In this document: in pieces, positions 1-64,000 of the stretch
Numbering within the stretch: position 1 is the first letter of the stretch
How the letters are laid out: each line of letters starts with the position of its first letter
Notes under the pieces: model-generated
Told to the model about the DNA's origin: nothing
The model's input: the letters and a program-made list of their open reading frames with translations, nothing else
The model's database searches: none
Translations under genes and position numbers: made by a program
Source of the DNA: Escherichia phage vB_EcoS_ESCO40
Length of the DNA stretch: 64,000 nt
Sequence record: NC_106514.1
Direction: 5' to 3' (one strand)

Positions 1-834
1 CGTAGATTAATTATTATTAGTGGTGCAGGTTTGAGTGTTGAAAGTGGTGTACGAGCCTTCCGTACTGATACTGCTAGTGGTAAAGCATTGTGGGATGATT
101 ATGATCTAGAAGAGGTGTGTAATATTCATGCCTTTCGTGGTAATTTTTACCATAAAACTCACGCATTTTACAATAAACGTCGTGAAGAGTTAGAAACTGT
201 TGAACCTAATCTTGCACACTTGCGTATTGGTGAATGGTATAAACAATACCCAGGTCAGGTAGTAAACTTGACTACCAACGTTGATGACCTTATTGAGCGT
301 GCTGGTGTTCCGCATAGTGACATTCTGCACATTCACGGATACTTAAAAGAGGTTGTTGTAGCTGATAGCTACAATAGTAGCAATAAACGAATTATTGATG
401 TTGGGTATAGCTCTATTGACCCAGATGATTATAAGTGGGTTAAACCTAATGTAATCTTCTTCGGAGAACATGCTCCAGCATACGCGGAGATGTACAATGT
501 TTTTGATGGTATTACCAGTCAAGATATGATTGTGGTGGTTGGTTGCTCTAACCAAGTAATTAACTTCTACTGGGAATTATTCCCTGTTCTTAATCGGACT
601 GCTGCGAAACTTATGGTAGTTAACTACTACGATAGTGCCTTAGCGGCGGAACCAGGCTATCAAGGTATGACTCGTAGTGATATGTACCAACTGGAAGATC
701 GTGATATTCCTTACTGGAGTAAAGGTGCGGTAGATGCTTTCAGTGACCCTGGTTTTATCGCTCGTGTAGAAGCTCATCTAGAGGGTAGACCTTATATGCC
801 GGAGAGAAGGGGAAACAGATATGTCCATAGTTAA
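1..834 (+). CDS. Sir2-family NAD-dependent protein (sirtuin-like), 5' end outside window
   Basis: Reading frame open to window edge; GAGLSVESGVRAFR glycine-rich NAD motif at codons 8-21, later TTNVDDLIERAG, HIHGYL and PNVIFFGE resemble sirtuin motifs. Confidence 0.7.
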   Translation, partial: RRLIIISGAGLSVESGVRAFRTDTASGKALWDDYDLEEVCNIHAFRGNFYHKTHAFYNKRREELETVEPNLAHLRIGEWYKQYPGQVVNLTTNVDDLIERAGVPHSDILHIHGYLKEVVVADSYNSSNKRIIDVGYSSIDPDDYKWVKPNVIFFGEHAPAYAEMYNVFDGITSQDMIVVVGCSNQVINFYWELFPVLNRTAAKLMVVNYYDSALAAEPGYQGMTRSDMYQLEDRDIPYWSKGAVDAFSDPGFIARVEAHLEGRPYMPERRGNRYVHS

Positions 835-1003
835 ATCTGTATATACACATCCCGATGATATATTTGTATGGGCGGATGGTAGTTGGTGTTATCGTTGTGA
901 GCTATGGGAAATGGACTATAAATCTGATGACTATGGTGTCATATATGTTGATACGGTTGAGTATGATACGTTCTTAGCAAGGGACAAAAATGGAAATAAG
1001 TAA
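821..1003 (+). CDS. hypothetical protein (60 aa)
   Basis: ORF overlapping the upstream stop by 14 nt; purine-rich stretch before ATG; no motif recognised. Confidence 0.35.
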   Translation: MSIVKSVYTHPDDIFVWADGSWCYRCELWEMDYKSDDYGVIYVDTVEYDTFLARDKNGNK

Positions 1004-1496
1004 TACTCCAATTATTTTTCTAGATATTGATGGGGTGCTCAACTCGAGCATCTCTCATCACCATGCACCTGATGATGAAAAGATTTTCTTTGGAAGTGAC
1101 TGGGTTTTTAAACCGCTTCTCAAGGCTTTTCAGGACTTTATTCGTCCTTCTCCAATAATGATTGTTGGGGTATCTTCATGGTTCTCTGTCAGGAATGAGA
1201 TGGAGAACGTTCAGATTATGACCGGATTAGATCTTATCGATCGTTTTCTTGGTACAACGGATTTTACTGGTGGTGGGCTATCTAGGGGTAATTCTGTTCT
1301 TCGCTTCGTTGAAAAGTATAAGCTCAAACATTGGTGTGTGCTGGATGACGCTGGTGCTATGATGTATCAGTATCCAACGGTTATAGTCAATGGTAGAACT
1401 GGAATAAATCTTCAAGATTTAAGAGCTGTTAGCTATATGTTAGAATTTAGTCCAGATCTTGAAATGTGTAAAGCCCTACAACAATTTAAGGTGTAA
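990..1496 (+). CDS. HAD-superfamily phosphatase-like protein
   Basis: FLDIDGVL (HAD motif I, DxDG) near N-terminus and VLDDAG (motif IV-like). Confidence 0.6.
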   Translation: MEISNTPIIFLDIDGVLNSSISHHHAPDDEKIFFGSDWVFKPLLKAFQDFIRPSPIMIVGVSSWFSVRNEMENVQIMTGLDLIDRFLGTTDFTGGGLSRGNSVLRFVEKYKLKHWCVLDDAGAMMYQYPTVIVNGRTGINLQDLRAVSYMLEFSPDLEMCKALQQFKV

Positions 1497-1498
1497 AT

Positions 1499-1927
1499 AT
1501 GTTTAATAATGTATTCTCTAAAGAAGCTAACCCAATATTGGTTAATTTTTGGCGTACTCTTCCAGACAACCTGTACAATGAGGCTATTAATGCCCTGAAA
1601 ATATGGTGTGAGAATAATGAAATCTCCTTTGCTTTTAGAGGTGAGGTTGAAGAATCTCCCTGTATTGGTTTAATTGTGCAGGTAGAGGATGGTTTTGAAG
1701 AGATTGTCGGCTGGAAAGAGTTAGATGAAATGGGCTTGGTTTTTGCATTAAACTATAAGCTGTTTATGCCTAATAAACACCGTATTGTTGTTAACTATAA
1801 AACCAATGAATCTCCTGGTTTTCAAGTTAATGAACATTACGGTTGGTCTTACTCACCGGAAGAGGTAAATGATGGTATCCAGAAACTTCGTCGTTTTGGT
1901 TATCAGATTCCTGGTTTAACTGCCTAA
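1499..1927 (+). CDS. hypothetical protein, paralog of adjacent gene
   Basis: 142-aa ORF; shares SF-F...PC-G...W-EL-MGL-ALN-LF-P...PGL pattern with the 1937-2329 product. Confidence 0.55.
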   Translation: MFNNVFSKEANPILVNFWRTLPDNLYNEAINALKIWCENNEISFAFRGEVEESPCIGLIVQVEDGFEEIVGWKELDEMGLVFALNYKLFMPNKHRIVVNYKTNESPGFQVNEHYGWSYSPEEVNDGIQKLRRFGYQIPGLTA

Positions 1928-1936
1928 GGGGACACA

Positions 1937-2329
1937 ATGGAACAAGTATATTGGCGTCAGATTGATCCTAGTTTGGTGAAGCGTGCGGAGAAGCTGCTAC
2001 AACGTTGGTTGGGGGTAAGACAAGCCTCCTTCACTTTTCCAGAGCAGCAAATAGATGATCCCTGTGTTGGTGTTTTCCTATCAGGCTACGCTAGGGAATG
2101 GGAATTGGATTGGAATGAATTGTCTGCTATGGGTTTAATTGTTGCACTAAATTTCTCTTTGTTCCATCCACGTGGTTTGGCCATATGTCGTGTGCCTGGT
2201 GACGGTTGTTCGCCCCATCTTTTACAGGTGGAAGATGATATTTGGGAGTACACTCCAGGTATTCTCAAAGAAGCTAAAGAACAATTAAATCGTGTTGGAA
2301 TCTATGTTCCGGGACTAAATGATGAATAA
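1937..2329 (+). CDS. hypothetical protein, paralog of adjacent gene
   Basis: 130-aa ORF; tandem duplicate of the 1499-1927 product by shared motif pattern. Confidence 0.55.
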   Translation: MEQVYWRQIDPSLVKRAEKLLQRWLGVRQASFTFPEQQIDDPCVGVFLSGYAREWELDWNELSAMGLIVALNFSLFHPRGLAICRVPGDGCSPHLLQVEDDIWEYTPGILKEAKEQLNRVGIYVPGLNDE

Positions 2330-2513
2330 AGAATATTGGGTATGTTATGGTAAAATTAAAAAGTGGAATAAGGGTCAACTTTCCGCTAAACAAGTAAAAT
2401 TTATGGCGAGATATTTGACTGATCCCACTTTCGATATTAAAAAGTTAAGTAGCTCAAACCGCGCTATTATACTTAAATTTGCTAATACTATTCGTGGTCT
2501 TTTTTATGATTAA
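2319..2513 (+). CDS. hypothetical protein (64 aa)
   Basis: ORF overlapping upstream stop; followed by a hairpin. Confidence 0.4.
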   Translation: MMNKEYWVCYGKIKKWNKGQLSAKQVKFMARYLTDPTFDIKKLSSSNRAIILKFANTIRGLFYD

Positions 2514-2521
2514 TCCGTATA

Positions 2522-2548
2522 ACCGAGTCATTTTGGCTCGGTTTTCTC
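2522..2548 (+). terminator. putative intrinsic terminator
   Basis: Stem AACCGAG/CTCGGTT with 9-nt loop followed by TTCTCT. Confidence 0.4.
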
Positions 2549-2589
2549 TGTACTCAAAGACACTGATAGCACCATCCGGAAAATTTTAC

Positions 2590-2618
2590 TTGCATGATAC
2601 TCAAAATCTTGATATAAT
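2590..2618 (+). promoter_or_regulatory. T5-type early promoter (family member P1)
   Basis: TTGCAT-17 bp-TATAAT followed by conserved initial transcribed sequence ATTTATATTGAATTGAGAGA. Confidence 0.7.
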
Positions 2619-3118
2619 ATTTATATTGAATTGAGAGACATTAGTAAAAATTGGTTTTACTAATTTTTCTTGTTTACAATCCGCGATACGGAACAGTTAG
2701 GCTGCCCCATTAAGGGTTGTTTTAACTGTTACGTGTTAGTTTTTAAACAAATAGTTAATAGAATACTTAGCGATCTGCGTCCCATAGGAACCCTGGTAAG
2801 GCCTCGAAGCAACCTAGTATGAGGTGGTTGTGAAGTGAGATGGGAGGAGTGAAAAACTACCGAGACGTGATTCTGTAAGTTATATTGCATCTAGTATGAG
2901 CTAGTATATGAAGCATTAGGTGAGCAAATCTGGCTTAGCGGCCATCCTCAAGGATTTGTGCGGTATAATGAGGCAGCAGCGCAGCGTGAAAGTGGAAGTT
3001 GCCACCCCACTTCAGTATTTGCGATTAATTTGTTGAGAAATTGACAGTAACAGTTGTTCTATTCTTTCTGAATAGTCCTAAAGAAAACTTATTTCATTTC
3101 CAACACAGGAGTATTGTT

Positions 3119-5908
3119 GTGTTTTCAATCCTACAAGGTCATGCAGGATTTCATCGCGATTTAGCCACAGGCAATTGGCGAGAAGTTAAAGCAGAAGATT
3201 ATCTTTTTGCTAAAAGATTTTCCTCAAAGCATCCTGAAGGTAAACCAGCTTCAATGCCCTTCAAGTTTGATGTAATTGACGAAGTTGATCCTCAAACCCT
3301 AGTAGAAATGCTCCCTCTTATGAGACGTTTAACGTCTGACCCTCATATCGTTGCGGTACGAGGTCGATGTCTTGCACCTAAAAATAATGTGCGGCGTAAG
3401 AAGGGCAACTTTAATGTATCTAATCCAAGTCATATAATCGCAATGGATGTGGATGGTATTGTAGATACAGGAGGTTGTAACAAGTTTGATCTTGTTGGCG
3501 TGGCTCGACATATTATTAGGATGTTAAATAGTATTAGTGAGGATATGTTTCCTCTTGATGCAGGGTTTATCGCTCATGCATCGTCTTCGGCTGGACTAAA
3601 ACCAGGTATCCGAATGCACTTAATACTAGAATCTAATGTTAAAGTTACACAGGGTCAGATCAAGTTCTTATTTACATCTATCAACGAAAGTAGTAGACAA
3701 AAGTATGGCTTTGATATTGCCGACTTAGCTTATTACTCTTCCGTACAGCTCCACTATTTCGCAGATCCTTTATTTATTGATGGTATAGTCGATCCGTTTA
3801 AAGCGGAGGGTGCTTCACGTCTGGTATTTGTTAAAGGCTCAAAAGTAAATTTACCTAATAATCTAGTTGACTATGAAACAACTAGAGGAGAGTTTAAAGA
3901 GGAATTCTACTCTTTACTCGATCAAATTAAAGGTAAAAAAGCTGCCTCTGATAAAGTAGAGGAAACTATCAGTGAGCTAGAAGAGGCTGATGATGGGGTA
4001 TACTTACGTATTATTCCAAAGCTATATCACCGAGCGTTAGAGGATGGGGTAGATTTTGGTTGGCTAGAAAAAGAAATCCGCCCAGCTTTATCAGAATATA
4101 TTGCAACTAAAGATAATAGCCGTAATATTCAGGATTATTTCAATAACGGACGGAAACAGGCATTAAAAGCCTTTGTGAATAACTCTAAGCGTGAGATCCC
4201 TGAAGTATTAAAAGGTATCCCCCTTAAAAAGCTAGAAACTAATTCACTAGAGACTGACAACTTCTTGAAATTAAATACTGTACCACCAGAAGGCTATATG
4301 ACTTTTGTAAAAGCAAGTCTAGGCACAGGTAAAACCACGGCGGTTGTGCGTTGGTTAGATTCAGGGGTTATTAAAGGTAATTTCTTAGCAATTACCAATA
4401 CTAGAGCACTGGTATCTTCAAATGCTAAGAAATTTAGTGCAGGACAATATGATAAGTCTGTAGATATGCTTAATTTTAAGCGTGGTGCTATTGACCGTAT
4501 GTCCACAACTATTCACTCTTTGCATAAATTCAAGAGTTTTATTGGTCAAATTGACGCAATCTTTATCGATGAATGTGATGCAGTAATGAATGACCTATTA
4601 TTCGCTCCGGTTGTTAAGCAACGTCGCGAGTGTATTCAGGTTCTTCGTGATATTCTTGCAACTGCAAAAATAATTATATTATCTGATGGGGATATTAGTG
4701 CAGAAACAATTGAAGCATATGGTTCTTTGATTGAGTTCGATAAACCAGTTGCATTTTACAATCACCACCGTAAAATGCTGTCAAAAGCTCATGCTTATGA
4801 GTTCCCTGATGAATCCAGTATTTGGGTTGCACTTCAGACTTCTCTAGAGATGGGTGAGAAATCTATTCTAGTATCTGATTGTGGCCCGGATGAGCTGAAT
4901 GAGAAAGGTATGGCACTGCGTCGTAATACGGGTGCGTTAGTTAAGGAAATCCATTCAAACTCTACCTCAGATGTGGATATTCGACGTATTCTGGATTACA
5001 CAACTAATGAACTAATTGATCAACAAATTGATTGCTTATTATGTAGTCCATCCGTAACGAGTGGTGTTGACTTTAACTATTTTGATAACGTATTTGTTAT
5101 TACTAGAACTAGTAATCAAGCGCCAAACATGCGTTTTCAAGCAATCAGGCGCGACCGTGGTGCTCAGAATATCTATTATTTTATTGATAAATCCACTAGT
5201 GGGTTCTCTGCTGGTTCTGAACAATATAATATTGATGAAGGTTGGCTGGAGTTAGCACAGCAGTTATATGCGCGTCGCAGGGAGCTAGAATCTAGGAACT
5301 ATACTAGTACTTTACGTTATTACTTGCTTGATCAAGGTGCAACTATTGATATTTTCAGCGAAAGCTGGGGAACTATTGAAGGTGCTGGTAAAGAGTACAC
5401 AGAAGAGCGAATCAAAGCTATTCTGCATTCAACTCCAGATTATTGTGCTCCACGTCATGCGGATGCGTATGAAGCTAAACTACTTCTTGTTCGCTATTAT
5501 CATCTTGAGTCTATTAAAGATGTAACAGTTGAGCATGTTGAACAATATATCAAAGATAAGCCGAATGATCGAGCTGCATTCTTCCATAAGATGCACGAGA
5601 TGTTCTGGGAAGATATTAAGAAGTGTTCAAATGTGACCATTAAACCATTCATAGAAGCTCTGAAAGGTAAGAAGAAGGACTTCTTCCTTAAAACAGGTCA
5701 GAGTGCTAACCCAAAATATGCTAGAATGTATCTTGGTATGATGGGTATTGGTAAAGATATGAACACGGAGAATATCGTAGACTGGTACAGAACCTATTGT
5801 AAAATCGAGTGTATGCCAATTCCTTATAAGTTCATGACTGACGAGGAAAAACATATGCACGATGAAGCAATGTCAGAGCTAGGTGCTAGAAATGACAGTG
5901 AAGAATAA
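3119..5908 (+). CDS. SF2 helicase-domain protein, putative replication initiator / origin-binding-like
   Basis: Walker A GTGKTT and DExD-like IFIDECD in central region; ORF open from 3041 (TTG); GTG at 3119 follows AGGAG by 7 nt; start uncertain. Confidence 0.6.
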   Translation: MFSILQGHAGFHRDLATGNWREVKAEDYLFAKRFSSKHPEGKPASMPFKFDVIDEVDPQTLVEMLPLMRRLTSDPHIVAVRGRCLAPKNNVRRKKGNFNVSNPSHIIAMDVDGIVDTGGCNKFDLVGVARHIIRMLNSISEDMFPLDAGFIAHASSSAGLKPGIRMHLILESNVKVTQGQIKFLFTSINESSRQKYGFDIADLAYYSSVQLHYFADPLFIDGIVDPFKAEGASRLVFVKGSKVNLPNNLVDYETTRGEFKEEFYSLLDQIKGKKAASDKVEETISELEEADDGVYLRIIPKLYHRALEDGVDFGWLEKEIRPALSEYIATKDNSRNIQDYFNNGRKQALKAFVNNSKREIPEVLKGIPLKKLETNSLETDNFLKLNTVPPEGYMTFVKASLGTGKTTAVVRWLDSGVIKGNFLAITNTRALVSSNAKKFSAGQYDKSVDMLNFKRGAIDRMSTTIHSLHKFKSFIGQIDAIFIDECDAVMNDLLFAPVVKQRRECIQVLRDILATAKIIILSDGDISAETIEAYGSLIEFDKPVAFYNHHRKMLSKAHAYEFPDESSIWVALQTSLEMGEKSILVSDCGPDELNEKGMALRRNTGALVKEIHSNSTSDVDIRRILDYTTNELIDQQIDCLLCSPSVTSGVDFNYFDNVFVITRTSNQAPNMRFQAIRRDRGAQNIYYFIDKSTSGFSAGSEQYNIDEGWLELAQQLYARRRELESRNYTSTLRYYLLDQGATIDIFSESWGTIEGAGKEYTEERIKAILHSTPDYCAPRHADAYEAKLLLVRYYHLESIKDVTVEHVEQYIKDKPNDRAAFFHKMHEMFWEDIKKCSNVTIKPFIEALKGKKKDFFLKTGQSANPKYARMYLGMMGIGKDMNTENIVDWYRTYCKIECMPIPYKFMTDEEKHMHDEAMSELGARNDSEE

Positions 5909-6125
5909 AAAATGGGAAACAAGGAAGTTTCCAGTAAAAGAACGTAAGGTTCCTGTTTATGATACTTCGGAAAAGCTATGTAGGGTGGTACCACACAGAT
6001 TAGCTGGTATCCCTAACATATCCGAGTGGTTACTTAAACAACGGAGGACTAGCGTATCCCTCCGCATAGGGTTTGAGTTAGATAAAGTATATGCTGAACT
6101 TTCTTCTTTGCTCAAAGAATCATAA
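5883..6125 (+). CDS. hypothetical protein (80 aa)
   Basis: ORF overlapping the end of the upstream gene; no motif recognised. Confidence 0.35.
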   Translation: MLEMTVKNKKWETRKFPVKERKVPVYDTSEKLCRVVPHRLAGIPNISEWLLKQRRTSVSLRIGFELDKVYAELSSLLKES

Positions 6126-6133
6126 AAAATTAT

Positions 6134-6162
6134 TTGCTTTCAGGAAAAATTTTCTGTATAAT
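6134..6162 (+). promoter_or_regulatory. T5-type early promoter (P2)
   Basis: TTGCTT-17 bp-TATAAT then AGATTCATAAATTTGAGAGAGGAG. Confidence 0.75.
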
Positions 6163-6193
6163 AGATTCATAAATTTGAGAGAGGAGTTTAAAT

Positions 6194-6898
6194 ATGGCTG
6201 GTTCTCGCAGAAAGAAACATATCCATGAAATCCCGGATGAAGTCTTTAAAAAAGTTATAGAGCATCTGGAGAACGGTGGTACTAAGAAAGCAGCATGTGA
6301 AATGCTCGGCGTATCATCCAATCCAACTATGGAAAGGATGATTGAAGAATGGCAAGACCGCCAGATTCAAGTTGCCGAAATGAAGAAAAAGAAACGTGGT
6401 ACACTCATTGAAGGTATTGAGTTGGCCAACGTTATTGAGCAGTATCTATCTGGTGACTCCTTTGAGGAGATTGCCGATCGTAATTATCGTTCTGTAGCAA
6501 TGGTTAAATCTGTTCTGGAACGATATGGTGCTCTACTTCGTTTGAACGATATTGTAGATCCATTGAATCCACCAATTATTCCTGATGATGCTGTAGCAGA
6601 AGAATTTGAGGTAGGCGAGCTTGTTTGGGTTCCTGGATACCAGTGTATCGGTGAAATCAAAAAGGCAATGGATAATCCTGTTGGTTGCTACCGTGTATGG
6701 CTTCTATCAGAAGGCAAACAACAGAACGTTCATTATATGAATTATGAATTAGCTTCTGTAAAGCATTTGGAAAAGTTAGGGGTTGACGTAAAATCTCTGG
6801 GGTACAAGTGGACTCGTGAAGAAGTTATTACGTTGATTAACGAAGCTGTTAAGGCTGCCCTGAAACTTGATAAAGAAAAAGGAAAACGCCGTGAGTAG
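6194..6898 (+). CDS. putative DNA-binding protein
   Basis: GAGAGGAG RBS 7 nt before ATG; N-terminal helix-turn-helix-like segment GGTKKAACEMLGVS. Confidence 0.6.
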   Translation: MAGSRRKKHIHEIPDEVFKKVIEHLENGGTKKAACEMLGVSSNPTMERMIEEWQDRQIQVAEMKKKKRGTLIEGIELANVIEQYLSGDSFEEIADRNYRSVAMVKSVLERYGALLRLNDIVDPLNPPIIPDDAVAEEFEVGELVWVPGYQCIGEIKKAMDNPVGCYRVWLLSEGKQQNVHYMNYELASVKHLEKLGVDVKSLGYKWTREEVITLINEAVKAALKLDKEKGKRRE

Positions 6899-7142
6899 AC
6901 TAACTGATTTACTTAAAGATGGGGAAGTAAAAACACTATATCGCAGAAGCTGGGGTAACGATAATAACGGCTTAGTGTTACTAACTTTAGATGCTGACTC
7001 GGATGTAGCTACCCAGCATACCTGGGTAGCCGGTAACTATCCATATAGCGAGGTCGTTTCATTAACAGTATGCGAAGCTATTGCGGACGATTGGGAGGTT
7101 GCCAGCATTGATGATATGCTCGCTGTTGGCCTGGTGGAGTAA
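6891..7142 (+). CDS. hypothetical protein
   Basis: GTG start preceded by AAGGAAAA, overlapping upstream stop (GTGAGTAG); the ORF track extends to 6867. Confidence 0.4.
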   Translation: MSRLTDLLKDGEVKTLYRRSWGNDNNGLVLLTLDADSDVATQHTWVAGNYPYSEVVSLTVCEAIADDWEVASIDDMLAVGLVE

Positions 7143-7159
7143 CTACTTAAAAATTTCAG

Positions 7160-7188
7160 TTGCTTAATCCTATAATTCTTGATATAAT
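7160..7188 (+). promoter_or_regulatory. T5-type early promoter (P3)
   Basis: TTGCTT-17 bp-TATAAT. Confidence 0.7.
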
Positions 7189-7245
7189 ATTCTCATAGTT
7201 TGAAAGAACTATTCTGTTTAATTCTTAATTAAGGAAATATAAAAT

Positions 7246-7656
7246 ATGACTACTCCAACTCAGTGGACTGATGAACTGTTCGAAAAAATGTCTTCCGAAT
7301 ACGTTGCTCGTATGGAGCAATTCCCAGAGGATGAACGTCCGAGTGTTAGTATGGAAATTGTTAGTGAAATTGCCCAAGAAAATGGTGTAACTCCGAACGG
7401 TTTTCGTATGAAGCTGACTAAAGCAGGTGTGTATATCAAGAAAGCTGCTGGTTCTGCTTCTAAATCTAGCGCATCTACTGGAGAAAAAGCTTCTGGTGGT
7501 TCTCGTACCTCCAAAGCCCAAGCTCATGCCGACCTGCGTTCAGCATTCTCTGATGCTGGCTTAGCACCAGATTTTCTGGATGATGCAATTATCGACAAAC
7601 TGACCGGTAAAGCGGCCGCTCATCTGGCAGAAGCAATCCGAGCTATCACTAAGTAA
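7246..7656 (+). CDS. hypothetical abundant early protein
   Basis: AAGGA RBS; codon usage dominated by host-preferred codons (CTG, CGT, GGT); Ala/Ser-rich. Confidence 0.55.
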   Translation: MTTPTQWTDELFEKMSSEYVARMEQFPEDERPSVSMEIVSEIAQENGVTPNGFRMKLTKAGVYIKKAAGSASKSSASTGEKASGGSRTSKAQAHADLRSAFSDAGLAPDFLDDAIIDKLTGKAAAHLAEAIRAITK

Positions 7657-7693
7657 TATTTAGATAAATCCACCAACAAAAGGAACTACAGTT

Positions 7694-7990
7694 ATGACCA
7701 AAGCTGAAATTATCGCACAGTGTGAAAAATTTGGTGAGTTTTATCTTCATTACGAGAAACTTCGTCAGAAAGGAACCACGTACCTTCAGGGTACAATGGA
7801 ATTTGATCCGGCCCAAGATAAATATCTGGCTGAGCGTATTAAACGTGAACGTATTCGTAAAGCGAAAGATGATGAAATCCTTGTCTTCTCTCGTACTAAT
7901 GATAGCTTCCGTTTTATTCCTGTCGAGAAAGTTCGTCGTGTGACTAGCCTCCAATCAGAGTTAGATCGTGCTTCTCCAGTAGGCCGATAA
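7694..7990 (+). CDS. hypothetical protein (98 aa)
   Basis: AAGGA RBS; followed by a strong intrinsic terminator. Confidence 0.5.
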   Translation: MTKAEIIAQCEKFGEFYLHYEKLRQKGTTYLQGTMEFDPAQDKYLAERIKRERIRKAKDDEILVFSRTNDSFRFIPVEKVRRVTSLQSELDRASPVGR

Positions 7991-8000
7991 GAAAACAATT

Positions 8001-8022
8001 AGCCCCTATATGGGGCTTTTTG
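8001..8022 (+). terminator. intrinsic terminator
   Basis: AGCCCC-TATAT-GGGGCT hairpin followed by TTTTT. Confidence 0.7.
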
Positions 8023-8040
8023 TGTATTTGGGATATGTAA

Positions 8041-8349
8041 ATGAGCGAACAGGTAAATCAAAACTATGAAGGACACGTTGATGACCAGTCCATCATACTT
8101 TGGGAGAAGGAGGGGGAACAAGTAAGATTAACAGTATCTGAATTTCGTGGGAATCTATACATGGGTATTCGTTACTGGCTTCTTGATATTAATGATGAAT
8201 GGTTTCCAACGAAATCTGGCTTCTCTTTTCCTTACACCCTAGAAACAACATCACAGCTTTTCTATGCGTTTACACAGATTCTTAGTGAATCTGAGGTTTT
8301 ACATGAAGTACAGAAACGAGCTGAAGAACTCAAAGCCAAGAATGCCTAG
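8041..8349 (+). CDS. PC4/YdbC-like ssDNA-binding protein
   Basis: LTVSEFRGNLYMGIRYWL...WFPTKSGFSFP resembles the PC4-like fold signature; bracketed by two terminators. Confidence 0.45.
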   Translation: MSEQVNQNYEGHVDDQSIILWEKEGEQVRLTVSEFRGNLYMGIRYWLLDINDEWFPTKSGFSFPYTLETTSQLFYAFTQILSESEVLHEVQKRAEELKAKNA

Positions 8350-8366
8350 TTCTTGGCTTTTTCTTT
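8335..8366 (+). terminator. intrinsic terminator
   Basis: GCCAAGAA/TTCTTGGC stem followed by TTTTTCTTT; overlaps the stop codon. Confidence 0.7.
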
Positions 8367-8376
8367 ATAAATGTAT

Positions 8377-8405
8377 TTGCTTTCAACTCAGTTTTGTTAT
8401 ATAAT
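8377..8405 (+). promoter_or_regulatory. T5-type early promoter (P4)
   Basis: TTGCTT-17 bp-TATAAT then ATTTATATAAATTAATGAGAGG. Confidence 0.75.
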
Positions 8406-8434
8406 ATTTATATAAATTAATGAGAGGATCAATC

Positions 8435-8635
8435 ATGGCAATGACAGTAACACTTCCCAAGATTCAAGCAAAACTTAATCTACTTTCCACAGCACGTATT
8501 AATTATCAAGATAGCATAGGCACAGTAAATCAAAAAGCGTACAAAGATGCGTTTCTGAAAGAATCTGCTGATTTGATGGATATGGTTACACAATATAATA
8601 AAGAACTCAAGATGGAAATCGCCGATGATGAATAA
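8435..8635 (+). CDS. hypothetical protein
   Basis: ATG 8 nt after GAGAGGA; the track ORF from 8420 would start inside the conserved promoter leader. Confidence 0.45.
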   Translation: MAMTVTLPKIQAKLNLLSTARINYQDSIGTVNQKAYKDAFLKESADLMDMVTQYNKELKMEIADDE

Positions 8636-9599
8636 TGTAAAAGGCTTTATTAGGCGTTGTCAAGAAGCATATTATCAAGGCATGTCTTTAATCTCTGATG
8701 AGGAGTATGATTGCCTGGTAAAACGCTTCCCGTTAGAAGAAGAGATCGGGCCTAAAGGTGATATTCCACATCTGTATCGTATGTATTCTTTACAGAAAGT
8801 TTATTATAATCGTGGAGATAAACCCCCATTTAACCCCTTAGGTCAGGTAGAAACTGATAAGTTAGATGGTTGTGCAATTTCTCTGTTATATATTAACGGC
8901 GAATTTGTCCAAGCATTAACCCGTGGTAATGGTATTCTAGGGAATGATGTCACAAGCAACGTAAGATTGCTGAACATTCCTAAAAAGATTTCCCAAAAAG
9001 TACCTACTCAAATCACTGGTGAAGTTCTAATTACAAAAGAAGTAGAAAATAAACGTAACTTTGCCTCTGGTGCTATTAACCTCAAAGATAGTGATGATTT
9101 CGTACAACGCATTGGAGAAGGCGGTTTAATCTTTGTTGCTTACGGTATCCAATGTTCTGCTGAATCTGTAGGTATTACAGAAGCATACTTAAAAGATATG
9201 CTTTGGCTAGAGAATGAGAACTTCTTAACAGTTGTTAATGTGCGTTCCTTCTTTAAATGGATTCCGACGGACGGTAAAGTTGTTCGTATTAATGACAACA
9301 ACAAATTCTTCCGTGAAGGCTGGACTAATAAATTCCCTCGTGGAGCATTCGCTATTAAAGAGGATGAAGAAGGCGAAATTACAACTCTTACTAAAGTTGA
9401 ATGGCAGGTAGGGGCTTCTGGTAAAGTAACTCCAGTTGGTTATTTCGAACCGGTAATTATTGATGATGCTACAATTGTTAAGGCGACTCTTAATAACGTT
9501 GATTATATTAACTCTCTCGATCTAGAGATCGGTTGCCAGATTCGAGTGATTCGTGCTGGTGGTGTAATCCCGTGCATAGTAGAGCGAGTATACGATTAA
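8625..9599 (+). CDS. NAD-dependent DNA ligase, N-terminal fragment (Ia-like, adenylation and OB regions)
   Basis: KLDG adenylation motif (KxDG); SDEEYD Ia-like segment; ends where a Zn-finger would follow in an intact LigA. Confidence 0.8.
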   Translation: MMNNVKGFIRRCQEAYYQGMSLISDEEYDCLVKRFPLEEEIGPKGDIPHLYRMYSLQKVYYNRGDKPPFNPLGQVETDKLDGCAISLLYINGEFVQALTRGNGILGNDVTSNVRLLNIPKKISQKVPTQITGEVLITKEVENKRNFASGAINLKDSDDFVQRIGEGGLIFVAYGIQCSAESVGITEAYLKDMLWLENENFLTVVNVRSFFKWIPTDGKVVRINDNNKFFREGWTNKFPRGAFAIKEDEEGEITTLTKVEWQVGASGKVTPVGYFEPVIIDDATIVKATLNNVDYINSLDLEIGCQIRVIRAGGVIPCIVERVYD

Positions 9600-9649
9600 T
9601 ACATAACCCTTTGCTACCCATCTACCATATCGGAATTATAAAGTGGTTA

Positions 9650-9678
9650 TTGACATTTTCGCCGCTTAGGTATATACT
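9650..9678 (+). promoter_or_regulatory. sigma70 consensus-like promoter in the ligase gap
   Basis: TTGACA-17 bp-TATACT. Confidence 0.6.
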
Positions 9679-9742
9679 ATTATCATTCAGTTGAGGGATA
9701 GAAAGTTATGGCGAGGGTAAGCAAAGTTAGTTAAAATTGTAG

Positions 9743-9771
9743 TTGCTAAATGCTTAAATACTTGCTATAAT
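9743..9771 (+). promoter_or_regulatory. T5-type early promoter (P5)
   Basis: TTGCTA-17 bp-TATAAT then ATTTATATAAATTGATAAGGAAG. Confidence 0.75.
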
Positions 9772-9801
9772 ATTTATATAAATTGATAAGGAAGAAATTT
9801 G

Positions 9802-10581
9802 ATGAAAATCGAAATTCCAACACAATGTCCCTCTTGTGGTTCTAAGCTAGATCTTGTCAACGGACAATTATTCTGTCGTAATAAGTCCAACTGTCCAGCG
9901 CAATCAAGTAAGTTAATTGAGAACTTCTGTACAAAAATGAAGTTAAAGGGCTTTGGCCCGAAAACTATTGAGAAGCTGGAGCTGACGAAGATTTCAGAAC
10001 TATTTTACCTAACCGAAGAAGATTTGGTTAGAGCCGTGGGTAGCAAGGTTGCCGCTAAGTTAATTAGCGAATTAAATACTAAAGTTCGCGGAGACATTGA
10101 CTTTGGTTCAGTTCTCGGTTCTTTAGGAATCCCTCTAATTGGAGAGGTTGCAGCAAAGAAATTGTCCCAAAATTGCACCAGTTTTCAAGATGTGAGAGCT
10201 GATGGCAAAGCTGGAGAAAATTATAAAGCCTGGCTAAATTCCCCACAAGGCAAGGATGTTATCGAATTACCGTGGAAATTCACAACTGGTATTAAAGGTG
10301 CTAAAGCTGGGGTCATCATTACTGATGGTCTAGTAGCCCAGCCAAATGGAATCACGGTGTGTATTACCGGGTCTTTGCAAGATTTTGCAAATAGAACGGA
10401 TGCAACAAATTATTTAGAAGGTCTAGGGTATACTGTTAAAAAATCAGTTACCAAAGACGTTAAATACCTAATCTGTGAGGATGAATCGAAGCGTTCTTCC
10501 TCATCTTATAAGAAAGCCGAAACGAATGGGATAGAAATCCTGTCGATTAAAGAACTATTGGAGAAAAATAATAATGTCTAA
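9802..10581 (+). CDS. NAD-dependent DNA ligase, C-terminal fragment (Zn finger, HhH, BRCT-like)
   Basis: CPSCGS...CRNKSNC zinc finger at N-terminus; ITGSL BRCT-like segment; TAAGGAAG RBS 8 nt upstream. Confidence 0.75.
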   Translation: MKIEIPTQCPSCGSKLDLVNGQLFCRNKSNCPAQSSKLIENFCTKMKLKGFGPKTIEKLELTKISELFYLTEEDLVRAVGSKVAAKLISELNTKVRGDIDFGSVLGSLGIPLIGEVAAKKLSQNCTSFQDVRADGKAGENYKAWLNSPQGKDVIELPWKFTTGIKGAKAGVIITDGLVAQPNGITVCITGSLQDFANRTDATNYLEGLGYTVKKSVTKDVKYLICEDESKRSSSSYKKAETNGIEILSIKELLEKNNNV

Positions 10582-11341
10582 ACTGAACTGGAACGTAGAA
10601 GGTGTAACCGAGTCTCTGAAAGCAAAAGCCACTGCTCTGGGTGTTGATGTAATCTCTCAAGAACAAGTAGCTACTATCGCTGCTGAACTGGCCGCTGAAA
10701 CTGGCAAAGACGTTACCGCTCGCTCTGTTGGCTCTAAGCTGCGTAAAGAAGGTTTCGAAGTACAGAAAGCTAACGAAGTACAGAAATCTCCGTGGACTCC
10801 TGAGCAGGAAGCTGAACTGGTTGATTTCCTGAACGCTCATGCTGGTCAGTATACTTATGCTGAAATCGCTGCTGCTGTAGCTGGTGGTCAATTTGGTGCT
10901 AAGCAGGTACAGGGTAAGATCCTGAGTCTGGAAATGACCGCTTCTGTTAAACCAACTGAAAAAGCTGCTGCTGTTCGTTCCTTCACTCCGGATGAAGAAA
11001 CTGACTTTGTTAATCAGGTTGTTGCTGGTGCTACTATTGAAGCTATCGCTGCTCACTTCGGTCGTAATATCAAGCAGATCCGTGGTAAAGCTCTGAGTCT
11101 GCTGCGTGAAGGTCGTATCGCTGCTATGCCGGTACAGGAAACTTCAAGTGCTAAAACCCGTGAAGATCTGTTAGAAGGTCTGGATCTGGCTAATATGACC
11201 GTTGCTGAGATCGCTGAGAAAACTGGTAAGTCTGAGCGCGGTGTTAAATCTATGCTGTCTCGTCGTGGTCTGGTTGCTAAGGACTATGATGGTGCCGCTA
11301 AGCGTGCTAAACTGGATGCAAAAGCTGCGGCTGCTGAATAA
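10574..11341 (+). CDS. hypothetical abundant protein with internal repeats
   Basis: Three to four internal copies of a TxxE(I/V)AxxxG...SL-R-G module; host-preferred codon usage. Confidence 0.55.
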   Translation: MSKLNWNVEGVTESLKAKATALGVDVISQEQVATIAAELAAETGKDVTARSVGSKLRKEGFEVQKANEVQKSPWTPEQEAELVDFLNAHAGQYTYAEIAAAVAGGQFGAKQVQGKILSLEMTASVKPTEKAAAVRSFTPDEETDFVNQVVAGATIEAIAAHFGRNIKQIRGKALSLLREGRIAAMPVQETSSAKTREDLLEGLDLANMTVAEIAEKTGKSERGVKSMLSRRGLVAKDYDGAAKRAKLDAKAAAAE

Positions 11342-11358
11342 TCTGGTAAATTAAACCT

Positions 11359-11390
11359 AAGGGGAGGGGGCTATGCTCCTTCCCCTTTTT
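11359..11390 (+). terminator. putative intrinsic terminator
   Basis: AAGGGGAGG...CCTTCCCC imperfect hairpin followed by TTTTT. Confidence 0.55.
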
Positions 11391-11423
11391 GCATTTAGAA
11401 GGCACGAAAGCGTGCAAAGGAGA

Positions 11424-12896
11424 ATGACCTTGTTTAACGTGCAAGCTGTAGTGTTGAAGATGCTTCTAGCTTCAGAACAGAAGCAAATAGCATTGGAAAC
11501 ATTCTCAAAACTGCATAAAGATCATTTTAATGACGCTTTCTCCTCAATTTACCAAGCCGTCCAGAATTATTATAAAAAATATAACACAATGCCGTCCATT
11601 GACGCACTGATGCTTGAGGCTAATAGGAACGCCCGCCTTTCTCAAGCTCTAGTCGTTTTAGCTAACACTCAAATTCCAGAAGTTAGCATGGAACAGGCAC
11701 TTGAAGTCTTAGAGGCCGAGTATACACAGGATTTATTCCTGAAGCTTCTAGAAACAGACGTGCTTCAAGATTTAACAATGCTGGATCAGGGAGAAATTCT
11801 TAACCGAGTTGCCTCCCTTCACTTAAAATTAGAAGAGAAAGTAACGAATACTGGAAAAGTATTCAACGCAGATAACATGCGTATTTTCCAGAGAGAAGAA
11901 GATACCAAACTGAACTTAATCGCTCTTGGTATTTGTAATGAGTTCGATGCTCAAATTGGTTTAGCTCGCACAGAAACGTTACTGCTTGGTGGTTGGCGTG
12001 GTACTGGTAAATCCATTATCTGTTCAAACATACAGGTTCAGCAATATTTGAATGGAGATATTGCTCCATACTTCTCAATTGAGATGAAAGAACATGAAGT
12101 ATTTAGACGTAATCTAGCCATGTTAGCTGGTGTATCAGCACTAGCAATGCGTAATAATACTCTAGAAGGTGCAGCTCTGTTGAGATTAGCCAGAACTAGA
12201 GCTAGGATGTTTAATGGTGGTGAGGAGCTTTTCGATAACTTCGTTAAACAGTACACAATGGCTAAGATGAGTGATTTCTACGATATGGAAAGTAAGCTAA
12301 TAGAAGGATATGAGCTACATACTCCTATGATTATTGTTTATGATCCTGAGCTGTCTATTACAACAGTTGACGTAGAATTAAATAAATTAGTTGCTAGATA
12401 TGGGGATAAAGTTACAGTAGCTTTACTGGACTATATTAACCAAACCCGACTTCCAGACTCTAAAACCATTGATATGTATGACTGGAAAGAACAGATGGTT
12501 GTTAGCTCGTCTTTCAAATCTATCTGCCAGAAACATAACGTGGCTGGTGTAGCCCCTTACCAGATTGATCAAGATGGTAGAACACGTATGTCAAAGGGGA
12601 TTCTTGATTCCGCAGACATGGCTGCTAATCTTAATGCTGCTAAAGCTGATAATGGTCAAGGTGCTATTATGTTTGACTTCGTTAAGACCCGTTCTTCTGA
12701 TAGCGTGAAGTTTATGCCTAAAATGAACTGGGAAACCCTGCGAATGGATAACACTACCAACCTAGCAATGGAAGATATATCTCAAATGGAAGCTGAGTTC
12801 GTTATCCCTATTGAGAAGGATAAGCCAGCTCAATCTAAACGTGCTAAGAAAGACAAAGCTGAAAATTCAACAGGTGAACAGGCCAGCGATATATGA
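11424..12896 (+). CDS. DnaB-like replicative helicase
   Basis: Walker A GWRGTGKS and FSIEMKEHEVFRRNLAMLAGVS similar to DnaB motif H1a; start ambiguous (11373, 11424 or 11460). Confidence 0.7.
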   Translation: MTLFNVQAVVLKMLLASEQKQIALETFSKLHKDHFNDAFSSIYQAVQNYYKKYNTMPSIDALMLEANRNARLSQALVVLANTQIPEVSMEQALEVLEAEYTQDLFLKLLETDVLQDLTMLDQGEILNRVASLHLKLEEKVTNTGKVFNADNMRIFQREEDTKLNLIALGICNEFDAQIGLARTETLLLGGWRGTGKSIICSNIQVQQYLNGDIAPYFSIEMKEHEVFRRNLAMLAGVSALAMRNNTLEGAALLRLARTRARMFNGGEELFDNFVKQYTMAKMSDFYDMESKLIEGYELHTPMIIVYDPELSITTVDVELNKLVARYGDKVTVALLDYINQTRLPDSKTIDMYDWKEQMVVSSSFKSICQKHNVAGVAPYQIDQDGRTRMSKGILDSADMAANLNAAKADNGQGAIMFDFVKTRSSDSVKFMPKMNWETLRMDNTTNLAMEDISQMEAEFVIPIEKDKPAQSKRAKKDKAENSTGEQASDI

Positions 12897-13783
12897 GTAG
12901 AATAACAGAACTACTTGATCTGAAAGGCATTGAATATAAAGACACAGGTGGGGACATCCTCATCTGTTGTCTCAATCCAGATCATGACGATAAACACCCA
13001 AGTTTGCGTATTGACCCTGAAACAGGTATTATGCACTGCTTGAGTTGTGGCTTCGGTAAAGGTATACCGAGCATTTACCATTATTTTAATGAGACTCAGT
13101 ACCGACAGTCCCCAAGGCTATCGCAAGTACGTAAAAAGATTTCAGAGATTAGGAATGGATCAACGAATCTTGCAATTCCTGAATCTGCTTACCTTTTCGA
13201 AGGTGATTTCCGGGGTATAAGTTCTAAGACCTTGAAGAAATATTTTGCTTTCCAACACCAAGAGAGCTGGGAAGGCAGAATTGTATTCCCAATCACAGAT
13301 GCTGTTGGACGCAATATCCTATTTTTGGGTCGTTCTATAAACAGTTCTGCCCCTCCTAAATACTTAGTAAAACCAAAACAAGTTTCACCGCCAATTTTTC
13401 CTGTACGATATAATACTCCAGTTCTTATTCTAGTTGAAGGCATCTTTGATATGCTGAACCTAGAGGATAATGGTATAGACTATGCTTCTTGCTGCTTTGG
13501 TACACATCAGTTTACTTCGGATAACATTGCAGATAAGTTCAGTCCTTATATTATTGCTGGGGTAAAAGTTGTTGTTATCTTACTAGATAATGATGCTTCC
13601 GGTAATAAAGCTGCACAAGCACTGGCCAAGCTAATTCGTACAAAAACGCGTTTAACACCTGTAGTTGCTAACTTTCTTCTGCCCGAAGGTAAAGACCCCG
13701 GTGATTTAAATAAAGAAGAGATTGATATGTTAGCAAAACGTATTGAAATTTTAGTTGCTGAATCACTTAAAGATTTGGTATAA
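12893..13783 (+). CDS. DnaG-like DNA primase
   Basis: CHC2-type zinc finger (CCLNPDHDDKHPSL...CLSCGFG); TOPRIM-like LVEGIFD and LLDNDASGNKAA. Confidence 0.8.
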   Translation: MSRITELLDLKGIEYKDTGGDILICCLNPDHDDKHPSLRIDPETGIMHCLSCGFGKGIPSIYHYFNETQYRQSPRLSQVRKKISEIRNGSTNLAIPESAYLFEGDFRGISSKTLKKYFAFQHQESWEGRIVFPITDAVGRNILFLGRSINSSAPPKYLVKPKQVSPPIFPVRYNTPVLILVEGIFDMLNLEDNGIDYASCCFGTHQFTSDNIADKFSPYIIAGVKVVVILLDNDASGNKAAQALAKLIRTKTRLTPVVANFLLPEGKDPGDLNKEEIDMLAKRIEILVAESLKDLV

Positions 13784-13809
13784 TAGTCCTAAATAACTGA
13801 GGAGCTACT

Positions 13810-14139
13810 ATGGAATATGTATATATTTATGAAGATGTTCCAGTATACGATAGTATAACACACGAAGAAGTTAAACTAGAGCTATTTACAGTACTAGAGT
13901 CCCTTAATAAACGAAAGGATTTCCATTTATTTGGTGATCCTAAATTACCTGCATCTTATATTTTCTTTAAAGTAAAAGATACAGGTCAAGAGGTGTATCT
14001 AACTTATGATTGGGCTGTTGTAGAAAATACTGAGCAATCTATGAAAGTGTTAGGTGCTTTTCTGCGTATAGATGAAGAATTTCGGTCACTAGAAAAGCAG
14101 CGCAATGAAATGCGTAAATTACTACATACCTATAAATAG
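13810..14139 (+). CDS. hypothetical protein (109 aa)
   Basis: GAGGAG-type RBS; no motif recognised. Confidence 0.45.
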   Translation: MEYVYIYEDVPVYDSITHEEVKLELFTVLESLNKRKDFHLFGDPKLPASYIFFKVKDTGQEVYLTYDWAVVENTEQSMKVLGAFLRIDEEFRSLEKQRNEMRKLLHTYK

Positions 14140-14142
14140 TAT

Positions 14143-14172
14143 TTGCTATTATCCCAATATTTTTGATACAAT
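14143..14172 (+). promoter_or_regulatory. T5-type early promoter (P6)
   Basis: TTGCTA-18 bp-TACAAT; downstream leader contains the inverted repeat GGTAAGT...ACTTACC. Confidence 0.6.
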
Positions 14173-14233
14173 ATATTGGTAAGTTAGAGAAGAAACACTG
14201 AAGTTATACTTACTTACCAAGAGGAGATTAAAT

Positions 14234-16801
14234 TTGAAAATCGCAGTAGTTGATAAAGCTCTAAATAACACTCGTTATGATAAACATTTCCAGCTATACG
14301 GCGAGGAAGTTGATGTATTCCATATGTGTAACGAGAAGTTGTCCGGTCGTTTGCTCAAAAAGCATATTACTATCGGGACTCCGGAAAACCCATTTGACCC
14401 GAATGATTATGATTTTGTTATACTGGTAGGTGCCGAACCTTTCCTATACTTTGCAGGTAAGAAAGGTATTGGTGATTATACTGGTAAACGTGTAGAGTAT
14501 AATGGATATGCTAACTGGATTGCGAGTATCAGCCCAGCCCAGTTACACTTTAAACCTGAAATGAAACCAGTTTTTGGTGCAACAGTAGAGAATATCCACG
14601 ATATTATCAATGGTCGTGAGAAGATTGCAAAAGCTGGTGATTACCGTCCTATTACTGACCCGGATGAGGCAGAAGAATATATCAAGATGGTGTATAATAT
14701 GGTTATCGGACCTGTCGCATTCGACTCCGAAACCTCAGCACTATACTGTCGAGATGGTTATCTGCTTGGTGTTTCTATGTCTCACCAAGAGTATCAGGGT
14801 GTATATATCGATTCTGATTGTCTCACAGAAGTTGCAGTATATTACCTCCAGAAAATTCTAGATAGTGAAAACCACACTATTGTTTTTCACAACTTGAAGT
14901 TTGATATGCACTTTTATAAGTACCATCTGGGACTTACTTTTGATAAAGCACATAAAGAACGCAGGCTCCATGATACCATGTTGCAGCACTATGTTCTAGA
15001 TGAACGTCGGGGTACTCATGGCTTGAAATCTCTAGCAATGAAGTATACCGATATGGGTGACTATGACTTCGAACTAGATAAGTTCAAAGATGATTACTGC
15101 AAAGCACATAAAATCAAGAAAGAAGATTTCACCTATGATTTAATTCCGTTTGATATTATGTGGCCTTACGCTGCGAAAGATACAGATGCTACCCTACGTT
15201 TACACAACTTCTTCTTACCGAAAATTGAGAAGAATGAAAAACTTTGCAGTCTGTACTATGATGTTTTGATGCCTGGTTGCGTATTCTTGCAACGTGTTGA
15301 GGATCGTGGAGTACCTATCTCTATTGATCGTTTGAAAGAAGCTCAGTATCAATTGACTCATAATTTGAATAAAGCCCGTGAGAAACTGTACACTTATCCA
15401 GAAGTTAAACAGCTAGAACAAGATCAGAATGAAGCATTTAACCCGAACTCTGTTAAGCAACTTCGTGTTCTTCTGTTCGATTATGTTGGTTTGACTCCAA
15501 CTGGTAAGTTAACAGATACTGGTGCAGATTCTACAAACGCAGAAGCTCTGAATGAGTTGGCAACCCAGCATCCGATTGCTAAAACTCTTCTAGAGATTCG
15601 TAAGCTGACTAAGCTGATCTCTACTTATGTTGAGAAGATTCTACTGAGTATTGATGCAGATGGTTGCATTCGTACTGGTTTCCATGAACATATGACTACT
15701 TCTGGTCGTCTGAGTTCTTCTGGTAAACTGAACCTGCAACAGTTACCTCGTGATGAATCTATCATTAAGGGTTGTGTAGTTGCACCACCTGGATACCGTG
15801 TAATCGCATGGGACTTAACAACTGCGGAAGTTTATTATGCTGCTGTTCTATCTGGTGATAGAAATATGCAACAAGTATTTATCAACATGAGAAATGAACC
15901 TGATAAATACCCTGACTTCCACTCTAACATCGCCCACATGGTATTTAAATTGCAATGTGAACCTCGTGATGTTAAGAAGTTGTTCCCAGCTCTACGTCAG
16001 GCAGCTAAGGCAATTACCTTTGGTATTTTGTATGGTTCTGGCCCGGCTAAAGTAGCACATTCTGTTAATGAAGCATTGCTAGAACAAGCAGCCAAAACTG
16101 GTGAACCGTTTGTTGAATGTACTGTTGCAGATGCTAAAGAGTATATTGAGACTTACTTTAGTCAATTCCCACAGCTTAAGCGTTGGATTGATAAGTGCCA
16201 CGATCAGATCAAGAATCATGGATTTATCTATAGTCACTTTGGTCGTAAACGTCGTCTACATAATATCCACTCCGAAGACCGTGGCGTTCAGGGTGAAGAA
16301 ATTCGTTCTGGATTTAACGCAATCATTCAGTCTGCTTCTTCTGATAGTCTCCTTTTAGGTGCTGTAGATGCAGATAATGAGATCATTTCTCTTGGCTTAG
16401 AACAAGAGATGAAGATTGTTATGCTGGTTCATGACTCCGTAGTTGCTATTGTTCGTGAGGATTTGATCGACCAATACAATGAACTTCTGATTCGTAATAT
16501 TCAGAAAGACCGTGGTATCAGTATTCCTGGTTGTCCTATTGGTATTGATTCAGATTCTGAAGCTGGAGGTTCTCGTGACTATTCTTGTGGTAAGATGAAG
16601 AAACAGCACCCATCAATCGCTTGTATTGATGATGATGAGTATACTCGTTATGTCAAGGGTGTATTACTTGATGCAGATTTCGAGTATAAGAAATTAGCTG
16701 CAATGGATAAAGAGCATCCAGACCACAGCAAGTACAAGGATGATAAGTTTATTGCTGTATGTAAAGATCTGGATAACGTGAAAAGGATTCTCGGTGCTTA
16801 A
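14234..16801 (+). CDS. DNA polymerase, family A, with 3'-5' exonuclease domain
   Basis: DSETSALY (Exo I), FHNLKFDMHF (Exo II), RQAAKAITFGILYGSG (motif B), LVHDSVV (motif C); 855 aa; TTG start 8 nt after AGAGGAG. Confidence 0.9.
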   Translation: MKIAVVDKALNNTRYDKHFQLYGEEVDVFHMCNEKLSGRLLKKHITIGTPENPFDPNDYDFVILVGAEPFLYFAGKKGIGDYTGKRVEYNGYANWIASISPAQLHFKPEMKPVFGATVENIHDIINGREKIAKAGDYRPITDPDEAEEYIKMVYNMVIGPVAFDSETSALYCRDGYLLGVSMSHQEYQGVYIDSDCLTEVAVYYLQKILDSENHTIVFHNLKFDMHFYKYHLGLTFDKAHKERRLHDTMLQHYVLDERRGTHGLKSLAMKYTDMGDYDFELDKFKDDYCKAHKIKKEDFTYDLIPFDIMWPYAAKDTDATLRLHNFFLPKIEKNEKLCSLYYDVLMPGCVFLQRVEDRGVPISIDRLKEAQYQLTHNLNKAREKLYTYPEVKQLEQDQNEAFNPNSVKQLRVLLFDYVGLTPTGKLTDTGADSTNAEALNELATQHPIAKTLLEIRKLTKLISTYVEKILLSIDADGCIRTGFHEHMTTSGRLSSSGKLNLQQLPRDESIIKGCVVAPPGYRVIAWDLTTAEVYYAAVLSGDRNMQQVFINMRNEPDKYPDFHSNIAHMVFKLQCEPRDVKKLFPALRQAAKAITFGILYGSGPAKVAHSVNEALLEQAAKTGEPFVECTVADAKEYIETYFSQFPQLKRWIDKCHDQIKNHGFIYSHFGRKRRLHNIHSEDRGVQGEEIRSGFNAIIQSASSDSLLLGAVDADNEIISLGLEQEMKIVMLVHDSVVAIVREDLIDQYNELLIRNIQKDRGISIPGCPIGIDSDSEAGGSRDYSCGKMKKQHPSIACIDDDEYTRYVKGVLLDADFEYKKLAAMDKEHPDHSKYKDDKFIAVCKDLDNVKRILGA

Positions 16802-17291
16802 TTTCAAATTGCCCGTCTATGCGTTACGGGCGTTTGTATCAATTGAGCAAGAAGGTGATTATTCCGTAATTACAACAAGATATAATAAATATGTGCTAGA
16901 TAACAGGAAGTTGCCTGGCACGTTTTCTCAACGTAGGCTTATTCTATTTGAGAAACGGAAAGAATTACCATACAAGCTTTATCCTATTAGGGGTAGAATA
17001 TCAATGTTGTCTCAATTAGTTGGGTCAAAGCGTGACCAATTTATAGATTCTGATGGAAATCTTATTAATTGGAAGAAAACTACGTTCTATGATGTTGTCA
17101 CCTCTAAAGTTTTGCATTCAGCTAGAATTTATAATGGAAAATACCAATGCTATGTGGCTAAAGTCCCTTATCCATTTGTACTATCCTATGTTCCAGCTTA
17201 TATAAGCTATATTCTGGTAAATAATAGCCCTGTTATTTATCAAGCCCATCAAGAGGAGCCTGAAATTCCTAGACTTAGAATAAAATTATGA
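16794..17291 (+). CDS. hypothetical protein (165 aa)
   Basis: ORF overlapping polymerase stop; no motif recognised. Confidence 0.45.
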   Translation: MLNFKLPVYALRAFVSIEQEGDYSVITTRYNKYVLDNRKLPGTFSQRRLILFEKRKELPYKLYPIRGRISMLSQLVGSKRDQFIDSDGNLINWKKTTFYDVVTSKVLHSARIYNGKYQCYVAKVPYPFVLSYVPAYISYILVNNSPVIYQAHQEEPEIPRLRIKL

Positions 17292-18640
17292 AGGTTGTTA
17301 TATCTAATAAAGCCTATTTCAAGCCCGATGATGAACTTTGGGATTATTGTAGTAAGCAAACCACTTATCACATAGAGACAATGACTAGTAAATACCCTAT
17401 TATGTATAAGAATAGTGGTGTTGTTGCCAAAGAGATTAAGTGGATTCCTATTACGCGTCTGGACTTACTAGATGCTAAAGGAGTAAAATACGAATTAGTC
17501 GATAAACGCACATTAGCTCCGGTAGATATACCAAAACCTAAGTTCAAACTGCGTGAAGAAGATCAGCTTCCAATATACGAAGAATGCGATGATACCTGTA
17601 TTATTAATGGTAAGCCTGGATTTGGTAAAACTATCCTAGCCCTTGCACTTGCGTATAAATTTGGCCAGAAAACTTTGGTAATCTGTACGAATACATCCAT
17701 TCGTGAAATGTGGGCGGCAGAAGTTCGTAAATGGTTTGGGTTTGAACCAGGCATCATAGGTTCTGGGAAATACAATATTGATCCACCAATTGTAGTTAGT
17801 AATATTCAAACAGTGAATAAACATGCGAATAATCTTTCTAAAGTATTCGGTACTGTTATAGTTGATGAAGTTCACCATTGTGTAGCTACAACTTTCACTA
17901 ACTTCCTAGAAATATCATGTGCTCGCTATAAAATTGGACTATCCGGTACACTAAAACGAAAAGATGGTTTGCAAGTTATGTTCAAAGATTTCTTTGGATA
18001 TAAAATCTTTAGTCCTCCAGTTAATAATACTGTTGCTCCTACAATCCACAGGTACTCCGTACCAGTTGAATTGTCTGGAAACCAAAACGTACCGTGGGCA
18101 TTACGTGCTAACGATGTGTATAATCATCCTGAATATCGAGAGACCATTATAAACCTAGCACATTTATATGTGAATATGGGACATAAAGTACTCATTGTAA
18201 GTGATAGAACAGAGTTAATCCAAACAGTACTAGAAGCACTATCTCAGAGAGGAGTCACAACCTATGAGATTATTGGCGCAACCCACTTAGATGACCGATT
18301 AAAAATTCAGGAAGATATAGCAAAAGGTGGGTCTTGTGTACTTGCAGCAGCTCAAAGTATCTTCTCTGAAGGTATTTCCCTTAACGAGCTGTCTTGTTTA
18401 ATAATGGGAAGCCTCATTAATAATGAATCTCTCATCGAACAGCTTGCAGGCCGTGTTCAACGTATTGTCGATGGTAAACTCGACCCTATTGTTGTAGATC
18501 TAATTATGAAAGGTGGCACTGGGTTAAGGCAGGCTTCTGGACGTATGGCAGTATATCGTAACAACGGGTGGAAAACTATTACTATGACTCCGGAGAAAGC
18601 AGTTCAATTAGCTAAAATTGCATTTGGCAACAGCTCATAA
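17288..18640 (+). CDS. SF2 DNA helicase (DEVH-box)
   Basis: Walker A GKPGFGKT, Walker B VIVDEVHH, C-terminal helicase motifs (QLAGRVQR). Confidence 0.75.
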   Translation: MKVVISNKAYFKPDDELWDYCSKQTTYHIETMTSKYPIMYKNSGVVAKEIKWIPITRLDLLDAKGVKYELVDKRTLAPVDIPKPKFKLREEDQLPIYEECDDTCIINGKPGFGKTILALALAYKFGQKTLVICTNTSIREMWAAEVRKWFGFEPGIIGSGKYNIDPPIVVSNIQTVNKHANNLSKVFGTVIVDEVHHCVATTFTNFLEISCARYKIGLSGTLKRKDGLQVMFKDFFGYKIFSPPVNNTVAPTIHRYSVPVELSGNQNVPWALRANDVYNHPEYRETIINLAHLYVNMGHKVLIVSDRTELIQTVLEALSQRGVTTYEIIGATHLDDRLKIQEDIAKGGSCVLAAAQSIFSEGISLNELSCLIMGSLINNESLIEQLAGRVQRIVDGKLDPIVVDLIMKGGTGLRQASGRMAVYRNNGWKTITMTPEKAVQLAKIAFGNSS

Positions 18641-18652
18641 ATGATGTATAAT
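18624..18652 (+). promoter_or_regulatory. T5-type early promoter (P7)
   Basis: TTGGCA-17 bp-TATAAT then ATATACATAAATTTGAGAGAGAAAG; overlaps the helicase gene end. Confidence 0.65.
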
Positions 18653-18723
18653 ATATACATAAATTTGAGAGAGAAAGTTTCGGATTGATAAGAAAGTCCG
18701 AAGCAGAAAAATAAAAATTTTAG

Positions 18724-18753
18724 TTGCTAAATTCTCTCGAAATCTAGTATAAT
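18724..18753 (+). promoter_or_regulatory. T5-type early promoter (P8)
   Basis: TTGCTA-18 bp-TATAAT then ATATACATAAATTCGAGGAGAAAAC. Confidence 0.7.
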
Positions 18754-18860
18754 ATATACATAAATTCGAGGAGAAAACAAAAATTAAATTCTTCGATTAT
18801 GAAAAGCTATACTTACTAGCTAGAGGAAATTCTGACCTAATTATTAAGCTATTCAAAAGA

Positions 18861-19145
18861 ATGCTTACAGAGCCTGATGCTCACCAATTATTGGTCGGTT
18901 CCTCATTTATTTTGAATGAATCAACAATAGTTGATAATCCAAATAAATTGTCTAATAGACAACTGGCAGAATATCTAGGAATTTTAAGTCTACGAAATTA
19001 TGCCGAATACAAGTTTACAAACGATCCTAGTTTGGACATACAATATGTTCCAGTATGGATACCACGTTTAGTAATCGACACTAACCCACTAATCGCAATT
19101 AACAAATCGAAATTAATCTTTAAAGAGGAAATAAAATATGGCTAA
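18861..19145 (+). CDS. hypothetical protein (94 aa)
   Basis: ORF with weak RBS; ends at the start of the next gene. Confidence 0.35.
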   Translation: MLTEPDAHQLLVGSSFILNESTIVDNPNKLSNRQLAEYLGILSLRNYAEYKFTNDPSLDIQYVPVWIPRLVIDTNPLIAINKSKLIFKEEIKYG

Positions 19146-19911
19146 GTCTTGGGGCGAAACTACTGGCGGTTCTAACGATAAAATCGAATTCCTGAAGTTC
19201 AACAACGGTATCACTCGTGTTCGTATCGTTTCTGGTGTTCTTCCACGTTATGTCTATTGGCTGACTAATAAAGAGGGTAGCGTAGCTCCTTTCGAATGTC
19301 TCCGTTTTAACCGCGACAAAGAGAGCTTTGTTCGTGGTAAAGCTGATCCGGTTCATGAGATGGGTTTCTTTGAGAAAGAGCTGGATAAAGATGGTAATCG
19401 CGTTCCGCTGAAACCGAAGAAAAACTATATCGCTTTTGTTATCGACCGTTCTGATAACAAACTGAAAGTAATGGAAGTCAAGGCTACTATTCTGAAAGGC
19501 ATCCAGTCTATCATGAAGCAGTTGAATCTGGCGACTCCGTTTGATATTGATATTTCTATTGAGAAGAAGGGTAAAGGTTTCGATACCGAGTATGATGTAC
19601 AGCAGATTGCTGCTATGCAGTTCCAAATTAAGCTGCAAGATCCTAACAGCGCAGAATCTAAGCAATATGCTGCGGATGTAGATCTGATCGGTGAAGCTAT
19701 GTGTGATGAAGATGGCGACATCATCAAGTTCGAAAAAGTTCCTTCTCTGGAACAAACATATCCGGTTCCTACCTATGAAGAGCAGAAAGAAGCAATTCAA
19801 GCCTTCATGGAAGGTCGTGAGAATAAAGATGATGATGCCAAATCTGGTAACAGCAATGCTGGTTCCCAGAAAGGTATTGACCAAGAAGCTGCAAGCGATC
19901 TGGACGACTAA
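19138..19911 (+). CDS. putative ssDNA-binding protein (abundant early protein)
   Basis: AAGAGGAAA RBS; host-preferred codons; acidic C-terminal tail EAASDLDD typical of SSB-type proteins; not confirmed by motif. Confidence 0.4.
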   Translation: MAKSWGETTGGSNDKIEFLKFNNGITRVRIVSGVLPRYVYWLTNKEGSVAPFECLRFNRDKESFVRGKADPVHEMGFFEKELDKDGNRVPLKPKKNYIAFVIDRSDNKLKVMEVKATILKGIQSIMKQLNLATPFDIDISIEKKGKGFDTEYDVQQIAAMQFQIKLQDPNSAESKQYAADVDLIGEAMCDEDGDIIKFEKVPSLEQTYPVPTYEEQKEAIQAFMEGRENKDDDAKSGNSNAGSQKGIDQEAASDLDD

Positions 19912-19918
19912 TAAATAG

Positions 19919-19942
19919 AGGGGCTTCGGCCCCTTTCTTTTT
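19919..19942 (+). terminator. intrinsic terminator
   Basis: GGGGC-TTCG-GCCCC hairpin followed by TTTCTTTTT. Confidence 0.75.
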
Positions 19943-19947
19943 AACTT

Positions 19948-20478
19948 ATGAGAAATAAGCTATATTCCTTATTTTTGGAAGACCCTAAAAAATTCATTTT
20001 ATTAGTAAATAAATTCAGAGAAAGATTTTCTTATGATCCTGAGTCCGGCCTACTCTCTAGGAAAGTAGGAACGGGTGGTCAGTTAGCAGGATCTATAGTA
20101 GGCACGGATAATGGAAAAGGGTATTTAAGAACCTCATTTAATAATGAGCAGTATCTTGTACATTTAATTATTTATGCCATGCAGACTAATGAAATGGCAG
20201 AAGTAGTAGACCACAAAGACTTAGATAAGAAGAATAATAGATGGAATAATCTAAGACCAACTAATAAATCAGGTAATGAAAGAAACACAAGCGTAAGATC
20301 TAATAGTACCACAGGTGTTAAAAACGTATATTGGATACCTGGGAGACATAAGTATAGGGTTCAGTTTAAAATCCACGGAGAAACAAAATACTTTGGATAT
20401 TATGATACTATTCAAGAAGCAGAAGTAGTAGCTGATAGGGAACGTAGGCGACTACACGGAGAATTTGCCAGATCATGA
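19948..20478 (+). CDS. HNH homing endonuclease with AP2-like DNA-binding domain
   Basis: VDHKDLDKKNNRWNNLR HNH motif; C-terminal GVKNVYW...YRVQFKIHGETKYFGYY AP2-like segment. Confidence 0.8.
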   Translation: MRNKLYSLFLEDPKKFILLVNKFRERFSYDPESGLLSRKVGTGGQLAGSIVGTDNGKGYLRTSFNNEQYLVHLIIYAMQTNEMAEVVDHKDLDKKNNRWNNLRPTNKSGNERNTSVRSNSTTGVKNVYWIPGRHKYRVQFKIHGETKYFGYYDTIQEAEVVADRERRRLHGEFARS

Positions 20479-21452
20479 AAATACTCTTTAGTGCTGATCA
20501 CCATATAAAACTTGGGCAAGATAAAATTCCCAAAGAATGGCAGAAGAAAAGATTCTTAATGCTGGGAGACCGTCTAAATGATATATTCCATAATCATAAC
20601 TGTGATTTGCATATTATTGGTGGTGATTTATTTGATCATTCCGACCCGTCGTCGGAAGAAGTAGAACTTCTAGAAAAATTTATGTCTAGGCTAGATCATA
20701 TAGGAATGGTATTTACAGGTAATCATGAATTAATAACTAAAACCATTTCGTGCCTATATCATTATGCGGGGGTTATTAACAAAGTAACTAGTGGGAAGTG
20801 GGAAGTAATTACCAAACCATATCGTTCCCCTGAATTTGATATTGTTCCGTATGATGAGATCCATAAATCTAAGTGGAAACCTCCTGTATCAAAACTATGT
20901 TTCACGCATGTTCGTGGTGAAATCCCTCCGCATGTAAAACCAGAAATTGATCTAACTAAGTACAACTGTTATGATACTGTAATTGCTGGCGATTTACATT
21001 CTTATACTAATAGCCAGACTATCGGATCTACTAGACTTCTCTACCCAGGCTCTCCATTAACTACATCGTTCCATAGAGAACGCACAAAAGGTACAAATGG
21101 TTGCTTTATCATTGATACCGACACATTAAAAGTAGAATGGATTGAACTAGGTGATTTACCACAACTGATTCGTAAAACAATCGGAGCAGGTGAAGAGATG
21201 GAACCTAGTGATTATGATCGTGTAGTCTACGAAGTTACTGGTGACGTTGTTCAATTAAAGTCTATTAAAGACTCTGATTTATTAGATAAGAAGATTAACC
21301 ATCGAGTTACTAAAGATGCTAAGTTAAATCTTGTTGATCTTGATATGTTGGGCGAACTTGAACTTTACTTCCGTGAAGTCGAGAAGCTATCTCAAGGCGA
21401 CATTGATAGAATCTTGGCTAGAGCTGCGAAATATGTCAAAGATTACAATTAA
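20475..21452 (+). CDS. SbcD/Mre11-like nuclease
   Basis: Calcineurin-like phosphoesterase motifs SADHHI, GGDLFDH, TGNHE. Confidence 0.8.
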   Translation: MKILFSADHHIKLGQDKIPKEWQKKRFLMLGDRLNDIFHNHNCDLHIIGGDLFDHSDPSSEEVELLEKFMSRLDHIGMVFTGNHELITKTISCLYHYAGVINKVTSGKWEVITKPYRSPEFDIVPYDEIHKSKWKPPVSKLCFTHVRGEIPPHVKPEIDLTKYNCYDTVIAGDLHSYTNSQTIGSTRLLYPGSPLTTSFHRERTKGTNGCFIIDTDTLKVEWIELGDLPQLIRKTIGAGEEMEPSDYDRVVYEVTGDVVQLKSIKDSDLLDKKINHRVTKDAKLNLVDLDMLGELELYFREVEKLSQGDIDRILARAAKYVKDYN

Positions 21453-23271
21453 GACACTAAAATTTAGTAACGTTATGTCTTACGGTAAGGACATCGTAAT
21501 TCATTTCGATAAGAATCCAGTTACTCAACTAATTGGTGGCAATGGGCTAGGGAAATCCACCATCGCTACGGTTATCGAGGAATTGTTTTATAACAAGAAC
21601 TCTCGAGGTATCAAGAAGGATGCTCTATTCTCCTGGGCTTCTCCGAAGAAAGAATACGATATGCACGCTTACTTTTCAAAAGATGATGATGAGTATGAGC
21701 TGCATAAAGTTGTCAAGTCAACTGCTAAAGTAACGTTGATTAAGAATGGGGAAGATATTAGTGGGCACACGGCAACCCAAACATACAAGATGATTGAAGA
21801 GATTATGGGTGGTGACTTTCAAACATTCACCAAACTGATTTATCAATCAGTGGGTTCTAATCTAGATTTTCTAAAAGCAACAGATGCAACACGTAAGGCT
21901 TTTCTTGTTAACTTGTTCAATCAGGAACAATACAAAGAAATGTCGGAAACTATTAAGGCCGACCGTAAAGAAATAGCAAATACCTTAAATAATTTGCAGG
22001 GCCAAATGGCTGTAATTACGAAAATCCTTAATGGAAAAAATAATCTAGGAACTTTGCAGGAACCTGTAGAGGTGCCGGAGTTTGATGAAGAGCCATTAGC
22101 GCAAGAACTTACTGAATCGAAAATTAAGGCGGCATTAGCCAAGTCTCAAGAGGCTAATATTACTAAGTTGCGTAATTTGGACAAAGCTGTACAAGTTGCC
22201 GAACAATCTTTCGAACCTTTCAAAAATTTGCCCGCGCCCACCGACCAAAATGAAGAGATCTCGAGTGTTACGCGTGACCTAACGATTGTGACCTCACGTG
22301 CGAGCGAAGTTAAGAAACGTTATCAGAAGTTCAAGCAAGAGGCTTCGAATACTGAATGCCCTACTTGCGGTACTCATCTAGATACAACTGCTGCTCAAAA
22401 AGCAATGGATATGGCTAGAGTAGAATATGATCCTCTGTTCAAAGAGAAGCAATCTCTTGAAGCTAAGCTAGAACAGTTGAAGAAAGAACAACTTGAGTAC
22501 GTTGCGTATACTAGAGCAAAAGATGCTCTTGATAAAGCGGTGGTAGCTAGAGACGAGTTCAAAAATTCAATGAGTGATGCTTCTTTTGAAGAACTCAATG
22601 TGCAAATCCTACAGGTGCAAATCCGACAATTAGAACAGGCAATCGCTGATGGACGTTCTAAGGTTGCAATTGCCAAAGAGCATAATGCAAATGTAGAATT
22701 AGCCAATGCAAAATATAAAGCAAAGTTAGAACAGATTGAGAAAGCAGAAGCAGAAATGACTGAGATTACTTCCAAACTGAATGGAGTAGCCGAAGCTGTA
22801 GCTGATCTTGATATTCTAATTGCTGCTTTGAAAAATCTGGTGGGGTATAAACTAGAGCATAGTGTGAAAGTATTTGAAGAACTAATTAATAAATACCTTT
22901 CCATTATGACTGGAGGTAAATTCGCACTTGGATTTGAACTGGATGAAACGAAGTTACAAGTAGTAATCTTCAATGATGGAAACCGTACCAGTATGGAGAA
23001 CTGCTCTACTGGTCAGCAAAGTCGAATTAATCTAGCAACCCTGTTAGCTATTCGGATGCTGTTAACATCTATTAGTAAAGTTAATATTAATCTTCTATTC
23101 CTTGATGAAGTAATTAGCTTTATTGATACGAAAGGACTTGATACTCTCGTTGAACTATTAAATGAGGAAGAAAGTCTAAATTCTATCATTGTTTCTCATG
23201 GGCATACGCATCCATTAGCTCATAAGATTACTGTCAAAAAAGATGCAGAAGGATTTTCCTACTTAGAATAA
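21433..23271 (+). CDS. SbcC/Rad50-like ATPase
   Basis: N-terminal Walker A GGNGLGKST, central coiled coil with CPTCG zinc hook, C-terminal LLFLDEVISFID Walker B/D-loop; start taken at ATG 21433 (MSKITIK). Confidence 0.8.
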   Translation: MSKITIKTLKFSNVMSYGKDIVIHFDKNPVTQLIGGNGLGKSTIATVIEELFYNKNSRGIKKDALFSWASPKKEYDMHAYFSKDDDEYELHKVVKSTAKVTLIKNGEDISGHTATQTYKMIEEIMGGDFQTFTKLIYQSVGSNLDFLKATDATRKAFLVNLFNQEQYKEMSETIKADRKEIANTLNNLQGQMAVITKILNGKNNLGTLQEPVEVPEFDEEPLAQELTESKIKAALAKSQEANITKLRNLDKAVQVAEQSFEPFKNLPAPTDQNEEISSVTRDLTIVTSRASEVKKRYQKFKQEASNTECPTCGTHLDTTAAQKAMDMARVEYDPLFKEKQSLEAKLEQLKKEQLEYVAYTRAKDALDKAVVARDEFKNSMSDASFEELNVQILQVQIRQLEQAIADGRSKVAIAKEHNANVELANAKYKAKLEQIEKAEAEMTEITSKLNGVAEAVADLDILIAALKNLVGYKLEHSVKVFEELINKYLSIMTGGKFALGFELDETKLQVVIFNDGNRTSMENCSTGQQSRINLATLLAIRMLLTSISKVNINLLFLDEVISFIDTKGLDTLVELLNEEESLNSIIVSHGHTHPLAHKITVKKDAEGFSYLE

Positions 23272-23274
23272 AAC

Positions 23275-23757
23275 ATGGCTGTAGATAGTAGAGAGAAAGG
23301 TAAACGTGGTGAATATCAGGTAAGAGATATTTTACGTGAGCGTACAGGTCTTGAGTGGGAACGTGTTCCTGGCTCTGGTGCTTTTGGCCAGAGCCACGGA
23401 CTGAAAGGTGACATCTACCTTCCACCACAAAGCGGACACATTAGTAAATACTGCTTCGAAGTTAAGTGGTATAAAGATGATAATATATCAAGTAATTTAT
23501 TTAATGTTGGTGAATCCACTCTAGAGAAGTGGTGGCAGCAGTGTTCACGTGAAGGTGAGCAGATGAACTCCAAACCTGCATTAATATTCAAAAAAGACAG
23601 AGGACAGTGGTTAATAGCTTTGGATAGCTCAGACCCGATGGTTGACAACTTAATGAGTCGTACCCATATGGTCTTAAATAAGAAAGGCATGGAAATCGTA
23701 ATCGGTTTATTTGAGCCGTGGCTACATAATGCATCTGTTGAGGACTTAATTAAATAA
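23275..23757 (+). CDS. putative PD-(D/E)xK nuclease (Hjc/VRR-NUC-like)
   Basis: GEYQVRDIL ... GDIYL ... FEVKW spacing consistent with E...D...EVK catalytic pattern. Confidence 0.4.
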   Translation: MAVDSREKGKRGEYQVRDILRERTGLEWERVPGSGAFGQSHGLKGDIYLPPQSGHISKYCFEVKWYKDDNISSNLFNVGESTLEKWWQQCSREGEQMNSKPALIFKKDRGQWLIALDSSDPMVDNLMSRTHMVLNKKGMEIVIGLFEPWLHNASVEDLIK

Positions 23758-24632
23758 TGAGTAAATCCTGGGGAAAATTTATTGAAGAAGAGGAAGCTGA
23801 AATGGCTTCCCGTCGTAACCTAATGATTGTCGATGGAACTAACTTAGGCTTTCGCTTCAAACATAACAACAGTAAAAAACCATTTGCCTCAAGTTATGTT
23901 TCAACTATTCAATCTCTGGCAAAATCCTACTCTGCAAGAACCACGATTGTTTTAGGCGATAAAGGGAAGTCTGCATTTCGCCTAGAGCATCTTCCGGAGT
24001 ATAAAGGGAATCGAGACGAGAAATACTCTCAGCGTACGGAAGAGGAGAAAGCGTTAGATGAGCAGTTCTTCGAGTATTTGAAAGATGCTTTCGAACTATG
24101 TGAAACTACATTCCCAACCTTCACTATTCGTGGCGTAGAAGCAGATGATATGGCAGCTTATATTGTTAAGCTCATCGGGCATCTATATGATCACGTTTGG
24201 TTGATTTCTACTGACGGTGACTGGGATACCTTATTAACTGATAAAGTTTCTCGCTTCTCTTTCACAACACGTCGTGAATATCATCTTCGTGATATGTACG
24301 AGCATCATAATGTTGACGATGTAGAGCAGTTTATCTCTCTGAAAGCAATTATGGGTGATTTAGGGGATAATATCCGAGGTGTTGAAGGTATCGGGGCAAA
24401 ACGCGGGTATAACATTATTCGTGAATTCGGTAACGTTCTGGATATTATTGATCAGCTTCCATTGCCTGGAAAACAGAAATATATACAGAATTTAAATGCT
24501 TCGGAAGAGTTGCTTTATCGAAACCTAATTCTGGTTGATTTACCTACCTACTGCGTGGATGCTATTGCTGCTGTAGGTCAAGATGTATTAGATAAGTTCA
24601 CAAAAGATATTTTGGAGATTGCAGAACAATGA
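23757..24632 (+). CDS. D15: flap endonuclease / 5'-3' exonuclease
   Basis: 291 aa; N-terminal MIVDGTNLGFRF and central GVEADDMAAY motifs of FEN/5' nuclease family; matches the T5 D15 exonuclease as recalled. Confidence 0.9.
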   Translation: MSKSWGKFIEEEEAEMASRRNLMIVDGTNLGFRFKHNNSKKPFASSYVSTIQSLAKSYSARTTIVLGDKGKSAFRLEHLPEYKGNRDEKYSQRTEEEKALDEQFFEYLKDAFELCETTFPTFTIRGVEADDMAAYIVKLIGHLYDHVWLISTDGDWDTLLTDKVSRFSFTTRREYHLRDMYEHHNVDDVEQFISLKAIMGDLGDNIRGVEGIGAKRGYNIIREFGNVLDIIDQLPLPGKQKYIQNLNASEELLYRNLILVDLPTYCVDAIAAVGQDVLDKFTKDILEIAEQ

Positions 24633-25075
24633 TTAAAATTAAATTAACTCACCCAGATTGTATGCCTAAGATTGGTTCCGAAGATGCCGCAGGTATGGAT
24701 CTGCGAGCATTCTTTGGTACAAACCCTGCCGCAGATTTACGTGCTATTGCGCCAGGCAAATCCCTAATGATTGACACCGGTGTCGCGGTAGAAATTCCGC
24801 GAGGTTGGTTCGGTTTGGTGGTTCCTCGCAGCTCTTTAGGTAAGCGCCATTTGATGATTGCAAACACCGCTGGAGTGATCGACTCAGACTATCGTGGTAC
24901 TATTAAGATGAACCTTTATAACTACGGTTCTGAAATTCAAACTCTGGAGAATTTTGAAAGACTTTGCCAGTTAGTGGTACTACCGCATTACTCAACCCAT
25001 AATTTTAAAATCGTTGATGAACTAGGGGAGACTGATCGTGGAGAGGGTGGATTTGGAAGTTCAGGAAGCAAATAA
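24629..25075 (+). CDS. dut: dUTPase
   Basis: AAGMDL, VVPRSSLG and GVIDSDYRG dUTPase motifs. Confidence 0.85.
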   Translation: MIKIKLTHPDCMPKIGSEDAAGMDLRAFFGTNPAADLRAIAPGKSLMIDTGVAVEIPRGWFGLVVPRSSLGKRHLMIANTAGVIDSDYRGTIKMNLYNYGSEIQTLENFERLCQLVVLPHYSTHNFKIVDELGETDRGEGGFGSSGSK

Positions 25076-25301
25076 TTTTACTGATCCTAATATGGTAGGT
25101 ATTGATACTAATGTGTCAACTTATCAGACTAAAACTACAGAACCGGAAAGATTTGTACTAAAAACAGACAAAGAAGGTAATGTTACTTTCTGGGATCCTG
25201 AAGGTTTTGTAGAGCTTTGTACTAATACAGATAATGAGCAGTTAAAATTACTATTAACTATTTATAATCTTGGTATTATAGAAGGTTGTAGAAGAGAATA
25301 G
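25038..25301 (+). CDS. hypothetical protein (87 aa)
   Basis: ORF overlapping the dUTPase 3' end; weak start signals. Confidence 0.3.
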   Translation: MERVDLEVQEANNFTDPNMVGIDTNVSTYQTKTTEPERFVLKTDKEGNVTFWDPEGFVELCTNTDNEQLKLLLTIYNLGIIEGCRRE

Positions 25302-25307
25302 TAGAGA

Positions 25308-25338
25308 AAACCCCAGTGGACAAAATCCGCTGGGGTTT
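25308..25338. terminator. bidirectional terminator between convergent early and late units
   Basis: AAACCCCAG/CTGGGGTTT stem with 13-nt loop; T-rich flank on both strands. Confidence 0.6.
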
Positions 25339-25686
25339 CTTATTATGATATTAGCTTATTAGCTAATATTTTTAGTTTGTCCCTATTTGAGTGGGTTATT
25401 TAGATGTTTTTAGTGCCACTATCCCTGCCCCCAAATCCTACGTTTGTTTACTTAGATACTAGACAAATCCTAGTAGACCACAAGGGTTGGGGCCTACTAA
25501 AGGCCTATCTCTATCCTACCAGTATCACGAGTGTCCTTTTAAGCTCCATTGCTATATTTGGTATATTAAGATGCTATACCCTCCCGTTGGCAATAACACC
25601 GAAGTTGGTAGGACTATGTACGCACAACATCAGAATAGGGTAGAAAATTCTACATCTGCAGAATTTTTAGAGGAATCCAGGTGGCG

Positions 25687-27366
25687 TTACTTCTGTACCA
25701 TTAGATTGACCAGTTCTCTGAGTTCAGCCAATTCAGCTTTCATCTCAGCCAACTCCCTATCCTGCTCCTGTACCACTGCCACGATATCTGCTAGTATCGC
25801 ACGATCGTTCAGGTTGAGCATTCCAGACATGCTACCGGAAAACGCGTAAATCTCATCCGCTTCTTTAGCTTCCTGAGCAACAAATCCGCGATCTTTGCGC
25901 CCATCTGATAGCCATTCAAACTCACGCGCAACAAGGCGGTTAATACGGTCACGTGGGGTGTTGCCTTCCGTATTGGTGGTGTCTGTGATCTTGTCTTTGA
26001 GGCGACGATCTGAACCGCCAGGTTGGATAAGGCCTAAATTAGTGTCGATACATGAATTTTCCCATTTAAACGCCCAATATTTATTACCTCCTACGGCTCT
26101 ATTAATATTTAGTTGTACGGCTCTAAATTGTGTATTACCTTCACGTATGCCACCAAATTCCCACCTATCGTCATACCAATGACCACGAATAATATTTACA
26201 TAGGTATTACCTTCGCTACTAGGAGTAACATTGAAAAACTCGATGGCATTGGGTTCTCCTGTATTACCTACGAAAAAACCACCTCTCCCTGGTACTGTTA
26301 CCACACCAATTGAGTTAACAGACATTACCTCCCGCAACGTACCTTCTTGTCCTTTTACTTCTAGTGCAGAATAAAAATCTGTCCCAAAAAGAATCTTGGT
26401 ACGCAATTGTGAGACATATGCTTCCGCGCCAGCAATATTGTATACAGATCGCACAGCACCGCCATAGGCCATTACGCCGTTAGATGGACTTGTCGCATCA
26501 CCATTAATAACACTCCACGAGGTATTCGCAGCCACGAACCCCCCAGAAGCACGGATTACCCAGACGCCGACAAAGTTTCGTGTAAGGATTTCGTCCCTTG
26601 ATGCCCCGTAGATAGGGCTTGAGCGTGAGGCGTCAAAATTTAATGTATTATAGCGCCCAGCTACTGCAATATTTCCTGTACTTGGAATTGCATCCCCATC
26701 CCCATTAGGAAAAATCGCATTATCAACAAAGAAAGCACCGCTAGCAGCAGAACCAAATACCTGAGCGTAACTACCCCCTGAGTAACTAGGAACAGCAGCA
26801 GTAATATTAGGCGCAGCGGATTCAAATAGCTGGCCATTTGCACCACTATTCCCACCATCACCACGACCGTAGAGAGCACGTATTGATCCTTGTTGCACAC
26901 CGTTCCTATCTGGCACACGGAAAGTAGTTGTACCGTCACCCAATGAGTATCTGCCACGCTGAAATTTATCTGCTAACCAAACTGAATCATCTATAGCCCC
27001 AACCATTTGTGCATACGCCCAAAGTTCAGGCCAGTCAGCCCTATTAAGAAGCTGTCCGTCAGAAACGACTTCGTATGGTTGAATATACGCACGACTATCT
27101 CGAAGGTGGAAATCACCAACACCGTAATTCATAACACCATTCATAGTGGGACCGACTGTACCGGTGTTAATCTTATTCTCTACCCAACGTTTAGTTGCGG
27201 CATCATAGTCCCCAACAGGATCCCCCGCAAGAGGGGTGGACCCAATAGGACGCACATTTAACCATGCTGCTGCACGGTCTGCAAGATCGGATAAATTGTT
27301 GTTTTTATCCATCTTTTCGTCTTTAAGTTTTGTAATATCCTGGGGGATATTAGTATAAGTAGTCAT
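25687..27366 (-). CDS. L-shaped tail fibre protein, distal part, with C-terminal intramolecular chaperone domain
   Basis: Gly/Ser/Asn-rich fibre-like sequence; C-terminal GGSDRRLKDKI...AELAELRELV resembles the autocleaving S74-type chaperone domain. Confidence 0.7.
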   Translation of the reverse strand: MTTYTNIPQDITKLKDEKMDKNNNLSDLADRAAAWLNVRPIGSTPLAGDPVGDYDAATKRWVENKINTGTVGPTMNGVMNYGVGDFHLRDSRAYIQPYEVVSDGQLLNRADWPELWAYAQMVGAIDDSVWLADKFQRGRYSLGDGTTTFRVPDRNGVQQGSIRALYGRGDGGNSGANGQLFESAAPNITAAVPSYSGGSYAQVFGSAASGAFFVDNAIFPNGDGDAIPSTGNIAVAGRYNTLNFDASRSSPIYGASRDEILTRNFVGVWVIRASGGFVAANTSWSVINGDATSPSNGVMAYGGAVRSVYNIAGAEAYVSQLRTKILFGTDFYSALEVKGQEGTLREVMSVNSIGVVTVPGRGGFFVGNTGEPNAIEFFNVTPSSEGNTYVNIIRGHWYDDRWEFGGIREGNTQFRAVQLNINRAVGGNKYWAFKWENSCIDTNLGLIQPGGSDRRLKDKITDTTNTEGNTPRDRINRLVAREFEWLSDGRKDRGFVAQEAKEADEIYAFSGSMSGMLNLNDRAILADIVAVVQEQDRELAEMKAELAELRELVNLMVQK

Positions 27367-27376
27367 TGATCACCTC

Positions 27377-27643
27377 TTATGCCCATTTGCGTACATCAGG
27401 ATTCTTAATAATGAATTGTTCGATGTCTGACAAGTCTATATTATCTCCTACTATCCTTATATTTATGTAATAACCTTCTTTACCAATAATAGCAGGGGTT
27501 TTACTTTTAGGGTCGTCTACCACAGGGATAAAACCAATTTCATCTATAAACACGTTACCGTAGTTTGTCTTAAGCCACCCACTATCAACGACAACATCCA
27601 GATAATGTTTTTCATCCTTGAATTGTAAATTAATATCTTTCAC
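27377..27643 (-). CDS. hypothetical protein (88 aa) between fibre genes
   Basis: Tightly packed between the two fibre ORFs. Confidence 0.45.
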   Translation of the reverse strand: MKDINLQFKDEKHYLDVVVDSGWLKTNYGNVFIDEIGFIPVVDDPKSKTPAIIGKEGYYINIRIVGDNIDLSDIEQFIIKNPDVRKWA

Positions 27644-30091
27644 TTAAACTTTCTCCCGCATTTGACTATCTGTTAATACTCTATTCCATATTCTAAGGTT
27701 ACGAATATGACCATACAATTTAGTTGAATCTGAAAGTCTACCGCCTATTTCTACTAGTGCGTCCGCGTCCGTTCCTTTCCATGTAAAACCGTGTGAGGTC
27801 TCACCCCTATTACCATTAACAAACGAGGTGACCTCTACATCGCCACGGAGAATAAAACCAAATACATGTGGAGAAAATTGTTTTTCAAATGAATAACCTC
27901 TGGACAGTATAGTTGATCCATCCTCAGTTACCACATACGTGTAAGGTGTAACGGAGGTTCTGTCAAATTCCGCAACAAATGCTTTTCCTCTTACGAAGTA
28001 GTGGTTGTTATCCACTATCATTGGGTATATATTATCTAAGTGAAAGCTATCCCAGTTAACACTTACCTCAGCAAGTAATGAAATATTTGTCCCGAAGAAA
28101 TTATTCCTTGCTGGTATAGTAACATAGTCTAGAGCCCTTGTTGCAGGCGTGCTTCCCGTAATAATGAAGGAGGATGCACAAAAACCCTTTTCAAATTGCG
28201 GGTTACAAAATGATATTTCATCCCCAACTTGTAAAGGCTGACCATCCACCCGACAATAATTCACCGAACCAATAGAATTTCCGCCAATCTCCACAAATTT
28301 ACACATAGCTTCAACTTTCAACCATCCGTTGTCTTCTCTATATATTCTATGTGCTATAGTCCCGCTCCCTTCTACTACAGAAGAAATTTCGCCGGTTCCG
28401 CAACTTATGACAGATCTAGCGCCGAGAATAAGTCCTCCGTCCTCACCTACTAAATAAAATTGAGGGGTAATATAGATATCCTGGCCTGCTTTTACTCGTA
28501 TGGATAAAGAGACATATTCATTTTTCTGACAGTTAATCGCATTTGCTGTTTCACAATAAAATAGGTTTGGCGTATCACCTTGACCATTTTGGTTTACAGT
28601 TGCCGTTGTGTATGTAAAACCATACTTATCAACACCATATGTAACATCGATACGATGTCTATCCGTATTTAAAGAAGCCGGGTCGTTACTGAAAGTAATG
28701 TGATTTGTCCTCTGCCCTTCAATCAAGAGTCCTTGCTTTTCAAATCTAGGCTCATCGATATTGGCAATACAAAACTCACCGTGTTTGTTTATATATGTTG
28801 CATTTGATGCGCGGGAGAAACTGACAACCTTATCCGAGGGCATTGTAATAACATCTTCACCAACTGTTATTTTCTTGTATCCTGGCGAGTAACCTGCAAG
28901 CATATCAAGCGAGTCATTAAAGGGAATCCATACGTCAGGGAATGGTTGAAGATCCGGAGCCCTGTTAGCTGCAATTTCCGCACGGTCTGCTTCTGCTTTT
29001 GCACGGTCTGCCTCTACTTTAGAGCTATTTGCACTACCAGCAGCATTGCTAGCTTGTTGCCCGGCCTCAACAGCACTATTACCTGCTTGTGTAGCAGAAG
29101 CAGCAGCTTGGTTTTTTAAAGTTGTTGTCTCAGATACCGCGCTATCCTTAATACCTTGTGTATCTGTTTTTAATTGCTCAACCTCTGCTTTTAAAGCTGT
29201 TGTCTCTGTTACAGCACTATTTTTAATGGCCTGGGTATCAGATTTTAACTGTTCGACATCCGCTTTTAAAGCTGTTGTCTCTGTTATAGCACTATTTTTA
29301 ATGGCCTGGGTATCAGATTTTAATTGTTCAACATCTGATTTAAGTCCTTGAATAGTAGTTACAGATTGGTTGGCGGAGGCTGCAGACCCTGCCGCATTAG
29401 TTTCGCTAGCCTTAGCTTTTGTTTCCGAGGTTTTTGCATTGGTTTCAGAGATTTTTGCCGCAGATGCCGATGCAGCAGCTTGCCCAGAAAATATTTCCGC
29501 CTCATTCCTAAAACCGCTAGAATCAGCTGCTGATTGAGCTGCATTAGTCTCACTGACCTTTGCATTACCCTCGCTAAGTTTTGCATCAGTAGCTGATTGA
29601 GCTGCATTAGTCTCACTTGCCTTTGCATTAGTCTCACTAATTTTTGCAGCAGCAGCTGATGCGTCAGCATTAGTTTCACTAGTCTTCGCATTAGTTTCAC
29701 TAGTCTTCGCATTAGTTTCACTAGTCTTCGCATTAGTCTCGGATATTTTAGCTGCGGCAGCGGACTCTGCAGACTTATTGGCTGACGCTGCGGACTGAGT
29801 AGCAGAGGTAGCAGACTGAGTAGCAGAAGCTTCTGAAGCTCCAGCAGAAATAGCAGCTTCCTGTTCAGAGTTCTTAGCATTAAGCTCTGAAGTCTTAGCT
29901 GCTATTTCAGAATCTTTTGCAGCCGCAGCAGACTTAGCAGCGGCCTCTATAGAGGATACTAACTCATTAGCAGTAATAGAGCTAATAGAATTTCCAAGAG
30001 TTACTGTGTATCTAGGAAATTTACTAGCAGTAGCTTTAGTATCATCAATATTTAATATTTGTTGTACAATAATCTTAGTAGTTATTGCCAT
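27644..30091 (-). CDS. L-shaped tail fibre protein, proximal part (repeat-rich shaft)
   Basis: N-terminal MAITTKII... then SETNAK heptad repeats and 24-aa DVEQLKSDTQAIKNSA repeats. Confidence 0.7.
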   Translation of the reverse strand: MAITTKIIVQQILNIDDTKATASKFPRYTVTLGNSISSITANELVSSIEAAAKSAAAAKDSEIAAKTSELNAKNSEQEAAISAGASEASATQSATSATQSAASANKSAESAAAAKISETNAKTSETNAKTSETNAKTSETNADASAAAAKISETNAKASETNAAQSATDAKLSEGNAKVSETNAAQSAADSSGFRNEAEIFSGQAAASASAAKISETNAKTSETKAKASETNAAGSAASANQSVTTIQGLKSDVEQLKSDTQAIKNSAITETTALKADVEQLKSDTQAIKNSAVTETTALKAEVEQLKTDTQGIKDSAVSETTTLKNQAAASATQAGNSAVEAGQQASNAAGSANSSKVEADRAKAEADRAEIAANRAPDLQPFPDVWIPFNDSLDMLAGYSPGYKKITVGEDVITMPSDKVVSFSRASNATYINKHGEFCIANIDEPRFEKQGLLIEGQRTNHITFSNDPASLNTDRHRIDVTYGVDKYGFTYTTATVNQNGQGDTPNLFYCETANAINCQKNEYVSLSIRVKAGQDIYITPQFYLVGEDGGLILGARSVISCGTGEISSVVEGSGTIAHRIYREDNGWLKVEAMCKFVEIGGNSIGSVNYCRVDGQPLQVGDEISFCNPQFEKGFCASSFIITGSTPATRALDYVTIPARNNFFGTNISLLAEVSVNWDSFHLDNIYPMIVDNNHYFVRGKAFVAEFDRTSVTPYTYVVTEDGSTILSRGYSFEKQFSPHVFGFILRGDVEVTSFVNGNRGETSHGFTWKGTDADALVEIGGRLSDSTKLYGHIRNLRIWNRVLTDSQMREKV
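29115..29335. repeat. 72-bp tandem repeat (about 3 copies) inside the fibre gene
   Basis: Near-identical units CTTTTAAAGCTGTTGTCTCTGTTA...CAGATTTTAA read directly. Confidence 0.8.
29667..29742. repeat. 21-bp tandem repeat (3.5 copies) inside the fibre gene
   Basis: GCATTAGTTTCACTAGTCTTC repeated head to tail, encoding TSETNAK heptads. Confidence 0.85.
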
Positions 30092-30513
30092 TATCTAGTT
30101 ACCCCATCACTGATAAATACTTTACCCTCCATTATACGAAAAGAGCTAATAGCTGATCCTATGACATCTCGTGTCATAATTATATCATAGTATCCTGCAA
30201 AACGTTGGCGAGGGTTATACTTATCTCTCTCTTTGGTAGCTTTTTCACCAATATTATCTACCGCCTCTACAGGTAAACTTATAGCTATGGCACCCTGAGC
30301 AGCATCAATAATTTTAGTAGTAAAAGATGCCAAAGTTTCCGCATTCTCATCAAGCCCGGCCTTTATAGTACCCCTTAGGGAATACCCTGTTAAGTTAACA
30401 GGGGTATTTGTAGGTGGATAAGTACTATCATCAACATCTAAGAATTGCATCATTAGACCATAAGGTACTTTCTCATCTATCACTAAGTCTATAACTCTAT
30501 TTTCAGTACTCAT
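30091..30513 (-). CDS. tail collar / fibre-attachment protein (p132-like)
   Basis: 140-aa ORF between the pb4-like and fibre genes; assignment by position and size only. Confidence 0.4.
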
Positions 30514-30519
30514 TATTTA

Positions 30520-32592
30520 TTACCTTATATGGATATACCCACTATTTAGGTCTATCTTCATCTTGTAGTATGCCTCAGGGTTTCCTGATAACGCAGCGTT
30601 CCTATCATAAATGATGTTAACACCGATCTGAGATAAGAAAGCATTTCCTGCTACAATTTTATCTGCCGTCACCGTTCCGTTAACAATCATGTTTCCATGG
30701 AGAACCATTGCAGGGTTAACCCAACCAGACCCATTCCATTGCCTTGTAAATGCTGATTGTGGGGCATTACTATTAAATTCAGTTAATACATCGTATTTAA
30801 CTGGTGGAGAACCGAAGTTACTTTGAAAGAAGGAATTAGCTTGTCCATCATCCCAACCACCTAAACCTGCTATACCTACAGAATACATCCCAGGACCACG
30901 TTGTCCATCATGCCCTATAGTACCTTCAGTACCACTCCACTGAACTACATCCGACCAGCTAGTACCCTCTAATAACCTATTAGTAACTGGATCAAGCGTA
31001 CCTGTAGTGGCATAGATATTTTGTGTCATATCTGTACGGTTAGGTGGAGTTTTTGACCAACCAGGAGGTGGATAATCTTGTTCTAGTGGTTTAGCCGGTA
31101 GAGATGTTGCTAACTTATAAACAAATACTGTCTGTTTACCTTGTAAACCAGTTTCAATATCTACGTCACCATTTGGTGTTCCAATTACTACACCACTAGA
31201 GATACGCAAAGTAGTACCATCATAACGTATCCATTGTGTAGCATTACCAATGTCTAATTTAGCTTTGGCAGAGGTATTATCCATACCCATCCAAATACCG
31301 GAGTTATTATCCCCCCAAGATTTACCTTGAGTGTAAATTGCTGGGTTATCCTTACCAGATAAGTTAGTCATGATAAAGTTCGCAGCATTAATATCCCTAG
31401 TAATTACTTTACCATCAACGTTAACAACACGGTTTATAGGATCAAAAGAAATAGGTGCTTTTCCTTCTTCATCTAGCAGACCAATGTTAATAGCACCAGT
31501 AGCTGCGTCGATTAAGAATGTCTGTCTCCAGATTTCTCCATCTTTCATGCTGCCCTTAATAAAGGCATAATTAACATCAATACCCGTCTCATTGACAAAG
31601 CTGTTGTCTAGAGGAGTATCTTCATTCAATATAAATGTTACAGGAGCTGATTCTGTTATATCTTGCTTATTTGGTCCCCAGGCAATTGATGATACCTTAA
31701 AAGTATGCTCAACTTTCCATGGGAATGATATAATCGTTGCAGCTCTAGCAGCCCCAACGTTTATCTTTTGAGCTTTAGCCCAACCAGTCTTAGCGTATTC
31801 TTCAGAGTTTATATAAGTAACCAGAAATTCACGGACATTAGCACCCGCACCACGTTCCCAGTCCCACTCTATTCTAACATCATATCGTTCCTTACCATCT
31901 GCGATTCGTGCAGCTTTAAAGGCAATGTTAGTAGGTGCAGTAGGTGGTACGAAATTATAAGCTACAGTGAAAATGCTAGGATATTCATAATAGCCAGATG
32001 AGTCAACTGTAACACCATCTGGCATAGTAACTTGACCAGATATTCTGATCTTATAGTTGCCAACAGGAACACCACCAAATTTGATAGTAGGTCCCAGCGC
32101 GCCTATATAATATTTAACCCATTCACTATCTTCTGATGCAGTACTTTTTAATTCAATAGTGCAGTAACTAGCTTCACCAGCAGTCTCTACAACAACTATT
32201 GGAGCACCAACACCAACATCAACGGGTTCTGATTCAGATCTTGCTGCAGTAATTATTGGCTTTTCCTTTGTTCTAAAGTTAGTTTCATTAGAGAGGTTGA
32301 TACCAATTTTTGCATTTAAAAGCTCTGAGTCGATAATTGAGTCATAGAAAGCCCCCTGAATCTCATAGGAGGTAGAGGGGGTTAGATTATTAATCATTAC
32401 GAAGAAAGTATCTATACCGGTGTAATCACGTCTATCTATACTTTCTCCTATTTTTAACCAAAAAGATCTACCAATAACATCATAATCAGTATAAATGGAG
32501 TGCTGGACATAAGCCAAAGTATATCCAGTCATTATACTATTTAAGACCATTTTGGCTGGTGCATTATTTGAAATCATTAAATGGATGCCCAC
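30520..32592 (-). CDS. baseplate / central fibre protein (pb4-like)
   Basis: 690 aa; position downstream of the hub gene. Confidence 0.6.
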   Translation of the reverse strand: MGIHLMISNNAPAKMVLNSIMTGYTLAYVQHSIYTDYDVIGRSFWLKIGESIDRRDYTGIDTFFVMINNLTPSTSYEIQGAFYDSIIDSELLNAKIGINLSNETNFRTKEKPIITAARSESEPVDVGVGAPIVVVETAGEASYCTIELKSTASEDSEWVKYYIGALGPTIKFGGVPVGNYKIRISGQVTMPDGVTVDSSGYYEYPSIFTVAYNFVPPTAPTNIAFKAARIADGKERYDVRIEWDWERGAGANVREFLVTYINSEEYAKTGWAKAQKINVGAARAATIISFPWKVEHTFKVSSIAWGPNKQDITESAPVTFILNEDTPLDNSFVNETGIDVNYAFIKGSMKDGEIWRQTFLIDAATGAINIGLLDEEGKAPISFDPINRVVNVDGKVITRDINAANFIMTNLSGKDNPAIYTQGKSWGDNNSGIWMGMDNTSAKAKLDIGNATQWIRYDGTTLRISSGVVIGTPNGDVDIETGLQGKQTVFVYKLATSLPAKPLEQDYPPPGWSKTPPNRTDMTQNIYATTGTLDPVTNRLLEGTSWSDVVQWSGTEGTIGHDGQRGPGMYSVGIAGLGGWDDGQANSFFQSNFGSPPVKYDVLTEFNSNAPQSAFTRQWNGSGWVNPAMVLHGNMIVNGTVTADKIVAGNAFLSQIGVNIIYDRNAALSGNPEAYYKMKIDLNSGYIHIR

Positions 32593-35426
32593 TCCACAGA
32601 CTGTTCTCCATCATCCCCTTCAGCTCTAATACGAAAATACAATTTTCTATTTATACCTAGAGCACCGCTGTTTTGGAGAGCAAAATCTGCCTTATTATAC
32701 GTTAATAAATAGTCATAAGTATACTGATTTTCAATACGTACACTTCTTAACATCCTATTTTGTGAATCGTGTATTTCAAGTGTATAAAATATACTCTCTA
32801 TTATATCTTCTTCAGGTATTCTATCCCAGGCTAGTTTCACATCTGGGCCAACAAACTCAGTTACATCTCCAGAAGCCGTATTAGTTACTCTAAAATTAGA
32901 TACTACACTAAGGTTTTTAGCAGAGTTAAGCTCTATGGACAGAGTCACCGGGGAACTTCTTCTACCATTAATATCTACTGCCCTTATCTCAAATATAGCC
33001 AGACCTGCTGGTTCCCCAATTATTTCTTGGATCATACGTTCATTAGGGTTGGTCTCTAACTGTTGTACTATGTAAGGTTCGGCATGGCCTGAGTGCACAA
33101 TAGAGTAATAAACTACATTATTGGTTAGACTCGGAAGCCAAGATAACTCACCATTTTTACCTATAGAGCCTACTAAACCGCCAGGAGTAGGGGTATACTT
33201 AAAGTCTCTAGGAGGAAGGACATTATTACTAATATCGGGAATATCATTACCGCTATTATCAACCTGCTCAGAGTTGATGAATACATCTTCTCCATACTCC
33301 TGTAGAGTAACATTTATCTTTCCTTCCCTAGAGTTTTCCACTTCGTCTACTAGGAAGTACTTCTTATCCCATCCGTAACGGTCATACGTGAATGCAATAG
33401 CATCATTGGGTTCAATCCCTATGAACTGGTATGGTAATGAGAAAGAAAGTGTTCTTGAGTATCTGGATTTCTTAAGTTCCCTATCAGCAAAACTTCTTGC
33501 AGTATAGTAATTAGTAATATTAGCAAAAGATAGTTGTAATTTTTTATCTAGGTTCTTGTCCTGTTCCTTATACTTGGAATTATAGAATGTAATAGAATTA
33601 GTTTTCCAGCTAAGGGCGGGATCTACGATAGATGCTTGAACTGAGTTGAATTTATTTCTACCAGTAGTATCTGATAGCTCCAAATCACCGTAAGTATCTA
33701 GAAAATTAATCTCTAAGGGAGTATTAGAGTATTTTTCTACAGTAACCCTATACTGGCCAGATAAATTGTTAATAGCCCCACCATAGGACTCTAACAAACC
33801 TTGCACATTTTTAAATACTGATTCAGATGTATCCAGAATAGTATTCATTTGTACTATTTGTCTATTTTCTGCTAGTGGATCAGTCCACCCAACGTATCTC
33901 CAATATGGCTGCCAAGATACCTGATAGGATTCATCTATAATATCTAAAATAGCTGCCTCCTGTATTAATTGCTGAAGAGGAAACTGATCAATGGTAATAT
34001 TAGCGCCATATCTATCAGAGGTTAAGTAATCAAGTGTTTGCCAAATACCATTTAAACTAGTACTATTAGCAGTTACTCTACCATCAGAATGATAGACTTT
34101 TACTTTTTTACCTTGAATTTCAGCACTAACTTCTGGAATCTCAGTCCTATTTTCATTAATAGTGAAGCGCACCACTGCGTATGCAGTATCTAGTAGCTTA
34201 TATCTAGCATCCCAGTACTCCGGCCCATTGCCATTCATATTCTGAAGGTAGAATCCACGTTCTTTAGCTATATCTACTAGTACTTCAGAGGCTGTTTGAT
34301 CAGATTTTCCGTGATAAGTCCAAATCCTTATGTCACCATTTCCATCATTATACTTATACTCTTGACCATGGACGGATGGACTACTAGAAGAGGTTCCAGA
34401 TGCTATCCTCTGCATTGTATCTCCTGCTATTTTTTTAGTACCAAAGCAGGTTCTAGCGGAGCTGTCATTAGCATCTACGCAGATCATAGGGTTATCACCA
34501 AAGGAGAAATCAAGAAAACCATCAATCTCCCCCTCAGCAAAGGCGTATACGACATAAACTATGTTGGGATTGTGTAGTTCTGTATCAGCAAAAATGGGTA
34601 TTCCAGGAATTTTTTGAACTCCATAAACCACCGGTATGTATTTAGCAGCAAGGTTAAAATCTATATCCACTTCCTTAGTGACAGTTTCATAGTATTTTTT
34701 AAGGCTGTAGCTTCTAGATAAACCAAATAATTTTTTCTTTGATTTTAGCTTGTATCTTTCTTCTTGAACCTGATATTTTGCTAGGATAGAGATACTTTTA
34801 TTAGAGTGGAAGAACCCATAGTCTTCTTGGTACTCAGGTCTTTTAGCCCCGTTAGATGGAACTAATTGTCCTGCTACAACTTCAAGCCCTCTATGGGAGG
34901 CGTCATCAGTATATCTACCGTTAACTCTATCAAAGTCATAGAATTGGTTAGAACAATTCCAGGTAATTGTAGAGGTTCCTACCCCAGAGGTACTAATATT
35001 ATCTTTAATGCCCCCTCCAGTAATCCTCCCCCTAAAGTATAGTAAAGGACCATTTGTATCTGGGTCTACTGGTAGAATAGAACCATCTTCGGTAATAATT
35101 GCTTGATGAATTGATACGGTTCTATCTAAGAAGGATACACCATTTTGCACTAGTTTTAGTACTTCATCCTGTGCTGTACCAGTAATAGTAAAAGATAGAC
35201 TACCAATAGATAAATCTCTATTTTGTTTGTGTGAGCTAATAGACTTAACTTTACCTGCCTGGTATAAGATGCCATTATATAGTACATCCCTAAAATAATC
35301 AGTTAAATAAATAAAAGCAGTACTAGTACCAGTAGAGCCAGGTAACTCTAGAGAAATTAGACTAGCAGTTTTTATTCTGCTATTATTTTTTAAGTAGTTT
35401 CTAGCACTATCTAGTATTTTTTTCAT
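32577..35426 (-). CDS. baseplate hub protein (pb3-like)
   Basis: 949 aa; position between distal tail protein and pb4-like genes. Confidence 0.65.
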   Translation of the reverse strand: MKKILDSARNYLKNNSRIKTASLISLELPGSTGTSTAFIYLTDYFRDVLYNGILYQAGKVKSISSHKQNRDLSIGSLSFTITGTAQDEVLKLVQNGVSFLDRTVSIHQAIITEDGSILPVDPDTNGPLLYFRGRITGGGIKDNISTSGVGTSTITWNCSNQFYDFDRVNGRYTDDASHRGLEVVAGQLVPSNGAKRPEYQEDYGFFHSNKSISILAKYQVQEERYKLKSKKKLFGLSRSYSLKKYYETVTKEVDIDFNLAAKYIPVVYGVQKIPGIPIFADTELHNPNIVYVVYAFAEGEIDGFLDFSFGDNPMICVDANDSSARTCFGTKKIAGDTMQRIASGTSSSSPSVHGQEYKYNDGNGDIRIWTYHGKSDQTASEVLVDIAKERGFYLQNMNGNGPEYWDARYKLLDTAYAVVRFTINENRTEIPEVSAEIQGKKVKVYHSDGRVTANSTSLNGIWQTLDYLTSDRYGANITIDQFPLQQLIQEAAILDIIDESYQVSWQPYWRYVGWTDPLAENRQIVQMNTILDTSESVFKNVQGLLESYGGAINNLSGQYRVTVEKYSNTPLEINFLDTYGDLELSDTTGRNKFNSVQASIVDPALSWKTNSITFYNSKYKEQDKNLDKKLQLSFANITNYYTARSFADRELKKSRYSRTLSFSLPYQFIGIEPNDAIAFTYDRYGWDKKYFLVDEVENSREGKINVTLQEYGEDVFINSEQVDNSGNDIPDISNNVLPPRDFKYTPTPGGLVGSIGKNGELSWLPSLTNNVVYYSIVHSGHAEPYIVQQLETNPNERMIQEIIGEPAGLAIFEIRAVDINGRRSSPVTLSIELNSAKNLSVVSNFRVTNTASGDVTEFVGPDVKLAWDRIPEEDIIESIFYTLEIHDSQNRMLRSVRIENQYTYDYLLTYNKADFALQNSGALGINRKLYFRIRAEGDDGEQSVEWASI

Positions 35427-36037
35427 AAACTTTCCCGTAAATTTAATGAGATGCCGGAATATGTTCCGTTATTGTTTAATGTAGATCCGAAAGCATCACC
35501 ATTCATGAGTTTTGTTCTAAACAGTATCCCATTAAATACTGGTTTTTCAGCTCCAGTAGTCGTTACAAATAAATCAGGGTATAGATTTATAGACCATGTA
35601 TTGCCTGATTTGTTAAATGATGTTATTTTGTAAACTTTTGGGTGATTGGATAATTTAAATAAATCACCTGGTTTAGGGATACCGGTAAGAACACCTTTTG
35701 TATCCATAGTAATATTGGAACCTTTTTGTCCTGCTGGTATATTTACTAAGTTAGTATTACCCCTAACCCTAAAAGCCTCATACTGAGGTAATATAACATC
35801 AATGTAGCCTCCTGTCCTCTTATACTCTAGAATAAAGGAATCTAGAACACTATATTCATCAGGAAACAATTCTGGGTAAGAAATATTTATACCCCAGTAC
35901 TGAGCAGATACCTTAACTTCGTTAACTTTACCATTAGGTAACTCATCACGAATTACTGGGTCATTATCAATCAGGTTAACACTTTCGAATCCTAATCCTG
36001 AAAGTTCTGGATTCGTGTATGGGTCTGGTAATCTCAT
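35423..36037 (-). CDS. distal tail protein (pb9-like)
   Basis: 204 aa; immediately downstream of the tape measure gene; AAGAGGAG RBS. Confidence 0.6.
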   Translation of the reverse strand: MRLPDPYTNPELSGLGFESVNLIDNDPVIRDELPNGKVNEVKVSAQYWGINISYPELFPDEYSVLDSFILEYKRTGGYIDVILPQYEAFRVRGNTNLVNIPAGQKGSNITMDTKGVLTGIPKPGDLFKLSNHPKVYKITSFNKSGNTWSINLYPDLFVTTTGAEKPVFNGILFRTKLMNGDAFGSTLNNNGTYSGISLNLRESL

Positions 36038-36064
36038 AGTTAATTTCTCCTCTTAGATACAATT

Positions 36065-36093
36065 ATTATAATAGTATTAGAAAATTTTATCAA
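36065..36093 (-). promoter_or_regulatory. sigma70-like promoter for the distal-tail/baseplate operon
   Basis: On the minus strand TTGATA-17 bp-TATAAT about 25 nt upstream of the RBS. Confidence 0.55.
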
Positions 36094-36111
36094 GAAATTT
36101 TTATTTTTCCA

Positions 36112-36139
36112 TAAAGAAAAGGAGGACTCAAAGTCCTCC
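36112..36139 (-). terminator. intrinsic terminator after the tape measure gene
   Basis: GGAGGACT-CAA-AGTCCTCC hairpin followed on the minus strand by TTTTCTTT. Confidence 0.6.
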
Positions 36140-36146
36140 TCCAGTT

Positions 36147-39100
36147 TTAAGAATTTCCTAGTGTTTTTAGGCTAGCACCATTCTCATTCAGAGCTAATTC
36201 TACTGCATCCCTCAGAGCACCGCTATTACTAGAGGCGAACTCTCTAAAACTAGCAGCATCCATAGCACTAATATTCAGGATGATAGGTCTTCCTGAGGTT
36301 GAATTAGAGGAATTTTTTAACTCATCATTAGGTGTAGCTTTCATAGGAATCATAGGTGTAATTACTTCTGTACCATGTTCTCCCATCTGGTAGCTAACCC
36401 CTGGGTACATATTACCACCTTCGGCACGAGGCACAAATGAATTAGCATTACCAATACCTTGATCACCACGTACATAGGATAGTTCCCCAGCATTAGCAGA
36501 CATAGATACATCAATGTTCTTCTGACGCTCCCCAAGAGTTAAATAACTAGTAGTATCCGCTCCAGAATCTGCAATACTTGACATACTAGAGGCAGAGGAT
36601 GCCTGCGCTAATGCCAGAGCACCTGCTAATCCTGCCGCTACCATTAGAGGGATAGAGAACGGGTATGGTACAGCTGTTGCTGCCTGCATAACTGCTACTG
36701 CAGTTTGGATGATAATCTGCTTCTTAGCTGCATCTTGTTGAATCTTCAGCTTTTCAGCTTCTAGCTTCTTCAATTTAGCTTTAGATGCCTCAGATTTACC
36801 ATCACGTTTCTGTTCGGCGGCGATAGCCTGATCAATGGCACTAACCTGCTGACTAGTACTATATTGAATCATGGAAGCCACAGTCTGCATACCAACTGCA
36901 ATAGTAGAAGTGGTATCTAGAGATCCCTGGGAGAACTGAATCATAGCATTGGCTAAGTTACCCATACTTTGTGCTACCGCAGTTGCTTCGGAGTTTAGCT
37001 CGGACAGCTTAGAGATTGCTTGGTCATAAGAAGCCAATTGATTTCCCATATCTGCAAATTTCTTATCTTCTCCAGATAACCCAGTAGTAGGGGTGTATAC
37101 AGCACCTAAAGAAGATCCAACAGAAGCTTGCATTTGAGCATTACGTTGCGCTGTTAAAGCAGACATTTGAGCCCTTGTCTTAGCTATTTCAGCATTCCAG
37201 CGCATCTGCTCATTAGCATTACCTTTAGTAAGTTCCTTCATCTGAGTATAAAAATCTAGCTGCATTTCCATTTTCTGCATTTCCCCAGCCAGAGGGAACA
37301 TGGAAGTTAGTGTATTTTCAAAGGCTTCTTGCCTTTTGCGGGTCATTTCAGCTTGCTGATCTTGGCGGAATTTCCAGATTTCACGCTCTATCTGTGCTTG
37401 AGCACGCCTAGATTGTTCAGCCTCTTTTTGTTTATCTGCCTGTTTTGTGTACCACTCATACTTTTCCTTTTCAATAGTCAGCTCTAGATTTAACTGCGCC
37501 AGACGATACTGAGTATCAGTCATAGTACGGTTATTCAAGAGAGCAATCTCACGATCTACACCAAGAATTTTATCTGTGTAATCCTTGACCTTCTTCTGAG
37601 CTTCCATACCCTGATTGGTAAGTTTAAGTTTCTCCAGCTGAATTTTTTCAATTTCTTTCTCAACAGCTTTATTCCCCTGGTTTGTTTTAAGAACACGGCG
37701 TAAAGCAGCTTCTTGCTCTTCTAACTGTTGCAACTCTAAACGTCTACCAGCTTCCTGAGCCTTTTCCTTATCCTTAGTTTGATTATACACATCAGCTATT
37801 TTCTGTTGAACTGCTAACTGATTTTTAGTTTCATTACCAGTTAGTTTAACATACTCAGATAGAGCCTGAGATGCAGTTTTCATTTCAGACAGGGTGTTAT
37901 AGCCCAGGTTAAGGTTTTTAACATATTCATCGGCACTCTTACCAGTGCCTAAGGATAGAGATTCTATGTTTTTTATAGCATCTGCTAAAGTAGCACTAGT
38001 TTTAGCAGCAGTATCTGTATTCTGAGCAACGTTCTGTATATCATTAGCTAAGTCACTAGCAGTTTTCTTAGTTTGATTATATGCTTTCTGTTGTTCAGTT
38101 AGCCCTTTTAATACTGTGGAGTTAAAGTCATATACAGCACCAGGATCAGTAGTATCCCTCTGTAGATTAATCTGTTTTTGGAATTCTGGATTAGCTTTTG
38201 CAGCAGCAGCACCCGCAGCTTGATAGGCTGACTTCCAAGCATTAAGGTTTTCAGTAGAATCTTCTACCTCCTTACCTAGTCTGGTTACTTGTAGACCCAT
38301 AGCTGCAGTTTCTTCTACGAACTTTTTATTAGCTTCGGAAGCACCAGCAGCAGCAAGACCAACAGGAATACCTTCACCAACTTGACGTATGGCTAATCTT
38401 GTATAGAAATCCGCTTGCTCCATTCGTTTATCGAATTCGGATTTTAGCTTATTACGCTTATCAAGAGATTCCTTATACATATCTAGAGCTTTATTATAGC
38501 CTTCTTCAGAAGCGGCCAAACTTAAAGCAACAGCACCAACGTTGGTAGGATCTATCTGTCTATTAGTTTTTTCTTGAGCTCTAGCTGCTTCAGCAGATAC
38601 AGAAGCCTGAGAAGTATAAAATACTGTGTTGATAGCATCAATTACTGGTCCTAAGTACTTAGCAGCAGCTTGTTGTATTGTTCTTAATGCAGCATCAGCA
38701 TTAGCAGCAAACTGCTCCCATGGAGTAGCACGCAGAACTTCATCTAGATACCCGAATTGTTTAGTAGATTCTGCTATAGCAGCCTTAGCGTATGCCTGCT
38801 GTTTCTGGAAAGTAGTAAGACTATTAATGTTATAAGTTATACCCGTGTTAGCAGCATTTAGCTGTTTAACATAGTCAGCATAAGCATCGTTAAGACGAAT
38901 AGTAATACCAAGTTCATCCATAAGTTCGATTTCTTGTTTAGATATACCCTTAATTACACGGTTAAGTGCATCAGTCATATCAACACCAAGAACAGCAGCC
39001 GCACGACGTGCTATCAAACCAAACTGCTCCAGTTGTTCAGCATCAAATCCGTACGCAGAAGCAGAGGATGCTTGTCTCATTGCTTCTTCAAAGGAGATAG

Positions 39101-39830
39101 CATATCCGGCAGCTTCTTGTAGTGATCTAGCAAGAGACTGAACAGGAGTACCTGTCTGAGTACCTACTATAACACCAAATTTTTCTAGACGATTTAGCTG
39201 GTCACCTAGTTTAAGTTGTTCGAATGCAGATTGCAAAACGAAGATGTTGGAAGCAAGAGCTGCGTACATAATAGGTAAACTACCACCTATCTTAGCCATT
39301 GCTGCAAAATCACGAGTTGCACCGCGTGCTGAACCAGAAGTATTACCAATAGCTCTAGAAGCCCTACCAGCAGCACCAGTAGTATCATTAAAGCCTTTAG
39401 TTGTACCACCTAAAGCTCTATTAGTATCGTATAACCTATCTTGAACTTTCTCTGTTGCAGATGCAACATCATTACCCATTGCTTTAACAGATCTAGAAAC
39501 CCCATCGAATCCAATTTCTAGCTTATCTGTTACTTCAATAAGTTGAATAGCCAGGTAATCTAGCTTATCACCAATACCCTCAATGGATTTAGTGATACCA
39601 GCCATACCCCTACTAGCTTGCATTTTAGTAAGACTTTTTGCTGCCCTGTCTGCTGCCCTCTCAATGGAGTATAGAGTTTTGGGCATTTTACCTAACTGTT
39701 CATTTGTCAGTTCGGAAGCAGCAGCAGCATTTTCTAATGCATCAGATACGTTTTCAATAGACTTCGCAGTACGGGTTGCCCCTTTCTGTTTAACGTCTAT
39801 TAGTAATTCTCGTATTAGCTTATCAGTCAT
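36147..39830 (-). CDS. tail tape measure protein (pb2-like)
   Basis: 1227 aa, largely coiled-coil/Ala-Gln-rich with Gly-rich C-terminal region; position between tail tube and distal tail genes. Confidence 0.8.
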   Translation of the reverse strand: MTDKLIRELLIDVKQKGATRTAKSIENVSDALENAAAASELTNEQLGKMPKTLYSIERAADRAAKSLTKMQASRGMAGITKSIEGIGDKLDYLAIQLIEVTDKLEIGFDGVSRSVKAMGNDVASATEKVQDRLYDTNRALGGTTKGFNDTTGAAGRASRAIGNTSGSARGATRDFAAMAKIGGSLPIMYAALASNIFVLQSAFEQLKLGDQLNRLEKFGVIVGTQTGTPVQSLARSLQEAAGYAISFEEAMRQASSASAYGFDAEQLEQFGLIARRAAAVLGVDMTDALNRVIKGISKQEIELMDELGITIRLNDAYADYVKQLNAANTGITYNINSLTTFQKQQAYAKAAIAESTKQFGYLDEVLRATPWEQFAANADAALRTIQQAAAKYLGPVIDAINTVFYTSQASVSAEAARAQEKTNRQIDPTNVGAVALSLAASEEGYNKALDMYKESLDKRNKLKSEFDKRMEQADFYTRLAIRQVGEGIPVGLAAAGASEANKKFVEETAAMGLQVTRLGKEVEDSTENLNAWKSAYQAAGAAAAKANPEFQKQINLQRDTTDPGAVYDFNSTVLKGLTEQQKAYNQTKKTASDLANDIQNVAQNTDTAAKTSATLADAIKNIESLSLGTGKSADEYVKNLNLGYNTLSEMKTASQALSEYVKLTGNETKNQLAVQQKIADVYNQTKDKEKAQEAGRRLELQQLEEQEAALRRVLKTNQGNKAVEKEIEKIQLEKLKLTNQGMEAQKKVKDYTDKILGVDREIALLNNRTMTDTQYRLAQLNLELTIEKEKYEWYTKQADKQKEAEQSRRAQAQIEREIWKFRQDQQAEMTRKRQEAFENTLTSMFPLAGEMQKMEMQLDFYTQMKELTKGNANEQMRWNAEIAKTRAQMSALTAQRNAQMQASVGSSLGAVYTPTTGLSGEDKKFADMGNQLASYDQAISKLSELNSEATAVAQSMGNLANAMIQFSQGSLDTTSTIAVGMQTVASMIQYSTSQQVSAIDQAIAAEQKRDGKSEASKAKLKKLEAEKLKIQQDAAKKQIIIQTAVAVMQAATAVPYPFSIPLMVAAGLAGALALAQASSASSMSSIADSGADTTSYLTLGERQKNIDVSMSANAGELSYVRGDQGIGNANSFVPRAEGGNMYPGVSYQMGEHGTEVITPMIPMKATPNDELKNSSNSTSGRPIILNISAMDAASFREFASSNSGALRDAVELALNENGASLKTLGNS

Positions 39831-39847
39831 AATTTATTTTTCCCAAT

Positions 39848-39878
39848 AAAAAAGGCTCTGGGCAAATCACCCAGAGCC
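39848..39878 (-). terminator. intrinsic terminator / hairpin module
   Basis: GGCTCTGGG/CCCAGAGCC stem followed on the minus strand by TTTTTTATTGGGAAAAATAAAT and then the tape measure ATG. Confidence 0.65.
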
Positions 39879-39912
39879 AAGCCTCATCGTGGAACGCCCA
39901 TTGGAGGAAACC

Positions 39913-40281
39913 TTACCGTGCTCGAGATTTGGCATGTGGCTTAACGTTAGGTATTCTACCGTTTTGCGGCTTATGCTTCTCAGCACGTTTACGTGCAGCG
40001 TCTACAGCTTTAGCATCAAATATATTGATAATGTGTAGAACAAATTCTTTTTCTATAGGATCAGTAATCCCATAAATATCAAATAAAACACCTAAAGCAG
40101 CTTTGTCTTTACCTATAAAGATAGGGAAGTCACCAGGTATGAAACAGTCAACTAGACTATTATAAATATTCATACTAATAGCTACAATAGGTGGAAAGTC
40201 TTCAAGTTCAACAGGCATAGCCTTAGGATCAGGTTCTATACCCATTGACTCACAAAGTATTAGATATTGTTGTTTAGTCAT
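39913..40281 (-). CDS. hypothetical tail assembly protein (122 aa)
   Basis: Position immediately upstream of the tape measure gene. Confidence 0.4.
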   Translation of the reverse strand: MTKQQYLILCESMGIEPDPKAMPVELEDFPPIVAISMNIYNSLVDCFIPGDFPIFIGKDKAALGVLFDIYGITDPIEKEFVLHIINIFDAKAVDAARKRAEKHKPQNGRIPNVKPHAKSRAR

Positions 40282-40342
40282 TTTAGATGCTGAGCTTTTA
40301 ATACACTTATCTGCAAAATCAGCAACAGCATCTAGTAATTCT

Positions 40343-40762
40343 TTACGCTTTTGAGCTACGAAAAGTATCTAAGTGGAACACTGTCTGGTTGATCCAAGAA
40401 TCAAACGCAGCAGAGTTCTGCATAAGCATTACAGCATTATCACGACTAAATGGAACTTCAGTAGCAGGATCAGCATCTGTTTCAATCAGCATCAGTTTTT
40501 CAACGTCACCTACAGTCAAACCAGTCCAACCTTTAATTGCAGCATCAACGAAAGCTTCGATAAACTTATCGTCATCCTGTACTTGAATTAGAGTACCATT
40601 AACCCACTCATCGCGTTTGGCAGAAGAGACAACACGTTTAGAAGTAGCACGAGACATGTAGTTAAGCTCTAGCTTAAAGTTTGGCATACCTGGGTATGAA
40701 AGAGTAATAGTACGGGTATCAAGAGTAATATCTTTTAAATTAATCATTTTTAATTTCTCCAA
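40343..40762 (-). CDS. hypothetical tail protein (139 aa)
   Basis: Position between tail tube and tape measure genes. Confidence 0.4.
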   Translation of the reverse strand: MEKLKMINLKDITLDTRTITLSYPGMPNFKLELNYMSRATSKRVVSSAKRDEWVNGTLIQVQDDDKFIEAFVDAAIKGWTGLTVGDVEKLMLIETDADPATEVPFSRDNAVMLMQNSAAFDSWINQTVFHLDTFRSSKA

Positions 40763-41642
40763 AGAAATCTATTCTCACTGGGTCTGAAGAAGCAGTAGGT
40801 ATAATATCCCACTCAACTTTATACACATCTGAGAAATCTAGGCGTTTTGTAATACGTGCTAAAGGAAAATCTATAGAAATATTATTATTTCTTATATTTA
40901 AAGGTACATCGGTTTCTGGTTCAATATTGTAAACCATATCTCCAGCAAAACGTTTTAAGTAATATAGAGAAATGGTTGCTGAAGCATTCATTTCATTTAC
41001 ATAGGCTCTTTTATTATTATAGATTTTATTTATATCAAAAACACTCTTATCTTCTCTCCAAGAGCATTGCTGTTGAAAAGATAAAGAAGCGGAAATAAGG
41101 CCAGGTAAGATGCTACCGTTAGTAGAAACTATTACCGGGCTATAAGACATTGCTTCACCTTGTATAATAGAAGCTGCTTCTCTATATGTAGATACCTCGG
41201 AAAATTTCCCTGATTCAATACCAACGTTAAGAATTGGTATATTCTTATCTAAAGAAAAATCTACAGTAGATACATAGCAGTTCTCAAAGTATACACAGTT
41301 ATTATCTTTATTTACTATATAGATATTAAACATAATAGGTTCAATATTGTTACTATATAGTGGTAGTAAGAAAGTATTACCTTTTCTATCAAAACCTAGC
41401 CATTCGAAAAAATTAGCTTCAGTAAGCGTATTACTAAAATTTACTGCTAGAGAGATAGAAGAAGGAGTTTGAGCATTTATAATAGAGTCTGCATAGTTAG
41501 TTCTACGATGAATAGTCCTACGAAGGGTCTTAAATTCTTCGTAGGAGGTTTGTACATCATAGTTTGATAGGGCATCAAAATGAAATGCCCTACCATCATA
41601 CTCAACTATAACTTTTGACTCTCGCATTAGAGAGTAGTACAT
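40740..41642 (-). CDS. hypothetical tail protein (300 aa)
   Basis: ORF directly downstream of the tail tube gene. Confidence 0.45.
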   Translation of the reverse strand: MYYSLMRESKVIVEYDGRAFHFDALSNYDVQTSYEEFKTLRRTIHRRTNYADSIINAQTPSSISLAVNFSNTLTEANFFEWLGFDRKGNTFLLPLYSNNIEPIMFNIYIVNKDNNCVYFENCYVSTVDFSLDKNIPILNVGIESGKFSEVSTYREAASIIQGEAMSYSPVIVSTNGSILPGLISASLSFQQQCSWREDKSVFDINKIYNNKRAYVNEMNASATISLYYLKRFAGDMVYNIEPETDVPLNIRNNNISIDFPLARITKRLDFSDVYKVEWDIIPTASSDPVRIDFFGEIKND

Positions 41643-41646
41643 TTAT

Positions 41647-43053
41647 TTATTCACCAGCACTAACTGTGATAGTTTTAGTACCTTTTACGCCAGAACCGTC
41701 TTTAGCTACAGCCTTCACAATAACTTCGCCCGTTTTAGAAACATCAGCAGTTAATAGTCCAGATTCGGCATCAATCGTAGCGGCATCACCACTAGAAATA
41801 GACCAAGTCACAGCCTTATTAGTAGCTTCTGGAGGGGTTACCTCAACAGACATCTGTAAAGTATTACTATTTGTTACAGAAGTAGCATCAGCAGCAGATT
41901 TAACTGTGATTGATTCGACCAGTTTTGGTGGAGTTTTAGCACCATCCCCCGTAGCAATCAGATTAGCCACAGTAGTTTTTGTATACTTGTTAGAAAATCC
42001 AAGATAACCTTCGTCACCAGTATCCAAATCTGTAGGAATAGCCTTAAACTCTACTGAAGTACCAAGTACATCATCAGTCTCAATAGTAGGAATGTTAACG
42101 TGCGCCTGTTTAGCAACTAACACAGCTGCCGGACGTTCATCATCATATTCACCACCAAGGATAAGTGCAATCTCAAACCTGTTAACTACCTTAAGAGTTT
42201 TAATTAGATCTTTATATAATTCCATAGATCCTAGAGCTTTATCGTTAAGGTATGCTGTTAGAGAACCAGTTAATTCAAATGCACCCGTAAATGAGCCGAT
42301 TGGAATATTTACACGTGACATAATATTCGGGGTTAGATACGTGATGTTGTTATTAATGGTAAAAGTACCACCAGTAATAGGAATATCATATGCCTTATCA
42401 GAATCCATATCCTTAATTTTTAGGATAGTTAACTTGTTCTTAATGTAAGAACTCTGAATAGTCATGTAGGTTTCATCATCAATACCTAATGCATCTGGAT
42501 CAAATGGTTGGCTATCTAACGGAATGAGCTGATTACCATTACCAGACCAAGTTACACGACCAATATCTTCAATATCAACGTTAACTTCTGCCTGGTTGAT
42601 CTGGCAAGAGTCAATATAGCTCCATGCTTTGTCAGTAAGAATGTAGATGTGCAGCATAGCCAACTCATGATAAGAGTTATCTTTAAAGTTAACCATGAAG
42701 TTAGCTTCATTATTATGCGCACCTGTGTCTCCCTCAAGGTTTAACGCTTTACCACTAGAAAGAGCATGCCATAACATGTAGTCGGGAACAATCTGTTTAT
42801 TAGAGGTTTTATCCTTGTATGGCAGGATATAAGTAGAAAAACTCCACTCAGCCGCATTCAAGGAATCGTTAAAACGTTTAGAACCACGAGTAGGACGCGG
42901 ACCAGCTTCGTTAACAGTAATATCTGTTGAGTTGCTGTCCTGACCCCAAGAAATATCATCCTGAACTAGAATCTCTTGCGTGTTGGTCTTATTGTGACCA
43001 GTCTTAACCGTAGACACGAAGATTCGAGTATTACGTAATAGTTGTAAAGACAT
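41647..43053 (-). CDS. major tail tube protein (pb6-like) with C-terminal Ig-like domain
   Basis: 468 aa; C-terminal TVKSAADATSVTN...VTWSISSGDAATID...GEVIVKAVAKDGSG BIG2-like segment. Confidence 0.75.
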   Translation of the reverse strand: MSLQLLRNTRIFVSTVKTGHNKTNTQEILVQDDISWGQDSNSTDITVNEAGPRPTRGSKRFNDSLNAAEWSFSTYILPYKDKTSNKQIVPDYMLWHALSSGKALNLEGDTGAHNNEANFMVNFKDNSYHELAMLHIYILTDKAWSYIDSCQINQAEVNVDIEDIGRVTWSGNGNQLIPLDSQPFDPDALGIDDETYMTIQSSYIKNKLTILKIKDMDSDKAYDIPITGGTFTINNNITYLTPNIMSRVNIPIGSFTGAFELTGSLTAYLNDKALGSMELYKDLIKTLKVVNRFEIALILGGEYDDERPAAVLVAKQAHVNIPTIETDDVLGTSVEFKAIPTDLDTGDEGYLGFSNKYTKTTVANLIATGDGAKTPPKLVESITVKSAADATSVTNSNTLQMSVEVTPPEATNKAVTWSISSGDAATIDAESGLLTADVSKTGEVIVKAVAKDGSGVKGTKTITVSAGE

Positions 43054-43079
43054 TTAATTATTTTCTCCTAATCTGTAAC

Positions 43080-43565
43080 TTATCTGCGAAGTGACCTACG
43101 TGGAGGCTGATACCTCACTGTTACATTTATTTCTGCTAAACCATATGGGGCCAGTAGACCCTCATCTGTACTAACTGATGTAATGCTCATATCAGTCGCC
43201 TCACATGGGAAGGTCGATCCATTAGGTTTACTAACAGTATATTCTAAATTTCCACCTGTGTCAATAACGGTTTTTATATCCGCTACGAGTTTTTCAAGTT
43301 GCTCTTGAATGTCTGTTTTCTCTTTATCGTACACCAGGATTGGAAGTTCTAAAAACATCCACTGTTGGCCTGAAGGAAGATACTGCCCAGTTTCAGTTCC
43401 GATATGAACTGCAACATAAGGAAACTCTCGTATCTCCTCAAACTTATAAGTTTGACGTGAGACGTTTCCATACAAGTTATTAAAATATTCATCTGGTTGA
43501 GAGCCATCCATTTGTTTGGCTATTCGGTCAACCAGAGCTTGTGCTATACTTGTTCTGTGATCCAT
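43080..43565 (-). CDS. tail completion protein
   Basis: 161 aa; position between neck and tail tube genes. Confidence 0.45.
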   Translation of the reverse strand: MDHRTSIAQALVDRIAKQMDGSQPDEYFNNLYGNVSRQTYKFEEIREFPYVAVHIGTETGQYLPSGQQWMFLELPILVYDKEKTDIQEQLEKLVADIKTVIDTGGNLEYTVSKPNGSTFPCEATDMSITSVSTDEGLLAPYGLAEINVTVRYQPPRRSLRR

Positions 43566-43568
43566 TTA

Positions 43569-44336
43569 TTAGGTTCCTTGATTAACCTTAATTTTGTATC
43601 TGGAGTGAATTAAGTCTCTTGCAGCTTTAGCTATCGCCTCTCCAATTAGTCTTTGAGGATTTCTAGCACCTGGGTAGGGTCGTAATGACAATCTTCGATA
43701 TGTAGATACTGCAGGATTAAATACTGAATATGGACGTACCATATAATTATATGTAACATTTAATTCAGGAGCACCTTTGCTAGTTCCAGCATCTCTAAGC
43801 ATAACATCTTTAACTTTTAGAGAATTTGCAAAACGACCTGTTCTAAATTTAAGTGGAGCTCCTGCTTTTTTCATATCCTTTATTAAGTATTCTTTAGCAA
43901 CCAACTCCAGAATAACCTTCATATTACTATTTGACACAAAACGACCAGAAGCACCGGTTACTGCACCAGAATATCCGTCTTCTACATCTCTAGGATCCCC
44001 AAAGTTTACCTCTACTCTACCAGTAGAGCGTTTTTTACCTACAGAAGATTTCTTGCCTGCGGTTGATTGAATAAGGCTTTCTAAAGCCCCTAGATCTCCT
44101 GTTAGGTCTAAGCTAGAAGAAACTGCTTTTAGAATAGAGGCTGTCCTAACACTAAGGAGATCCTGTGATACCGGTTTTGAGAATTTAAAAGATACTTGAG
44201 CAACAGTACCATCTCTAGTGGGATCTTTTAATCCTGTTTCAACAGAATATACAACAGTATTCTTATTGTTCTCGGAACGTCCAACATTATCTAGCTGCTC
44301 CTTAATAATTTGTGTAGCTAAATCAGAAAGAGACAT
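43569..44336 (-). CDS. neck / tail terminator protein
   Basis: 255 aa; position in the head-tail joining cluster. Confidence 0.4.
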   Translation of the reverse strand: MSLSDLATQIIKEQLDNVGRSENNKNTVVYSVETGLKDPTRDGTVAQVSFKFSKPVSQDLLSVRTASILKAVSSSLDLTGDLGALESLIQSTAGKKSSVGKKRSTGRVEVNFGDPRDVEDGYSGAVTGASGRFVSNSNMKVILELVAKEYLIKDMKKAGAPLKFRTGRFANSLKVKDVMLRDAGTSKGAPELNVTYNYMVRPYSVFNPAVSTYRRLSLRPYPGARNPQRLIGEAIAKAARDLIHSRYKIKVNQGT

Positions 44337-44848
44337 TATACTCTCCTGTAAACTTCAATAATAGTACGAATATGCTCTGGAATACCAGACTTAGTATTAT
44401 TAAAGGTAACTGTTTCTCCGCCAATTGTTTTAGCTTGACGGTAATCCTGTTTATGCCAATGATCTACTAGCATACATGCTGCAAGTTTGAGATCTTCAGG
44501 AATTGGGTTAAATCCACCTTGTGTGTATTCTACATCCATATAACCTTCCGGAGGATTAAATTTAAGAAGTATAACCCCATCAGAATACAACTTATACTGT
44601 TTGGGATCTATCTCCTTATCATTAATAGTCATTTTAGTTACTGAAGTAGCCGAGGGAGAACTTAAGAAGTATTTTTTACGAGTAGGTTTTGTATTGATTA
44701 ACTGGTCTACCGCATCAGCATCATCCATACCTAAGAGGCTAGTAATCAGCGCGTTGGCAGCAGTAATCATCATCTCTACTCCAGATTCTAGTTCCGGTCG
44801 TTTTAACCCGCCGTATAGTCTATAGTCTTCAGCTGTGATTATTTGCAT
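44336..44848 (-). CDS. head completion protein
   Basis: 170 aa; first gene after the capsid terminator module. Confidence 0.4.
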   Translation of the reverse strand: MQIITAEDYRLYGGLKRPELESGVEMMITAANALITSLLGMDDADAVDQLINTKPTRKKYFLSSPSATSVTKMTINDKEIDPKQYKLYSDGVILLKFNPPEGYMDVEYTQGGFNPIPEDLKLAACMLVDHWHKQDYRQAKTIGGETVTFNNTKSGIPEHIRTIIEVYRRV

Positions 44849-44862
44849 TTATTTTTCCCAAT

Positions 44863-44889
44863 AAAAAAGGAGAGCCGAAGCTCTCCTTA
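44863..44889 (-). terminator. intrinsic terminator / hairpin module after the capsid gene
   Basis: GGAGAGC-CGAA-GCTCTCC hairpin followed on the minus strand by TTTTTTATTGGGAAAAATAAAT and then ATG. Confidence 0.7.
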
Positions 44890-44907
44890 TCGGCTGAAAA
44901 GCCTGTA

Positions 44908-46284
44908 TTAAGATGCAGCGTAAGTACCAGATACAACGCCATTATTAAAGTAACGTTGCAGGTTAACACGCTGAGTAACGTAGTATGCATCACGCTGTTT
45001 ACCAGCTTGGCGCTCACGTTCAACAGTAACAGCACGCTGACGCGGCATTACGAAGTTATCTTTATAAACAATAACTGCGAACTCTGCTGAGTTAGCTTTA
45101 GCTGGGAAGAATTCAGAAACTACAACCGGCAGACCGTAAATACGACCAACTTGACCTTGCAGTTTAACAGCATCGTTACCAACCTGTGCAACATCCTGCC
45201 ATTCTTCATCTTCCAGCAGATCGTAGTAAGCATCCATAGATACGATCAGTACCAGCTTGCTTAGTTTCAGACCATGACGGCCCAGTTTACGACGCAGTTT
45301 AGAGATAGTCTTAGCGGTTACCTTTACGGAACCGTCAGCTTTAGCTTCTGTGACAACCTTAGCACTATCTTCACTAGCAAGGGTCAACAGACCTTTCGGC
45401 TTACCAGAACCATCACCAGTCATAAATGCTTCTTCGATAGAAACAGCGTGTGCTTCAATCAGACGTTTACGCAGCAGCGGTAGCAGAGAGAAGATTGCAT
45501 CTTCTTCAGTTTCATCAGTAATAAAGGACTTAGCAGCCAGTTTGTAGGTTTTAAAACTAATTTCAGTTAATGTACCTTTAACTTCGTTACCAGTAGTATT
45601 GTCAGTACCATAAGCGGAAGCATCTACCCAAGTAGCTTTACCAGCTTCTGGTTCAACCAGCATAGTAAGAATCTTACTAGACATCGGCAGTTCTTCGAAC
45701 AGTGCGCCAACTACCAGTTCTTTCTGCAGGTCACGAATGATACGGGTAGAGAAAATAGTTTCGTAGTTTTCGCTAGAAACCTGAACTGAGGAAGAAGAGT
45801 TTACAGCTTTAAGGTGATTCTGACCATGTTCAGTTTCGAATACGCCTTTTTCCATTACATAAGATAACAGAACCAGTTTTTCAACTTCATCTTCAAAGGC
45901 TTCCTGAGTACCGTACAGTGCTTTAGCAACACTATCACCAACGAAGGAACGACCTTCACGAGCTGTCAGCAGGGATTTGATTTCGTCCTGAAGACCAACA
46001 ATAGTTTCCTGCTGTTTTTCTACAGTTTGTGCAAACAGTTCTGCGCTCTTCTTAGATTTTTCATCCAGGGATTTAACCAGTTCCAGAGCTTCTTCCAGAC
46101 GCTTACGGTCTTCGCCAACTGCTTTAGAAACCAGGTCATTCATACGAGCCAGTTCTTTTTCTTCCTGCTCTTTACGCATACGTTCAGCTTCCTGAGCTTT
46201 CTGAGCAGCGGTCAGACCTTCCAGAGATTTAGCCAGATCACCCAGACCAAGTTCTTCTTTCAGCTTATTAATATCAATAGTCAT
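44908..46284 (-). CDS. major capsid protein precursor (pb8-like)
   Basis: 458 aa; N-terminal coiled-coil scaffold-like domain then HK97-fold-like body; host-preferred codon usage. Confidence 0.85.
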   Translation of the reverse strand: MTIDINKLKEELGLGDLAKSLEGLTAAQKAQEAERMRKEQEEKELARMNDLVSKAVGEDRKRLEEALELVKSLDEKSKKSAELFAQTVEKQQETIVGLQDEIKSLLTAREGRSFVGDSVAKALYGTQEAFEDEVEKLVLLSYVMEKGVFETEHGQNHLKAVNSSSSVQVSSENYETIFSTRIIRDLQKELVVGALFEELPMSSKILTMLVEPEAGKATWVDASAYGTDNTTGNEVKGTLTEISFKTYKLAAKSFITDETEEDAIFSLLPLLRKRLIEAHAVSIEEAFMTGDGSGKPKGLLTLASEDSAKVVTEAKADGSVKVTAKTISKLRRKLGRHGLKLSKLVLIVSMDAYYDLLEDEEWQDVAQVGNDAVKLQGQVGRIYGLPVVVSEFFPAKANSAEFAVIVYKDNFVMPRQRAVTVERERQAGKQRDAYYVTQRVNLQRYFNNGVVSGTYAAS

Positions 46285-46301
46285 TTTTAAATAATTCTCC
46301 G

Positions 46302-46934
46302 TTATTCTTTAACGTAGCCTAAAGCTATCGCAAGTTTTTCTAGTTCAGAAAGATTACGTTCTTGAGCTGGGACAGCTTTAGAACTTATTGCAGTAAAAGA
46401 TTTACGCCATTCAGTATAATCATGACCATTCATGCTCTTAGCGAGATTGAACGTTGAGTCCTGATTACAAGGTACAGAAACTACCGAAACTTCGTATAGT
46501 TCTAAATCTTTAATAATAAATATATCAGTAGCTTCATCCCACTCTGCATCTAGGCAGCGGAATCCGATACTAAAAGTTTTCAGTACACCGTTTTTAATTA
46601 GTGAAAAGATAGCCGGGTCAGAACTTTCATAGATCTCGCATTCGATTTCGAGACCCATTTCAGTAGGGTTAAGATCAATACACTTGCCGATTGGACGACG
46701 ATGATCGTGTCCGAAAAGAATAATCGGGTTTTTCATGTAGTTAGCAAGTGCATTAGATGTTTTCCACGCAGAAGCAGGAATTACATCACCAGCGCGATCT
46801 TTACTAATTGTGTTAGCGAATCCACGGATTTTTACAACACCTTCTTTGGATTCGCTATCAATAGATTTAATATAAGCATCTAAATGAACGGGTGCTGATT
46901 TTAACTTGTTATAGTCAATAGCAGCTTGTGTCAT
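46302..46934 (-). CDS. prohead protease
   Basis: 210 aa; ILFGHDH segment; position between decoration/portal and capsid genes. Confidence 0.7.
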   Translation of the reverse strand: MTQAAIDYNKLKSAPVHLDAYIKSIDSESKEGVVKIRGFANTISKDRAGDVIPASAWKTSNALANYMKNPIILFGHDHRRPIGKCIDLNPTEMGLEIECEIYESSDPAIFSLIKNGVLKTFSIGFRCLDAEWDEATDIFIIKDLELYEVSVVSVPCNQDSTFNLAKSMNGHDYTEWRKSFTAISSKAVPAQERNLSELEKLAIALGYVKE

Positions 46935-46937
46935 TTA

Positions 46938-47432
46938 TTAGCCTCCAGGAACAGTAGGATTAACTGTCACAGCACATGTAGTAGAGTCCTTGCTTACTTG
47001 CTTACTATCTGTTACAGTTACTTTATAGGCTCCAGAATCCTCCGTAGCTGCTGCAGGCTTAGTATAGGTAGCTCCTGAAGCATCCGGAATAGGAGAACCA
47101 TCTTTAGTCCATGCATAAGTATATGGACCAGTACCACCAGTTGCAGTAACAGAAAGTGTTAATGCTGTTCCCTCTTCAACGGACATGCTAGCAGTTAAAT
47201 CTTTAGAAAGAGTTAACGGTGGGGCCGGTGGAGCAGGAGGAACTGCTTTACCATAAGCCTCTACAAATTTCTTCCATACTTTACGGTTAGTATGCGCAGA
47301 TGAAAGTCCTAGTTCTCTACGCAGAAAAGCATAGCTAGGAACATATTTATGCGCAGCAACCGTAGCAAAGAAGATATGAGATTCTGGCAGTTTTTCACCA
47401 AAAATGGTCTTTAGACCATTATAATCAATCAT
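46938..47432 (-). CDS. capsid decoration protein with Ig-like domain (pb10-like)
   Basis: 164 aa; C-terminal LTLSVTATGGTGPYTYAWTKDG...YKVTVTD Ig-like (BIG2) signature. Confidence 0.6.
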   Translation of the reverse strand: MIDYNGLKTIFGEKLPESHIFFATVAAHKYVPSYAFLRRELGLSSAHTNRKVWKKFVEAYGKAVPPAPPAPPLTLSKDLTASMSVEEGTALTLSVTATGGTGPYTYAWTKDGSPIPDASGATYTKPAAATEDSGAYKVTVTDSKQVSKDSTTCAVTVNPTVPGG

Positions 47433-48646
47433 TCTTTATCTCCCTCGGTGGAACCTTGAGGTCTACCACCTTCTTGACCAGATACACCTGTTGCAGAACC
47501 AGCAACGTTAGCAGGAATACGAATCTTATCCATCTGCTCATCATCTAAAGGTTCAAGGTTCAGCTCTAAACGAGCTTCGTTACCAGTCATAATACCATTA
47601 TTAACCAATGAGGTTAAATGTTTAGCCTCAGCTTCTTTATCTGGGGTTAATGCAGCTACCTCCTTAGTATTAGGGGTAATCTTATAACCAAAAAAGAAAG
47701 TAAGAGAACTAGTCAGTTTGTTCAGCATAGGAATGATAGTCATATAATAGAACAATTCGATGTTTGGTCGAATATTCGCATTATTACCACCATCAAGCAG
47801 TACTTGCGGAACACCAAAGGCTAGACAGATAGATTTATTAAATCCTTCGATGTCTTCCTTAAAGTCTAGATCTTTAAAAGAGGATATTTGGGAGTACGGT
47901 TTAGCTTTCATACCACCATCTAGAATCAGGACAGAAGACTGACCCGTACTAGGATTATAATCGAGTTGTAATTCTTCTTGTTTACGCTCACGCAATTTCT
48001 TGTTCAGGATTTCATCCGTCTCAAGAATAAGACCAATCACGGTACCGTTATCGAGGAATTTCTCTTTAAAGTTAAGCATTTTAGAACGCTTCTCGAGAGA
48101 ATCAATAACAGTAGCAACACGAGATTGTCCAGAAATTTGAGAATTTGTGCCACACACGTAACTGTTATCCTTTATAAAGATAATCTCATCTACGCGATAG
48201 TCTATCTGATTATTAAATATAAATTTTTTGATAAACTTATTGGCATCTGCCTCGACCTGCATAAGAGCGGCCGGGACATGGTAAAGCGATGTGCCATCCC
48301 AATAGATGTATGCACAACCTTCAAAAAGTAGGTCAGTGACTACAAGTCTACGGAATGTGCTTATATCCATGAATGGATTAGGTCGTACATTTAAGAGAGT
48401 GTCTAGAGTCTTTGTCTTGATGCCATTGGCATACGTGACAATATTATATTTATCTCCGACAGTATAAGAACACTCCGCCGCACTATCTATAACCATATTG
48501 GCAGTTCGATTGAGAATCTCAATCTTGCTATAGGCTTGTCCAGTGGTAAAAGGCTTACGGTTAGTGCGATGACTAACTGGTTCCATGTCTCTTATAATAC
48601 GTTGACCCGGATTTAACTTTTCAGTAATCCAGCTTTTTAAACCCAT
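47429..48646 (-). CDS. portal protein
   Basis: 405 aa; position between terminase and protease; acidic Gly-rich C-terminus. Confidence 0.75.
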   Translation of the reverse strand: MGLKSWITEKLNPGQRIIRDMEPVSHRTNRKPFTTGQAYSKIEILNRTANMVIDSAAECSYTVGDKYNIVTYANGIKTKTLDTLLNVRPNPFMDISTFRRLVVTDLLFEGCAYIYWDGTSLYHVPAALMQVEADANKFIKKFIFNNQIDYRVDEIIFIKDNSYVCGTNSQISGQSRVATVIDSLEKRSKMLNFKEKFLDNGTVIGLILETDEILNKKLRERKQEELQLDYNPSTGQSSVLILDGGMKAKPYSQISSFKDLDFKEDIEGFNKSICLAFGVPQVLLDGGNNANIRPNIELFYYMTIIPMLNKLTSSLTFFFGYKITPNTKEVAALTPDKEAEAKHLTSLVNNGIMTGNEARLELNLEPLDDEQMDKIRIPANVAGSATGVSGQEGGRPQGSTEGDKE

Positions 48647-49083
48647 TATAAGAACCTTGCGAATCCTGATTTTATTTCAGTCTTGACTTGTGTCTTTTCT
48701 TGAGGATTCTGTAATTTGTCTTTCTGCTTTTGAACCCACACTTTTTGCTTATTAGCAGAAAATAAAGGAGGTTCTTTTGTGTAAACCTTATGTAATAGTT
48801 GGTGATGGTGTACACAAAGGGTAACAGTGTCTTCTACCAGCTCATGCCTATATCGATCATAGAATGCCGTCCTATTTGAAAGGACTGTTTCTTCGTCAGT
48901 GAAATCCAATTGGAGTTCTTTAGCAAATTTTTTAACTAGTAGAGACACCGTATGGTAATGATGAAGCTCTAATTCTTCAGCACAACCGCAGATAGCACAT
49001 TGAGAGTCTTTTTTATATTGACTTTTTATTCCGTCTCTCATAAGGGATATAGCATCGCGTTTATATTTTATATTGCTTGCCAT
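48646..49083 (-). CDS. HNH-type endonuclease-like zinc-finger protein
   Basis: CAICGC...HHYH...CVHHHQLLH Cys/His cluster; start taken at ATG preceded by GAGGAG (track ORF extends to 49170). Confidence 0.5.
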   Translation of the reverse strand: MASNIKYKRDAISLMRDGIKSQYKKDSQCAICGCAEELELHHYHTVSLLVKKFAKELQLDFTDEETVLSNRTAFYDRYRHELVEDTVTLCVHHHQLLHKVYTKEPPLFSANKQKVWVQKQKDKLQNPQEKTQVKTEIKSGFARFL

Positions 49084-49197
49084 AGTGTTCTCCTCAACTG
49101 TATGAATATAGTATACATAATCGTATCGAATTTGTAAAGGGGATTTTAAAATACAGGAATGGGATACCAACTGAGTAGTATCCCATCCTATACTTAT

Positions 49198-50514
49198 TTA
49201 TTTACCACGGGAAATAGAGTAAATTCCATAGCGGAGCGCATCACAAAGGTGAGAGTTAGCATCATGACGTGGTTTTTCACGTGATAATTTCTCTTCACCT
49301 TCTTGGAAATCCCACTTATAGTTCTGCAGTGCATGGATTAATGAGGAACATGAAGCATCTACAATAATCTTACCCTGTTGGAATAGTGCCTGCAGACATG
49401 CTAGGCCATCTAGGACAGATTTTTTAGCTGGAGCCGATGCGATTTCATGCTCATAAGCTAAGTCCTGTCGGAACTGAGCTGCTGCAGAGTCAACAAAAAT
49501 ACGATCAACTTTATAACGATCTATACAGTGCTGAATATAAGCAGCATGCTGAGCTGTAGTTTTCTCCGCCTGCTGGTACTCTTCTAATACATAGTAAGTA
49601 TCCGTATCGTAATGATATTTAATAGTAAGAACTGCTGTAGGATCACGATAACCAACGTCAATACCAAGCAACGTTTCGAATGCTTCATCATCTTTAAAGA
49701 AGTGACGCATACCTTTGAGGTCTTTAACATGATCGATAGCATTAAAGGTATCAAAGATCTGGCCCTCGAATACAGAGAAGTCAGCCTCGTATTCTTGGCG
49801 GAAGTAGTTTTTACTAACTGTACGGCGTGCTTCCTCAATATCATTCAAGTCAGCACGTGGGTTATCACGATATGTACCATGAATAGATACCCAGTTAGGC
49901 AACGTATCATCAAATCCGTAGGCGTAAAACTCTTTAAACCAGTTACCTCCACGAGGGGTGGAAATAAATAGAGCCTTAGAATTAGGTTTATCCAGAGTAG
50001 GACGCAGCTGAACCCTGAAAGCATCACCACCCACGTCGGAAATTGCCGCTTCGTCAAAGATGATAAAATCATATGAACGTCCAACTGCGGAGTCAGCCTG
50101 CGCCGCAGAAGCTAGTTTGAAGAGCGAGCCGTTTGCCAGCTCAATCTCTTTATCTTTGGCGTTTTCACGTTCGGTTTGTAGGCCATACTTCTTGATAAGA
50201 CCACGAATCTGTGACCAACCAATGTTAGCCAGTGAGTAGTTAGGGGCAACTACTAGTACCTTCACATTAGGTTCCAGCAATTTTAGGAACCCAAGTGTGT
50301 ATGCTATAAAGGACTTGCCTACACGGCGTGATACACACGCCGTTACAAAACGATGTCTAGGGTCTTCTAGGGCATTGATAATTGCTATTTGAGGGCCATT
50401 AGGCGTGATACCCTCTTGTGCTAGTATTCCGGAAACAGGTAAACGAAAGAAACGCTTATCTATTCCGAAATCAATAACATCTACTGTGTTAACATAGGGT
50501 CTTGATACTTCCAT
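49198..50514 (-). CDS. terminase large subunit
   Basis: 438 aa; Walker A-like VSRRVGKS, Walker B FIIFDEAA, C-terminal nuclease-like IDVGYRD. Confidence 0.85.
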   Translation of the reverse strand: MEVSRPYVNTVDVIDFGIDKRFFRLPVSGILAQEGITPNGPQIAIINALEDPRHRFVTACVSRRVGKSFIAYTLGFLKLLEPNVKVLVVAPNYSLANIGWSQIRGLIKKYGLQTERENAKDKEIELANGSLFKLASAAQADSAVGRSYDFIIFDEAAISDVGGDAFRVQLRPTLDKPNSKALFISTPRGGNWFKEFYAYGFDDTLPNWVSIHGTYRDNPRADLNDIEEARRTVSKNYFRQEYEADFSVFEGQIFDTFNAIDHVKDLKGMRHFFKDDEAFETLLGIDVGYRDPTAVLTIKYHYDTDTYYVLEEYQQAEKTTAQHAAYIQHCIDRYKVDRIFVDSAAAQFRQDLAYEHEIASAPAKKSVLDGLACLQALFQQGKIIVDASCSSLIHALQNYKWDFQEGEEKLSREKPRHDANSHLCDALRYGIYSISRGK

Positions 50515-50996
50515 TACTTTTTACCTCCAGTAGCTAGGGAAGTAATTAAGTCCATGTAGTTTTGGTCCCCAGCTCCAGCAATAATGTTATTCTGGATATT
50601 GGTCTGATTAGCAGGAGCACGGACAGCAGCTTTAGCTTTCTCTAACTCTACCATCATCTTCATTTCTTCCATCTTCATTTTGTGTGCCTTCCAGAGAATA
50701 TCCATAATATCTTGGTCAGAACCCATGCCAGTTTCTTCTAGCTCTTCTAGCTTACGCTTAATAACCTCATCTAGAACACCAAATAAACGATCCCTATTAC
50801 GGAATCCACTCTCCATAAAAATATCGTTTAAGTAGTTCTTAACTTCACTACGATTCATAATATCTCGAAAAGCAATTTCGGACATTCCAAGGCTACGTGC
50901 GGCAGAAGGCACATCGCTACCACACTGTAAATAAGCTTCAATCACATCCATCCCTTCAGGGGACATAAGATCTGGTACTAATACATCATTTGCCAT
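50514..50996 (-). CDS. putative terminase small subunit / DNA-binding protein
   Basis: 160 aa immediately upstream of terminase large subunit; HTH-like [16 protein letters not shown]. Confidence 0.4.
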
Positions 50997-51006
50997 ATTT
51001 CCTCCT

Positions 51007-52764
51007 TTAGGTAAGGCGCTGAACTGTTACTCTTAATCTAGGTAGGAAAACTGCGCTACCCAAACTCACGTGCATAACTACTCCTAACTCTACATTTCCA
51101 TTTCCTAAATTTTTAACAGTGTATATAAAACTGTTCCTACTTAGAGCATTGTTAGGTGTATATCTAAAAGCAGATGTAGTATGAAAAGGTACTAGATAAC
51201 CCACAGGTAGCGTTAAAATCTGGTGGAATATTGCATCTCCATTACTATAACTATGCGCTTTTCTTCCTTGTACTTGAAACACACCATTATTCCATGTATT
51301 AGCTGGAACACCCGCACAATTAAGATTACCTGATATAACTTCAGTAGTAAGAATTACTGTAGCATTTCCGCCTGGTATACCTAGCCCAATAGTTGATAAA
51401 CCAACGTATCTGTCCCCAGTTCCTGGATAGTGGGGTGTAATATCATCTCCCATATAAGAACTACCTACATTTCCACTAAAAAGTCGAAGTGGAACTGCTG
51501 ATGGTCCCCAAACAACCCCATGTTCATTACCAATAGTATTATTATTTGAGTTTACGTACCATTGTTTACCGGCCCCAAATTTATAAATGCTAATCTGTGA
51601 TTTAGCTCCCCCATAATCTACAGGAGACCACAACCCTCCGTTACTAGATCCTACAAGTTCACACCTTGCAGTGGTGTCCCCAAAAACCCCAGTATACGCT
51701 GCGTTATTCCCTATATACTCCATATCAGGACGATAACCTAGGTTACCAAAGGCATTCTGATTTATAAATTTATATCCGGTATTAGGGAGACTTACCCCTT
51801 TAATTATGAAATTAGAAGGAGATATAAGAATATCAGAACCAGTAAAGGGATTGCCGGAAATACTCATTCCACCATTAGAGTACCTTAAATTAAGAACATA
51901 CCAAATAACCTTAGTAGGAGTTATATTATACCAGTCCTGTAGTATTGTAGAGTCACCCGACTGGTTGGCCAGATTAGTAGTAGATCCCCTACAAACAAAT
52001 CTGTTCCCGCCGTCGTGGTACATAGTATTTACACTACCTGGGAGCCCTTGCCTAACCCCACCATACCCACGTATATTAGAATTACAAACATAAAACCAAT
52101 CATGCCCTCTATGCGCTGCCCCTAGGGGTGACATCCATCCAGGATCCCAATAGTACTGGTTATTCCCATCTACAGGTACTGTGCTACTATTAGTAGGAAA
52201 ACCTAATTGTGCAAAGGCTTCTGCAACAGTAACACCTACAGGAGCTCCCGCACCGGGCCTAACTATACCATGGTATGTACTATGTAACGTAGTACCCCCT
52301 GTGCCACTCCTAGAGATAGATTCTTCGTGCCCTATCGAGGGATTATAATTATAAGTTCCAGATGCTAGACTATTACCGAAGGCAAATCCACTGGTTTGAG
52401 AAACACTAGCAAAAGATCTAAAGGGATCTGCCTGGGTGGCAACTATAGTTTGACCAACTTTACTCTGAGTACCATTAAGAAAAGCTCTGTGAGTACCATT
52501 AATTTCAATAGCAGTTAGTATAACTCTACCAGGATCGTTAGATTTAATATTTACTATATCAGAAGGCATTTGACATACAAAAAACCCATTCCCGGCATTG
52601 CCTAATCCTGCCTCATAAGTACCATCAACTAGAACAAATGGCATATCACTATGAAAAATACTATTATTGTTTGGACTATAGTGACGATTAATGTCACCAC
52701 CAGATTCAGTATTTAAAGATAGTACGGTCTTACCATCGCTATATTTTCCAGCGAAAAAACCCAT
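51007..52764 (-). CDS. receptor-binding tail protein (pb5-like)
   Basis: 585 aa, Gly/Asn/Ser-rich; N-terminus MGFFAGK and C-terminus VQRLT resemble T5 pb5 as recalled; divergent from the lipoprotein gene. Confidence 0.7.
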
Positions 52765-52789
52765 ATAATCTCCTATTATAAAAATGTAT

Positions 52790-52818
52790 TTGCTTTCATC
52801 CCTCTATTTTGCTATAAT
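52790..52818 (+). promoter_or_regulatory. T5-type early promoter (P9)
   Basis: TTGCTT-17 bp-TATAAT then AGACTCATAAATTAGAAATGGAGAG. Confidence 0.75.
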
Positions 52819-52849
52819 AGACTCATAAATTAGAAATGGAGAGATAAAT

Positions 52850-53116
52850 ATGAAAAAGTTTGTAATTGCACTAGTTGCCACAGTTATGTTATCTGGTTGT
52901 GCACCTGCTCCCAAACCATTTTGTACGGGATTTGTAAAATCTTTTGGCGGTGCGGGAGAAGAACATTACGGTCTCAAGGTTCAAAAAGTTCGTATTAAGG
53001 GAGATCGCTTTCCAGTAGTACAGCTCCGTACTAAATTTGGGTGGTGGGATCTCAGTCAGTTTGACCTTAAATATGGTGATTGTAAATTTAAACTAGAGCA
53101 ATCTAATTACCTGTAA
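52850..53116 (+). CDS. llp: lipoprotein, Llp-like (receptor-blocking superinfection exclusion)
   Basis: Signal peptide with lipobox MLSGC; divergent arrangement next to the receptor-binding protein gene. Confidence 0.7.
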   Translation: MKKFVIALVATVMLSGCAPAPKPFCTGFVKSFGGAGEEHYGLKVQKVRIKGDRFPVVQLRTKFGWWDLSQFDLKYGDCKFKLEQSNYL

Positions 53117-53291
53117 TTAGTATAAAGCAAAAATACATCCAAGTAAACTAAATTTTTTATTTCTTGGATGGTATACTGGCAGAAAACACTATATAAAAAA
53201 GTAGAAGTCCTTCTAGGAGTTCACAGGCACGGTCGGTTATGCACAAATTGTAGAATATTTTAAATACCACACTTATAGGAGCATGAAAGAT

Positions 53292-53420
53292 ATGTCAAAC
53301 AAAAGAAAGAGCAGGCGTGGAGAAGTGTATGAAAGTTGGATAAATAGTTTTGGGTTCGGAACTATCCTATTCTTTATTTTCGTAGGTTTTTGGTTGGCAG
53401 CTATGGCGGGGTGGATTTAA
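53292..53420 (+). CDS. small membrane protein (42 aa)
   Basis: ATG 10 nt after AGGAG; basic N-terminus then one hydrophobic helix (FGTILFFIFVGFWLAAMAGW); not in the ORF track because it is under 60 aa. Confidence 0.45.
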   Translation: MSNKRKSRRGEVYESWINSFGFGTILFFIFVGFWLAAMAGWI

Positions 53421-53527
53421 TGGAATGGGTAATTATTGCACTGCTAGGGGTTGTTATTATCGGACAATGTATTTTAGATAATCACTTAGCTAGAATTGAA
53501 ACTTTACTAACGGAGAAACGTAAATGA
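53420..53527 (+). CDS. small membrane protein (35 aa)
   Basis: Start overlaps upstream stop (TAATG); hydrophobic helix WVIIALLGVVIIGQCIL. Confidence 0.4.
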   Translation: MEWVIIALLGVVIIGQCILDNHLARIETLLTEKRK

Positions 53528-53718
53528 TGGAAGTAGTAGCTACACTAATAGTAATACTAGTCTGGGCAACTTTCATTGTTTCTTATAACGCGTATGTTCG
53601 CCTAAAAACTCTAGAGGCTCAAGTAAAACAGCAACAATTTGCTATAGAAAAATTAGTAGAACTCCAACGTTGTGATAGTACCCGTATTCTGCAAATTGAG
53701 AGGGAATTAGATGTTTAG
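53524..53718 (+). CDS. small membrane protein (64 aa)
   Basis: Start overlaps upstream stop (ATGA); hydrophobic helix VVATLIVILVWATFIV then charged coiled-coil-like tail. Confidence 0.5.
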   Translation: MMEVVATLIVILVWATFIVSYNAYVRLKTLEAQVKQQQFAIEKLVELQRCDSTRILQIERELDV

Positions 53719-53950
53719 TATTATAGTTGCTTTTATTATCGGGATAATCGCGGGAGTTTTCGGAATGACTGCGGCTATTAACAAGCATCGTAAGTATACT
53801 GCGGAAGTATCGCGGGAGATTGCGGAAAGAGAGCGAAAGTTTGACGAGAAACGTGCGGAGTTTGACGAGAAACGTGCGGAGTTTGAGCGGGAGTGGAATG
53901 ATGGTTCAAGAAGTTCTCGGAGGAGATTCAAGATAAATGGCAAATCATAA
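53711..53950 (+). CDS. small membrane protein (79 aa)
   Basis: Hydrophobic helix IIVAFIIGIIAGVFGMTAAI then charged tail with duplicated FDEKRAE. Confidence 0.5.
   Translation: MFSIIVAFIIGIIAGVFGMTAAINKHRKYTAEVSREIAERERKFDEKRAEFDEKRAEFEREWNDGSRSSRRRFKINGKS
53838..53879. repeat. 21-bp direct duplication inside the small membrane-protein gene
   Basis: GTTTGACGAGAAACGTGCGGA occurs twice in tandem. Confidence 0.8.
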
Positions 53951-54434
53951 ACCTCTTCTATCATTAGAAGAATATAAGAAAAAATATGACTATGATCCAG
54001 AGGCAGGTATATTTACTTGGAGTTCAGGGAGTCGTAAAGGTAAACCAGCAGGTAGTAGAAATAGTTCAGGAATATCCCTATCAATGGGTAGTAATGGGTT
54101 GTATAAGGCTCATCGGGTAGCGTATCTATACATGACAGGAGAAGACCCGGGTGAGTTTCTCATTGACCACAAAGATCAAGACCCCTTTAACAATAGATGG
54201 AATAACTTACGTAAAGCAACAAATGCAGAGAATGGAAAAAACTCTTCGGGATGGAAGAATGAGTCTACAGGGGTTAAGGGAGTATATAAACGCGGAGAGG
54301 GAAAGTTCGAAGCAAAACTACGTGTAAATGGTAATAGAATTACCATAGGAACTTTTAAAACTCTTGAGCAGGCTGAAAAAGAACTTAGAAAAGCCAGGGA
54401 GCATTACCACGGTGAGTTTGCAAACCATAATTAA
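53937..54434 (+). CDS. HNH homing endonuclease with AP2-like domain
   Basis: IDHKDQDPFNNRWNNLR HNH motif; GVKGVYKRGEGKFEAKLRVNGNRITIGTF AP2-like segment; paralog of the 19948-20478 product. Confidence 0.8.
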   Translation: MANHKPLLSLEEYKKKYDYDPEAGIFTWSSGSRKGKPAGSRNSSGISLSMGSNGLYKAHRVAYLYMTGEDPGEFLIDHKDQDPFNNRWNNLRKATNAENGKNSSGWKNESTGVKGVYKRGEGKFEAKLRVNGNRITIGTFKTLEQAEKELRKAREHYHGEFANHN

Positions 54435-54554
54435 TTAGCACTAAAATGACTTTTGCCAAATTTCATAAGATTACACATGGAGGTGTGCTCACTGCCTCCG
54501 GCGAAAATACTTAGTCTCCTAACCGCCACCCCCGTTACTATTACTCTGCTAACT

Positions 54555-54591
54555 GTTTCACCCTGCAACCATTTTAATTGCAAGGTGAAAC
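54555..54591. terminator. long hairpin between convergent genes
   Basis: 14-bp stem GTTTCACCCTGCAA/TTGCAAGGTGAAAC (one mismatch) with 9-nt loop; no clear U-tract. Confidence 0.35.
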
Positions 54592-54608
54592 AATTTCAAC
54601 TTTAATTG

Positions 54609-55343
54609 TTAGGCAACTTTTAATTTCTCGATGTACTGTTGCGGGCTGCAACTATATTCTGCGCGTTCTTCCTCGGTCATACTTTCCCAGCATAATTTTA
54701 AACGGTCGGCTAGAAATTGATAATCATTATCATCCTCAAGAGATTCATCAATAAAGGTTTCACCTATCAATGTGACACCGATTGATAGAATATCGTTAAT
54801 AGCTTGCGCGTCCAGCGTTTTAAATCCGTATGATGCCGCCGCTGATAGCACGCCTTTATGATCATCAATCATAGTAAAATCAGCGTTCGGATAAAGCTGT
54901 TTAAATAACTCAAAGTAATGGCTTTTATATATAGCGTCTTTACTGTGGTATATTTCGCTAACTTTATCAGCTTCAAAATATTTGTGCAGTGTATCGCGGG
55001 AAAATACGCGGATATTACTATCCCCACGCCCTCGCAGTCCTTGCTTGCGTAGGTAATAATAATCGGACTTGCTCATCAGTCGAGCGGTGCAGATAATGTT
55101 TAACGTGTTAACGTCATTCATACATTGGCGCATATATGTAACAAGCGGCAAGAGTGTATCTTGCATTATTAAATCGTGTTTACATGCTTCATTCTTGTAC
55201 TTATTTAGATCTAGATTGCCGTCGCTATCAAAGCAAGGCGCTACGCGATGGAATGAATTAACGATAGTGCCATCTAGATCCCAAATCATGACGCGGGAAA
55301 TATGCGGGAAATTACGGGTAATATTCGTTTTAACTTGATTCAT
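54609..55343 (-). CDS. dmp: HAD-family deoxyribonucleoside 5'-monophosphatase-like protein
   Basis: 244 aa; MIWDLDGTI HAD motif I; position next to A2-like and A1-like genes. Confidence 0.6.
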   Translation of the reverse strand: MNQVKTNITRNFPHISRVMIWDLDGTIVNSFHRVAPCFDSDGNLDLNKYKNEACKHDLIMQDTLLPLVTYMRQCMNDVNTLNIICTARLMSKSDYYYLRKQGLRGRGDSNIRVFSRDTLHKYFEADKVSEIYHSKDAIYKSHYFELFKQLYPNADFTMIDDHKGVLSAAASYGFKTLDAQAINDILSIGVTLIGETFIDESLEDDNDYQFLADRLKLCWESMTEEERAEYSCSPQQYIEKLKVA

Positions 55344-55417
55344 TTTGTTACGTTCTCCTTTTAAGGGATTAAATTAAATTAATCCAGCCCACTGGATGGG
55401 CTGGACTATTCCAGCTA

Positions 55418-55813
55418 TCAAAGACCATAAGCCAACGCATCGGCGATGACGGTAATATCCTCGCCCGATACATCGGAACGAATGCCCGCGCATGTAAATA
55501 CCTTCGCACTCATTAGCTGATCATCCAGACAAGCGGGGCAAGGCGCGACAACTGCGAAAGCTAAACCTGATTTTACGGCGTCGATGATAGTCGTTTCCTG
55601 CTTCACTGTGTCAATATAAACGCCTTTCGCCTTGATGCGGCTGGATAGTTTGCCCGTGGTATAGGCGAAAGTCGTGATCTGTAGCGCCTCGTTAAACTCG
55701 ATTAAATCATCGACAACGTGACCGGCCTCAACGTGATACCGCTCACCATTTGAATAAACTAGGACGATGGAAGAACGAGCGCGATCGAATGGAATACGGT
55801 TAGAAATAGCCAT
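55418..55813 (-). CDS. pre-early protein, A2-like
   Basis: 131 aa; assignment by size and position between dmp-like and A1-like genes. Confidence 0.4.
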   Translation of the reverse strand: MAISNRIPFDRARSSIVLVYSNGERYHVEAGHVVDDLIEFNEALQITTFAYTTGKLSSRIKAKGVYIDTVKQETTIIDAVKSGLAFAVVAPCPACLDDQLMSAKVFTCAGIRSDVSGEDITVIADALAYGL

Positions 55814-55885
55814 GTTTATAGCTCCAATTAATTTAATAAACTTTTATAGCGGCTATATTTCAAGCCGCCAACCTGATTTATTGGC

Positions 55886-57559
55886 TTACTGTACAAAAAA
55901 TTTGCCGTTCTTAAAGTCGATCAAAGTGCGCTGGCCGTTCGCATAGGTAATAACATGCGTTTGCGTCCAGCTCGACGCGCCAACGTTATAGCCCATGTCC
56001 AGACTACCAGATACGCCAGCGGTATAAACGCCGCCGTAAATGCTGGCGGTGTGAGTGTGCCCCGTGTTTAATTTGCCCAATTTCTTAAATTGCTTCGGAT
56101 TGCCACGGCTCCCGTTAATGCCATTGTGACCGTGTACACCGCACTCAATGCCTGCAATCTTGAAAGATTGATCAGTGGTCAGGAAAATAGCGTTAAATTC
56201 ACAACCTGCAACCTTGCGCAGCGCATAATCCAGCACGTTGAAAGTATCGTCTTTTTCTGCAATAGCTCCGTAAATCGCAGCATTAAGGCGGTGATATAGT
56301 TCCGCGTTGGCTGGATCGTCTTTAATGTTAGCATTACGATCATCAAGCCAACGGGATAACGCCAGATCATGGTTAGATTCAACAATGATCGTTTGAGCAA
56401 AATCGCGCTCCATTGATTCCAGTACGCGCCCGGTATCGATAAGGTCATCCAGAACTTTATCACGTCCGGCGGCGTATTGTTTTGCTAGGAATACACCAGA
56501 AGCGCGGTTGTGATGATTGCGCGATGTAAAATCATGCACGTCATGCACGAATTGATATTTTGGTTTAAGAATATCAACAAGCCCGTAGGTATCACCATGC
56601 CCCCACGACGCAGCGGCGCACTCCTCATCCAATTTTTCGGCGTGTATGTCGCCATATTGCAAGCCTAAAACATGATCGGACGTTTCAAAGCATCCGGCGG
56701 GAGTGGCGCAAATATTCAAATCGTAAAACATGCCGCTTTCGTCCATCGTTTCAAGCTGGCGAACAAAAAATTCACCGTCCTCGTCAAACTCAACAATCAG
56801 CGCACCAAAATTATGTAGCGCCTCGGCCTTTTGCCCTGCCTTTTGCTGAATGTAGTTTTTGAGCGTTGCCGTTCCGGTCGAGTACATACGGCGCACTACT
56901 TCACCTTTTAAAGCTGGGACGCTTTCGGCGGTGATTTTAGCCGCTCCAATTGCCAGACCTTCCAGATTAAGCGCGGTTGCAGTTTCAGCGAATCCAGAAA
57001 GCGGATAATCTGCAGTTGGTAACACGTTAATCTCAGCCATGAAAGCAAAACGGCGATTATTCAAAAACACGTTTTTATTGCAGATATATTTATCAAACGC
57101 AGAATCATATTTGATTCCGTCCGCGCCCTCACCATTTTGAAAACCGTTTTTATTATAAATATACTTGCTAACCAGCAAATCAGCGCCAATAAATTGGGCA
57201 TATTGTTCAAGCGAGGATAAAAAGTTTTTATGCGGGAAAGTATTATTCTGAATCGATGTAATAATAAAGCGTTTACCTTGTTTTACTTCCCAGCTTTCCA
57301 CCGTGCTAGAAATAACTCCAGCGGCTTCAGGGCGGTCATCGTTTTTAATAGCTTTTACAGTTTTTGCCGCTTTTGGTTTCGCTGGTTTATTTGCTTCCAG
57401 CCAATCACAAATAGCGGTGGAATGCTTTGGAGTATCGTAAACCATTTTAGAAATATCGTCACATACTTCCAATTTAGTGGCGCGCAGACGTTTACCATAG
57501 AAATTAAAGTCAGCGGCCATTTTCAGGATAACGGTTTGTTTTTCTGCGGAAATAATCAT
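55886..57559 (-). CDS. A1: pre-early protein A1-like (metallophosphoesterase-type)
   Basis: 557 aa; calcineurin-like motifs GDIHAE, GHGD, NHD, GHTH in the C-terminal half; position and size match T5 A1. Confidence 0.6.
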   Translation of the reverse strand: MIISAEKQTVILKMAADFNFYGKRLRATKLEVCDDISKMVYDTPKHSTAICDWLEANKPAKPKAAKTVKAIKNDDRPEAAGVISSTVESWEVKQGKRFIITSIQNNTFPHKNFLSSLEQYAQFIGADLLVSKYIYNKNGFQNGEGADGIKYDSAFDKYICNKNVFLNNRRFAFMAEINVLPTADYPLSGFAETATALNLEGLAIGAAKITAESVPALKGEVVRRMYSTGTATLKNYIQQKAGQKAEALHNFGALIVEFDEDGEFFVRQLETMDESGMFYDLNICATPAGCFETSDHVLGLQYGDIHAEKLDEECAAASWGHGDTYGLVDILKPKYQFVHDVHDFTSRNHHNRASGVFLAKQYAAGRDKVLDDLIDTGRVLESMERDFAQTIIVESNHDLALSRWLDDRNANIKDDPANAELYHRLNAAIYGAIAEKDDTFNVLDYALRKVAGCEFNAIFLTTDQSFKIAGIECGVHGHNGINGSRGNPKQFKKLGKLNTGHTHTASIYGGVYTAGVSGSLDMGYNVGASSWTQTHVITYANGQRTLIDFKNGKFFVQ

Positions 57560-57655
57560 AGTAATAAAACTCCATTAAAGGGATTAAAAACGTTTGTTAT
57601 TGGCAATATTGCCAGATATAACGCCGCAAATGAGTGGCGTTATAATTTGCAACAT

Positions 57656-57853
57656 TTAACTAATAGGCATTAGGCTGGCACTAACCCCACAAGCAACGGC
57701 GGCGATTAAGCAAAGTAAACCCAACCGCCTTGCTAAATTAGCCTTGCGTTTAAAATAATATGAATCCAGATCATTTTGAAAATAAGCAAACAATAATGAG
57801 GCGGCCATAATAAATAAGCCTAGAATGAGGGATTCAGTAGGGTAAAAGATCAT
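57656..57853 (-). CDS. small membrane protein (65 aa)
   Basis: Two hydrophobic segments (LILGLFIMAASLLFAYF and LGLLCLIAAVACGVSASLM). Confidence 0.5.
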   Translation of the reverse strand: MIFYPTESLILGLFIMAASLLFAYFQNDLDSYYFKRKANLARRLGLLCLIAAVACGVSASLMPIS

Positions 57854-57909
57854 TTTAAAACTCCAGTCAAAGGGAAATTATAGTGGGGAATAATCCCCAC
57901 TAATTAAAT

Positions 57910-58326
57910 TTATTCGCCAGCGGCTTGTTTTACTTCATCGGCAACGCCTAACAGTTGCGCCACGGCGTCCAGCGTTTCCAATTTTGCACTTTCCAGCGAG
58001 GCCAGATCATCGGCGTCTTTGATAATACCGGAATCGATCGCATGTTTTGCAATAACGCGCACATAATGCGCTTTACGAATGGAACTACCGCCGCCAACCT
58101 TGCGAGGTTTATCGCTTTTCTGATACGCTTTCGCGCTGGTCAATTTTGAGCGAACAGACACGGGAGAAGTCGCGCCAACTGTTTTAGCAATCTCTTTCAG
58201 GCCGTCGCTGTTGGCGAACTCTAATCCATTTTCATTGATTAGCTGTTGATACATAGTAACAGCCTGTTGGGTGTTTTCTTCATTCCATGCGAATTTTGCA
58301 GATTTTTCGGTTTTAACGTTAGCCAT
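57910..58326 (-). CDS. hypothetical protein (138 aa)
   Basis: ORF in the leftward pre-early operon; no motif recognised. Confidence 0.5.
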   Translation of the reverse strand: MANVKTEKSAKFAWNEENTQQAVTMYQQLINENGLEFANSDGLKEIAKTVGATSPVSVRSKLTSAKAYQKSDKPRKVGGGSSIRKAHYVRVIAKHAIDSGIIKDADDLASLESAKLETLDAVAQLLGVADEVKQAAGE

Positions 58327-58422
58327 GATTATAACTCCTATTGAATTAATTTAAGGGATAAGATTAACATAATGTTAATCGTTATATCCCCCGAACTACT
58401 GGGGGATATAAAAGTAACACTA

Positions 58423-58674
58423 TTACGCTACAGCTTCAAATTTTTCGTTCCGCTGGACAACCTTTACAACGTCGCCGGATTTAACCCGAACGTTATAAAT
58501 AGTTTTCCCGTTGTTACTCCGTTCCGTTTCAGCATATACCGCATCAATCACATCGAACGGCATAAGCGCCGCGCCTTTGATGCGTTCGGCCTTTCCAGTT
58601 GCCTCATCCGTTTTAGTAACGAAAGGAATAAAAACGGATTGACCAATTTTAGGCGCGGTAATAACGTTTTTCAT
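58423..58674 (-). CDS. hypothetical protein (83 aa)
   Basis: ORF in the leftward pre-early operon. Confidence 0.45.
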   Translation of the reverse strand: MKNVITAPKIGQSVFIPFVTKTDEATGKAERIKGAALMPFDVIDAVYAETERSNNGKTIYNVRVKSGDVVKVVQRNEKFEAVA

Positions 58675-58901
58675 AGTATAAACTCCTAGTTATTTGGGGA
58701 TTGTTCCGCATTACCTGCTAGAAAGTAGCAGGTAATAAGAAAAAATCCGCTCGCCAATATAATCAATTTAAAGAACTCCACTCAGGCCGCTATATCCCAG
58801 TTAGGGGGCGGGACACATTATGGTAAGTGCCGACCGTCAAATTGTATCAAGTTATCGCTCTTATCGAACTGGGTACATCTTAAAGCCTATCGGCTAGGGT
58901 G

Positions 58902-59105
58902 TCAAACAATTTTTTGCAGTTTTTTATGATTTTCTTTCAGGTCAATCATAATATTTCGCCAGATCATTTCCAGACCTTGCTGGCGGCCTTTCTTGTACTG
59001 CGTGAATCTATATCTTACGGATTGTTGAGCTATTGTCAACAATTTTTTAGTATTGCCATCCAATTTTTTGGCTGGTTTACCAGTTATCAAAAGCGTTTGT
59101 TTCAT
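58902..59105 (-). CDS. hypothetical basic protein (67 aa)
   Basis: Lys/Arg-rich ORF; AAGGA RBS 9 nt upstream on the minus strand. Confidence 0.45.
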   Translation of the reverse strand: MKQTLLITGKPAKKLDGNTKKLLTIAQQSVRYRFTQYKKGRQQGLEMIWRNIMIDLKENHKKLQKIV

Positions 59106-59725
59106 ATCTGCGATTCCTTATATAATTGATAAGTTTACCGCCGATAGACTTTAAGATATACCCAATTTTTAAAGAGCGCGGCGGTAAACTTCCCGCCGTT
59201 GTAGTCCGTTGCCGTCCTACGAGATAAATAATAGCAAATACCAAAAATGGCGCAACCTTATTTTTGTAAAGAAACGTAAAGAAAGCAACACGTCCGGCGT
59301 TCACCTAAGTTTAAAGGAAACGGGCGCGCGAATACCACAAAACACAGCAGATAGGCAAGTAATTTTTTCATTTATATTTGCCTTGCCCTACTTGACAAAA
59401 CTTAAAAAGCTCAAGGCGACGATAAACGGCTTATCCCTTTATGATGGCATACCTGAAAATTTTACCGCTTTCTAGGACGTTTTAGGCGGCTTATTTTCGA
59501 CTTAACAAATATTTAACAAAAGCAAAATTGAAAAATAGTTTGAAAAGATATTGACTTTTTAAAATCAAGATTAAACGAGTTATTTTATAAAATTAATTAA
59601 TTGACTTTTATTTGACGTTGTGTATTAGAAAGATAGCAGACTAATAATTGCTAGGATGATAATCATGCTGGTGGATTGTAACAGCCTGAACTATTAGCAG
59701 ACTATTAATCACGGAAAATCTCATT

Positions 59726-59754
59726 AGCCAACTAACTATTTCCTGAGTTATAAT
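59726..59754 (+). promoter_or_regulatory. promoter-like element with T5-type downstream leader (P10)
   Basis: TATAAT followed by ATAAGCATAAATTAATGAGAT matching the conserved leader of the early promoters; weak -35 (AGCCAA). Confidence 0.45.
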
Positions 59755-59805
59755 ATAAGCATAAATTAATGAGATAATAATAATTATAAGAAATCGTAAC
59801 CAATA

Positions 59806-59897
59806 GAAATAATAACTATAAAAATAATAACTATAAAAATAATAACTATAAAAATAATAACTATAAAAATAATAACTATAAAAATAATAACTATAAG
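59806..59897. repeat. 15-bp tandem repeat, about 6 copies
   Basis: AATAACTATAAAAAT repeated head to tail. Confidence 0.9.
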
Positions 59898-59934
59898 AAA
59901 CTATCGGCCTAAGTGAGAACCACTATCATTTAAG

Positions 59935-59943
59935 TTATCCACA
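59935..59943 (+). promoter_or_regulatory. DnaA box (perfect 9-mer)
   Basis: TTATCCACA. Confidence 0.5.
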
Positions 59944-59994
59944 AGTTTATTAACAGCACTTTTTGACTTGACACGATAGGCGGCGATATAAGGG

Positions 59995-60044
59995 CTTATC
60001 CACAGACTTATCCACAGGTTATCCTACTGTATAAATATACAGGG
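59995..60044 (+). promoter_or_regulatory. composite element A: two tandem DnaA boxes plus a LexA-box-like palindrome
   Basis: TTATCCACA at 59996-60004 and 60008-60016, then TACTGTATAAATATACAGGG (CTGT-N8-ACAG) at 60025-60044. Confidence 0.55.
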
Positions 60045-60308
60045 TAGAAAGGTAGTGTTAACAACTGCAATCAATTTTAAGCGGCCTAAATCGCTTTCTA
60101 ACGAGCTAAATGCAGTGGGGTAATATTAAAGTAAAGCCTTCACCCGCCGCCCTGGTGGCTTCGCCGTGTTTTGCTCTTTACTATACCGCTGCGCGGTTAG
60201 CATAAAACTAGGCGTTAGGCAAGGAAAATAAAAAGGTAAAATAATATTTGCCCCTAGAAAGAAAATACCCTTATCATTCACTCACCGATTAACGAGGGAG
60301 TCCAACAA

Positions 60309-61286
60309 ATGAGGCTGTATAAACCAGATAATGCCACCGTCTTAAAAGGTGCGCTGCGCAACCTGCTGGACGGTAGCAGAACAACCAGCATTAAGCACTT
60401 TGTTAACAAGGCCGAAGATATTCACCAAAATTTTTTTGATGATTTCGATGCCTATGATATGAGTAGTTTTTTGCAATTGTATAAGCAAGGGGCAACGCTT
60501 GTTTTGTATAATCGAGATAATCACCTGCTTACTAGTAGGGGGCCGGATACTGATTTTATAATTGTAAAAGGTAGCACAGTAAAAGCCTATGACACTGGGG
60601 CGGGCTTAGAAGTTTTTTCAATAGAAAACTATGAAGCCAACCCCAATGATCTTTATGACGTTGAAAACTTTCTTGATTCATTTTGGCGTTATTTATCAGT
60701 TGGCTGGAATCGGTCAATTGGTGACGGTTATCGTCTGGCGGCTGTAATGGCTTTTGATGATGATGGCAATTTTTTGCTACCGTCGGAAATATACCCTTAC
60801 GTATATGATGGGGATATAGAAAGCGCGGGCTTTTCTTTCTGGAAGGAGGAAGATCAGCCTATTGACAATATAGAAAAACATGCGGTAAATTCTAACGCTC
60901 AAACCATTGAAAACAAAGGAAAAAATACCATGACCAAGATCGCTAATATCGTTGCCGCTAATAAGTCTGCCGTTGTAAATGCTGCAAAATTGGAAGCGGG
61001 TAAAATTGCACTGACTCAAATCACGAAAGTAGCGGCTAAAAAAGCGCCGTTTATGATTAAAGGCTATATTGATACGCCTATCGGTCGGGTAGTGATTGCT
61101 AACCTGCTTAGCGTGGTGGTTGACCAGTATGCCCCTAGCAACCAGAAAGCGAAAGCGGTAGCGGGTGCAGCTATGGAAGCGGCTATGTTAGAAATGGTGC
61201 AAAGTTTTAACATTGCTGAAATGATTGACGAAATGGTGAAAGGTATTGATATTTCTACTTTTACCGTTAACACCGAAAACGAGTAA
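60309..61286 (+). CDS. hypothetical protein (325 aa)
   Basis: GAGGGAG RBS 9 nt upstream; no motif recognised; first gene of the rightward cassette. Confidence 0.6.
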   Translation: MRLYKPDNATVLKGALRNLLDGSRTTSIKHFVNKAEDIHQNFFDDFDAYDMSSFLQLYKQGATLVLYNRDNHLLTSRGPDTDFIIVKGSTVKAYDTGAGLEVFSIENYEANPNDLYDVENFLDSFWRYLSVGWNRSIGDGYRLAAVMAFDDDGNFLLPSEIYPYVYDGDIESAGFSFWKEEDQPIDNIEKHAVNSNAQTIENKGKNTMTKIANIVAANKSAVVNAAKLEAGKIALTQITKVAAKKAPFMIKGYIDTPIGRVVIANLLSVVVDQYAPSNQKAKAVAGAAMEAAMLEMVQSFNIAEMIDEMVKGIDISTFTVNTENE

Positions 61287-61313
61287 TAGTTAACCTAGTG
61301 TAAAGTTTTGTAA

Positions 61314-61340
61314 AGGTCGCCATAATCGGCGGCCTTTTTT
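61314..61340 (+). terminator. intrinsic terminator
   Basis: GGTCGCC/GGCGGCC hairpin (one G-U pair) followed by TTTTTT. Confidence 0.6.
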
Positions 61341-61348
61341 GTTATAAT
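61340..61348 (+). promoter_or_regulatory. extended -10 promoter element
   Basis: TGTTATAAT (TGn-TATAAT) directly after the terminator T-tract. Confidence 0.4.
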
Positions 61349-61405
61349 GCCTTTACACCAAAACGGTGGATTGAAAATTTTCCCAAAAAATTTTGGAGGC
61401 TTAAA

Positions 61406-61636
61406 ATGGTTGCTTACTCTTCTTCTGACGCTCTTTTCACTGGAAAAGGCTGGGTATCAAATCGCTGGATCATTCAAGAAATGGTGCAAGAATATGGCAT
61501 TGCTAAAACTTACACTACCATTCAGGCGCTTTATGATAATGATCAAATCGATCAGCAAACGGCGGGCTTTTTGCTGGATACCCTAAAAGCGGAACATTGT
61601 ACTAAAAAACAAGCCGCAAAAATTATTTTAATGTAA
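61406..61636 (+). CDS. hypothetical protein (76 aa)
   Basis: GGAGG RBS 7 nt before ATG. Confidence 0.55.
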   Translation: MVAYSSSDALFTGKGWVSNRWIIQEMVQEYGIAKTYTTIQALYDNDQIDQQTAGFLLDTLKAEHCTKKQAAKIILM

Positions 61637-61682
61637 TTAATAACGGGGCGTTATTTTCGCCCCGCTAACTAGGAGAATGAAA

Positions 61683-61832
61683 ATGGTTATTTTTCGAGCT
61701 ATTCTGGCGGGTATCTTGGGCGCTATTTTATCACTTTTTGCCATAGCTTTCGGCGTTCACGCGGTTATTGTTGGCGCGGGTATCGCTGTATTTTCTTATC
61801 TGCTGGGCTGCATGACTAGTAAAGGAGAATAA
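61683..61832 (+). CDS. small membrane protein (49 aa)
   Basis: AGGAG 7 nt upstream; almost entirely hydrophobic (two predicted helices); not in the ORF track because it is under 60 aa. Confidence 0.45.
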   Translation: MVIFRAILAGILGAILSLFAIAFGVHAVIVGAGIAVFSYLLGCMTSKGE

Positions 61833-61834
61833 AA

Positions 61835-62047
61835 ATGATTCGTAACGTTTCCCTTGCTCGTTCAAAGGGTTTTAGGCTGGTGGACGTTAACACGTTCGAG
61901 CGGGAAGACTGTAAAATCGAATATGTAGCACGGAATAAAAACGCCTTCCGTGTTACAGAAAAGAAATTCGATAAGCGCGGCAACGTGATCGCTGAAACGG
62001 TTAAATATTTTGCCACCTTTTACGCTGCGTTTCGTGGGGTACTATGA
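61835..62047 (+). CDS. hypothetical protein (70 aa)
   Basis: AAGGAGAA RBS; Lys/Arg-rich. Confidence 0.55.
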   Translation: MIRNVSLARSKGFRLVDVNTFEREDCKIEYVARNKNAFRVTEKKFDKRGNVIAETVKYFATFYAAFRGVL

Positions 62048-62178
62048 AAAACGTTATTATTATTATTATCCTTGCAATGGTTGGCGGTTTTACCGCCACC
62101 TTGTTTAAGAATGACCCCCTTTTACTGGGGGTTTTTATGCTTTTATCAGGCTATCTGATCGGGAGGATATGCAAATGA
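62044..62178 (+). CDS. small membrane protein (44 aa)
   Basis: Start overlaps upstream stop (ATGA); hydrophobic VIIIIILAMVGGFTATLF and LLLGVFMLLSGYLIG; under 60 aa. Confidence 0.4.
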   Translation: MKNVIIIIILAMVGGFTATLFKNDPLLLGVFMLLSGYLIGRICK

Positions 62179-62519
62179 TCATTTACGAGGGCAATCGTTT
62201 TGTTACTAATTGCCGCCCAGCATTATTAGCAAACTATTTAAACCAGCTTTCGCCAGCTTATAAGGGCGTTATTAATATTTATGAAGGCAAGGCGCACTAT
62301 AAAATCAATGCGGTCGTTGCCCGTGAACTAGCGTTTCAATTTTTGACCTTTGCATCTTGCGACGTTCAGGTTATGGGTGAGGCATTAATCGCAGAAAATG
62401 AAGATGATTTTATTAATATTTTCCGTAAGGTGTGCACCGAGCGCCTGATAATGAAAGGCGCATATATTCAATCCACGGCTGATAGTATTGAAACAGCGTT
62501 TCGAAAGGTGGCGCAATGA
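62169..62519 (+). CDS. hypothetical protein (116 aa)
   Basis: GGGAGG RBS upstream; no motif recognised. Confidence 0.55.
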   Translation: MQMIIYEGNRFVTNCRPALLANYLNQLSPAYKGVINIYEGKAHYKINAVVARELAFQFLTFASCDVQVMGEALIAENEDDFINIFRKVCTERLIMKGAYIQSTADSIETAFRKVAQ

Positions 62520-62611
62520 GATTATATATTTTCGCGGGCAATGTTGAGGCTGCAAATGATTCCGCTGGTGGCGATAACGTTCGCCACTACTGGCAAAAAT
62601 ATATTTACTAG
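62516..62611 (+). CDS. hypothetical small protein (31 aa)
   Basis: Start overlaps upstream stop (ATGA), fills an otherwise empty 100-bp gap. Confidence 0.3.
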   Translation: MRLYIFAGNVEAANDSAGGDNVRHYWQKYIY

Positions 62612-62619
62612 GGGTTACT

Positions 62620-62814
62620 ATGAGCAATAAAATTATTGTGACCAAAACCACCACAACGGTTGACGTTTTTTATGTGCCCGATACGCCGGAAAACCGGCAA
62701 GCGGTCGAACGTGGTGAATATGATAGCGTAATTTATGACGCTGATGGTTATTATCAGCATTTGGTCGATTCCTATGGGGAAGAGGAGAAGATCACGCATC
62801 AATTACCAGACTGA
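62620..62814 (+). CDS. small acidic protein (64 aa)
   Basis: About 14 Asp/Glu against about 5 Lys/Arg; last gene before a terminator. Confidence 0.55.
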   Translation: MSNKIIVTKTTTTVDVFYVPDTPENRQAVERGEYDSVIYDADGYYQHLVDSYGEEEKITHQLPD

Positions 62815-62820
62815 CAACAA

Positions 62821-62844
62821 ACGGGGAGCAGATCCCCGTTTTTC
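62821..62844 (+). terminator. intrinsic terminator
   Basis: ACGGGGA-GCAGA-TCCCCGT hairpin followed by TTTTCAC. Confidence 0.7.
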
Positions 62845-62954
62845 ACACCTGCAACCAGATAACCCCTTGTTTTAGTATCCCCGCCAAAATTAAACGCGTT
62901 AGAATGCGATCTAGGACGTTTTAAGCCTATATTAGAATTATTCACTGCATAGGA

Positions 62955-63064
62955 ATACTGTATAAATATACAGTAGAATAACCTGGGGATAAGTCTGTGG
63001 ATAACGCTTCAAAATGGCTAGGATTCTGTCAAGGCAAATCGTGCTGTTGATAAGTCTGTGGATA
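62955..63064 (-). promoter_or_regulatory. composite element B: LexA-box-like palindrome plus two DnaA boxes, inverted relative to element A
   Basis: TACTGTATAAATATACAGTA at 62955-62974 (one mismatch to the SOS-box consensus as recalled); TGTGGATAA at 62995-63003 and 63056-63064. Confidence 0.55.
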
Positions 63065-63093
63065 ACCTAAATAACAGTGTTTCTCACTTCCAT

Positions 63094-63290
63094 TCTTAAA
63101 TGAGAATCATTATCATTCGCATTCCACTATCTAACCGATAATCATTTCCTTTCTTAAATGAGAATCATTTCACTTTTTGAATAGTTCTCATTCTCTTTCT
63201 TAAATGAGAATCAATCTCATTTCATTTTCTAAATGCGAATTATTATCATTCTCATTCCGCTTTTTAAATGATAATGATTCTCATTATCAT
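63094..63290. repeat. array of about 5 AT-rich direct repeats (TCTTAAATGAGAATCAT-type)
   Basis: Copies at about 63094, 63153, 63198, 63227 and 63262; the last contains GATAATGATTCTCATTATC, 17 of 19 matches to the Fur-box consensus as recalled. Confidence 0.7.
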
Positions 63291-63328
63291 TCGCATTCAG
63301 GCGAGCAGGGCAATTGCCCTGCGCTTTT

Positions 63329-63929
63329 GTGCAAATCCGACAATTGCTCCAAGGGTTACGTGCTGGCGTGTATGTGCAAATCCGACAATTTTTGGTAGTG
63401 TGCAAATCCGACCCGAAAAATTTTTATAGTGTGCGAATCCGACAATGAATTTTCCTAAAAACTCCAGCAATCACGAACTGCGTTCGAATCCTGTGGGATA
63501 TGTGCAAATCCGACACGGTTTTTCTAGGATTAAGATGTGCGAATCCGATGAAGTTTTTGTGAGTTCGATTGGAAGGTGTGTGATTGTATGGGTTTGTGGA
63601 GAAGGTGAGAGAGCGAGAGAAATTTGGTGGGCTAGAAGGATGTGGTCGCAGGATTGGTGTGGAGCACCTGGTTTGCGGGGATTTTGGGGAAGAGTTGAGA
63701 TAATTTGGGGAAATTTGAGATAGGTGCAGAAAAAGTAAAATTTTATTAGCAAAATGGGGCAAAATAGCTTGACAAGTGAAAATTCTTGTGGCTCTAAAAA
63801 CTCAGGCAATCATGGGCCTTCGGCCCGAAATAATGCTGCTATTTTCAGGAGAGTAAGAGTTCCTAAAAACTTAGGCGTTTGTGCAAATCCGACCATAAAT
63901 TTCTAGAAACACAATGTGCGAATCCGACA
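63329..63929 (+). repeat. eight dispersed direct copies of a 14-bp motif GTGC(A/G)AATCCGA(C/T)
   Basis: Copies at 63329, 63374, 63400, 63431, 63502, 63537, 63881 and 63916, all in the same orientation, each followed within 12 nt by a T-run. Confidence 0.85.
63575..63730 (+). other. G+T-rich strand-asymmetric tract
   Basis: About 150 nt almost devoid of C on the plus strand (GGTGTGTGATTGTATGGGTTTGTGGAGAAGGTGAGAGAGCGAGAG...). Confidence 0.7.
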
Positions 63930-63970
63930 GTAATTTCTGGAAATGTGTTTTCAAAAAATGTCTTCTAGAA

Positions 63971-64000
63971 ATAACCGCCCTCCCTATAACCGCCCTCCCT
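63971..64000 (+). repeat. 15-bp direct repeat, 2 copies, at window edge
   Basis: ATAACCGCCCTCCCT twice in tandem. Confidence 0.8.

Follow-up and report, generated by a model that had tools for sequence, protein, structure and literature searches.

The 64,000-nt stretch of Escherichia phage vB_EcoS_ESCO40 (NC_106514.1) analysed here, referred to as the window, belongs to a T5-like phage (Demerecviridae). The longest open reading frame at the locus (3041..5908, forward strand) encodes 955 aa counted from TTG and 929 aa counted from GTG 3119, and ends with a TAA at 5906-5908. The product of 3119-5908 is the ortholog of T5 D2 (T5.108, YP_006936 / AAU05245), an SF2 helicase of the replication cluster, with 93% amino-acid identity over 926 aa. 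It is as long as T5 D2, has the same start codon and motif numbering (K405), lies at the same genomic position, and matches residues 1-926 of the 927-position PHROG 3712 profile (E=0); full-length similarity together with genomic position thus places it in the T5 D2 / PHROG 3712 ortholog group. The DNA of the gene matches 455 phage records. The gene order is common to the window, T5 and DT57C, with ligA/ligB, D5, a DnaB-like helicase, a DnaG-like primase, PolA and a D10-like helicase downstream, except that in T5 the D2 gene is followed by the HNH homing endonuclease gene hegI, which is absent here. As a gene it is ordinary; what is new, in a modest way, is the assignment of its domains. The features of the locus are the following.

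3059..3075, forward strand: inverted repeat CTATTC-TTTCT-GAATAG, inside a conserved leader block at about 3050-3090
3102..3123, forward strand: predicted hairpin over the translation-initiation region (RNAalifold, five relatives)
3107..3111, forward strand: Shine-Dalgarno sequence AGGAG, 7 nt before GTG 3119, invariant in five relatives
3119..5908, forward strand: coding sequence of the D2-type primase-like/helicase protein, 929 aa plus TAA
3119..3862, forward strand: AEP-like (archaeo-eukaryotic primase / primase-polymerase) alpha/beta domain, aa 1-248, from motifs and predicted fold
3437-3457, forward strand: putative AEP motif I, IAMDVDG (D110, D112)
3581-3619, forward strand: putative AEP motif II, SSSAGLKPGIRMH (S155, S157, H167)
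3722-3724, forward strand: putative AEP motif III, IAD (codon of D202)
3899..4186, forward strand: helical bundle of five helices, aa 261-356, from secondary structure and pLDDT
4286..5203, forward strand: UL9-like SF2 helicase core with two RecA-like domains, aa 390-695, from PF02399, PDB matches and Foldseek
4322-4339, forward strand: Walker A motif GTGKTT of the helicase core
4559-4579, forward strand: motif II IFIDECD of the helicase core
5138-5161, forward strand: motif VI QAIRRDRG of the helicase core
5204..5905, forward strand: all-alpha C-terminal domain, aa 696-929, about 12 helices at a pLDDT of about 90

The first-pass annotation had preferred GTG 3119, with its AGGAG, as the start, and comparison with relatives bears this out. 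The relatives all keep the Shine-Dalgarno sequence and the start codon, save that Klebsiella phage Spivey has ATG where the others have GTG. Upstream of this codon, the relatives differ by frame-breaking indels of 1, 2, 4 and 5 nt, and in three of them (AKFV33, phiR201 and Spivey) the GTG/ATG is the first in-frame start after the nearest upstream stop, which places the start at GTG 3119. Public records mostly begin at the equivalent codon (T5, DT57C, AKFV33, phiR201 and Spivey; 928-929 aa), and one, 26175V, begins at a longer upstream start. The active recombinant T5 D2 was likewise cloned from the codon equivalent to GTG 3119 (PMC3632103). On these alignments, the start codon can be taken as settled at GTG 3119 for annotation, with (M)FSILQGH as the predicted N-terminus. 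TTG 3041, which had been given as the annotated start, does begin the longest open reading frame, but the window itself carries no annotation; since this TTG is not conserved among relatives and indels interrupt the frame, the upstream extension (3041..3118, forward strand) was rejected as coding and represents the 5' leader.

The leader contains two potential structural elements. In the predicted hairpin at 3102-3123, AACACAG (3102-3108) pairs with UUGUGUU (3117-3123), so that the start codon would pair with CAC 3104-3106. In Spivey the change from GUG to AUG is accompanied by a compensatory change from CAC to CAU, and 26175V has a U.G pair; being a single covariation event, this lends the hairpin weak support. 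The inverted repeat at 3059-3075, unique in the window, is conserved in AKFV33, 26175V, phiR201 and T5, and its Spivey version reads CTATC-CTT-GATAG, which keeps the stem. A sigma-70 promoter with TTGACA at 3041-3046 was rejected, as no matching -10 element lies at a suitable distance, the hexamer is unconserved and a scan of the forward strand was empty. A MicF-like Rfam match at 2462-2549 was examined and is probably due to chance. No convincing iterons, AT-rich unwinding element or skew switch were found in 2300-3200.

The protein consists of four modules: the AEP-like domain, the helical bundle, the UL9-like SF2 helicase and the helical C-terminal domain. As had been read from the sequence alone, GTGKTT (aa 402-407) and IFIDECD (aa 481-487) both lie in the middle third and the flanks lack recognisable motifs: Pfam matches cover only aa 394-533, leaving aa 1-390 and 690-929 empty at E<=10. 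The extra domain supposed at that stage is also real in the sense that the protein is multi-domain; a routine single-domain helicase, named then as the refuting outcome, did not occur. An alignment of 54 homologs (33-82% identity) showed that both flanks are conserved end to end, and the predicted structure models have a pLDDT of 87-90, flanks included. Both flanks are thus conserved and predicted to fold, yet are missed by profile libraries. Scanned on their own against Pfam, PHROG and NCBIfam, the N- and C-terminal thirds matched only the family's own PHROG, and PDB profile searches with full-length, N-domain and C-domain alignments returned only the UL9 helicase core, with further matches (OT3, affibody, ZapD) that look spurious. 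A word-indexed search for homologs, queried with either the N-terminal fragment or the C-terminal profile, found only fragments of the same family.

The helicase core has motifs I, II and VI of SF2 helicases, which are invariant in the homologs. It matches PF02399 (Herpes_ori_bp) over aa 394-533, scoring 29.2 bits where the cut-off is 20 and covering only profile positions 51-197 of 820, in addition to a weak DEAD Pfam match in the helicase region. Sequence matches in the PDB are to HSV-1 UL9 over aa 386-532. Structural similarity search using Foldseek placed the UL9 structures 9hgj/9hgi on top (E about 1e-14), with Hel308, DEAD-box and RecQ helicases ranking next. HSV UL9 (PF02399; PDB 9hgj, 9hgi, 9zgf, 9vjh), also of SF2, therefore provides the closest solved helicase core by both sequence and fold. 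Helicases dominate the full-length Foldseek search of the PDB, and its long alignments are so gapped that any likeness of the C-terminal domain to the DNA-binding domain of UL9 is unreadable from them. T5 D2 was characterised in 2013 as a DNA-dependent ATPase with 3'-5' and weaker 5'-3' unwinding, the activity being abolished by K405E, and limited unwinding independent of ATP hydrolysis was noted (Wong, Sayers & Sanders, NAR 2013, PMC3632103); the numbering of K405 is identical in the present protein. That paper describes a helicase core, a helix-turn-helix (HTH) and coiled coils, but no primase-like domain.

Structural matches of the model of aa 1-248 are to AEPs, including PrimPol, poxvirus E5/D5, HSV UL52, LigD and pRN1, and the predicted model has an AEP-like catalytic fold. 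Assigned from sequence and secondary structure, all three AEP motifs have counterparts in this domain. Motif I (hhhDhD/E) corresponds to IIAMDVD on strand 104-114, in which D110 and D112 are invariant in the 54 homologs and the wider family. Motif II ("sxH") corresponds to SSSAG...RMH, whose S155, S157 and H167 show no variation across the D2 family and almost none across the wider family, although compared with classical AEPs the stretch from SSSAG to His is unusually long, and some members lack a small residue two positions before this His. Motif III (hD/E) corresponds to I-A-D202, invariant in every alignment. The family of this domain comprises 2,143 clusters at E<=1e-3 and 588 at E<=1e-10, in which the DxD, S.S..G...H and D positions are kept. 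Beyond its own family, BFVD matches are phage primases and primase-helicases (PriCT_2, VirE, DUF927, NrS-1-like, "DNA primase"). Its distant homologs are fused to VapE/VirE, DUF5906, AAA_25 (RepA-like), PriCT_2, D5_N and TIGR01613, all standard partners of AEP primases. That 117 of the 144 matches share the N-domain alone points to a mobile module, and as an independent module it occurs in more than 100 other architectures. Curated profiles are silent: neither the N-domain nor 56 distant homologs have a Pfam or NCBIfam AEP match, one of 29 N-domain members matches AEP-TOTE weakly (E=0.018), and PDB profile searches with N-domain alignments gave no AEP. Nor did we find an AEP or PrimPol assignment of T5 D2 in the literature searched. 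Altogether, from its motifs and modelled fold, the N-terminal third looks like an AEP-type primase domain with a conserved catalytic triad.

The helical bundle follows a disordered linker (aa 250-258) and sits where PriCT domains sit in primase-helicases, making it a candidate PriCT by position. An HTH has been predicted within it for T5 D2, at aa 308-329 (PMC3632103). In the Foldseek search, phage "Primase, C-terminal 2" proteins align over 376-382 columns of a 385-aa model. The C-terminal domain is net acidic (pI 5.6) and occurs only alongside the D2-type helicase, and sequence and profile searches against Pfam, PHROG and the PDB found no relatives outside its own family. In the 54-homolog alignment, G699, R720, E724, L736 and G740 are invariant and R779, H780, D782 and A783 nearly so, the latter forming a conserved RH.DA motif at aa 779-783.

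The arrangement of modules resembles several known systems. pRN1 ORF904, the NrS-1 primase-polymerase and vaccinia D5 / MPXV E5 have the same order of AEP, helical (PriCT-type), NTPase/helicase and C-terminal domains, and the AEP primase-helicase fusions of mobile elements have AEP motifs with a His in motif II, as in D2. However, the helicase of D2 is of SF2, whereas characterised AEP fusions carry SF3, SF4 or MCM helicases. Fusions of AEPs to UL9-like SF2 helicases have been described for the all3500-like AEPs of the PrimPol-PV1 supergroup, in a study that does not name T5 in its text or text-form supplements (Kazlauskas et al. 2018, PMC5862659). The motif II His and the fusion repertoire of the N-domain fit this all3500-like family, of which it may be a member, as compared by its published description rather than with Anabaena all3500 itself. 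N15 RepA (gp37) belongs to the same UL9-like SF2 helicase family (hhalign probability 95.9%, E 6e-9), and PHROG 4913, which contains N15 RepA and related telomere-phage replication proteins, matches at E 2e-23. In both N15 RepA and D2 the helicase is preceded by a primase module and followed by a long C-terminal extension. Nevertheless, the primase module of RepA is of the Toprim type (PF13362, Toprim_3), whereas that of D2 is AEP-like with no Toprim match, which makes this a non-homologous replacement; moreover, the C-terminal region of the 1,324-aa RepA does not align with that of D2. UL9 differs from D2 in lacking an AEP domain (the primase of herpesviruses, UL52, is a separate protein), and from the bipolar T5 D2 in unwinding in one direction (3'-5'). 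At its C-terminus UL9 also has a DNA-binding domain of 316 aa that carries an RVKNL motif (PMC12543377); D2 lacks RVKNL, and its C-terminal domain has no detectable similarity to that of UL9.

We propose that this ortholog of T5 D2, starting at GTG 3119 and built of four modules, is probably a self-contained primase-helicase. A UL9-style origin-binding initiator is a possible though doubtful alternative, in which a non-helicase domain binds the T5 origin, the helicase melts it and the N-domain is accessory rather than catalytic. The PF02399 match, the structural ranking of UL9, the location of the gene in the early replication cluster, the predicted HTH at aa 308-329 and the limited unwinding independent of ATP hydrolysis all agree with such a role, as does N15 RepA, a protein with this type of helicase that is annotated as the DNA replication protein of its phage. 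N15 RepA is an origin-specific initiator. Yet only the helicase core resembles UL9 (aa 386-532 by sequence, with gapped long Foldseek alignments), the RVKNL recognition motif is absent, the acidic C-terminal domain has no detectable relatives and its profile finds no UL9, the 800 nt upstream show neither iteron-like repeats nor an origin-like skew, and the published biochemistry of T5 D2 shows a bipolar helicase rather than origin binding (PMC3632103). The database label "replication origin binding" stems from the resemblance of D2 to herpesvirus UL9, which is confined to the helicase core; it is a conventional label for a putative role. An origin-initiator role does not exclude a primase-helicase, and the two are compatible.

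A role in repair or restart rather than initiation, in which D2 would work on nicks, gaps or stalled forks as a PrimPol-like repriming enzyme or a strand-processing helicase, seems rather unlikely; T5 DNA does carry site-specific nicks. The AEP-like domain could also be a catalytically dead relic that only binds DNA or protein, leaving a helicase with accessory domains. The failure of curated AEP profiles to match would agree with this, as would the lack of any reported primase or polymerase activity of T5 D2, in a study that did not look for one. The phage also encodes DnaG- and DnaB-type proteins, and with a DnaG-type primase already present a second primase is not obviously required. Against a relic, all three metal/nucleotide-binding motif positions are invariant across the 54 homologs and more than 2,000 clusters, a pattern expected of an active site, which makes a dead domain improbable. 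Least credible by far is a routine helicase of one domain whose extensions are unstructured or evolve fast: Pfam indeed sees the helicase core only, but the extensions are conserved down to 33% identity and predicted to fold at high confidence, and the N-domain recurs as a module of its own elsewhere.

In a self-contained primase-helicase of this kind, we infer that the N-domain would be catalytically active and prime replication, with a division of labour with DnaG/DnaB, and that any origin recognition would fall to the helical domains. The helicase motor would open or track DNA in the 3'-5' direction, the N-terminal AEP domain would lay primers that the phage PolA extends, and the lagging strand would be served by the separate DnaB-like helicase and DnaG-type primase. 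More tentatively, T5-like phages may possess a two-primase system in which D2, an active AEP joined to a UL9-like helicase, starts the leading strand, perhaps at origins recognised by the helical domains, and DnaG/DnaB serve the lagging strand. In such a system, a second site for DNA binding, located in the primase module, might lie behind the puzzling "bipolar" unwinding of D2.

T5 is a classic model phage and D2 is among its few characterised replication enzymes; to our knowledge, the initiation of T5 replication is still not understood. If the N-terminal third is an intact AEP domain, D2 would become a candidate primase-helicase rather than a plain helicase, which is a testable hypothesis. 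It would also account for the inconsistent labels of D2 ("replication origin binding", "DNA primase C", "helicase" and "hypothetical") in hundreds of Demerecviridae genomes, and a large AEP-like family without a Pfam model would join the catalogue of phage primases. Should the two-primase system hold true, an AEP/UL9-type fusion in a tailed phage would mirror the herpesvirus pair of UL52 and UL9, and would bear on the shared ancestry of replication modules in Duplodnaviria.

The D2-type gene of the window (ORF 3119-5908, + strand) is already known and biochemically characterised. Its ORF matched 455 phage records by megablast, nearly all from T5-like phages (Demerecviridae) of Salmonella, Escherichia and Klebsiella, with the best full-length matches at 97% identity. 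The encoded protein, which matches PHROG 3712 (“replication origin binding”) end to end, shares 93% identity over 926 residues with T5.108 of phage T5 (YP_006936), and is almost certainly its ortholog. The gene order of nrdD, small ORFs, the D2-type gene, ligA/ligB, D5, DnaB-like helicase, DnaG-like primase and PolA is that of DT57C and T5. T5.108, expressed as His-MBP-D2 by Wong, Sayers and Sanders (NAR 2013; PMC3632103), is a DNA-dependent ATPase and bipolar helicase, with robust 3'-5' and weaker, salt-sensitive 5'-3' unwinding, both abolished by K405E (PMC3632103). The Walker A lysine of the window protein is likewise K405. [quoted passage not shown]

Compared to T5, the window lacks two HNH homing endonucleases, hegI directly after the D2-type gene (T5 record 6319-6837) and hegJ between the DnaB-like and primase genes (T5 record 13615-14148). 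In the window, the ORF that follows (5892-6125) shares 17 nt with the end of the D2-type gene, and the start of the primase ORF lies within the end of the DnaB-like ORF (12893-12896). Naming varies among public records. RefSeq T5 NC_005859 places the gene name “D2” and the product “helicase” on the 234-aa T5.111, the window ortholog of which (6194-6898, + strand) has only a weak HTH_28 match; this product name looks mis-transferred. The 929-aa helicase is named “D1” in DT57C and D2 by Wong et al., and elsewhere appears as “replication origin binding”, “OriC binding protein”, “DNA primase”, “DNA primase C”, “5'-3' and 3'-5' helicase” or “hypothetical protein”.

The start of the D2-type gene is GTG 3119, as the first-pass annotation had preferred over TTG 3041. 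The longest ORF (3041..5908, 955 aa) begins at TTG, and gives 929 aa if begun at GTG 3119, which is preceded at 7 nt by a Shine-Dalgarno (SD) sequence:

3107-3111, + strand, SD sequence AGGAG

In a leader alignment of the window with AKFV33, 26175V, phiR201 and Klebsiella phage Spivey, neither AGGAG nor the position of the start codon varies (ATG instead of GTG in Spivey), whereas TTG 3041 is not conserved and indels of 1, 2, 4 and 5 nt intervene between the two codons. Moreover, AKFV33, phiR201 and Spivey have no in-frame start codon from the nearest upstream stop to GTG/ATG. The equivalent of GTG 3119 is the annotated start in T5, DT57C, AKFV33, phiR201 and Spivey, and is also where the construct for the active recombinant T5 protein begins (PMC3632103). 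Together, these observations fix the start at GTG 3119. In Escherichia phage vB_EcoS-26175V (MK907271, from 399), the ortholog is annotated from 96 nt further upstream (961 aa), a start that is probably wrong on comparative evidence.

The leader also contains a block, AGTTGTTCTATTCTTTCTGAATAGTCCTAAAGAAA (3050-3090), conserved from T5 to Spivey and occurring once within the window. It encloses a hairpin or palindrome, CTATTC-N5-GAATAG (3059-3075), the stem of which is retained in Spivey via matched deletions in both arms; as an operator or an RNA element, the block could regulate the D2 gene. In addition, in a predicted hairpin at 3102-3123, which includes part of the SD, the GUG start codon is base-paired to a CAC upstream of it. 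In Spivey the AUG start is matched by an upstream CAU, a compensatory change that suggests, from one covariation event, translational control.

Further upstream, the ~790 nt at 2330-3118 contain small ORFs only, with an AT-rich stretch (GC ~0.32 at 2300-2800). This region is a variable spot, since more distant relatives (76-86% identity) become similar only from ~3023-3046, and Klebsiella phages only from ~3101. The T5 annotation places a terminator and promoter ~470-590 nt upstream of its D2-type gene, thus implying a long 5' leader. A sub-threshold Rfam match to MicF (2462-2549, + strand) extends over the full length of the model and scores 33.7 bits, below the gathering score of 79 (E 0.0016-0.006). 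Of its first 20 nt, 16 agree with the MicF 5' seed, and at its end lies a hairpin (2521-2543) with a T-run, the terminator annotated in T5. The 5' part of the match falls within a 64-aa ORF (2319-2513) found in only ~19 phage records and missing from T5 and DT57C. The match is probably due to chance.

Confident AlphaFold models of the D2-type protein (pLDDT 87 at full length, 89.9 for residues 1-385) have the following parts:

aa 1-248, alpha/beta domain
aa 250-258, disordered linker
aa 261-356, five-helix bundle
aa 390-695, two RecA-like domains
aa 696-929, all-helical domain

An alignment of 54 homologs, each ~900-1,050 aa long and 33-82% identical to the window protein, showed conservation over the entire length. 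As noted in the first-pass annotation, the Walker A motif GTGKTT (aa 402-407) and IFIDECD (aa 481-487) are confined to the middle third. Pfam matched only aa 394-533, to PF02399 Herpes_ori_bp (29.2 bits) with a weak DEAD match, and gave nothing on either flank even at E<=10, which bears out the earlier remark that the flanks lack recognisable motifs. By both sequence and fold, the best PDB matches of the helicase core are the 2025-26 HSV-1 UL9 structures (Foldseek E ~1e-14), followed by Hel308, DEAD-box and RecQ helicases. D2 also shares its helicase with N15 RepA (hhalign probability 95.9%, E 6e-9, D2 334-686 against RepA 466-838), in which a Toprim_3 primase module precedes the helicase.

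The N-terminal domain (residues 1-248) very likely has an archaeo-eukaryotic primase (AEP) fold. The residues K32, R93, D110, D112, S155, S157, H167, Q180, D202 and Y206 are invariant among the 54 homologs and make the patterns hhhDhD (IIAMDVD), SSSAG...H and hhD, in agreement with the published definitions of the three AEP motifs (PMC5862659). Foldseek search against viral models, outside the D2 family, revealed phage “primase”, primase/helicase, “Primase C-terminal 2”, VirE, DUF927 and NrS-1-like proteins (E 5e-9 to 4e-4); these matches take in the helical bundle, as the alignments cover most of the 385 residues. Among 1.84 billion proteins, the N-domain profile matched 2,143 cluster representatives at E<=1e-3 (588 at E<=1e-10), 213 to 1,336 aa long, and this domain was the sole shared part in 117 of the 144 matches examined. 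Among the domains partnered with it in these relatives are VapE/VirE, DUF5906, AAA_25, PriCT_2, D5_N and a P4-type primase C-terminal region, all of them common companions of mobile-element AEP primases (PMC5862659). Fusions of AEPs to helicases are known from earlier work, which also records all3500-like AEPs joined to UL9-like SF2 helicases without naming T5 (PMC5862659). We found no description of an AEP-like domain in T5 D2 in the literature searched; the gene is nevertheless entered as “DNA primase” or “DNA primase C” in some GenBank records.

The C-terminal third is confidently helical in the model and acidic (pI 5.6), with invariant G699, R720, E724, L736 and G740 among the 54 homologs and a near-invariant RH.DA motif (aa 779-783). 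The domain was found only alongside the D2-type helicase, with no relatives detectable by Pfam, PHROG, PDB or homolog profile searches, and the RVKNL motif of UL9 (PMC12543377) is missing from the D2-type protein. The domain may bind DNA or an origin, dimerise as in UL9, or assist the helicase as an accessory “ratchet”.

The best-supported reading, which we consider somewhat favoured, is that the D2-type protein would be a primase-helicase: an AEP domain, a bundle at the PriCT position typical of primase-helicases, a 3'-5'-biased SF2 motor and a family-specific C-terminal domain. The AEP domain may be active, and the protein may bind the origin and act in initiation or in restart. The window also encodes:

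11373-12896, DnaB-like (DnaB_C-type) helicase
12893-13783, DnaG-type primase with zinc ribbon and Toprim
17288-18640, D10-like SF2 helicase, ResIII/Helicase_C

The replication cluster therefore has three helicases including the D2-type protein, and would have two primases if the AEP domain is active.

Follow-up and report, generated by a model that had tools for sequence, protein, structure and literature searches.

That bacteriophage T5 divides an NAD+-dependent DNA ligase between two genes was already described with its genome (Wang et al. 2005, as cited in PMC1684257), and a LigN protein cut C-terminally to mimic the T5 split, so that the Ia, adenylation and OB domains remain, was found to retain self-adenylation (PMC1684257). 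The structure of such an enzyme on DNA comes from a homologue of another genus, Priunavirus: PDB entries 9HU3 and 9I5I, released in January 2026 under the title 'PR1 phage heterodimeric DNA ligase in complex with 21-mer nicked DNA containing phage nick sequence', hold a two-chain enzyme whose chains are 100% identical to proteins of Providencia phage vB_PreS_PR1 and whose split position is the one described below.

The 64-kb stretch of NC_106514.1 analyzed here (the window) comes from a T5-like phage of the family Demerecviridae. A preliminary description of its ligase locus had read it as an NAD-dependent ligase encoded by two genes, and both the Pfam domains of the two products and the annotation of ligase subunits A and B in T5, DT57C and hundreds of relatives bear this out. 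The gene order (ligA, gap, ligB, D5, DnaB-like helicase) is that of the T5-type split ligase [Table 1], the region is 98% identical to that of Salmonella phage S130/S131, and 428 phage records span at least 80% of it. Compared to T5 itself (T5.116/T5.117, AAS77162/AAS77163; locus L012), the genes, their order and the split point are the same, with few amino-acid substitutions (98.8% identity for LigA and 98.1% for LigB); T5, however, is devoid of the 71-residue ORF that precedes ligA in NC_106514.1. Between LigB and its counterpart in Escherichia phage vB_EcoS_ESCO40, identity is 100%. The two-gene ligase and the promoters in its gap are thus already known, a real but ordinary trait of T5-like phages. 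What the present analysis adds is the conservation of the split and of the promoter pair throughout the family, the low variability of the promoter block and the existence of a variable slot immediately after ligA.

Table 1 Features of the ligase locus of NC_106514.1 (positions are those of the window)
Feature	Position	Strand	Basis and remarks
Terminator-like hairpin, 5' of the promoter at 8366	8332-8360		Terminator scan
Early-family promoter, heads the operon containing ligA	8366-8419	+	Reference copy of repeat family D3; in T5, a promoter without a name is annotated directly 5' of ligA
71-aa ORF of unknown function	8420-8635	+	phrog_8267 (E = 7.7e-43); stop overlaps ligA start
ligA, ligase subunit A (putative Ia motif, nucleotidyltransferase with KLDG, OB fold)	8625-9599	+	Pfam; 9hu3_A; alignment with E. 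coli LigA
Variable slot directly 3' of the ligA stop	9600-9629	+	Genes inserted in relatives: GIY-YIG, NADAR, DprA-like, small ORFs
Promoter PK28b	9630-9704	+	Promoter scan; T5 annotation; conservation
Promoter PK28a	9723-9797	+	Promoter scan; repeat family; T5 annotation; conserved in distant genera
ligB, ligase subunit B (Cys4 zinc finger, HhH, BRCT)	9802-10581	+	Pfam; 9hu3_B; AF2 model
D5 DNA-binding protein gene	10574-11341	+	Start overlaps ligB stop (ATGTCTAA)
Terminator-like hairpin, 13-bp stem and T run	11359-11387	+	Terminator scan; would end the PK28-ligB-D5 unit

The two subunits and the position of the split

The ligA product (324 residues) matches the Pfam families DNA_ligase_aden (PF01653; 2.3e-23) and DNA_ligase_OB (PF03120; 3.8e-22) as well as chain A of 9HU3 (E = 5e-103). 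Its KLDG adenylation motif, at residues 79-82 with the lysine at K79, is aligned with K115-G118 of E. coli LigA, as befits a member of the LigA family. Further upstream, residues 15-31 read AYYQGMSLISDEEYDCL, a stretch conserved in 9hu3_A that resembles the E. coli Ia motif as judged by eye rather than with a profile, and which may correspond to the domain Ia motif for NMN/NAD+ recognition (YY/H...SD.EYD.L).

The second ORF encodes 260 residues from a TTG at 9799 or 259 from the ATG at 9802. The latter is the likely start of LigB: a Shine-Dalgarno (SD) sequence, AAGGAAG (9788-9794), is found 7 nt 5' of this ATG, the T5 annotation begins at the same codon, and chain B of the PDB entry starts with MKIQIP. 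Cysteines at residues 9, 12, 25 and 31 counted from the ATG (10, 13, 26 and 32 in the longer ORF) align with C408, C411, C426 and C432 of E. coli LigA and are invariant, four out of four, across 28 LigB homologues. HHH_2 and BRCT matches lie downstream of this Cys4 zinc finger, so that the order OB, zinc finger, HhH and BRCT is preserved over the two genes. LigB matches chain B of 9HU3 (E = 1e-78), which is also the best structural match of its AF2 model in Foldseek.

Alignment to E. coli LigA (2OWO) sets D324, the last residue of LigA, opposite D398 and the first cysteine of LigB opposite C408. The split thus falls between the equivalents of D398 and T399, in the linker joining the OB fold to the zinc finger, and the alignment runs on contiguously from one chain to the other with no residues lost or added; the ligA stop codon occupies 9597-9599. 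In line with what had been proposed, the N-terminal half carrying KLDG and the OB fold ends before the zinc finger, the second ORF opens with it, and the comparison with unsplit LigA holds across the junction. An identical break was found in 39 of the 39 related loci examined, and the split ligase together with its tandem promoter pair is kept across the Demerecviridae, even in Vibrio phages, where protein identity has fallen to about 50%.

The PR1 chains are 53-54% identical to LigA and LigB (tblastn, Foldseek), and the gap between their genes contains tandem promoters as in NC_106514.1. By analogy with entry 9HU3, we infer that LigA and LigB of NC_106514.1 assemble as a complex. In such a complex, LigA would supply the putative NAD-sensing Ia motif, the adenylation domain with its catalytic lysine and the OB fold, LigB would supply the zinc finger, the HhH DNA-binding domain and the BRCT domain, and the separate polypeptides, joined non-covalently around the nick, would rebuild the C-shaped clamp that one-piece bacterial LigA forms.

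Promoters in the gap and their expected effect on transcription

The gap (9600-9801, 202 nt) holds two sigma70-type promoter-like sites. PK28b reads TTGACA-17-TATACT (-35 at 9650-9655, -10 at 9673-9678), agrees with the consensus at 11 of 12 positions and is followed by the SD-like TTGAGGGA. PK28a reads TTGCTA-17-TATAAT (-35 at 9743-9748, -10 at 9766-9771), with a TG extension at 9763-9764 and the SD AAGGAAG further downstream; it belongs to the repeated T5 early-promoter family, whose copies in the window are at 2579, 6123, 8366, 9732, 18613 and 52779 (repeat family D3), with a further one at 7150 (D6). The consensus sigma70 promoter and the early-family promoter claimed for the gap are accordingly both there (9650-9678 and 9743-9771), and T5 (AY543070) carries the features 'promoter P-K 28b' and 'promoter P-K 28a' on the same sequence, the gap being 100% identical to that of T5 over 221 nt. 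An 8-codon mini-ORF (MARVSKVS, 9709-9735) located behind the SD-like motif 3' of PK28b was considered and dropped, as it is not conserved in the Klebsiella, Pectobacterium, Providencia and Vibrio relatives.

Matches to at least 11 of the 12 consensus positions number five on both strands of the window, versus 2.4 in Markov simulations, and about 0.004 would be expected by chance within the 200 nt of the gap, making a chance match of this quality unlikely there. A generic promoter scan of 7000-12000, on the other hand, returned no excess of sites (10 versus 11.2 in shuffled sequences), so that it is conservation and the T5 annotation, rather than the scan by itself, that support the promoters. 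In genera sharing 50-70% protein identity, PK28b and PK28a are conserved while the spacers have diverged; PK28b is kept in phages of Klebsiella, Pectobacterium, Providencia, Proteus and Vibrio, and PK28a likewise in distant genera. Over 9629-9828, nucleotide diversity (pi) amounts to 0.005, versus 0.04-0.12 in ligA, and 0-4 differences were counted across the 174-nt promoter block, for a flanking dS of 0.1-0.9. Variability of the block is roughly one tenth of that of the coding DNA on either side. The names PK28a and PK28b reportedly come from functional promoter selections carried out in the Bujard laboratory in the 1980s; our literature search returned no usable paper on the PK28 promoters or on a heterodimeric or split ligase.

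Both sites would act as strong early promoters read by the host sigma70 RNA polymerase. Since the start of D5 overlaps the ligB stop, D5 and ligB are placed in one transcription unit. The terminator scan detected no terminator-like hairpin 3' of ligA, and the fold of the first part of the gap is unremarkable (z = 0.03); ligB and D5 should therefore receive read-through from the upstream promoter in addition to transcripts from both gap promoters. ligA, for its part, has one promoter, no obvious SD of its own and a start overlapping the stop of the upstream ORF. Given this layout and the extra promoters serving ligB and D5, LigB and D5 are probably made in excess over LigA, and the unequal expression of the ligase halves put forward in the preliminary description is plausible. 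The literature search covering this point yielded no T5 transcriptome, no data on LigA:LigB stoichiometry and no published test of an expression difference. Read-through after ligA is not universal in the family: in Providencia phage PR1, the depositors predict a terminator right after ligA, where NC_106514.1 has none. The main role of the gap promoters may also be to drive D5 rather than to set the LigA:LigB ratio.

A more far-reaching proposal is that the split in the OB/zinc-finger linker and the PK28b/PK28a cassette form one ancestral module kept by selection across all Demerecviridae, which uncouples the doses of LigA and LigB; that LigB, made in surplus and with its translation coupled to that of the abundant D5, might have a role independent of ligation, such as binding or guarding programmed single-strand nicks; and that the slot between ligA and PK28b is a recurrent landing pad for mobile or accessory genes (GIY-YIG, NADAR, DprA-like). 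Taken as a whole, this proposal is speculative and rather improbable.

Alternative explanations of the split

The same two ORFs could in principle yield a single-chain ligase by way of a self-splicing intron, translational bypass of the T4 gene 60 type, a frameshift or a split intein. The two are collinear and encoded on one strand, their products can be aligned with one-piece LigA without a break, and in Salmonella phage TUMS_E3 the two halves even share a frame. The one-piece tblastn match in TUMS_E3 was nevertheless rejected as a fused ligase, the in-frame gap being interrupted by a TAA stop and flanked by two annotated CDSs. Scanning 8300-10900 against Rfam at E <= 10 returned chance-level matches only, with no intron or known RNA among them, and the 5' part of the gap has no fold above background (z as above). 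Among relatives, the gap varies from 192 to 1050 nt and contains unrelated ORFs, the reading frames of the halves are offset by 0, 1 or 2, and a stop codon follows ligA in all of them. Moreover, ligB is provided with an SD and an ATG of its own, no residues extend beyond the E. coli LigA alignment and there is thus no room for intein halves, no intein family occurs among the Pfam matches, and the PDB entry contains two separate chains. A single-chain product is so improbable as to be effectively refuted, and the earlier statement that the gap is not a group I intron stands, with no Rfam intron family matched and a frame relation that varies among relatives. Less credible still is the idea that the split reflects pseudogenisation, or a sequencing or assembly error, in a one-piece ligase gene, in favor of which there is the bare presence of two ORFs and nothing more. 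The arrangement is common to more than 400 independently sequenced phage genomes; the LigB homologues among the 120 matches listed are 247-263 residues long, except for two truncated entries (190 and 214 residues); and the gap consists of 202 nt of conserved promoter sequence, not of a point lesion. Purifying selection on the two halves is strong (dN/dS mostly 0.03-0.14), with values of 0.03-0.06 in nine of ten comparisons for ligA, the tenth (0.195, against locus L030) being the highest valid value, and of 0.07-0.14 for ligB in pairwise comparisons with relatives; a ligB value of 0.60 against locus L026 was set aside as the artefact of a 9-nt indel within an ungapped comparison. The comparative data thus refute this explanation, including the sequencing error that had been named as a ground for refuting the split.

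A mobile origin of the split is regarded as unlikely. According to this explanation, a free-standing homing endonuclease or another cassette landed in the OB/zinc-finger linker of a one-piece ligase, brought or recruited the promoters and was later lost in most lineages including NC_106514.1, leaving promoters with no role in stoichiometry. The segment that separates the ligA stop from PK28b is indeed variable. In Salmonella phage SP3 and one other phage, a GIY-YIG endonuclease ORF lies exactly between the ligA stop and PK28b, and next to it the last ~230 nt of ligA fall to 65-78% identity while the downstream side remains at 100%, a drop resembling a co-conversion or target-immunity tract; NADAR, DprA-like and small ORFs occupy the slot in other relatives. 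The endonuclease is present, however, in only 3 of ~440 close records and is absent from every distant genus examined; more probably, it recently entered a gap that was already there and did not cause the split. The gap ORFs of Vibrio phages were rejected as homing endonucleases, one being DprA-like and the others of unknown function, and the gap of NC_106514.1 contains no ORF of at least 30 residues lying wholly inside it, the overlapping ones crossing a ligase gene boundary and matching nothing. The element that is conserved is the promoter pair, not the inserts. A mobile origin, furthermore, bears on how the split arose and is compatible with a heterodimeric ligase as the present function. 

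Altogether, the locus very probably encodes an NAD+-dependent DNA ligase of the heterodimeric type characteristic of T5-like phages, with tandem promoters rather than an intron in the gap and an expected excess of ligB and D5 expression.

Comparison with one-piece and other divided enzymes

As a discovery the locus carries little weight, the split having been annotated since 2005 and the promoter names going back to much earlier promoter work. T5-like phages nonetheless offer a natural case in which two chains do the work of an essential multidomain enzyme, and the comparative data indicate that the promoter pair equals the split in age and in degree of conservation and that the site attracts mobile genes. 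They also frame a testable question, namely whether subunit dosage or a separate role of LigB keeps the gene split.

Like the phage pair, in which the Ia motif is putative, E. coli LigA (2OWO) has the order Ia, nucleotidyltransferase, OB, zinc finger, HhH and BRCT, the lysine of KxDG and a Cys4 finger. It differs in being a single chain of 671 residues, as opposed to 324 and 259, and shares about 25-30% identity with the phage proteins, whose putative Ia region and nucleotidyltransferase region are shorter. In T4-like phages, free-standing homing endonucleases have given rise to genes in pieces, such as nrdA of Aeromonas phage Aeh1, which is split by mobE, and the T4 topoisomerase genes gp39/gp60. 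These resemble the T5-type ligase in that essential enzymes of DNA metabolism are split at a domain boundary and their products reassemble, and the gap of SP3 carries a GIY-YIG gene. In contrast to the T4-like cases, NC_106514.1 and almost all of its relatives are devoid of an endonuclease gene between the halves, conserved promoters filling the gap instead, and the split of the T5-type ligase is family-wide and ancient, not strain-specific.

A ligase divided ahead of its zinc finger

The ligA and ligB ORFs lie on the same strand and are separated by 202 nt [Table]. LigA matched Pfam PF01653 (adenylation domain of NAD-dependent ligases, 2.3e-23) and PF03120 (ligase OB fold, 3.8e-22), while HhH and BRCT families were matched by LigB, whose N-terminus, MMKIEIPTQCPSCGS...C...C, provides four cysteines. 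Upon alignment of the concatenated products with the unsplit E. coli LigA (2OWO) using phmmer, the alignment crossed the junction without interruption, LigA D324 pairing with D398, LigB continuing from T399, and its first cysteine matching C408. The break thus falls exactly in the linker between the OB fold and the zinc finger, with nothing lost or added, as expected from the preliminary description of a ligase split into two ORFs before its zinc finger.

Features of the ligase locus and inserts found downstream of ligA in T5-like relatives
Feature	Genome	Coordinates	Strand	Description
ligA ORF	window	8625-9599	+	324 aa; adenylation and OB domains
PK28b	window	9650-9678	+	TTGACA-17-TATACT; 11/12 consensus positions (consensus scan)
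PK28a	window	9743-9771	+	TTGCTA-17-TATAAT; TG extension (consensus scan)
ligB ORF	window	9799/9802-10581	+	260/259 aa; HhH and BRCT; four cysteines
SP3 insert	L032 (MG387042)	2687-3343		218-aa GIY-YIG endonuclease ORF between ligA stop and PK28b
Stubb insert	L038 (Proteus phage)	2653-3309		NADAR-domain ORF (1.8e-31)
PM135 insert	Proteus phage PM135			60-aa ORF
Cody insert	L003 (Vibrio phage)	2469-3361		DprA-like gene (phrog_768, 6e-49) and 112-aa ORF
PG07, D237 inserts	Vibrio phages PG07, D237			other small ORFs

The split occurred at the same residue in all relatives examined, including Tequintavirus and Epseptimavirus, Klebsiella phages (71% protein identity), Pectobacterium, Providencia and Proteus phages (54-61%), and three lineages of Vibrio phages (~50%). 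The best 120 LigB homologues in a collection of 5.8 billion proteins were stand-alone proteins of 247-263 aa, except for two truncated entries (190 and 214 aa), and the closest one-piece phage ligases were only ~30% identical. With dN/dS values of 0.03-0.06 for ligA in nine out of ten comparisons (0.195 against the related locus L030) and 0.07-0.14 for ligB, both genes are, judging from these ratios, under strong purifying selection.

Splicing, bypassing, frameshifting or an intein could in principle reunite the two products, and a sequencing error could have created the break. The frame offset between ligA and ligB, however, was 0, 1 or 2 in different phages, the stop codon after ligA was kept in each, and the ligase of Providencia phage vB_PreS_PR1 was solved as two chains; together, these observations exclude all five explanations. 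An Rfam search of the ligase region further returned no family match even at E = 10, in agreement with the earlier contention that the gap is not a group I intron.

The promoter pair and expression of ligB

Matches to at least 11 of the 12 promoter consensus positions are rare, numbering five on both strands of the 64 kb, versus 2.4 in simulations. PK28a belongs to a repeated promoter family of ~54 nt (repeat families D3 and D6 together), with other copies at 2579, 6123, 7150, 8366, 18613 and 52779. Window 9590-9810, encompassing the gap and both gene ends, is 100% identical to T5 (AY543070), whose record annotates 'P-K 28b' and 'P-K 28a' in the gap. The two promoters previously noted from sequence are thus these named T5 early promoters.

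Among 27 close relatives, nucleotide diversity was 0.005 in 9629-9828 versus 0.04-0.12 across ligA. The 174-nt promoter block displayed 0-4 differences against a flanking synonymous divergence of 0.1-0.9. This block consists essentially of two full-length T5-type promoters, each with its upstream A+T tract and initial transcribed region. The spacers and the sequence between the promoters have diverged in distant genera, yet the two hexamer pairs are kept at the same spacing directly upstream of ligB [TTGAC(A/G)-17-TATA(C/A)T, followed ~90 nt on by TTGC(T/C)...TG.TATAAT], even in the Vibrio phages Cody, PG07 and D237. A Shine-Dalgarno (SD)-like motif, TTGAGGGA (9686-9700), lies ~10-17 nt past the -10 element of PK28b; it is kept in Klebsiella and Vibrio (Cody) relatives and replaced by TTTGGGGA/TTTGGGA in others. 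No conserved ORF follows this motif, which may be a relic ribosome-binding site or a 5′ mRNA-stabilising element.

We propose that the early promoter at 8366-8419 drives ligA. The gene has no obvious SD, and its start overlaps the stop of a 71-aa ORF (8420-8635; phrog_8267, unknown function) located between this promoter and ligA; T5 lacks this ORF, its promoter abutting ligA directly. Since no terminator-like hairpin was found 3′ of ligA, read-through into ligB should occur, to which PK28b and PK28a would add further ligB transcripts. ligB is preceded by the SD AAGGAAG, 7 nt upstream of the ATG at 9802, its stop and the start of D5, a DNA-binding protein gene, overlap (ATGTCTAA), and a strong terminator-like hairpin lies 3′ of D5 (11359-11387). 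Read-through, two extra promoters, a good SD and the stop/start overlap suggest that LigB and D5 are probably produced in excess over LigA, and D5 may benefit from the gap promoters no less than ligB. No other 100-nt stretch of the 7.8-kb alignment varies as little as the ligB/D5 junction (10529-10628; pi = 0.0015), which would fit translational coupling or a constraint of another kind. LigA and LigB would come together on nicked DNA in the manner of 9HU3; we infer this for the pair encoded here, of which gene structure, conservation and homology were observed.

A variable slot after ligA

In some relatives, the stretch from the ligA stop to the first promoter (window 9600-9629) is occupied by unrelated inserts [Table]. 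The GIY-YIG ORF was present in this slot in two phages, one of them Salmonella phage SP3, and was found in only three phage records. In SP3, identity to the window falls to 65-78% over the final ~230 nt of ligA, beside the endonuclease gene, versus 98-100% downstream of the insert. Such a pattern is what one expects close to a free-standing homing endonuclease, and it looks like a co-conversion or immunity tract; it shows that mobile genes use the site. The rarity of the endonuclease, however, argues for a recent arrival and against a role as cause of the family-wide split. The NADAR ORF was restricted to Stubb, other Proteus T5-like phages being devoid of it; that a gene of NAD/ADP-ribose chemistry lies beside an NAD-dependent ligase may not be accidental.

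Klebsiella phage phi1_146058 carries an HNH endonuclease gene (4256-4762 of locus L006) as an insert, with D5 on one side and the DnaB-like helicase gene on the other, and the alignment of close relatives has indels at the matching site (window 11368-11430), which suggests that this replication module has a second slot for mobile genes. Elsewhere, the window harbors a tandem array of ~8 copies of a 15-nt A+T-rich unit at 59788-59907 (ATAAAAATAATAACT), several families of imperfect tandem repeats of 63-86 nt at 29114-29793, probably a repetitive coding region, and a cluster of short iteron-like direct repeats at 63062-63927 (TGTGCAAATCCGACA; AATGAGAATCATTATCATTC; ...TTTCTTAAATGAGAAT) that could bind proteins or mark an origin or a region associated with the terminal repeats.

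Relation to the known T5 and PR1 ligases

The region shares 98% identity with Salmonella phages S130/S131, and 443 phage records, nearly all T5-like, matched it. According to PMC1684257, the split ligase was described in the T5 genome report (Wang et al. 2005) and prompted a truncation test in which a Haloferax LigN fragment (Ia, adenylation and OB) still self-adenylated; T5 ligase subunits A and B are routinely so named elsewhere (PMC3632103, PMC4319617). The top PDB matches were chain A of 9hu3/9i5i (339 aa, E = 5e-103) and its partner chain B (248 aa, E = 1e-78), whose sequences are those encoded by PR1 ligA and ligB (100% identity), and 9hu3_B was the closest structure to an AlphaFold model of LigB (pLDDT 81.7). 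9hu3, released 2026-01-14, is entitled 'PR1 phage heterodimeric DNA ligase in complex with 21-mer nicked DNA containing phage nick sequence'. The preliminary observation is confirmed and its interpretation supported. What we add is minor: the promoter pair is conserved family-wide, a variable slot follows ligA, and a GIY-YIG ORF with a divergent tract beside it is occasionally inserted there; the locus itself is already known at each level, from gene annotation to named promoters and solved structure.

Follow-up and report, generated by a model that had tools for sequence, protein, structure and literature searches.

An orthologue of bacteriophage T5 gene D5 in Escherichia phage vB_EcoS_ESCO40, with four predicted helix-turn-helix modules and strong host-like codon bias

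The window examined in this study is the whole 64,000-nt stretch of Escherichia phage vB_EcoS_ESCO40 (NC_106514.1), whose sequence places it among the T5-like phages (family Demerecviridae). The gene considered here is located in the replication module, between ligB and the gene for the replicative helicase, and its surroundings contain the features listed below, where protein-coding genes other than D5 follow the open reading frame (ORF) list and the annotation of their T5 counterparts.

8625-9599: ligA, NAD-dependent DNA ligase (split)
9650-9678, + strand: promoter-like site TTGACA-17-TATACT, 11/12 (promoter scan), at the position of T5 P28b
9743-9771, + strand: promoter-like site TTGCTA-17-TG-TATAAT, 10/12 (promoter scan), at the position of T5 P28a
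9799-10581: ligB, NAD-dependent DNA ligase (split)
10560-10563, + strand: Shine-Dalgarno GGAG, 10 nt 5' of the D5 ATG, read from the sequence
10574-11341, + strand: coding sequence of the D5 orthologue, from the ORF list (ATG start; 255 aa, 27.1 kDa, pI 6.3)
11359-11395, + strand: intrinsic-terminator-like hairpin and T-run (terminator scan), 18 nt past the D5 stop codon
11373-12896: DnaB-like helicase
12893-13783: primase

A DNA polymerase gene, identified from the same two sources, is also among the neighbours. T5, Vibrio phage Pylo, and Proteus phage PM135 also have the gene order ligB, D5, helicase, primase, polymerase, with D5 amino acid identities of 51% in Pylo and 56% in PM135. The D5 ATG overlaps the last codons of ligB. 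Both sigma-70 promoter-like sites are located upstream of ligB, within stretches annotated as promoters in T5 (P-K 28b at L001 5057-5131, corresponding to 9630-9704 of the window, and P-K 28a at L001 5150-5224, corresponding to 9723-9797), and an ATATT motif found 3' of the -10 hexamer in the P28a-like site fits the early-promoter signature (PMC7472727). The terminator-like hairpin (11359-11387) has 13 pairs, 8 of them G-C, and a loop of 3, and is followed by TTTGCATTT. Since promoter-like sites precede ligB and a hairpin follows the D5 stop codon, the promoters, ligB, D5, and the terminator likely form a transcription unit, as judged from consensus scans and the T5 annotation. The original prediction had called the protein early, and its position in the replication module, 3' of two promoter-like sites that coincide with T5 P28b and P28a, bears this out. 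A 169-aa Ser-rich ORF on the opposite strand (10547-11056) was rejected as a gene because it mirrors the GCT-rich codons.

The ORF at 10574-11341 is identified by sequence comparison as the orthologue of bacteriophage T5 gene D5. Its DNA is 97.7% identical to T5p116 (megablast), and the T5 protein (T5p116 / T5.118) is equally long, is encoded at the corresponding place between ligB and the helicase gene, and differs from the ESCO40 protein by a few substitutions only. Residues 1-253 match PHROG 323 "transcriptional regulator, D5-like" (E 2.4e-71). The gene is widespread: 442 phage records were matched by megablast, while tblastn with the protein matched 904 places in 901 phage records, most of them approximately 100-128 kb in length, with a single match in nearly all. 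The hosts of the phages found by tblastn include Escherichia, Salmonella, Klebsiella, Proteus, Vibrio, Aeromonas, and Pectobacterium. A search of 1.84 billion cluster representatives gave 561 relatives at E ≤ 1e-3, most of which are 235-260 aa long.

The naming of this gene in public records is inconsistent. T5p116 is labelled 'putative transcription factor; contains Myb-like domain' in the T5 annotation, other phage records carry 'D5 protein/DNA-binding protein', and further labels on the matches include transcription factor, late gene transcription factor, sigma factor, SSB, and portal vertex protein; in approximately half of the public phage records among the matches listed, the product is a 'hypothetical protein'. 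In the T5 st0 record (AY692264), the note 'D5 protein' is instead placed on the adjoining dnaB gene. T5 D5 has been described as a 255-residue helix-turn-helix (HTH) protein of 26 kDa, in which mutations that escape a retron were found at G53D, W74*, V149I, and G232D (bioRxiv 10.64898/2026.07.11.737809). All four of these residues (G53, W74, V149, and G232) occupy the same positions in the ESCO40 ORF; length and escaper residues therefore both identify D5 as this gene and not as the helicase. The role of the protein had been called unknown, which was wrong: D5 has a name, and papers on it span about 45 years. The finding holds, but the protein is not a new one. Its chief value is the correct filing of the gene as that of the T5 D5 protein, which public records often leave unnamed or mislabel.

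The protein had also been predicted to contain three to four copies of a module of about 50 aa, and this proved right. Four modules were found, each with a folded part of approximately 45-60 aa and, with linkers, a period of approximately 63 aa. These modules and the helix that follows them are located as follows, according to an AlphaFold2 (AF2) model built on an alignment of homologues.

10583-10765, + strand: predicted HTH module M0, residues 4-64 (helices 11-22, 29-43, 49-58)
10787-10939, + strand: predicted HTH module M1, residues 72-122, Myb/GcrA-like (helices 76-88, 95-101, 109-118)
10976-11116, + strand: predicted HTH module M2, residues 135-181 (helices 139-150, 155-162, 166-178)
11153-11287, + strand: predicted HTH module M3, residues 194-238, sigma-70 region-4-like (helices 210-217, 221-231)
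11291-11335, + strand: predicted C-terminal Ala/Lys-rich helix, residues 240-254 (net charge +3)

The repeats are real, with significant results in self-alignment, profile, and shuffle tests, and the outcome named beforehand as a refutation (no significant internal repeats) did not occur. The best off-diagonal self-alignment of D5 scored 75, compared to 38 ± 7.5 in shuffles (0 of 100 reached 75). For pairwise comparisons, the protein was split into M0 (1-68), M1 (69-130), M2 (131-192), and M3 (193-255). On the single sequence, M1-M2 was the sole individually significant pair (z 7.1, 0 of 1000 shuffles), M0-M3 and M2-M3 were marginal (p approximately 0.04), and no comparison involving M0 or M3 rose above marginal significance, so that profiles were needed. 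With an alignment of 57 homologues (50-81% identity) as the source of module profiles, hhalign gave probabilities of 96% for M1-M2 (E 3.3e-9), 69% for M2-M3 (E 4e-5), and 30-38% for M0 against each other module (E approximately 4e-4), always in the same register. Among 100 column-shuffled controls, the scores of five module pairs were never reached and that of M1-M3 was reached once; since column shuffling destroys helical periodicity, this result points to a shared structural module and is not proof of common descent for M0 and M3. The profile comparisons mark M1 and M2 as clear duplicates, with the other pairs related at the profile level only.

Natural variants with five modules were also observed, one with M1 duplicated (P0121) and two with an M2-like module duplicated (P0182 and P0192); the number of modules has therefore changed by tandem duplication within the D5 family. 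It could be argued that the repeats are a chance effect of Ala-rich helical composition rather than true modules, given that Ala makes up 17% of the residues and that 4 of the 6 module pairs are non-significant or marginal on the single sequence, but this is almost certainly not the case: shuffles reject it (M1-M2 at z 7.1 with 0 of 1000, and at 96% by hhalign; module pairs exceeding column-shuffled controls, save that M1-M3 was reached in 1 of 100), the AF2 model contains four superposable three-helix units, and homologues carrying an additional copy of M1 or M2 exist in nature.

Structure prediction thus gave four modules, and not three, plus a C-terminal helix. The AF2 model consists of four three-helix units followed by this helix, with a mean pLDDT of 94.8 and a pTM of 0.57, a value too low to fix the modules securely relative to one another; M3 has a non-helical lead-in (196-208) before its helices. 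When the BFVD model of a Vibrio-phage D5 with 54% identity was superposed on the AF2 model, the TM was 0.76-0.79; the overall arrangement is therefore reproducible between predictions, although the pTM is just 0.57. D5 is accordingly modelled as a chain of four three-helix HTH modules of homeodomain/Myb/GcrA-like type, with conserved linkers of approximately 15 residues between them and a basic helix at the C-terminus.

Foldseek of the whole model against the PDB gave nothing significant. When the module profiles were compared to PDB sequences, M0 matched designed engrailed homeodomain variants (E 4e-5), M1/M2 gave weak matches to Myb (E 0.002-0.04), and M3 gave chance-level matches only. In Pfam, Sigma70_r4_2 on M3 (204-230) was the sole family to pass its curated threshold (29.1 bits, with a cut-off of 25.7), the match spanning profile positions 23-49 (27 of 54), a generic HTH core. 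Myb at 71-100 was sub-threshold (17.6 vs 24.4 bits in the whole protein; 13.1 bits for M1 alone), as were HTH_23, EutK_C, and HTH_28 at 145-184 (M2). With isolated modules, M3 alone passed the curated Pfam threshold and no match to GcrA was obtained. A joint M1/M2 profile did match the DNA-binding domain of GcrA (residues 2-43) at 85.5% (E 5.6e-6), the motifs in common being an initial W-T-x-E, an IA within helix 2, and, within helix 3, V-x-G-K-x-x-x-L; M0 and M3 aligned weakly with GcrA. Across the 57 homologues, Pfam matches were found to Sigma70_r4_2 in 50 (E ≤ 0.01), HTH_23 in 31, HTH_32 in 18, Myb_DNA-binding in 15 (E ≤ 0.01), and GcrA in 5, and every family matched was an HTH family. The explicit four-module HTH architecture with its natural five-module variants and the GcrA likeness of the modules are modest additions to what was known of D5. 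None of the papers found in the library searched links D5 with GcrA; the N-terminus of T5 A1 has been likened to GcrA in the literature.

Conservation is concentrated in the third helix of each module. Among the 57 homologues, the invariant residues of helix 3 are R50, K55, L56, and R57 in M0, and the invariant or near-invariant ones are Q113, G114, K115, and L117 in M1, R170, G171, K172, and L174 in M2 (G171 and K172 being invariant), and G223, L228, R230, and R231 in M3. The mean information content of helix 3 is 3.56 bits, compared to 2.66 bits elsewhere (Mann-Whitney p 2e-9). Linker residues are also conserved (V125, R135, P186, and Q188); G240 in the C-terminal helix is invariant, while K246 and, just upstream of the helix, D237 are nearly so. 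The charges of helix 3 in the four modules in turn are +4, +2, +4, and +3, while acidic parts are found in helix 1 of M1 and M2 (-4 each) and in the lead-in to M3 (-3). D5 is mildly acidic overall, its basic parts being the recognition helices, M3, and the C-terminal helix only. A pI of 6.3 is unusual for a DNA-coating protein and counts against the coating model considered below.

Host-preferred codons throughout the gene and an abundant product had both been predicted, and codon usage agrees with both. With a codon adaptation index (CAI) of 0.714, D5 ranks first among the 53 ORFs of the window (mean 0.29, sd 0.11; D5 at z 4.5). The index differs little from module to module (0.67-0.76); 189 of the 248 informative codons are the optimal choice, and 9 are rare. 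The CAI weights were the E. coli high-expression weights of Sharp & Li 1987; the effective number of codons (Nc) is independent of these weights and agrees, with 31.2 for D5 compared to 52.8 for ligB, 50.2 for the helicase, and 53.3 for the primase. The CAI of ligB is 0.229, though this gene is in the same likely transcription unit as D5. In Vibrio phage Pylo, too, D5 has the strongest bias among the genes around it (Nc 29.1 vs 38-56). Published reports point in the same direction: D5 has been described as 'very abundant in lysates' (PMC10644984), and the orthologue in phiR2-01 gave one of the strongest signals in a virion preparation (PMC8624392). Behind D5 in the CAI ranking of the window come the major head protein (0.654), the SSB (0.546), and a small 'DNA binding protein' (0.541), all three of which are needed in stoichiometric, not catalytic, amounts.

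Rice et al. in 1979 (JBC) and Fujimura and Roop in 1983 (J Virol) reportedly described gpD5 as an approximately 29-kDa protein with cooperative binding to duplex DNA and an inhibitory effect on the T5 polymerase at nicked duplexes; the calculated 27.1 kDa is consistent with this size. According to the title of a 1979 paper by McCorquodale (cited in PMC12630848), D5 of T5 and BF23 is a DNA-binding protein that affects replication and late gene expression. The protein is a monomer by mass photometry, is toxic if expressed alone, and triggers the type IX retron-Kva2, for which the authors proposed that the D5 HTH binds the stem-loop of the retron-Kva2 msDNA (bioRxiv 10.64898/2026.07.11.737809). 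In the same report, a T5 escaper with W74* in D5 reportedly still forms plaques, an observation that fits poorly with an indispensable role of D5. No fitness value specific to D5 appears in the main text of the CRISPRi-ART paper, and the DRT4 paper was rejected as a source on D5 because it concerns T5 ORF55. The prediction had offered a nucleic-acid-binding or a scaffold protein: the first is upheld by the four predicted HTH modules together with the literature on the T5 and BF23 orthologues, while no support was found for the second.

The most probable reading of these results is that D5 coats duplex phage DNA by means of its four recognition helices and in doing so modulates replication and the early-to-late switch. 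All four modules would be working, DNA-contacting HTHs on one monomer, and the recognition helices of such a monomer would engage successive stretches of the duplex with little sequence specificity; the binding mode, the site size, and the absence of sequence specificity are inferred. Because it is made in stoichiometric amounts, D5 could then coat replicating phage DNA in the manner of a phage-encoded nucleoid protein. Such a coat may modulate the access of polymerase and may redirect the sigma-70 RNA polymerase of the host from early promoters to late ones. Four DNA-contacting modules and coating of the duplex would together account for the effects on both replication and the switch.

It is less likely, and on balance improbable, that D5 is a sequence-specific transcription factor or a sigma-like appropriator that steers host RNA polymerase to T5 late promoters. 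Several records do carry annotations of this kind ('putative transcription factor D5', 'late gene transcription factor', 'RNA polymerase sigma factor'), and the title of the 1979 paper attributes to D5 an effect on late gene expression. M3 passes the Sigma70_r4_2 threshold, as noted, and 50 of 57 homologues match the same family; however, the match spans just 27 of the 54 profile positions, and no Sigma70_r2 match was found at E ≤ 10 with either the whole protein or single modules. An identity as a sigma factor was rejected because D5 is without region 2. M1 and M2 are similar to the DNA-binding domain of GcrA, which regulates in conjunction with sigma-70, but the sigma-interacting domain of GcrA was not detected in D5 by Pfam or in the model. 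Eukaryotic multi-Myb arrays are sequence-specific, which would favour a transcription factor, whereas the codon bias and reported abundance of D5 fit structural or DNA-coating proteins and not regulators. In addition, the T5 late promoters are ordinary sigma-70 promoters, and RNA polymerase from T5-infected cells (3, 15, and 25 min) was accompanied by gpA1, a pb8 fragment, and gpT5.026, with no protein of approximately 27 kDa (PMC7472727). The presence of transcription factor and sigma factor annotations in several records is to be set against the coating model.

A role as the replication SSB of the phage, as D5 is annotated in Klebsiella phage vB_Kpn_3, would suit a highly expressed product of the replication module but can be dismissed with near certainty, as one record alone bears this label, the D5 model consists nearly entirely of helical HTH units with no OB fold and no strand of at least 3 residues, and the window contains both a separate SSB gene (19138-19911, PHROG 1607, E 2e-106) and a PC4-like protein (8041-8349). 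Classical work reportedly found that D5 prefers duplex DNA, which also counts against an SSB.

D5 can be compared to several known systems. GcrA has one DNA-binding domain and a C-terminal sigma-70-interacting domain, while D5 has four modules and lacks a counterpart of the latter; no Pfam match to GcrA (PF07750) was found in D5, and beyond the four HTH modules the model contains just one short helix. GcrA prefers N6-methyladenine sites. The three-helix fold with a recognition helix of Myb/SANT domains (PF00249) is also found in D5, but the three regularly spaced tryptophans of Myb arrays (c-Myb R1R2R3, SNAPC4) are not kept, the Pfam score is below threshold (17.6 vs 24.4 bits), and these arrays are eukaryotic, sequence-specific, low-copy regulators. 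The archaeal CRISPR-repeat-binding protein (PDB 2lvs), the bipartite domains of the Tc3 and Mos1 transposases, and POU domains have two or three modules and recognize specific sites; no significant sequence relationship of D5 to 2lvs, Tc3, Mos1, or POU was shown. The early protein p6 of phi29, which is very abundant, binds duplex DNA, coats the phage genome, and affects both replication and the early-to-late transcription switch. Its likeness to D5 is a functional analogy only, as fold and sequence are unrelated; in addition, p6 is small and works as a multimer, while D5 is monomeric, with its four DNA-binding modules covalently linked.

The module architecture and the GcrA likeness provide handles on the coupling of replication to the early-to-late switch by D5 in T5, and could also help to show why this protein is sensed by retrons. 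The DNA of T5-like phages is free of Dam, Dcm, and restriction-modification methylation through a non-specific mechanism (PMC10644984), and D5 is kept in both groups with hypomethylation, Tequintavirus and Epseptimavirus. A speculative and quite doubtful extension of the coating model is that D5 acts as a phage 'chromatin' protein, a dense GcrA-like HTH coat that would exclude host enzymes and so explain the hypomethylation of T5-like phages. If this were true, it would be this exposed HTH surface that is sensed by retrons. The GcrA-like N-terminus of T5 A1 is itself the site of mutations that escape retron Ec67.

The naming of D5 is inconsistent across public records. In the T5 st0 reference record, the region that holds both D5 and dnaB (AY692264 59255-61577, which is 6001-8323 of the compared stretch L001 and corresponds to window 10574-12896) has the note 'D5 protein' on dnaB (T5p117, 507 aa), and the 255-aa ORF is labelled 'putative transcription factor'. 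In other database records, and in the 2026 retron preprint (bioRxiv 10.64898/2026.07.11.737809), D5 is the 255-aa protein. Further public labels for the gene include sigma factor, SSB, portal vertex protein and hypothetical protein. Copies of the gene with 98-99% identity are also filed under odd hosts, namely 'Listeria phage LM 4-14-1' (database match H11, OR848168.1) and Enterococcus faecalis (partial proteins P0019 and P0041), and two further records are filed under Campylobacter. These filings of an enterobacterial phage gene under Listeria, Enterococcus faecalis and Campylobacter probably reflect contamination or mislabelling.

The number of modules varies naturally within the D5 family. 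Three members contain five modules (P0121, 309 aa; P0182, 283 aa; P0192, 289 aa), the fifth being an extra copy that is M1-like or M2-like, and the remoter matches P0245, P0254, P0258 and P0263 consist of 6-10 Myb-like or HTH repeats in long arrays. A premature stop in D5 has been reported for T5.1, an escaper of retron-Kva2, which is said to carry W74* along with G53D, V149I and G232D (bioRxiv 10.64898/2026.07.11.737809). The affected codon is located as follows:

10793-10795, plus strand: codon W74 of D5, site of the reported W74* in escaper T5.1

A stop at this codon would spare module M0 alone. T5.1 is nevertheless reported to form plaques (bioRxiv 10.64898/2026.07.11.737809), which is odd for a gene that is said to be required in replication and late expression. 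T5 A1, encoded outside the window, is reported to have 60 N-terminal residues similar to the GcrA DNA-binding domain, and mutations in A1 allow escape from retron Ec67 (bioRxiv 10.1101/2022.08.27.505566); counting D5, T5 thus has two proteins that carry GcrA-like HTH domains, each linked to a retron.

Just downstream of D5 (11359-11426), the helicase ORF has its first ATG at 11373, inside the loop of a terminator-like hairpin, and the T5 annotation takes the equivalent ATG as the start. An alternative in-frame ATG at 11424 is preceded by AAGGAG at a spacing of only 1 nt. At its other end, the helicase ORF directly overlaps the primase ORF by 4 nt (12893-12896); in T5 st0 the two are separated by the HNH-endonuclease-like ORF T5p118 (L001 8320-8853), and an insertion of this type is therefore absent from the window.

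After D5, the first three ORFs below have the highest codon adaptation index (CAI); the fourth lies two genes upstream of D5:

44908-46284, minus strand: major head protein (CAI 0.654)
19138-19911, plus strand: SSB (PHROG 1607; CAI 0.546)
7246-7656, plus strand: 136-aa 'DNA binding protein' (PHROG 1725; CAI 0.541)
8041-8349, plus strand: PC4-like protein (T5p113, 'transcriptional coactivator p15')

The 136-aa protein, whose T5 counterpart T5p111 is annotated 'hypothetical protein', may be another abundant DNA-binding protein. The PC4-like protein adds a second small nucleic-acid-binding protein to the early region that holds D5. On the strand opposite D5, a Ser-rich ORF of 169 aa (10547-11056, minus strand) was rejected as a gene, as it reflects the GCT/CTG-rich codon usage of D5.

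Follow-up and report, generated by a model that had tools for sequence, protein, structure and literature searches.

The 64,000-nucleotide stretch of DNA from Escherichia phage vB_EcoS_ESCO40 analyzed here (hereafter the window) carries a gene, HEG1, that is probably a free-standing homing gene, either active now or active until recently. On this reading, to which sequence comparisons lead us to assign a probability of roughly 0.6, the encoded enzyme would cut or nick the first ~260 nt of the adjoining gene D12 in relatives that lack HEG1, the gene would spread through co-conversion repair of the break, and the carrier itself would be immune. A second gene of the same family, HEG2, is also present in the window. 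The two genes are located as follows.

19948-20478, plus strand: HEG1, free-standing HNH-AP2 homing endonuclease gene, 176 aa

53937-54434, plus strand: HEG2, second free-standing HNH-AP2 homing endonuclease gene, 165 aa

The original prediction had placed HNH-AP2 homing endonucleases at these two loci, and both open reading frames (ORFs) were recovered there, each encoding the motif DHKD...NNRWNNLR. Their HNH identity was corroborated by Pfam HNH_3 (PF13392), whose gathering score of 24.8 bits was exceeded by HEG1 (29.2 bits) and HEG2 (50.4 bits, E 1.7e-13), and by matches to phrog_99 'HNH endonuclease' (E 1e-55 for HEG1 and E 9e-57 for HEG2). In an alignment of 55 family sequences, D88, H89, and N113 are invariant, and N97, N101, and N110 are conserved in at least 90%. 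The HEG1 motif can be aligned with DHKD...N...N of I-HmuI, an enzyme with a helix-turn-helix as its C-terminal DNA-binding region, and the catalytic role of each residue in HEG1 is assumed to follow that of its counterpart in I-HmuI. A single-sequence phmmer search of the PDB returned only a marginal match to I-HmuI (E 0.34), and a profile built from the 55 family sequences was required. Positions 53-110 of this profile match I-HmuI (E 5e-8), and the nuclease domain has the beta-beta-alpha metal-finger fold of HNH / His-Me finger endonucleases. Positions 109-165 match plant AP2/ERF proteins, namely WRI1 (7WQ5, E 1.3e-11), TEM1 (7ET4, E 2.3e-7), ERF096 (E 1.3e-5), and AtERF1 (1GCC, E 1.7e-4), and show the AP2 arrangement of a three-stranded antiparallel sheet packed on one helix. 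The AP2-like segment that had likewise been proposed stays below the threshold of Pfam AP2 (PF00847) in single sequences: the C-terminal 63 aa of HEG1 score 16.8 vs 33.3 bits (E 0.0085, spanning model positions 2-53 of 54), and HEG2 gives no match. Many homologs carry precomputed PF00847 matches, including proteins 73-74% identical to HEG2 in which both Pfam AP2 and HNH_3 are matched. The combined HNH and AP2 architecture was confirmed by the profile and structure comparisons.

Proteins with HNH and AP2 domains are a recognized family of homing endonucleases (Magnani, Sjolander & Hake 2004, Plant Cell, PMC520932, as cited in PMC10448857), with an N-terminal HNH and a C-terminal AP2 domain, ~160-180 aa in length and free-standing in phages. 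HEG1 has the same organization, and no structural difference from this family was observed. In contrast, I-HmuI (Bacillus phage SPO1, PDB 1U3E) is an intron-encoded HNH nicking enzyme with only ~20% identity to HEG1, which is free-standing and has an AP2-type C-terminus. The family comprises 64,846 cluster representatives at E <= 1e-3. No further members were retrieved from the window by a regular expression or by phmmer with both proteins against all ORFs of at least 50 aa, and NCBIfam gave no match for HEG1, HEG2, or the third HNH-like protein described below. The Rfam scan of the whole window returned no match and thus gave no indication of an intron in the split ligase, at the HEG1 locus (site 1), or at the HEG2 locus (site 2). 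HEG1 and HEG2 are homologous over their full length (33% identity, E 7e-29). Their relatives outside T5-like phages are closer (36-44% identity for HEG1 and 54-59% for HEG2) than the two are to each other, which points to separate acquisitions and not to duplication. Thus, of the proposal that HEG2 is a paralog of HEG1, membership in one family holds and origin by duplication does not.

Site 1 consists of HEG1 and two flanking genes, D11 (SSB, phrog_1607) and D12 (SbcD-like nuclease, phrog_100, Metallophos), together with a terminator.

19917-19945, plus strand: intrinsic terminator downstream of D11 (SSB), from the terminator scan and RNA folding

20475-21452, plus strand: D12, SbcD-like recombination nuclease

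The terminator has an 8-bp GC stem, a UUCG loop, and a U-tract (-15.9 kcal/mol, z -2.7), a terminator is annotated in the equivalent position of T5, and the HEG1 ORF begins 3 nt past it. This agrees with the claim that the gene sits right after a strong terminator between SSB-like and SbcD-like genes. In empty genomes (T5, SelmaRatti, and mar004NP2) the terminator is followed by ...TTTTTAACTTATGAGAATATTATTTAGTGCTGATCAT, the ATG of which is the start of D12. At the occupied site HEG1 begins at that same ATG with the sequence ATGAGAAATAAG..., and D12 restarts 527 nt downstream at ...GATCATGAAAATACTCTTTAGT, where its start codon overlaps the HEG1 stop in a common ATGA. The inserted cassette is therefore 527 nt long (19955-20481 in one of several equivalent registers) and is bordered by a 7-nt near-repeat, with ATGAGAA as its left copy and ATGAAAA as its right copy. 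The promoter scan revealed no consensus promoter for the cassette itself, and no clear Shine-Dalgarno sequence was seen ahead of HEG1. As read from these junctions, the cassette takes over the translation start of D12: the promoter-less insert uses the original D12 start codon together with the region upstream of it, and D12 is re-initiated through the ATGA stop/start overlap.

Next, we compared this region among T5-like phages. The phage studied here is itself T5-like and belongs to the Demerecviridae. The region 18800-21600 matched 449 phage records, the best being HildyBeyeler at 98%. HEG1 DNA was present in 27 of these ~449 records sharing the flanks, at an identity of at least 93.6% and always in the slot between D11 and D12, which corresponds to an occupancy of ~6% in counts that include GenBank/RefSeq duplicates and fragmentary contigs. 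The site is empty in T5, SelmaRatti, mar004NP2, and most other records. Presence/absence polymorphism at the junctions had been set beforehand as the test of mobility, and carriage of the same genes at the same sites by all relatives as its refutation. T5 is empty at both sites, and polymorphism at one fixed position in collinear genomes, as found for homing genes, was observed at site 1 and also at site 2 (43 of 366 records, see below).

Comparison with the Epseptimavirus phages rutana and smaug and with Shivani, which extends over two genera, revealed a marked difference between the gene and its surroundings. D10 and D11 of these phages are 85-89% identical to the window, HEG1 is 97.3-99.4% identical, the first ~275 nt of D12 are 98.9-99.3% identical, and in the rest of D12 identity drops back to about 90-97%. 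The gene is thus more conserved than its flanks, and its distribution is incongruent with the genome phylogeny, as expected of horizontal spread. In all eight carriers examined the HEG1 ORF is intact, with 20 synonymous vs 8 nonsynonymous variants, and it is under purifying selection.

The segment of D12 that accompanies the gene forms a distinct allele, hereafter the W tract.

20475-20735, plus strand: W tract, the HEG1-linked divergent allele covering the first ~260 nt of D12

Between the window and T5 there are 53 differences in D12 nt 5-259 and 7 in nt 260-420, and those of the W tract change the amino acid at 15 of 87 codons. Over D12 nt 1-~270, every carrier reaches 98.9-100% identity, even those with D11 at 85-89%. 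In T5 and the majority of empty genomes, identity to the window is 95-98% in D10, D11, and distal D12, and ~80% in the first 276 nt of D12. As a database-wide measure of the tract we used identity to the window over D12 nt 36-266, which gave the following classes.

Identity of at least 95%: 28 records, consisting of the 27 carriers (all at least 96%) and SelmaRatti

Identity of 80-95%: 59 records, partial mosaics

Identity of 60-80%: 403 records, the T5-type allele and Klebsiella phages

SelmaRatti was the sole gene-less record with the full tract in the database. The assumption that the 80-90% class consists entirely of empty mosaics was rejected, as Stp1 and TrudiGerster carry a different endonuclease gene.

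The limits of the module common to carriers differ between genomic backgrounds. On the left it begins ~3 nt from the insert in smaug, 18 nt in H8, 93 nt in rutana, and 190-228 nt in Shivani/SHSML-45, and on the right the boundaries vary between backgrounds beyond D12 nt ~270. These differing boundaries define at least five flank contexts around a tract that is obligatory on one side only. Co-conversion of flanking sequence with HEG1 is thereby observed, and together with the mosaic alleles described below it supports the earlier suggestion that these endonucleases mark recombination hot spots.

The empty alleles of D12 in Tequintavirus and Epseptimavirus are one allele in common (94.4% identical), and the carrier allele is ~80% identical to either, which indicates either an origin outside these lineages or exceptionally rapid divergence. 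An origin in the Klebsiella-phage lineage was rejected, since at 62% identity the W tract is no closer to it than the T5-type allele is. We presume, on the basis of these comparisons, that the W tract is an immunity allele. It can occur without HEG1, as seen in two genomes: SelmaRatti is a mosaic with an empty-type junction and nt 1-33 and carrier-type nt 39-259, and in PHZ191 the site is empty yet the start of D12 is carrier-type. The latter state is what would be expected as the remnant of a deletion between the flanking ATGA(G/A)AA repeats. Absolute linkage of D12 nt +5, +27, and +33 to HEG1, also considered, is broken by PHZ191.

The same slot holds other endonuclease genes. In Klebsiella Sugarlandviruses an ortholog of 176 aa was found in 11 of 80 records, with the same 527-nt insert and the same ATGA overlap. 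Between occupied and empty Sugarlandvirus genomes, D11 and the intergenic region show 98-100% identity. The value falls to 69-78% in D12 nt 1-300 and recovers to 91% in nt 301-600 and 98-99% in nt 601-990, and occupied genomes are 98-100% identical to each other in the nt 1-300 tract. HEG1 shares 59% amino-acid identity with the database homolog P0003, presumably the Klebsiella gene in question. The slot between D11 and D12 is also used by HEG-X, a different HNH lineage, whose start codon occupies the same position and which has the same ATGA overlap. HEG-X is 171 aa long in Stp1, which has it wrongly labeled as 'prohead protease', and truncated at a poly-A run in TrudiGerster. HEG-X and HEG1 share 36% identity in the HNH part only and have different C-termini. 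The D12 allele linked to HEG-X is carrier-type to about nt 180.

These patterns are consistent with the following sequence of events. The HEG1 product has an I-HmuI-like HNH (His-Me finger) nuclease domain followed by a C-terminal AP2-type DNA-binding domain. During co-infection with a gene-less relative, the enzyme would nick or cut the D12 gene of the relative within its first ~260 nt, and the break would be repaired by recombination from the endonuclease-carrying genome. Repair would copy HEG1 along with the D12 segment between the break and the insertion point, and the carrier would be protected by its own D12 5' end, which is ~20% divergent. Short left tracts combined with an always long right tract lead us to expect a break inside D12, and our best guess for its position is the stretch coding for the GGDLFD motif.

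20616-20654, plus strand: D12 nt 142-180, candidate region for recognition or cleavage, with the codons of phosphoesterase motif II IIGGDLFDHSDPS

This region was delimited by typing ten intermediate or mosaic genomes (SelmaRatti, mar004NP2, Gostya9, Tennessee, PHZ191, SP3, DT571/2, L017, Stp1, and TrudiGerster). Of these, mar004NP2 and Gostya9 are T5-type at D12 nt 5-42 and 73-135 and carrier-type at nt 142-259. The sole carrier-type patch common to all ten, which share ancestry and so are not independent samples, is D12 nt 142-166 (window 20616-20640). It encodes IIGGDLFDHS vs IAGGDILDVA in T5, within phosphoesterase motif II. Nucleotides 142-180 also lie within the W-type part that the HEG1-linked and HEG-X-linked alleles of D12 have in common. 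The corresponding allele sequences are GATGTTGCCGACCCGTCGTC for the T5 type and GATCATTCCGACCCGTCGTC for the carrier type. On the strength of the shared patch we tentatively place the break at nt 142-180, at somewhat less than even odds. Selection on D12 protein function could yield the same patch, and the W tract could be the relic of a single ancestral cross-lineage recombination, kept since because 20% divergence suppresses crossovers.

A break elsewhere would lead to a different interpretation of the tract. If the enzyme, like intron-encoded homing endonucleases, cut at or within ~25 bp of the insertion point, across the terminator/D12-start junction, the insertion itself would destroy the site and the D12 tract would be historical baggage. 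Such a position would explain why the empty-site sequence TTTTTAACTTATGAGAATATTATTTAGTGCTGATCAT, which the insert splits, is highly conserved among empty genomes, why D12 nt +5, +27, and +33 separated 8/8 carriers from 27/27 empty genomes in our first sample, and why both endonuclease lineages and the Klebsiella ortholog are found at exactly the same insertion point. However, in PHZ191 the site is empty and D12 nevertheless begins with carrier-type sequence, and the left tract may span no more than 3-18 nt whereas the right tract measures at least 260 nt in every carrier, an asymmetry that fits a break inside D12. Characterized free-standing phage endonucleases, moreover, cut away from their own gene (PMC2988022). 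We therefore regard a cut at the junction as unlikely.

Another reading takes HEG1 as a passive or domesticated passenger that has ceased to drive its own spread, whose patchiness arose from ordinary homologous recombination between T5-like phages in co-infected cells and whose protein is inactive or reused, for instance in competition with other phages in the cell, DNA processing, or AP2-mediated DNA binding and regulation of the D12-D13 operon. Undirected recombination could hardly have placed 97-99% identical copies in 11-15% divergent backgrounds at a constant site with a one-sided tract, nor is such a passenger easily reconciled with conserved catalytic residues, an ORF under purifying selection, and the repetition of the pattern in another genus (the Klebsiella Sugarlandviruses). 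It would, on the other hand, accommodate the low occupancy of about 6%, the apparent precise losses in PHZ191 and SelmaRatti, and the truncated copy of the other lineage in the TrudiGerster slot, and nine HNH enzymes with no clear part in infection have been reported for T5 (bioRxiv 10.64898/2026.04.02.716235). Weighing these points, we consider a passenger origin improbable. That the ORFs arose by chance or were mis-called is hardly credible, for despite the missing obvious Shine-Dalgarno sequence of HEG1, the family matches reach E 1e-55 or better, extend to the tens of thousands of cluster representatives counted above, and are accompanied by a confident two-domain fold and an ORF that is intact in all carriers.

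Returning to the interpretation of HEG1 as a homing gene that targets D12, a broader extension can be formulated. HEG1, HEG-X, and the Klebsiella ortholog may all target the motif II codons (D12 nt ~142-180), in which case the slot would be a contested landing pad and the resistant D12 patch would circulate alone as an 'antidote' among endonuclease-free phages. We consider this possible but doubtful. If true, an arms race with neighboring selfish genes would be the main cause of allele variation in D12, a core recombination enzyme of T5-like phages.

The proposed mode of spread resembles that of free-standing endonucleases of phage T4, whose genes form promoter-less cassettes. These enzymes cleave at sites hundreds of bp away from the gene that encodes them, and markers on the flanks are co-converted (PMC2988022). 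Like HEG1, the cassettes of T4 MobE (HNH) and SegG/SegF (GIY-YIG), known for 'intronless homing', lie between essential genes and are transcribed with their neighbors, mobE being located behind a terminator (PMC2988022, PMC2790892). The seg and mob enzymes cut at a distance in a neighboring conserved gene, with flanking markers co-converted and excluded (PMC2988022, PMC2790892). The occupation of one slot by HEG1 or HEG-X is paralleled in T4 by the replacement of SegH/Hef vs mobC/mobE, as far as this is cited in PMC2988022. HEG1 differs from the T4 enzymes in phage family, in its DNA-binding domain, and in the takeover of the D12 start codon with an ATGA restart, and cleavage by HEG1 is a prediction from the sequence patterns.

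HEG1 and HEG2 are already known in kind and in annotation. HEG1 DNA is 98-99% identical to annotated GenBank genes in HildyBeyeler (bas33_0031, 'putative homing endonuclease') and Shivani (CPT_Shivani118, 'HNH homing endonuclease, contains HNH and AP2/ERF domains'), and an identical gene is annotated as a homing endonuclease in rutana and others. The literature searched contained no biochemical characterization of T5-like HNH-AP2 copies. HNH genes scattered in T5-like genomes have been described as the main source of differences in gene content, according to the BF23 paper (PMC10644984), and nuclease genes mark boundaries of genetic exchange (PMC10448857). In T5 there are no genes at sites 1 and 2, and the window is devoid of the T5 hegJ upstream of the primase gene. 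As a discovery the present case carries little weight, since the genes were already annotated and their role in T5-like gene content already stated. The novelty is descriptive only and comprises the exact cassette, the one-sided tract, the replicate genus, the second lineage, and the target prediction. Nevertheless, it provides a clean and replicated natural example, with an exact 527-nt cassette, a ~260-nt one-sided tract, and a second lineage in the slot. A set of alleles is available among the BASEL phages and T5: Bas33 HildyBeyeler (carrier), Bas34 SelmaRatti (empty, with a carrier-type tract), Bas27 TrudiGerster (other lineage), and T5 (empty). The mosaic structure of D12 is also a warning for D12/SbcD-based phylogenies and recombination analyses in Demerecviridae.

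Site 2 was analyzed in the same manner. Here HEG2 lies in the final segment of unique sequence, ahead of the right terminal repeat.

53711-53950, plus strand: T5.162-like membrane-protein gene (phrog_6447)

54486-64000, no strand: right terminal repeat (pre-early dmp, A1, and others), its start assigned from the homologous repeat boundaries annotated in T5 and BF23

HEG2 is preceded by an llp/Cor gene and by four genes for small membrane proteins. The sequence at which the BF23 repeat starts, TGCTCACTGCCTCC, is located at window position 54486, 51 nt past the HEG2 stop, and this arrangement places the gene between the llp/small-membrane-gene region and the pre-early block as had been described. 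Alignments and translations against BF23, DT57C, MET_P1_179_112, APCEc03, and SelmaRatti revealed that the last ~48 nt of the membrane gene are replaced upon HEG2 insertion, the protein end ...REFRPEHRFDDPSMR (then stop) becoming ...KINGKS (then stop). The HEG2 start overlaps the new membrane-gene stop by 14 nt and is preceded by a GGAGGAG Shine-Dalgarno sequence. T5, BF23, and DT57C are without HEG2, and in these genomes the T5.162-like gene is followed by about 42 nt and then the repeat. Among the 366 records matching the flanks, 43 carry HEG2 at 71-98% identity, with phiAPCEc03 (92.6%) as the best match over site 2. Both phiAPCEc03 and SelmaRatti are carriers of HEG2. A different, hegJ-like HNH gene is inserted after an intact membrane gene in MET_P1_179_112, and of 23 IMG/VR genomes three carry an ortholog at site 2, ~6 a different HNH gene (33-41% amino-acid identity), and the rest none. 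These comparisons indicate that site 2 is a shared endonuclease slot too, and that HEG2 is an independently acquired member of the family, presumably spreading as HEG1 does.

A third HNH-like gene had been reported beside the terminase and grouped with the mobile endonucleases.

48646-49083, minus strand: T5-type nicking endonuclease, the third HNH-like gene, between the portal and large terminase genes

The ORF extends from 48646 to 49170 on the minus strand, and the ATG at 49083 is probably the real start. Its position was upheld, as portal and TerL were identified on either side, and its classification as a mobile endonuclease was not. The protein matches the 'Nicking endonuclease' of PDB 9QGV/9QGX (E 1.8e-79, residues 28-174), an enzyme of the T5 type that it resembles over its full length and in its position between portal and large terminase, and to which HEG1 and HEG2 are unrelated. 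It has no Pfam match and a weak PHROG HNH match, phmmer found no match between it and HEG1 or HEG2 at E <= 10, and our literature search found no paper on the 9QGV nickase structure. The gene was matched in 591 T5-like records from Escherichia, Salmonella, Klebsiella, Vibrio, and Proteus phages, which points to a conserved core gene, neither polymorphic nor mobile and separate from the HNH-AP2 pair. Several of these matches are annotated as 'nicking site-specific endonuclease'.

The junction between D11 (SSB) and D12 (SbcD-like), in which the first HNH-AP2 homing endonuclease gene of the window is inserted, is also held, at exactly the same point, by a second and distinct lineage of HNH endonucleases in phages Stp1 and TrudiGerster.

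KY775453 65141-65656: second-lineage HNH gene of Stp1, in the D11|D12 slot
MZ501108 31135-31554: second-lineage HNH gene of TrudiGerster, in the D11|D12 slot

The Stp1 record labels its gene "putative prohead protease", an apparent misannotation, and the TrudiGerster gene is truncated at a run of 13 A, with a 100-nt gap left before D12. The same 527-nt endonuclease insert as in the window occurs in 11 of 80 Klebsiella phage records (Sugarlandviruses), linked to a tract of D12 (nt 1-300) that is 22-31% divergent. The annotated D12 start of phage Sugarland is placed 156 nt too far downstream (76059 vs about 75903). In Salmonella phage PHZ191 (PV394073 ~31120) the junction is empty, yet the start of D12 (TTTTTAACCAATGAAAATACTC) is of the carrier type, i.e., the divergent 5' allele linked to carriers of the first endonuclease, and most of this tract is present despite the empty slot. 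This junction looks as if the endonuclease gene had been lost precisely, between the ATGA(G/A)AA repeats that flank it.

At the start of the first endonuclease gene, a weak 5-bp hairpin (CUUAU-GAGAA-AUAAG; 19945-19959, + strand) pairs the AUG with codons 3-4 of the same gene, and is absent from the D12 starts at empty sites. The hairpin may dampen translation of the endonuclease, but is too weak to serve as evidence.

Two further endonuclease slots known from relatives are unoccupied in the window. The first, at 12893 (primase start), corresponds to the position of T5 hegJ directly 5' of the primase gene, and the second is a 220-nt intergenic region (18641-18860) between D10 and the T5.125 homolog, a position at which rutana carries an HNH gene and Shivani a partial copy of one. 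Separately, the NAD-dependent DNA ligase is split over two ORFs (N-terminal, 8625-9599, +; C-terminal, 9799-10581, +) separated by a 200-nt spacer with promoter-like hexamers; no Rfam family, introns included, was matched in the entire window.

Another endonuclease-like gene lies beside the terminase.

48646-49083, - strand: nicking-endonuclease-like gene, flanked by the genes for the portal protein and the large terminase subunit

Conserved across 591 records of T5-like phages, this gene closely matches the solved "Nicking endonuclease" structures 9QGV/9QGX (E 1.8e-79). The TTG at 49170 chosen by the ORF finder is probably the wrong start; translation from the ATG at 49083 yields 145 aa, in agreement with the crystallized chain of these structures.

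On the 5' side of the second HNH-AP2 endonuclease gene, a small membrane-protein gene contains a perfect 21-nt tandem duplication of 2.3 copies (AGTTTGACGAGAAACGTGCGG; 53838-53886, +) that lengthens the protein by seven residues (KRAEFDE). The repeat is one copy shorter in relatives, and another 21 nt are deleted nearby in SelmaRatti. The right terminal repeat begins at 54486, as placed by homology to the boundaries annotated in T5 and BF23; therefore, the final ~9.5 kb of the window are repeat DNA with pre-early genes (dmp, A1, and others).
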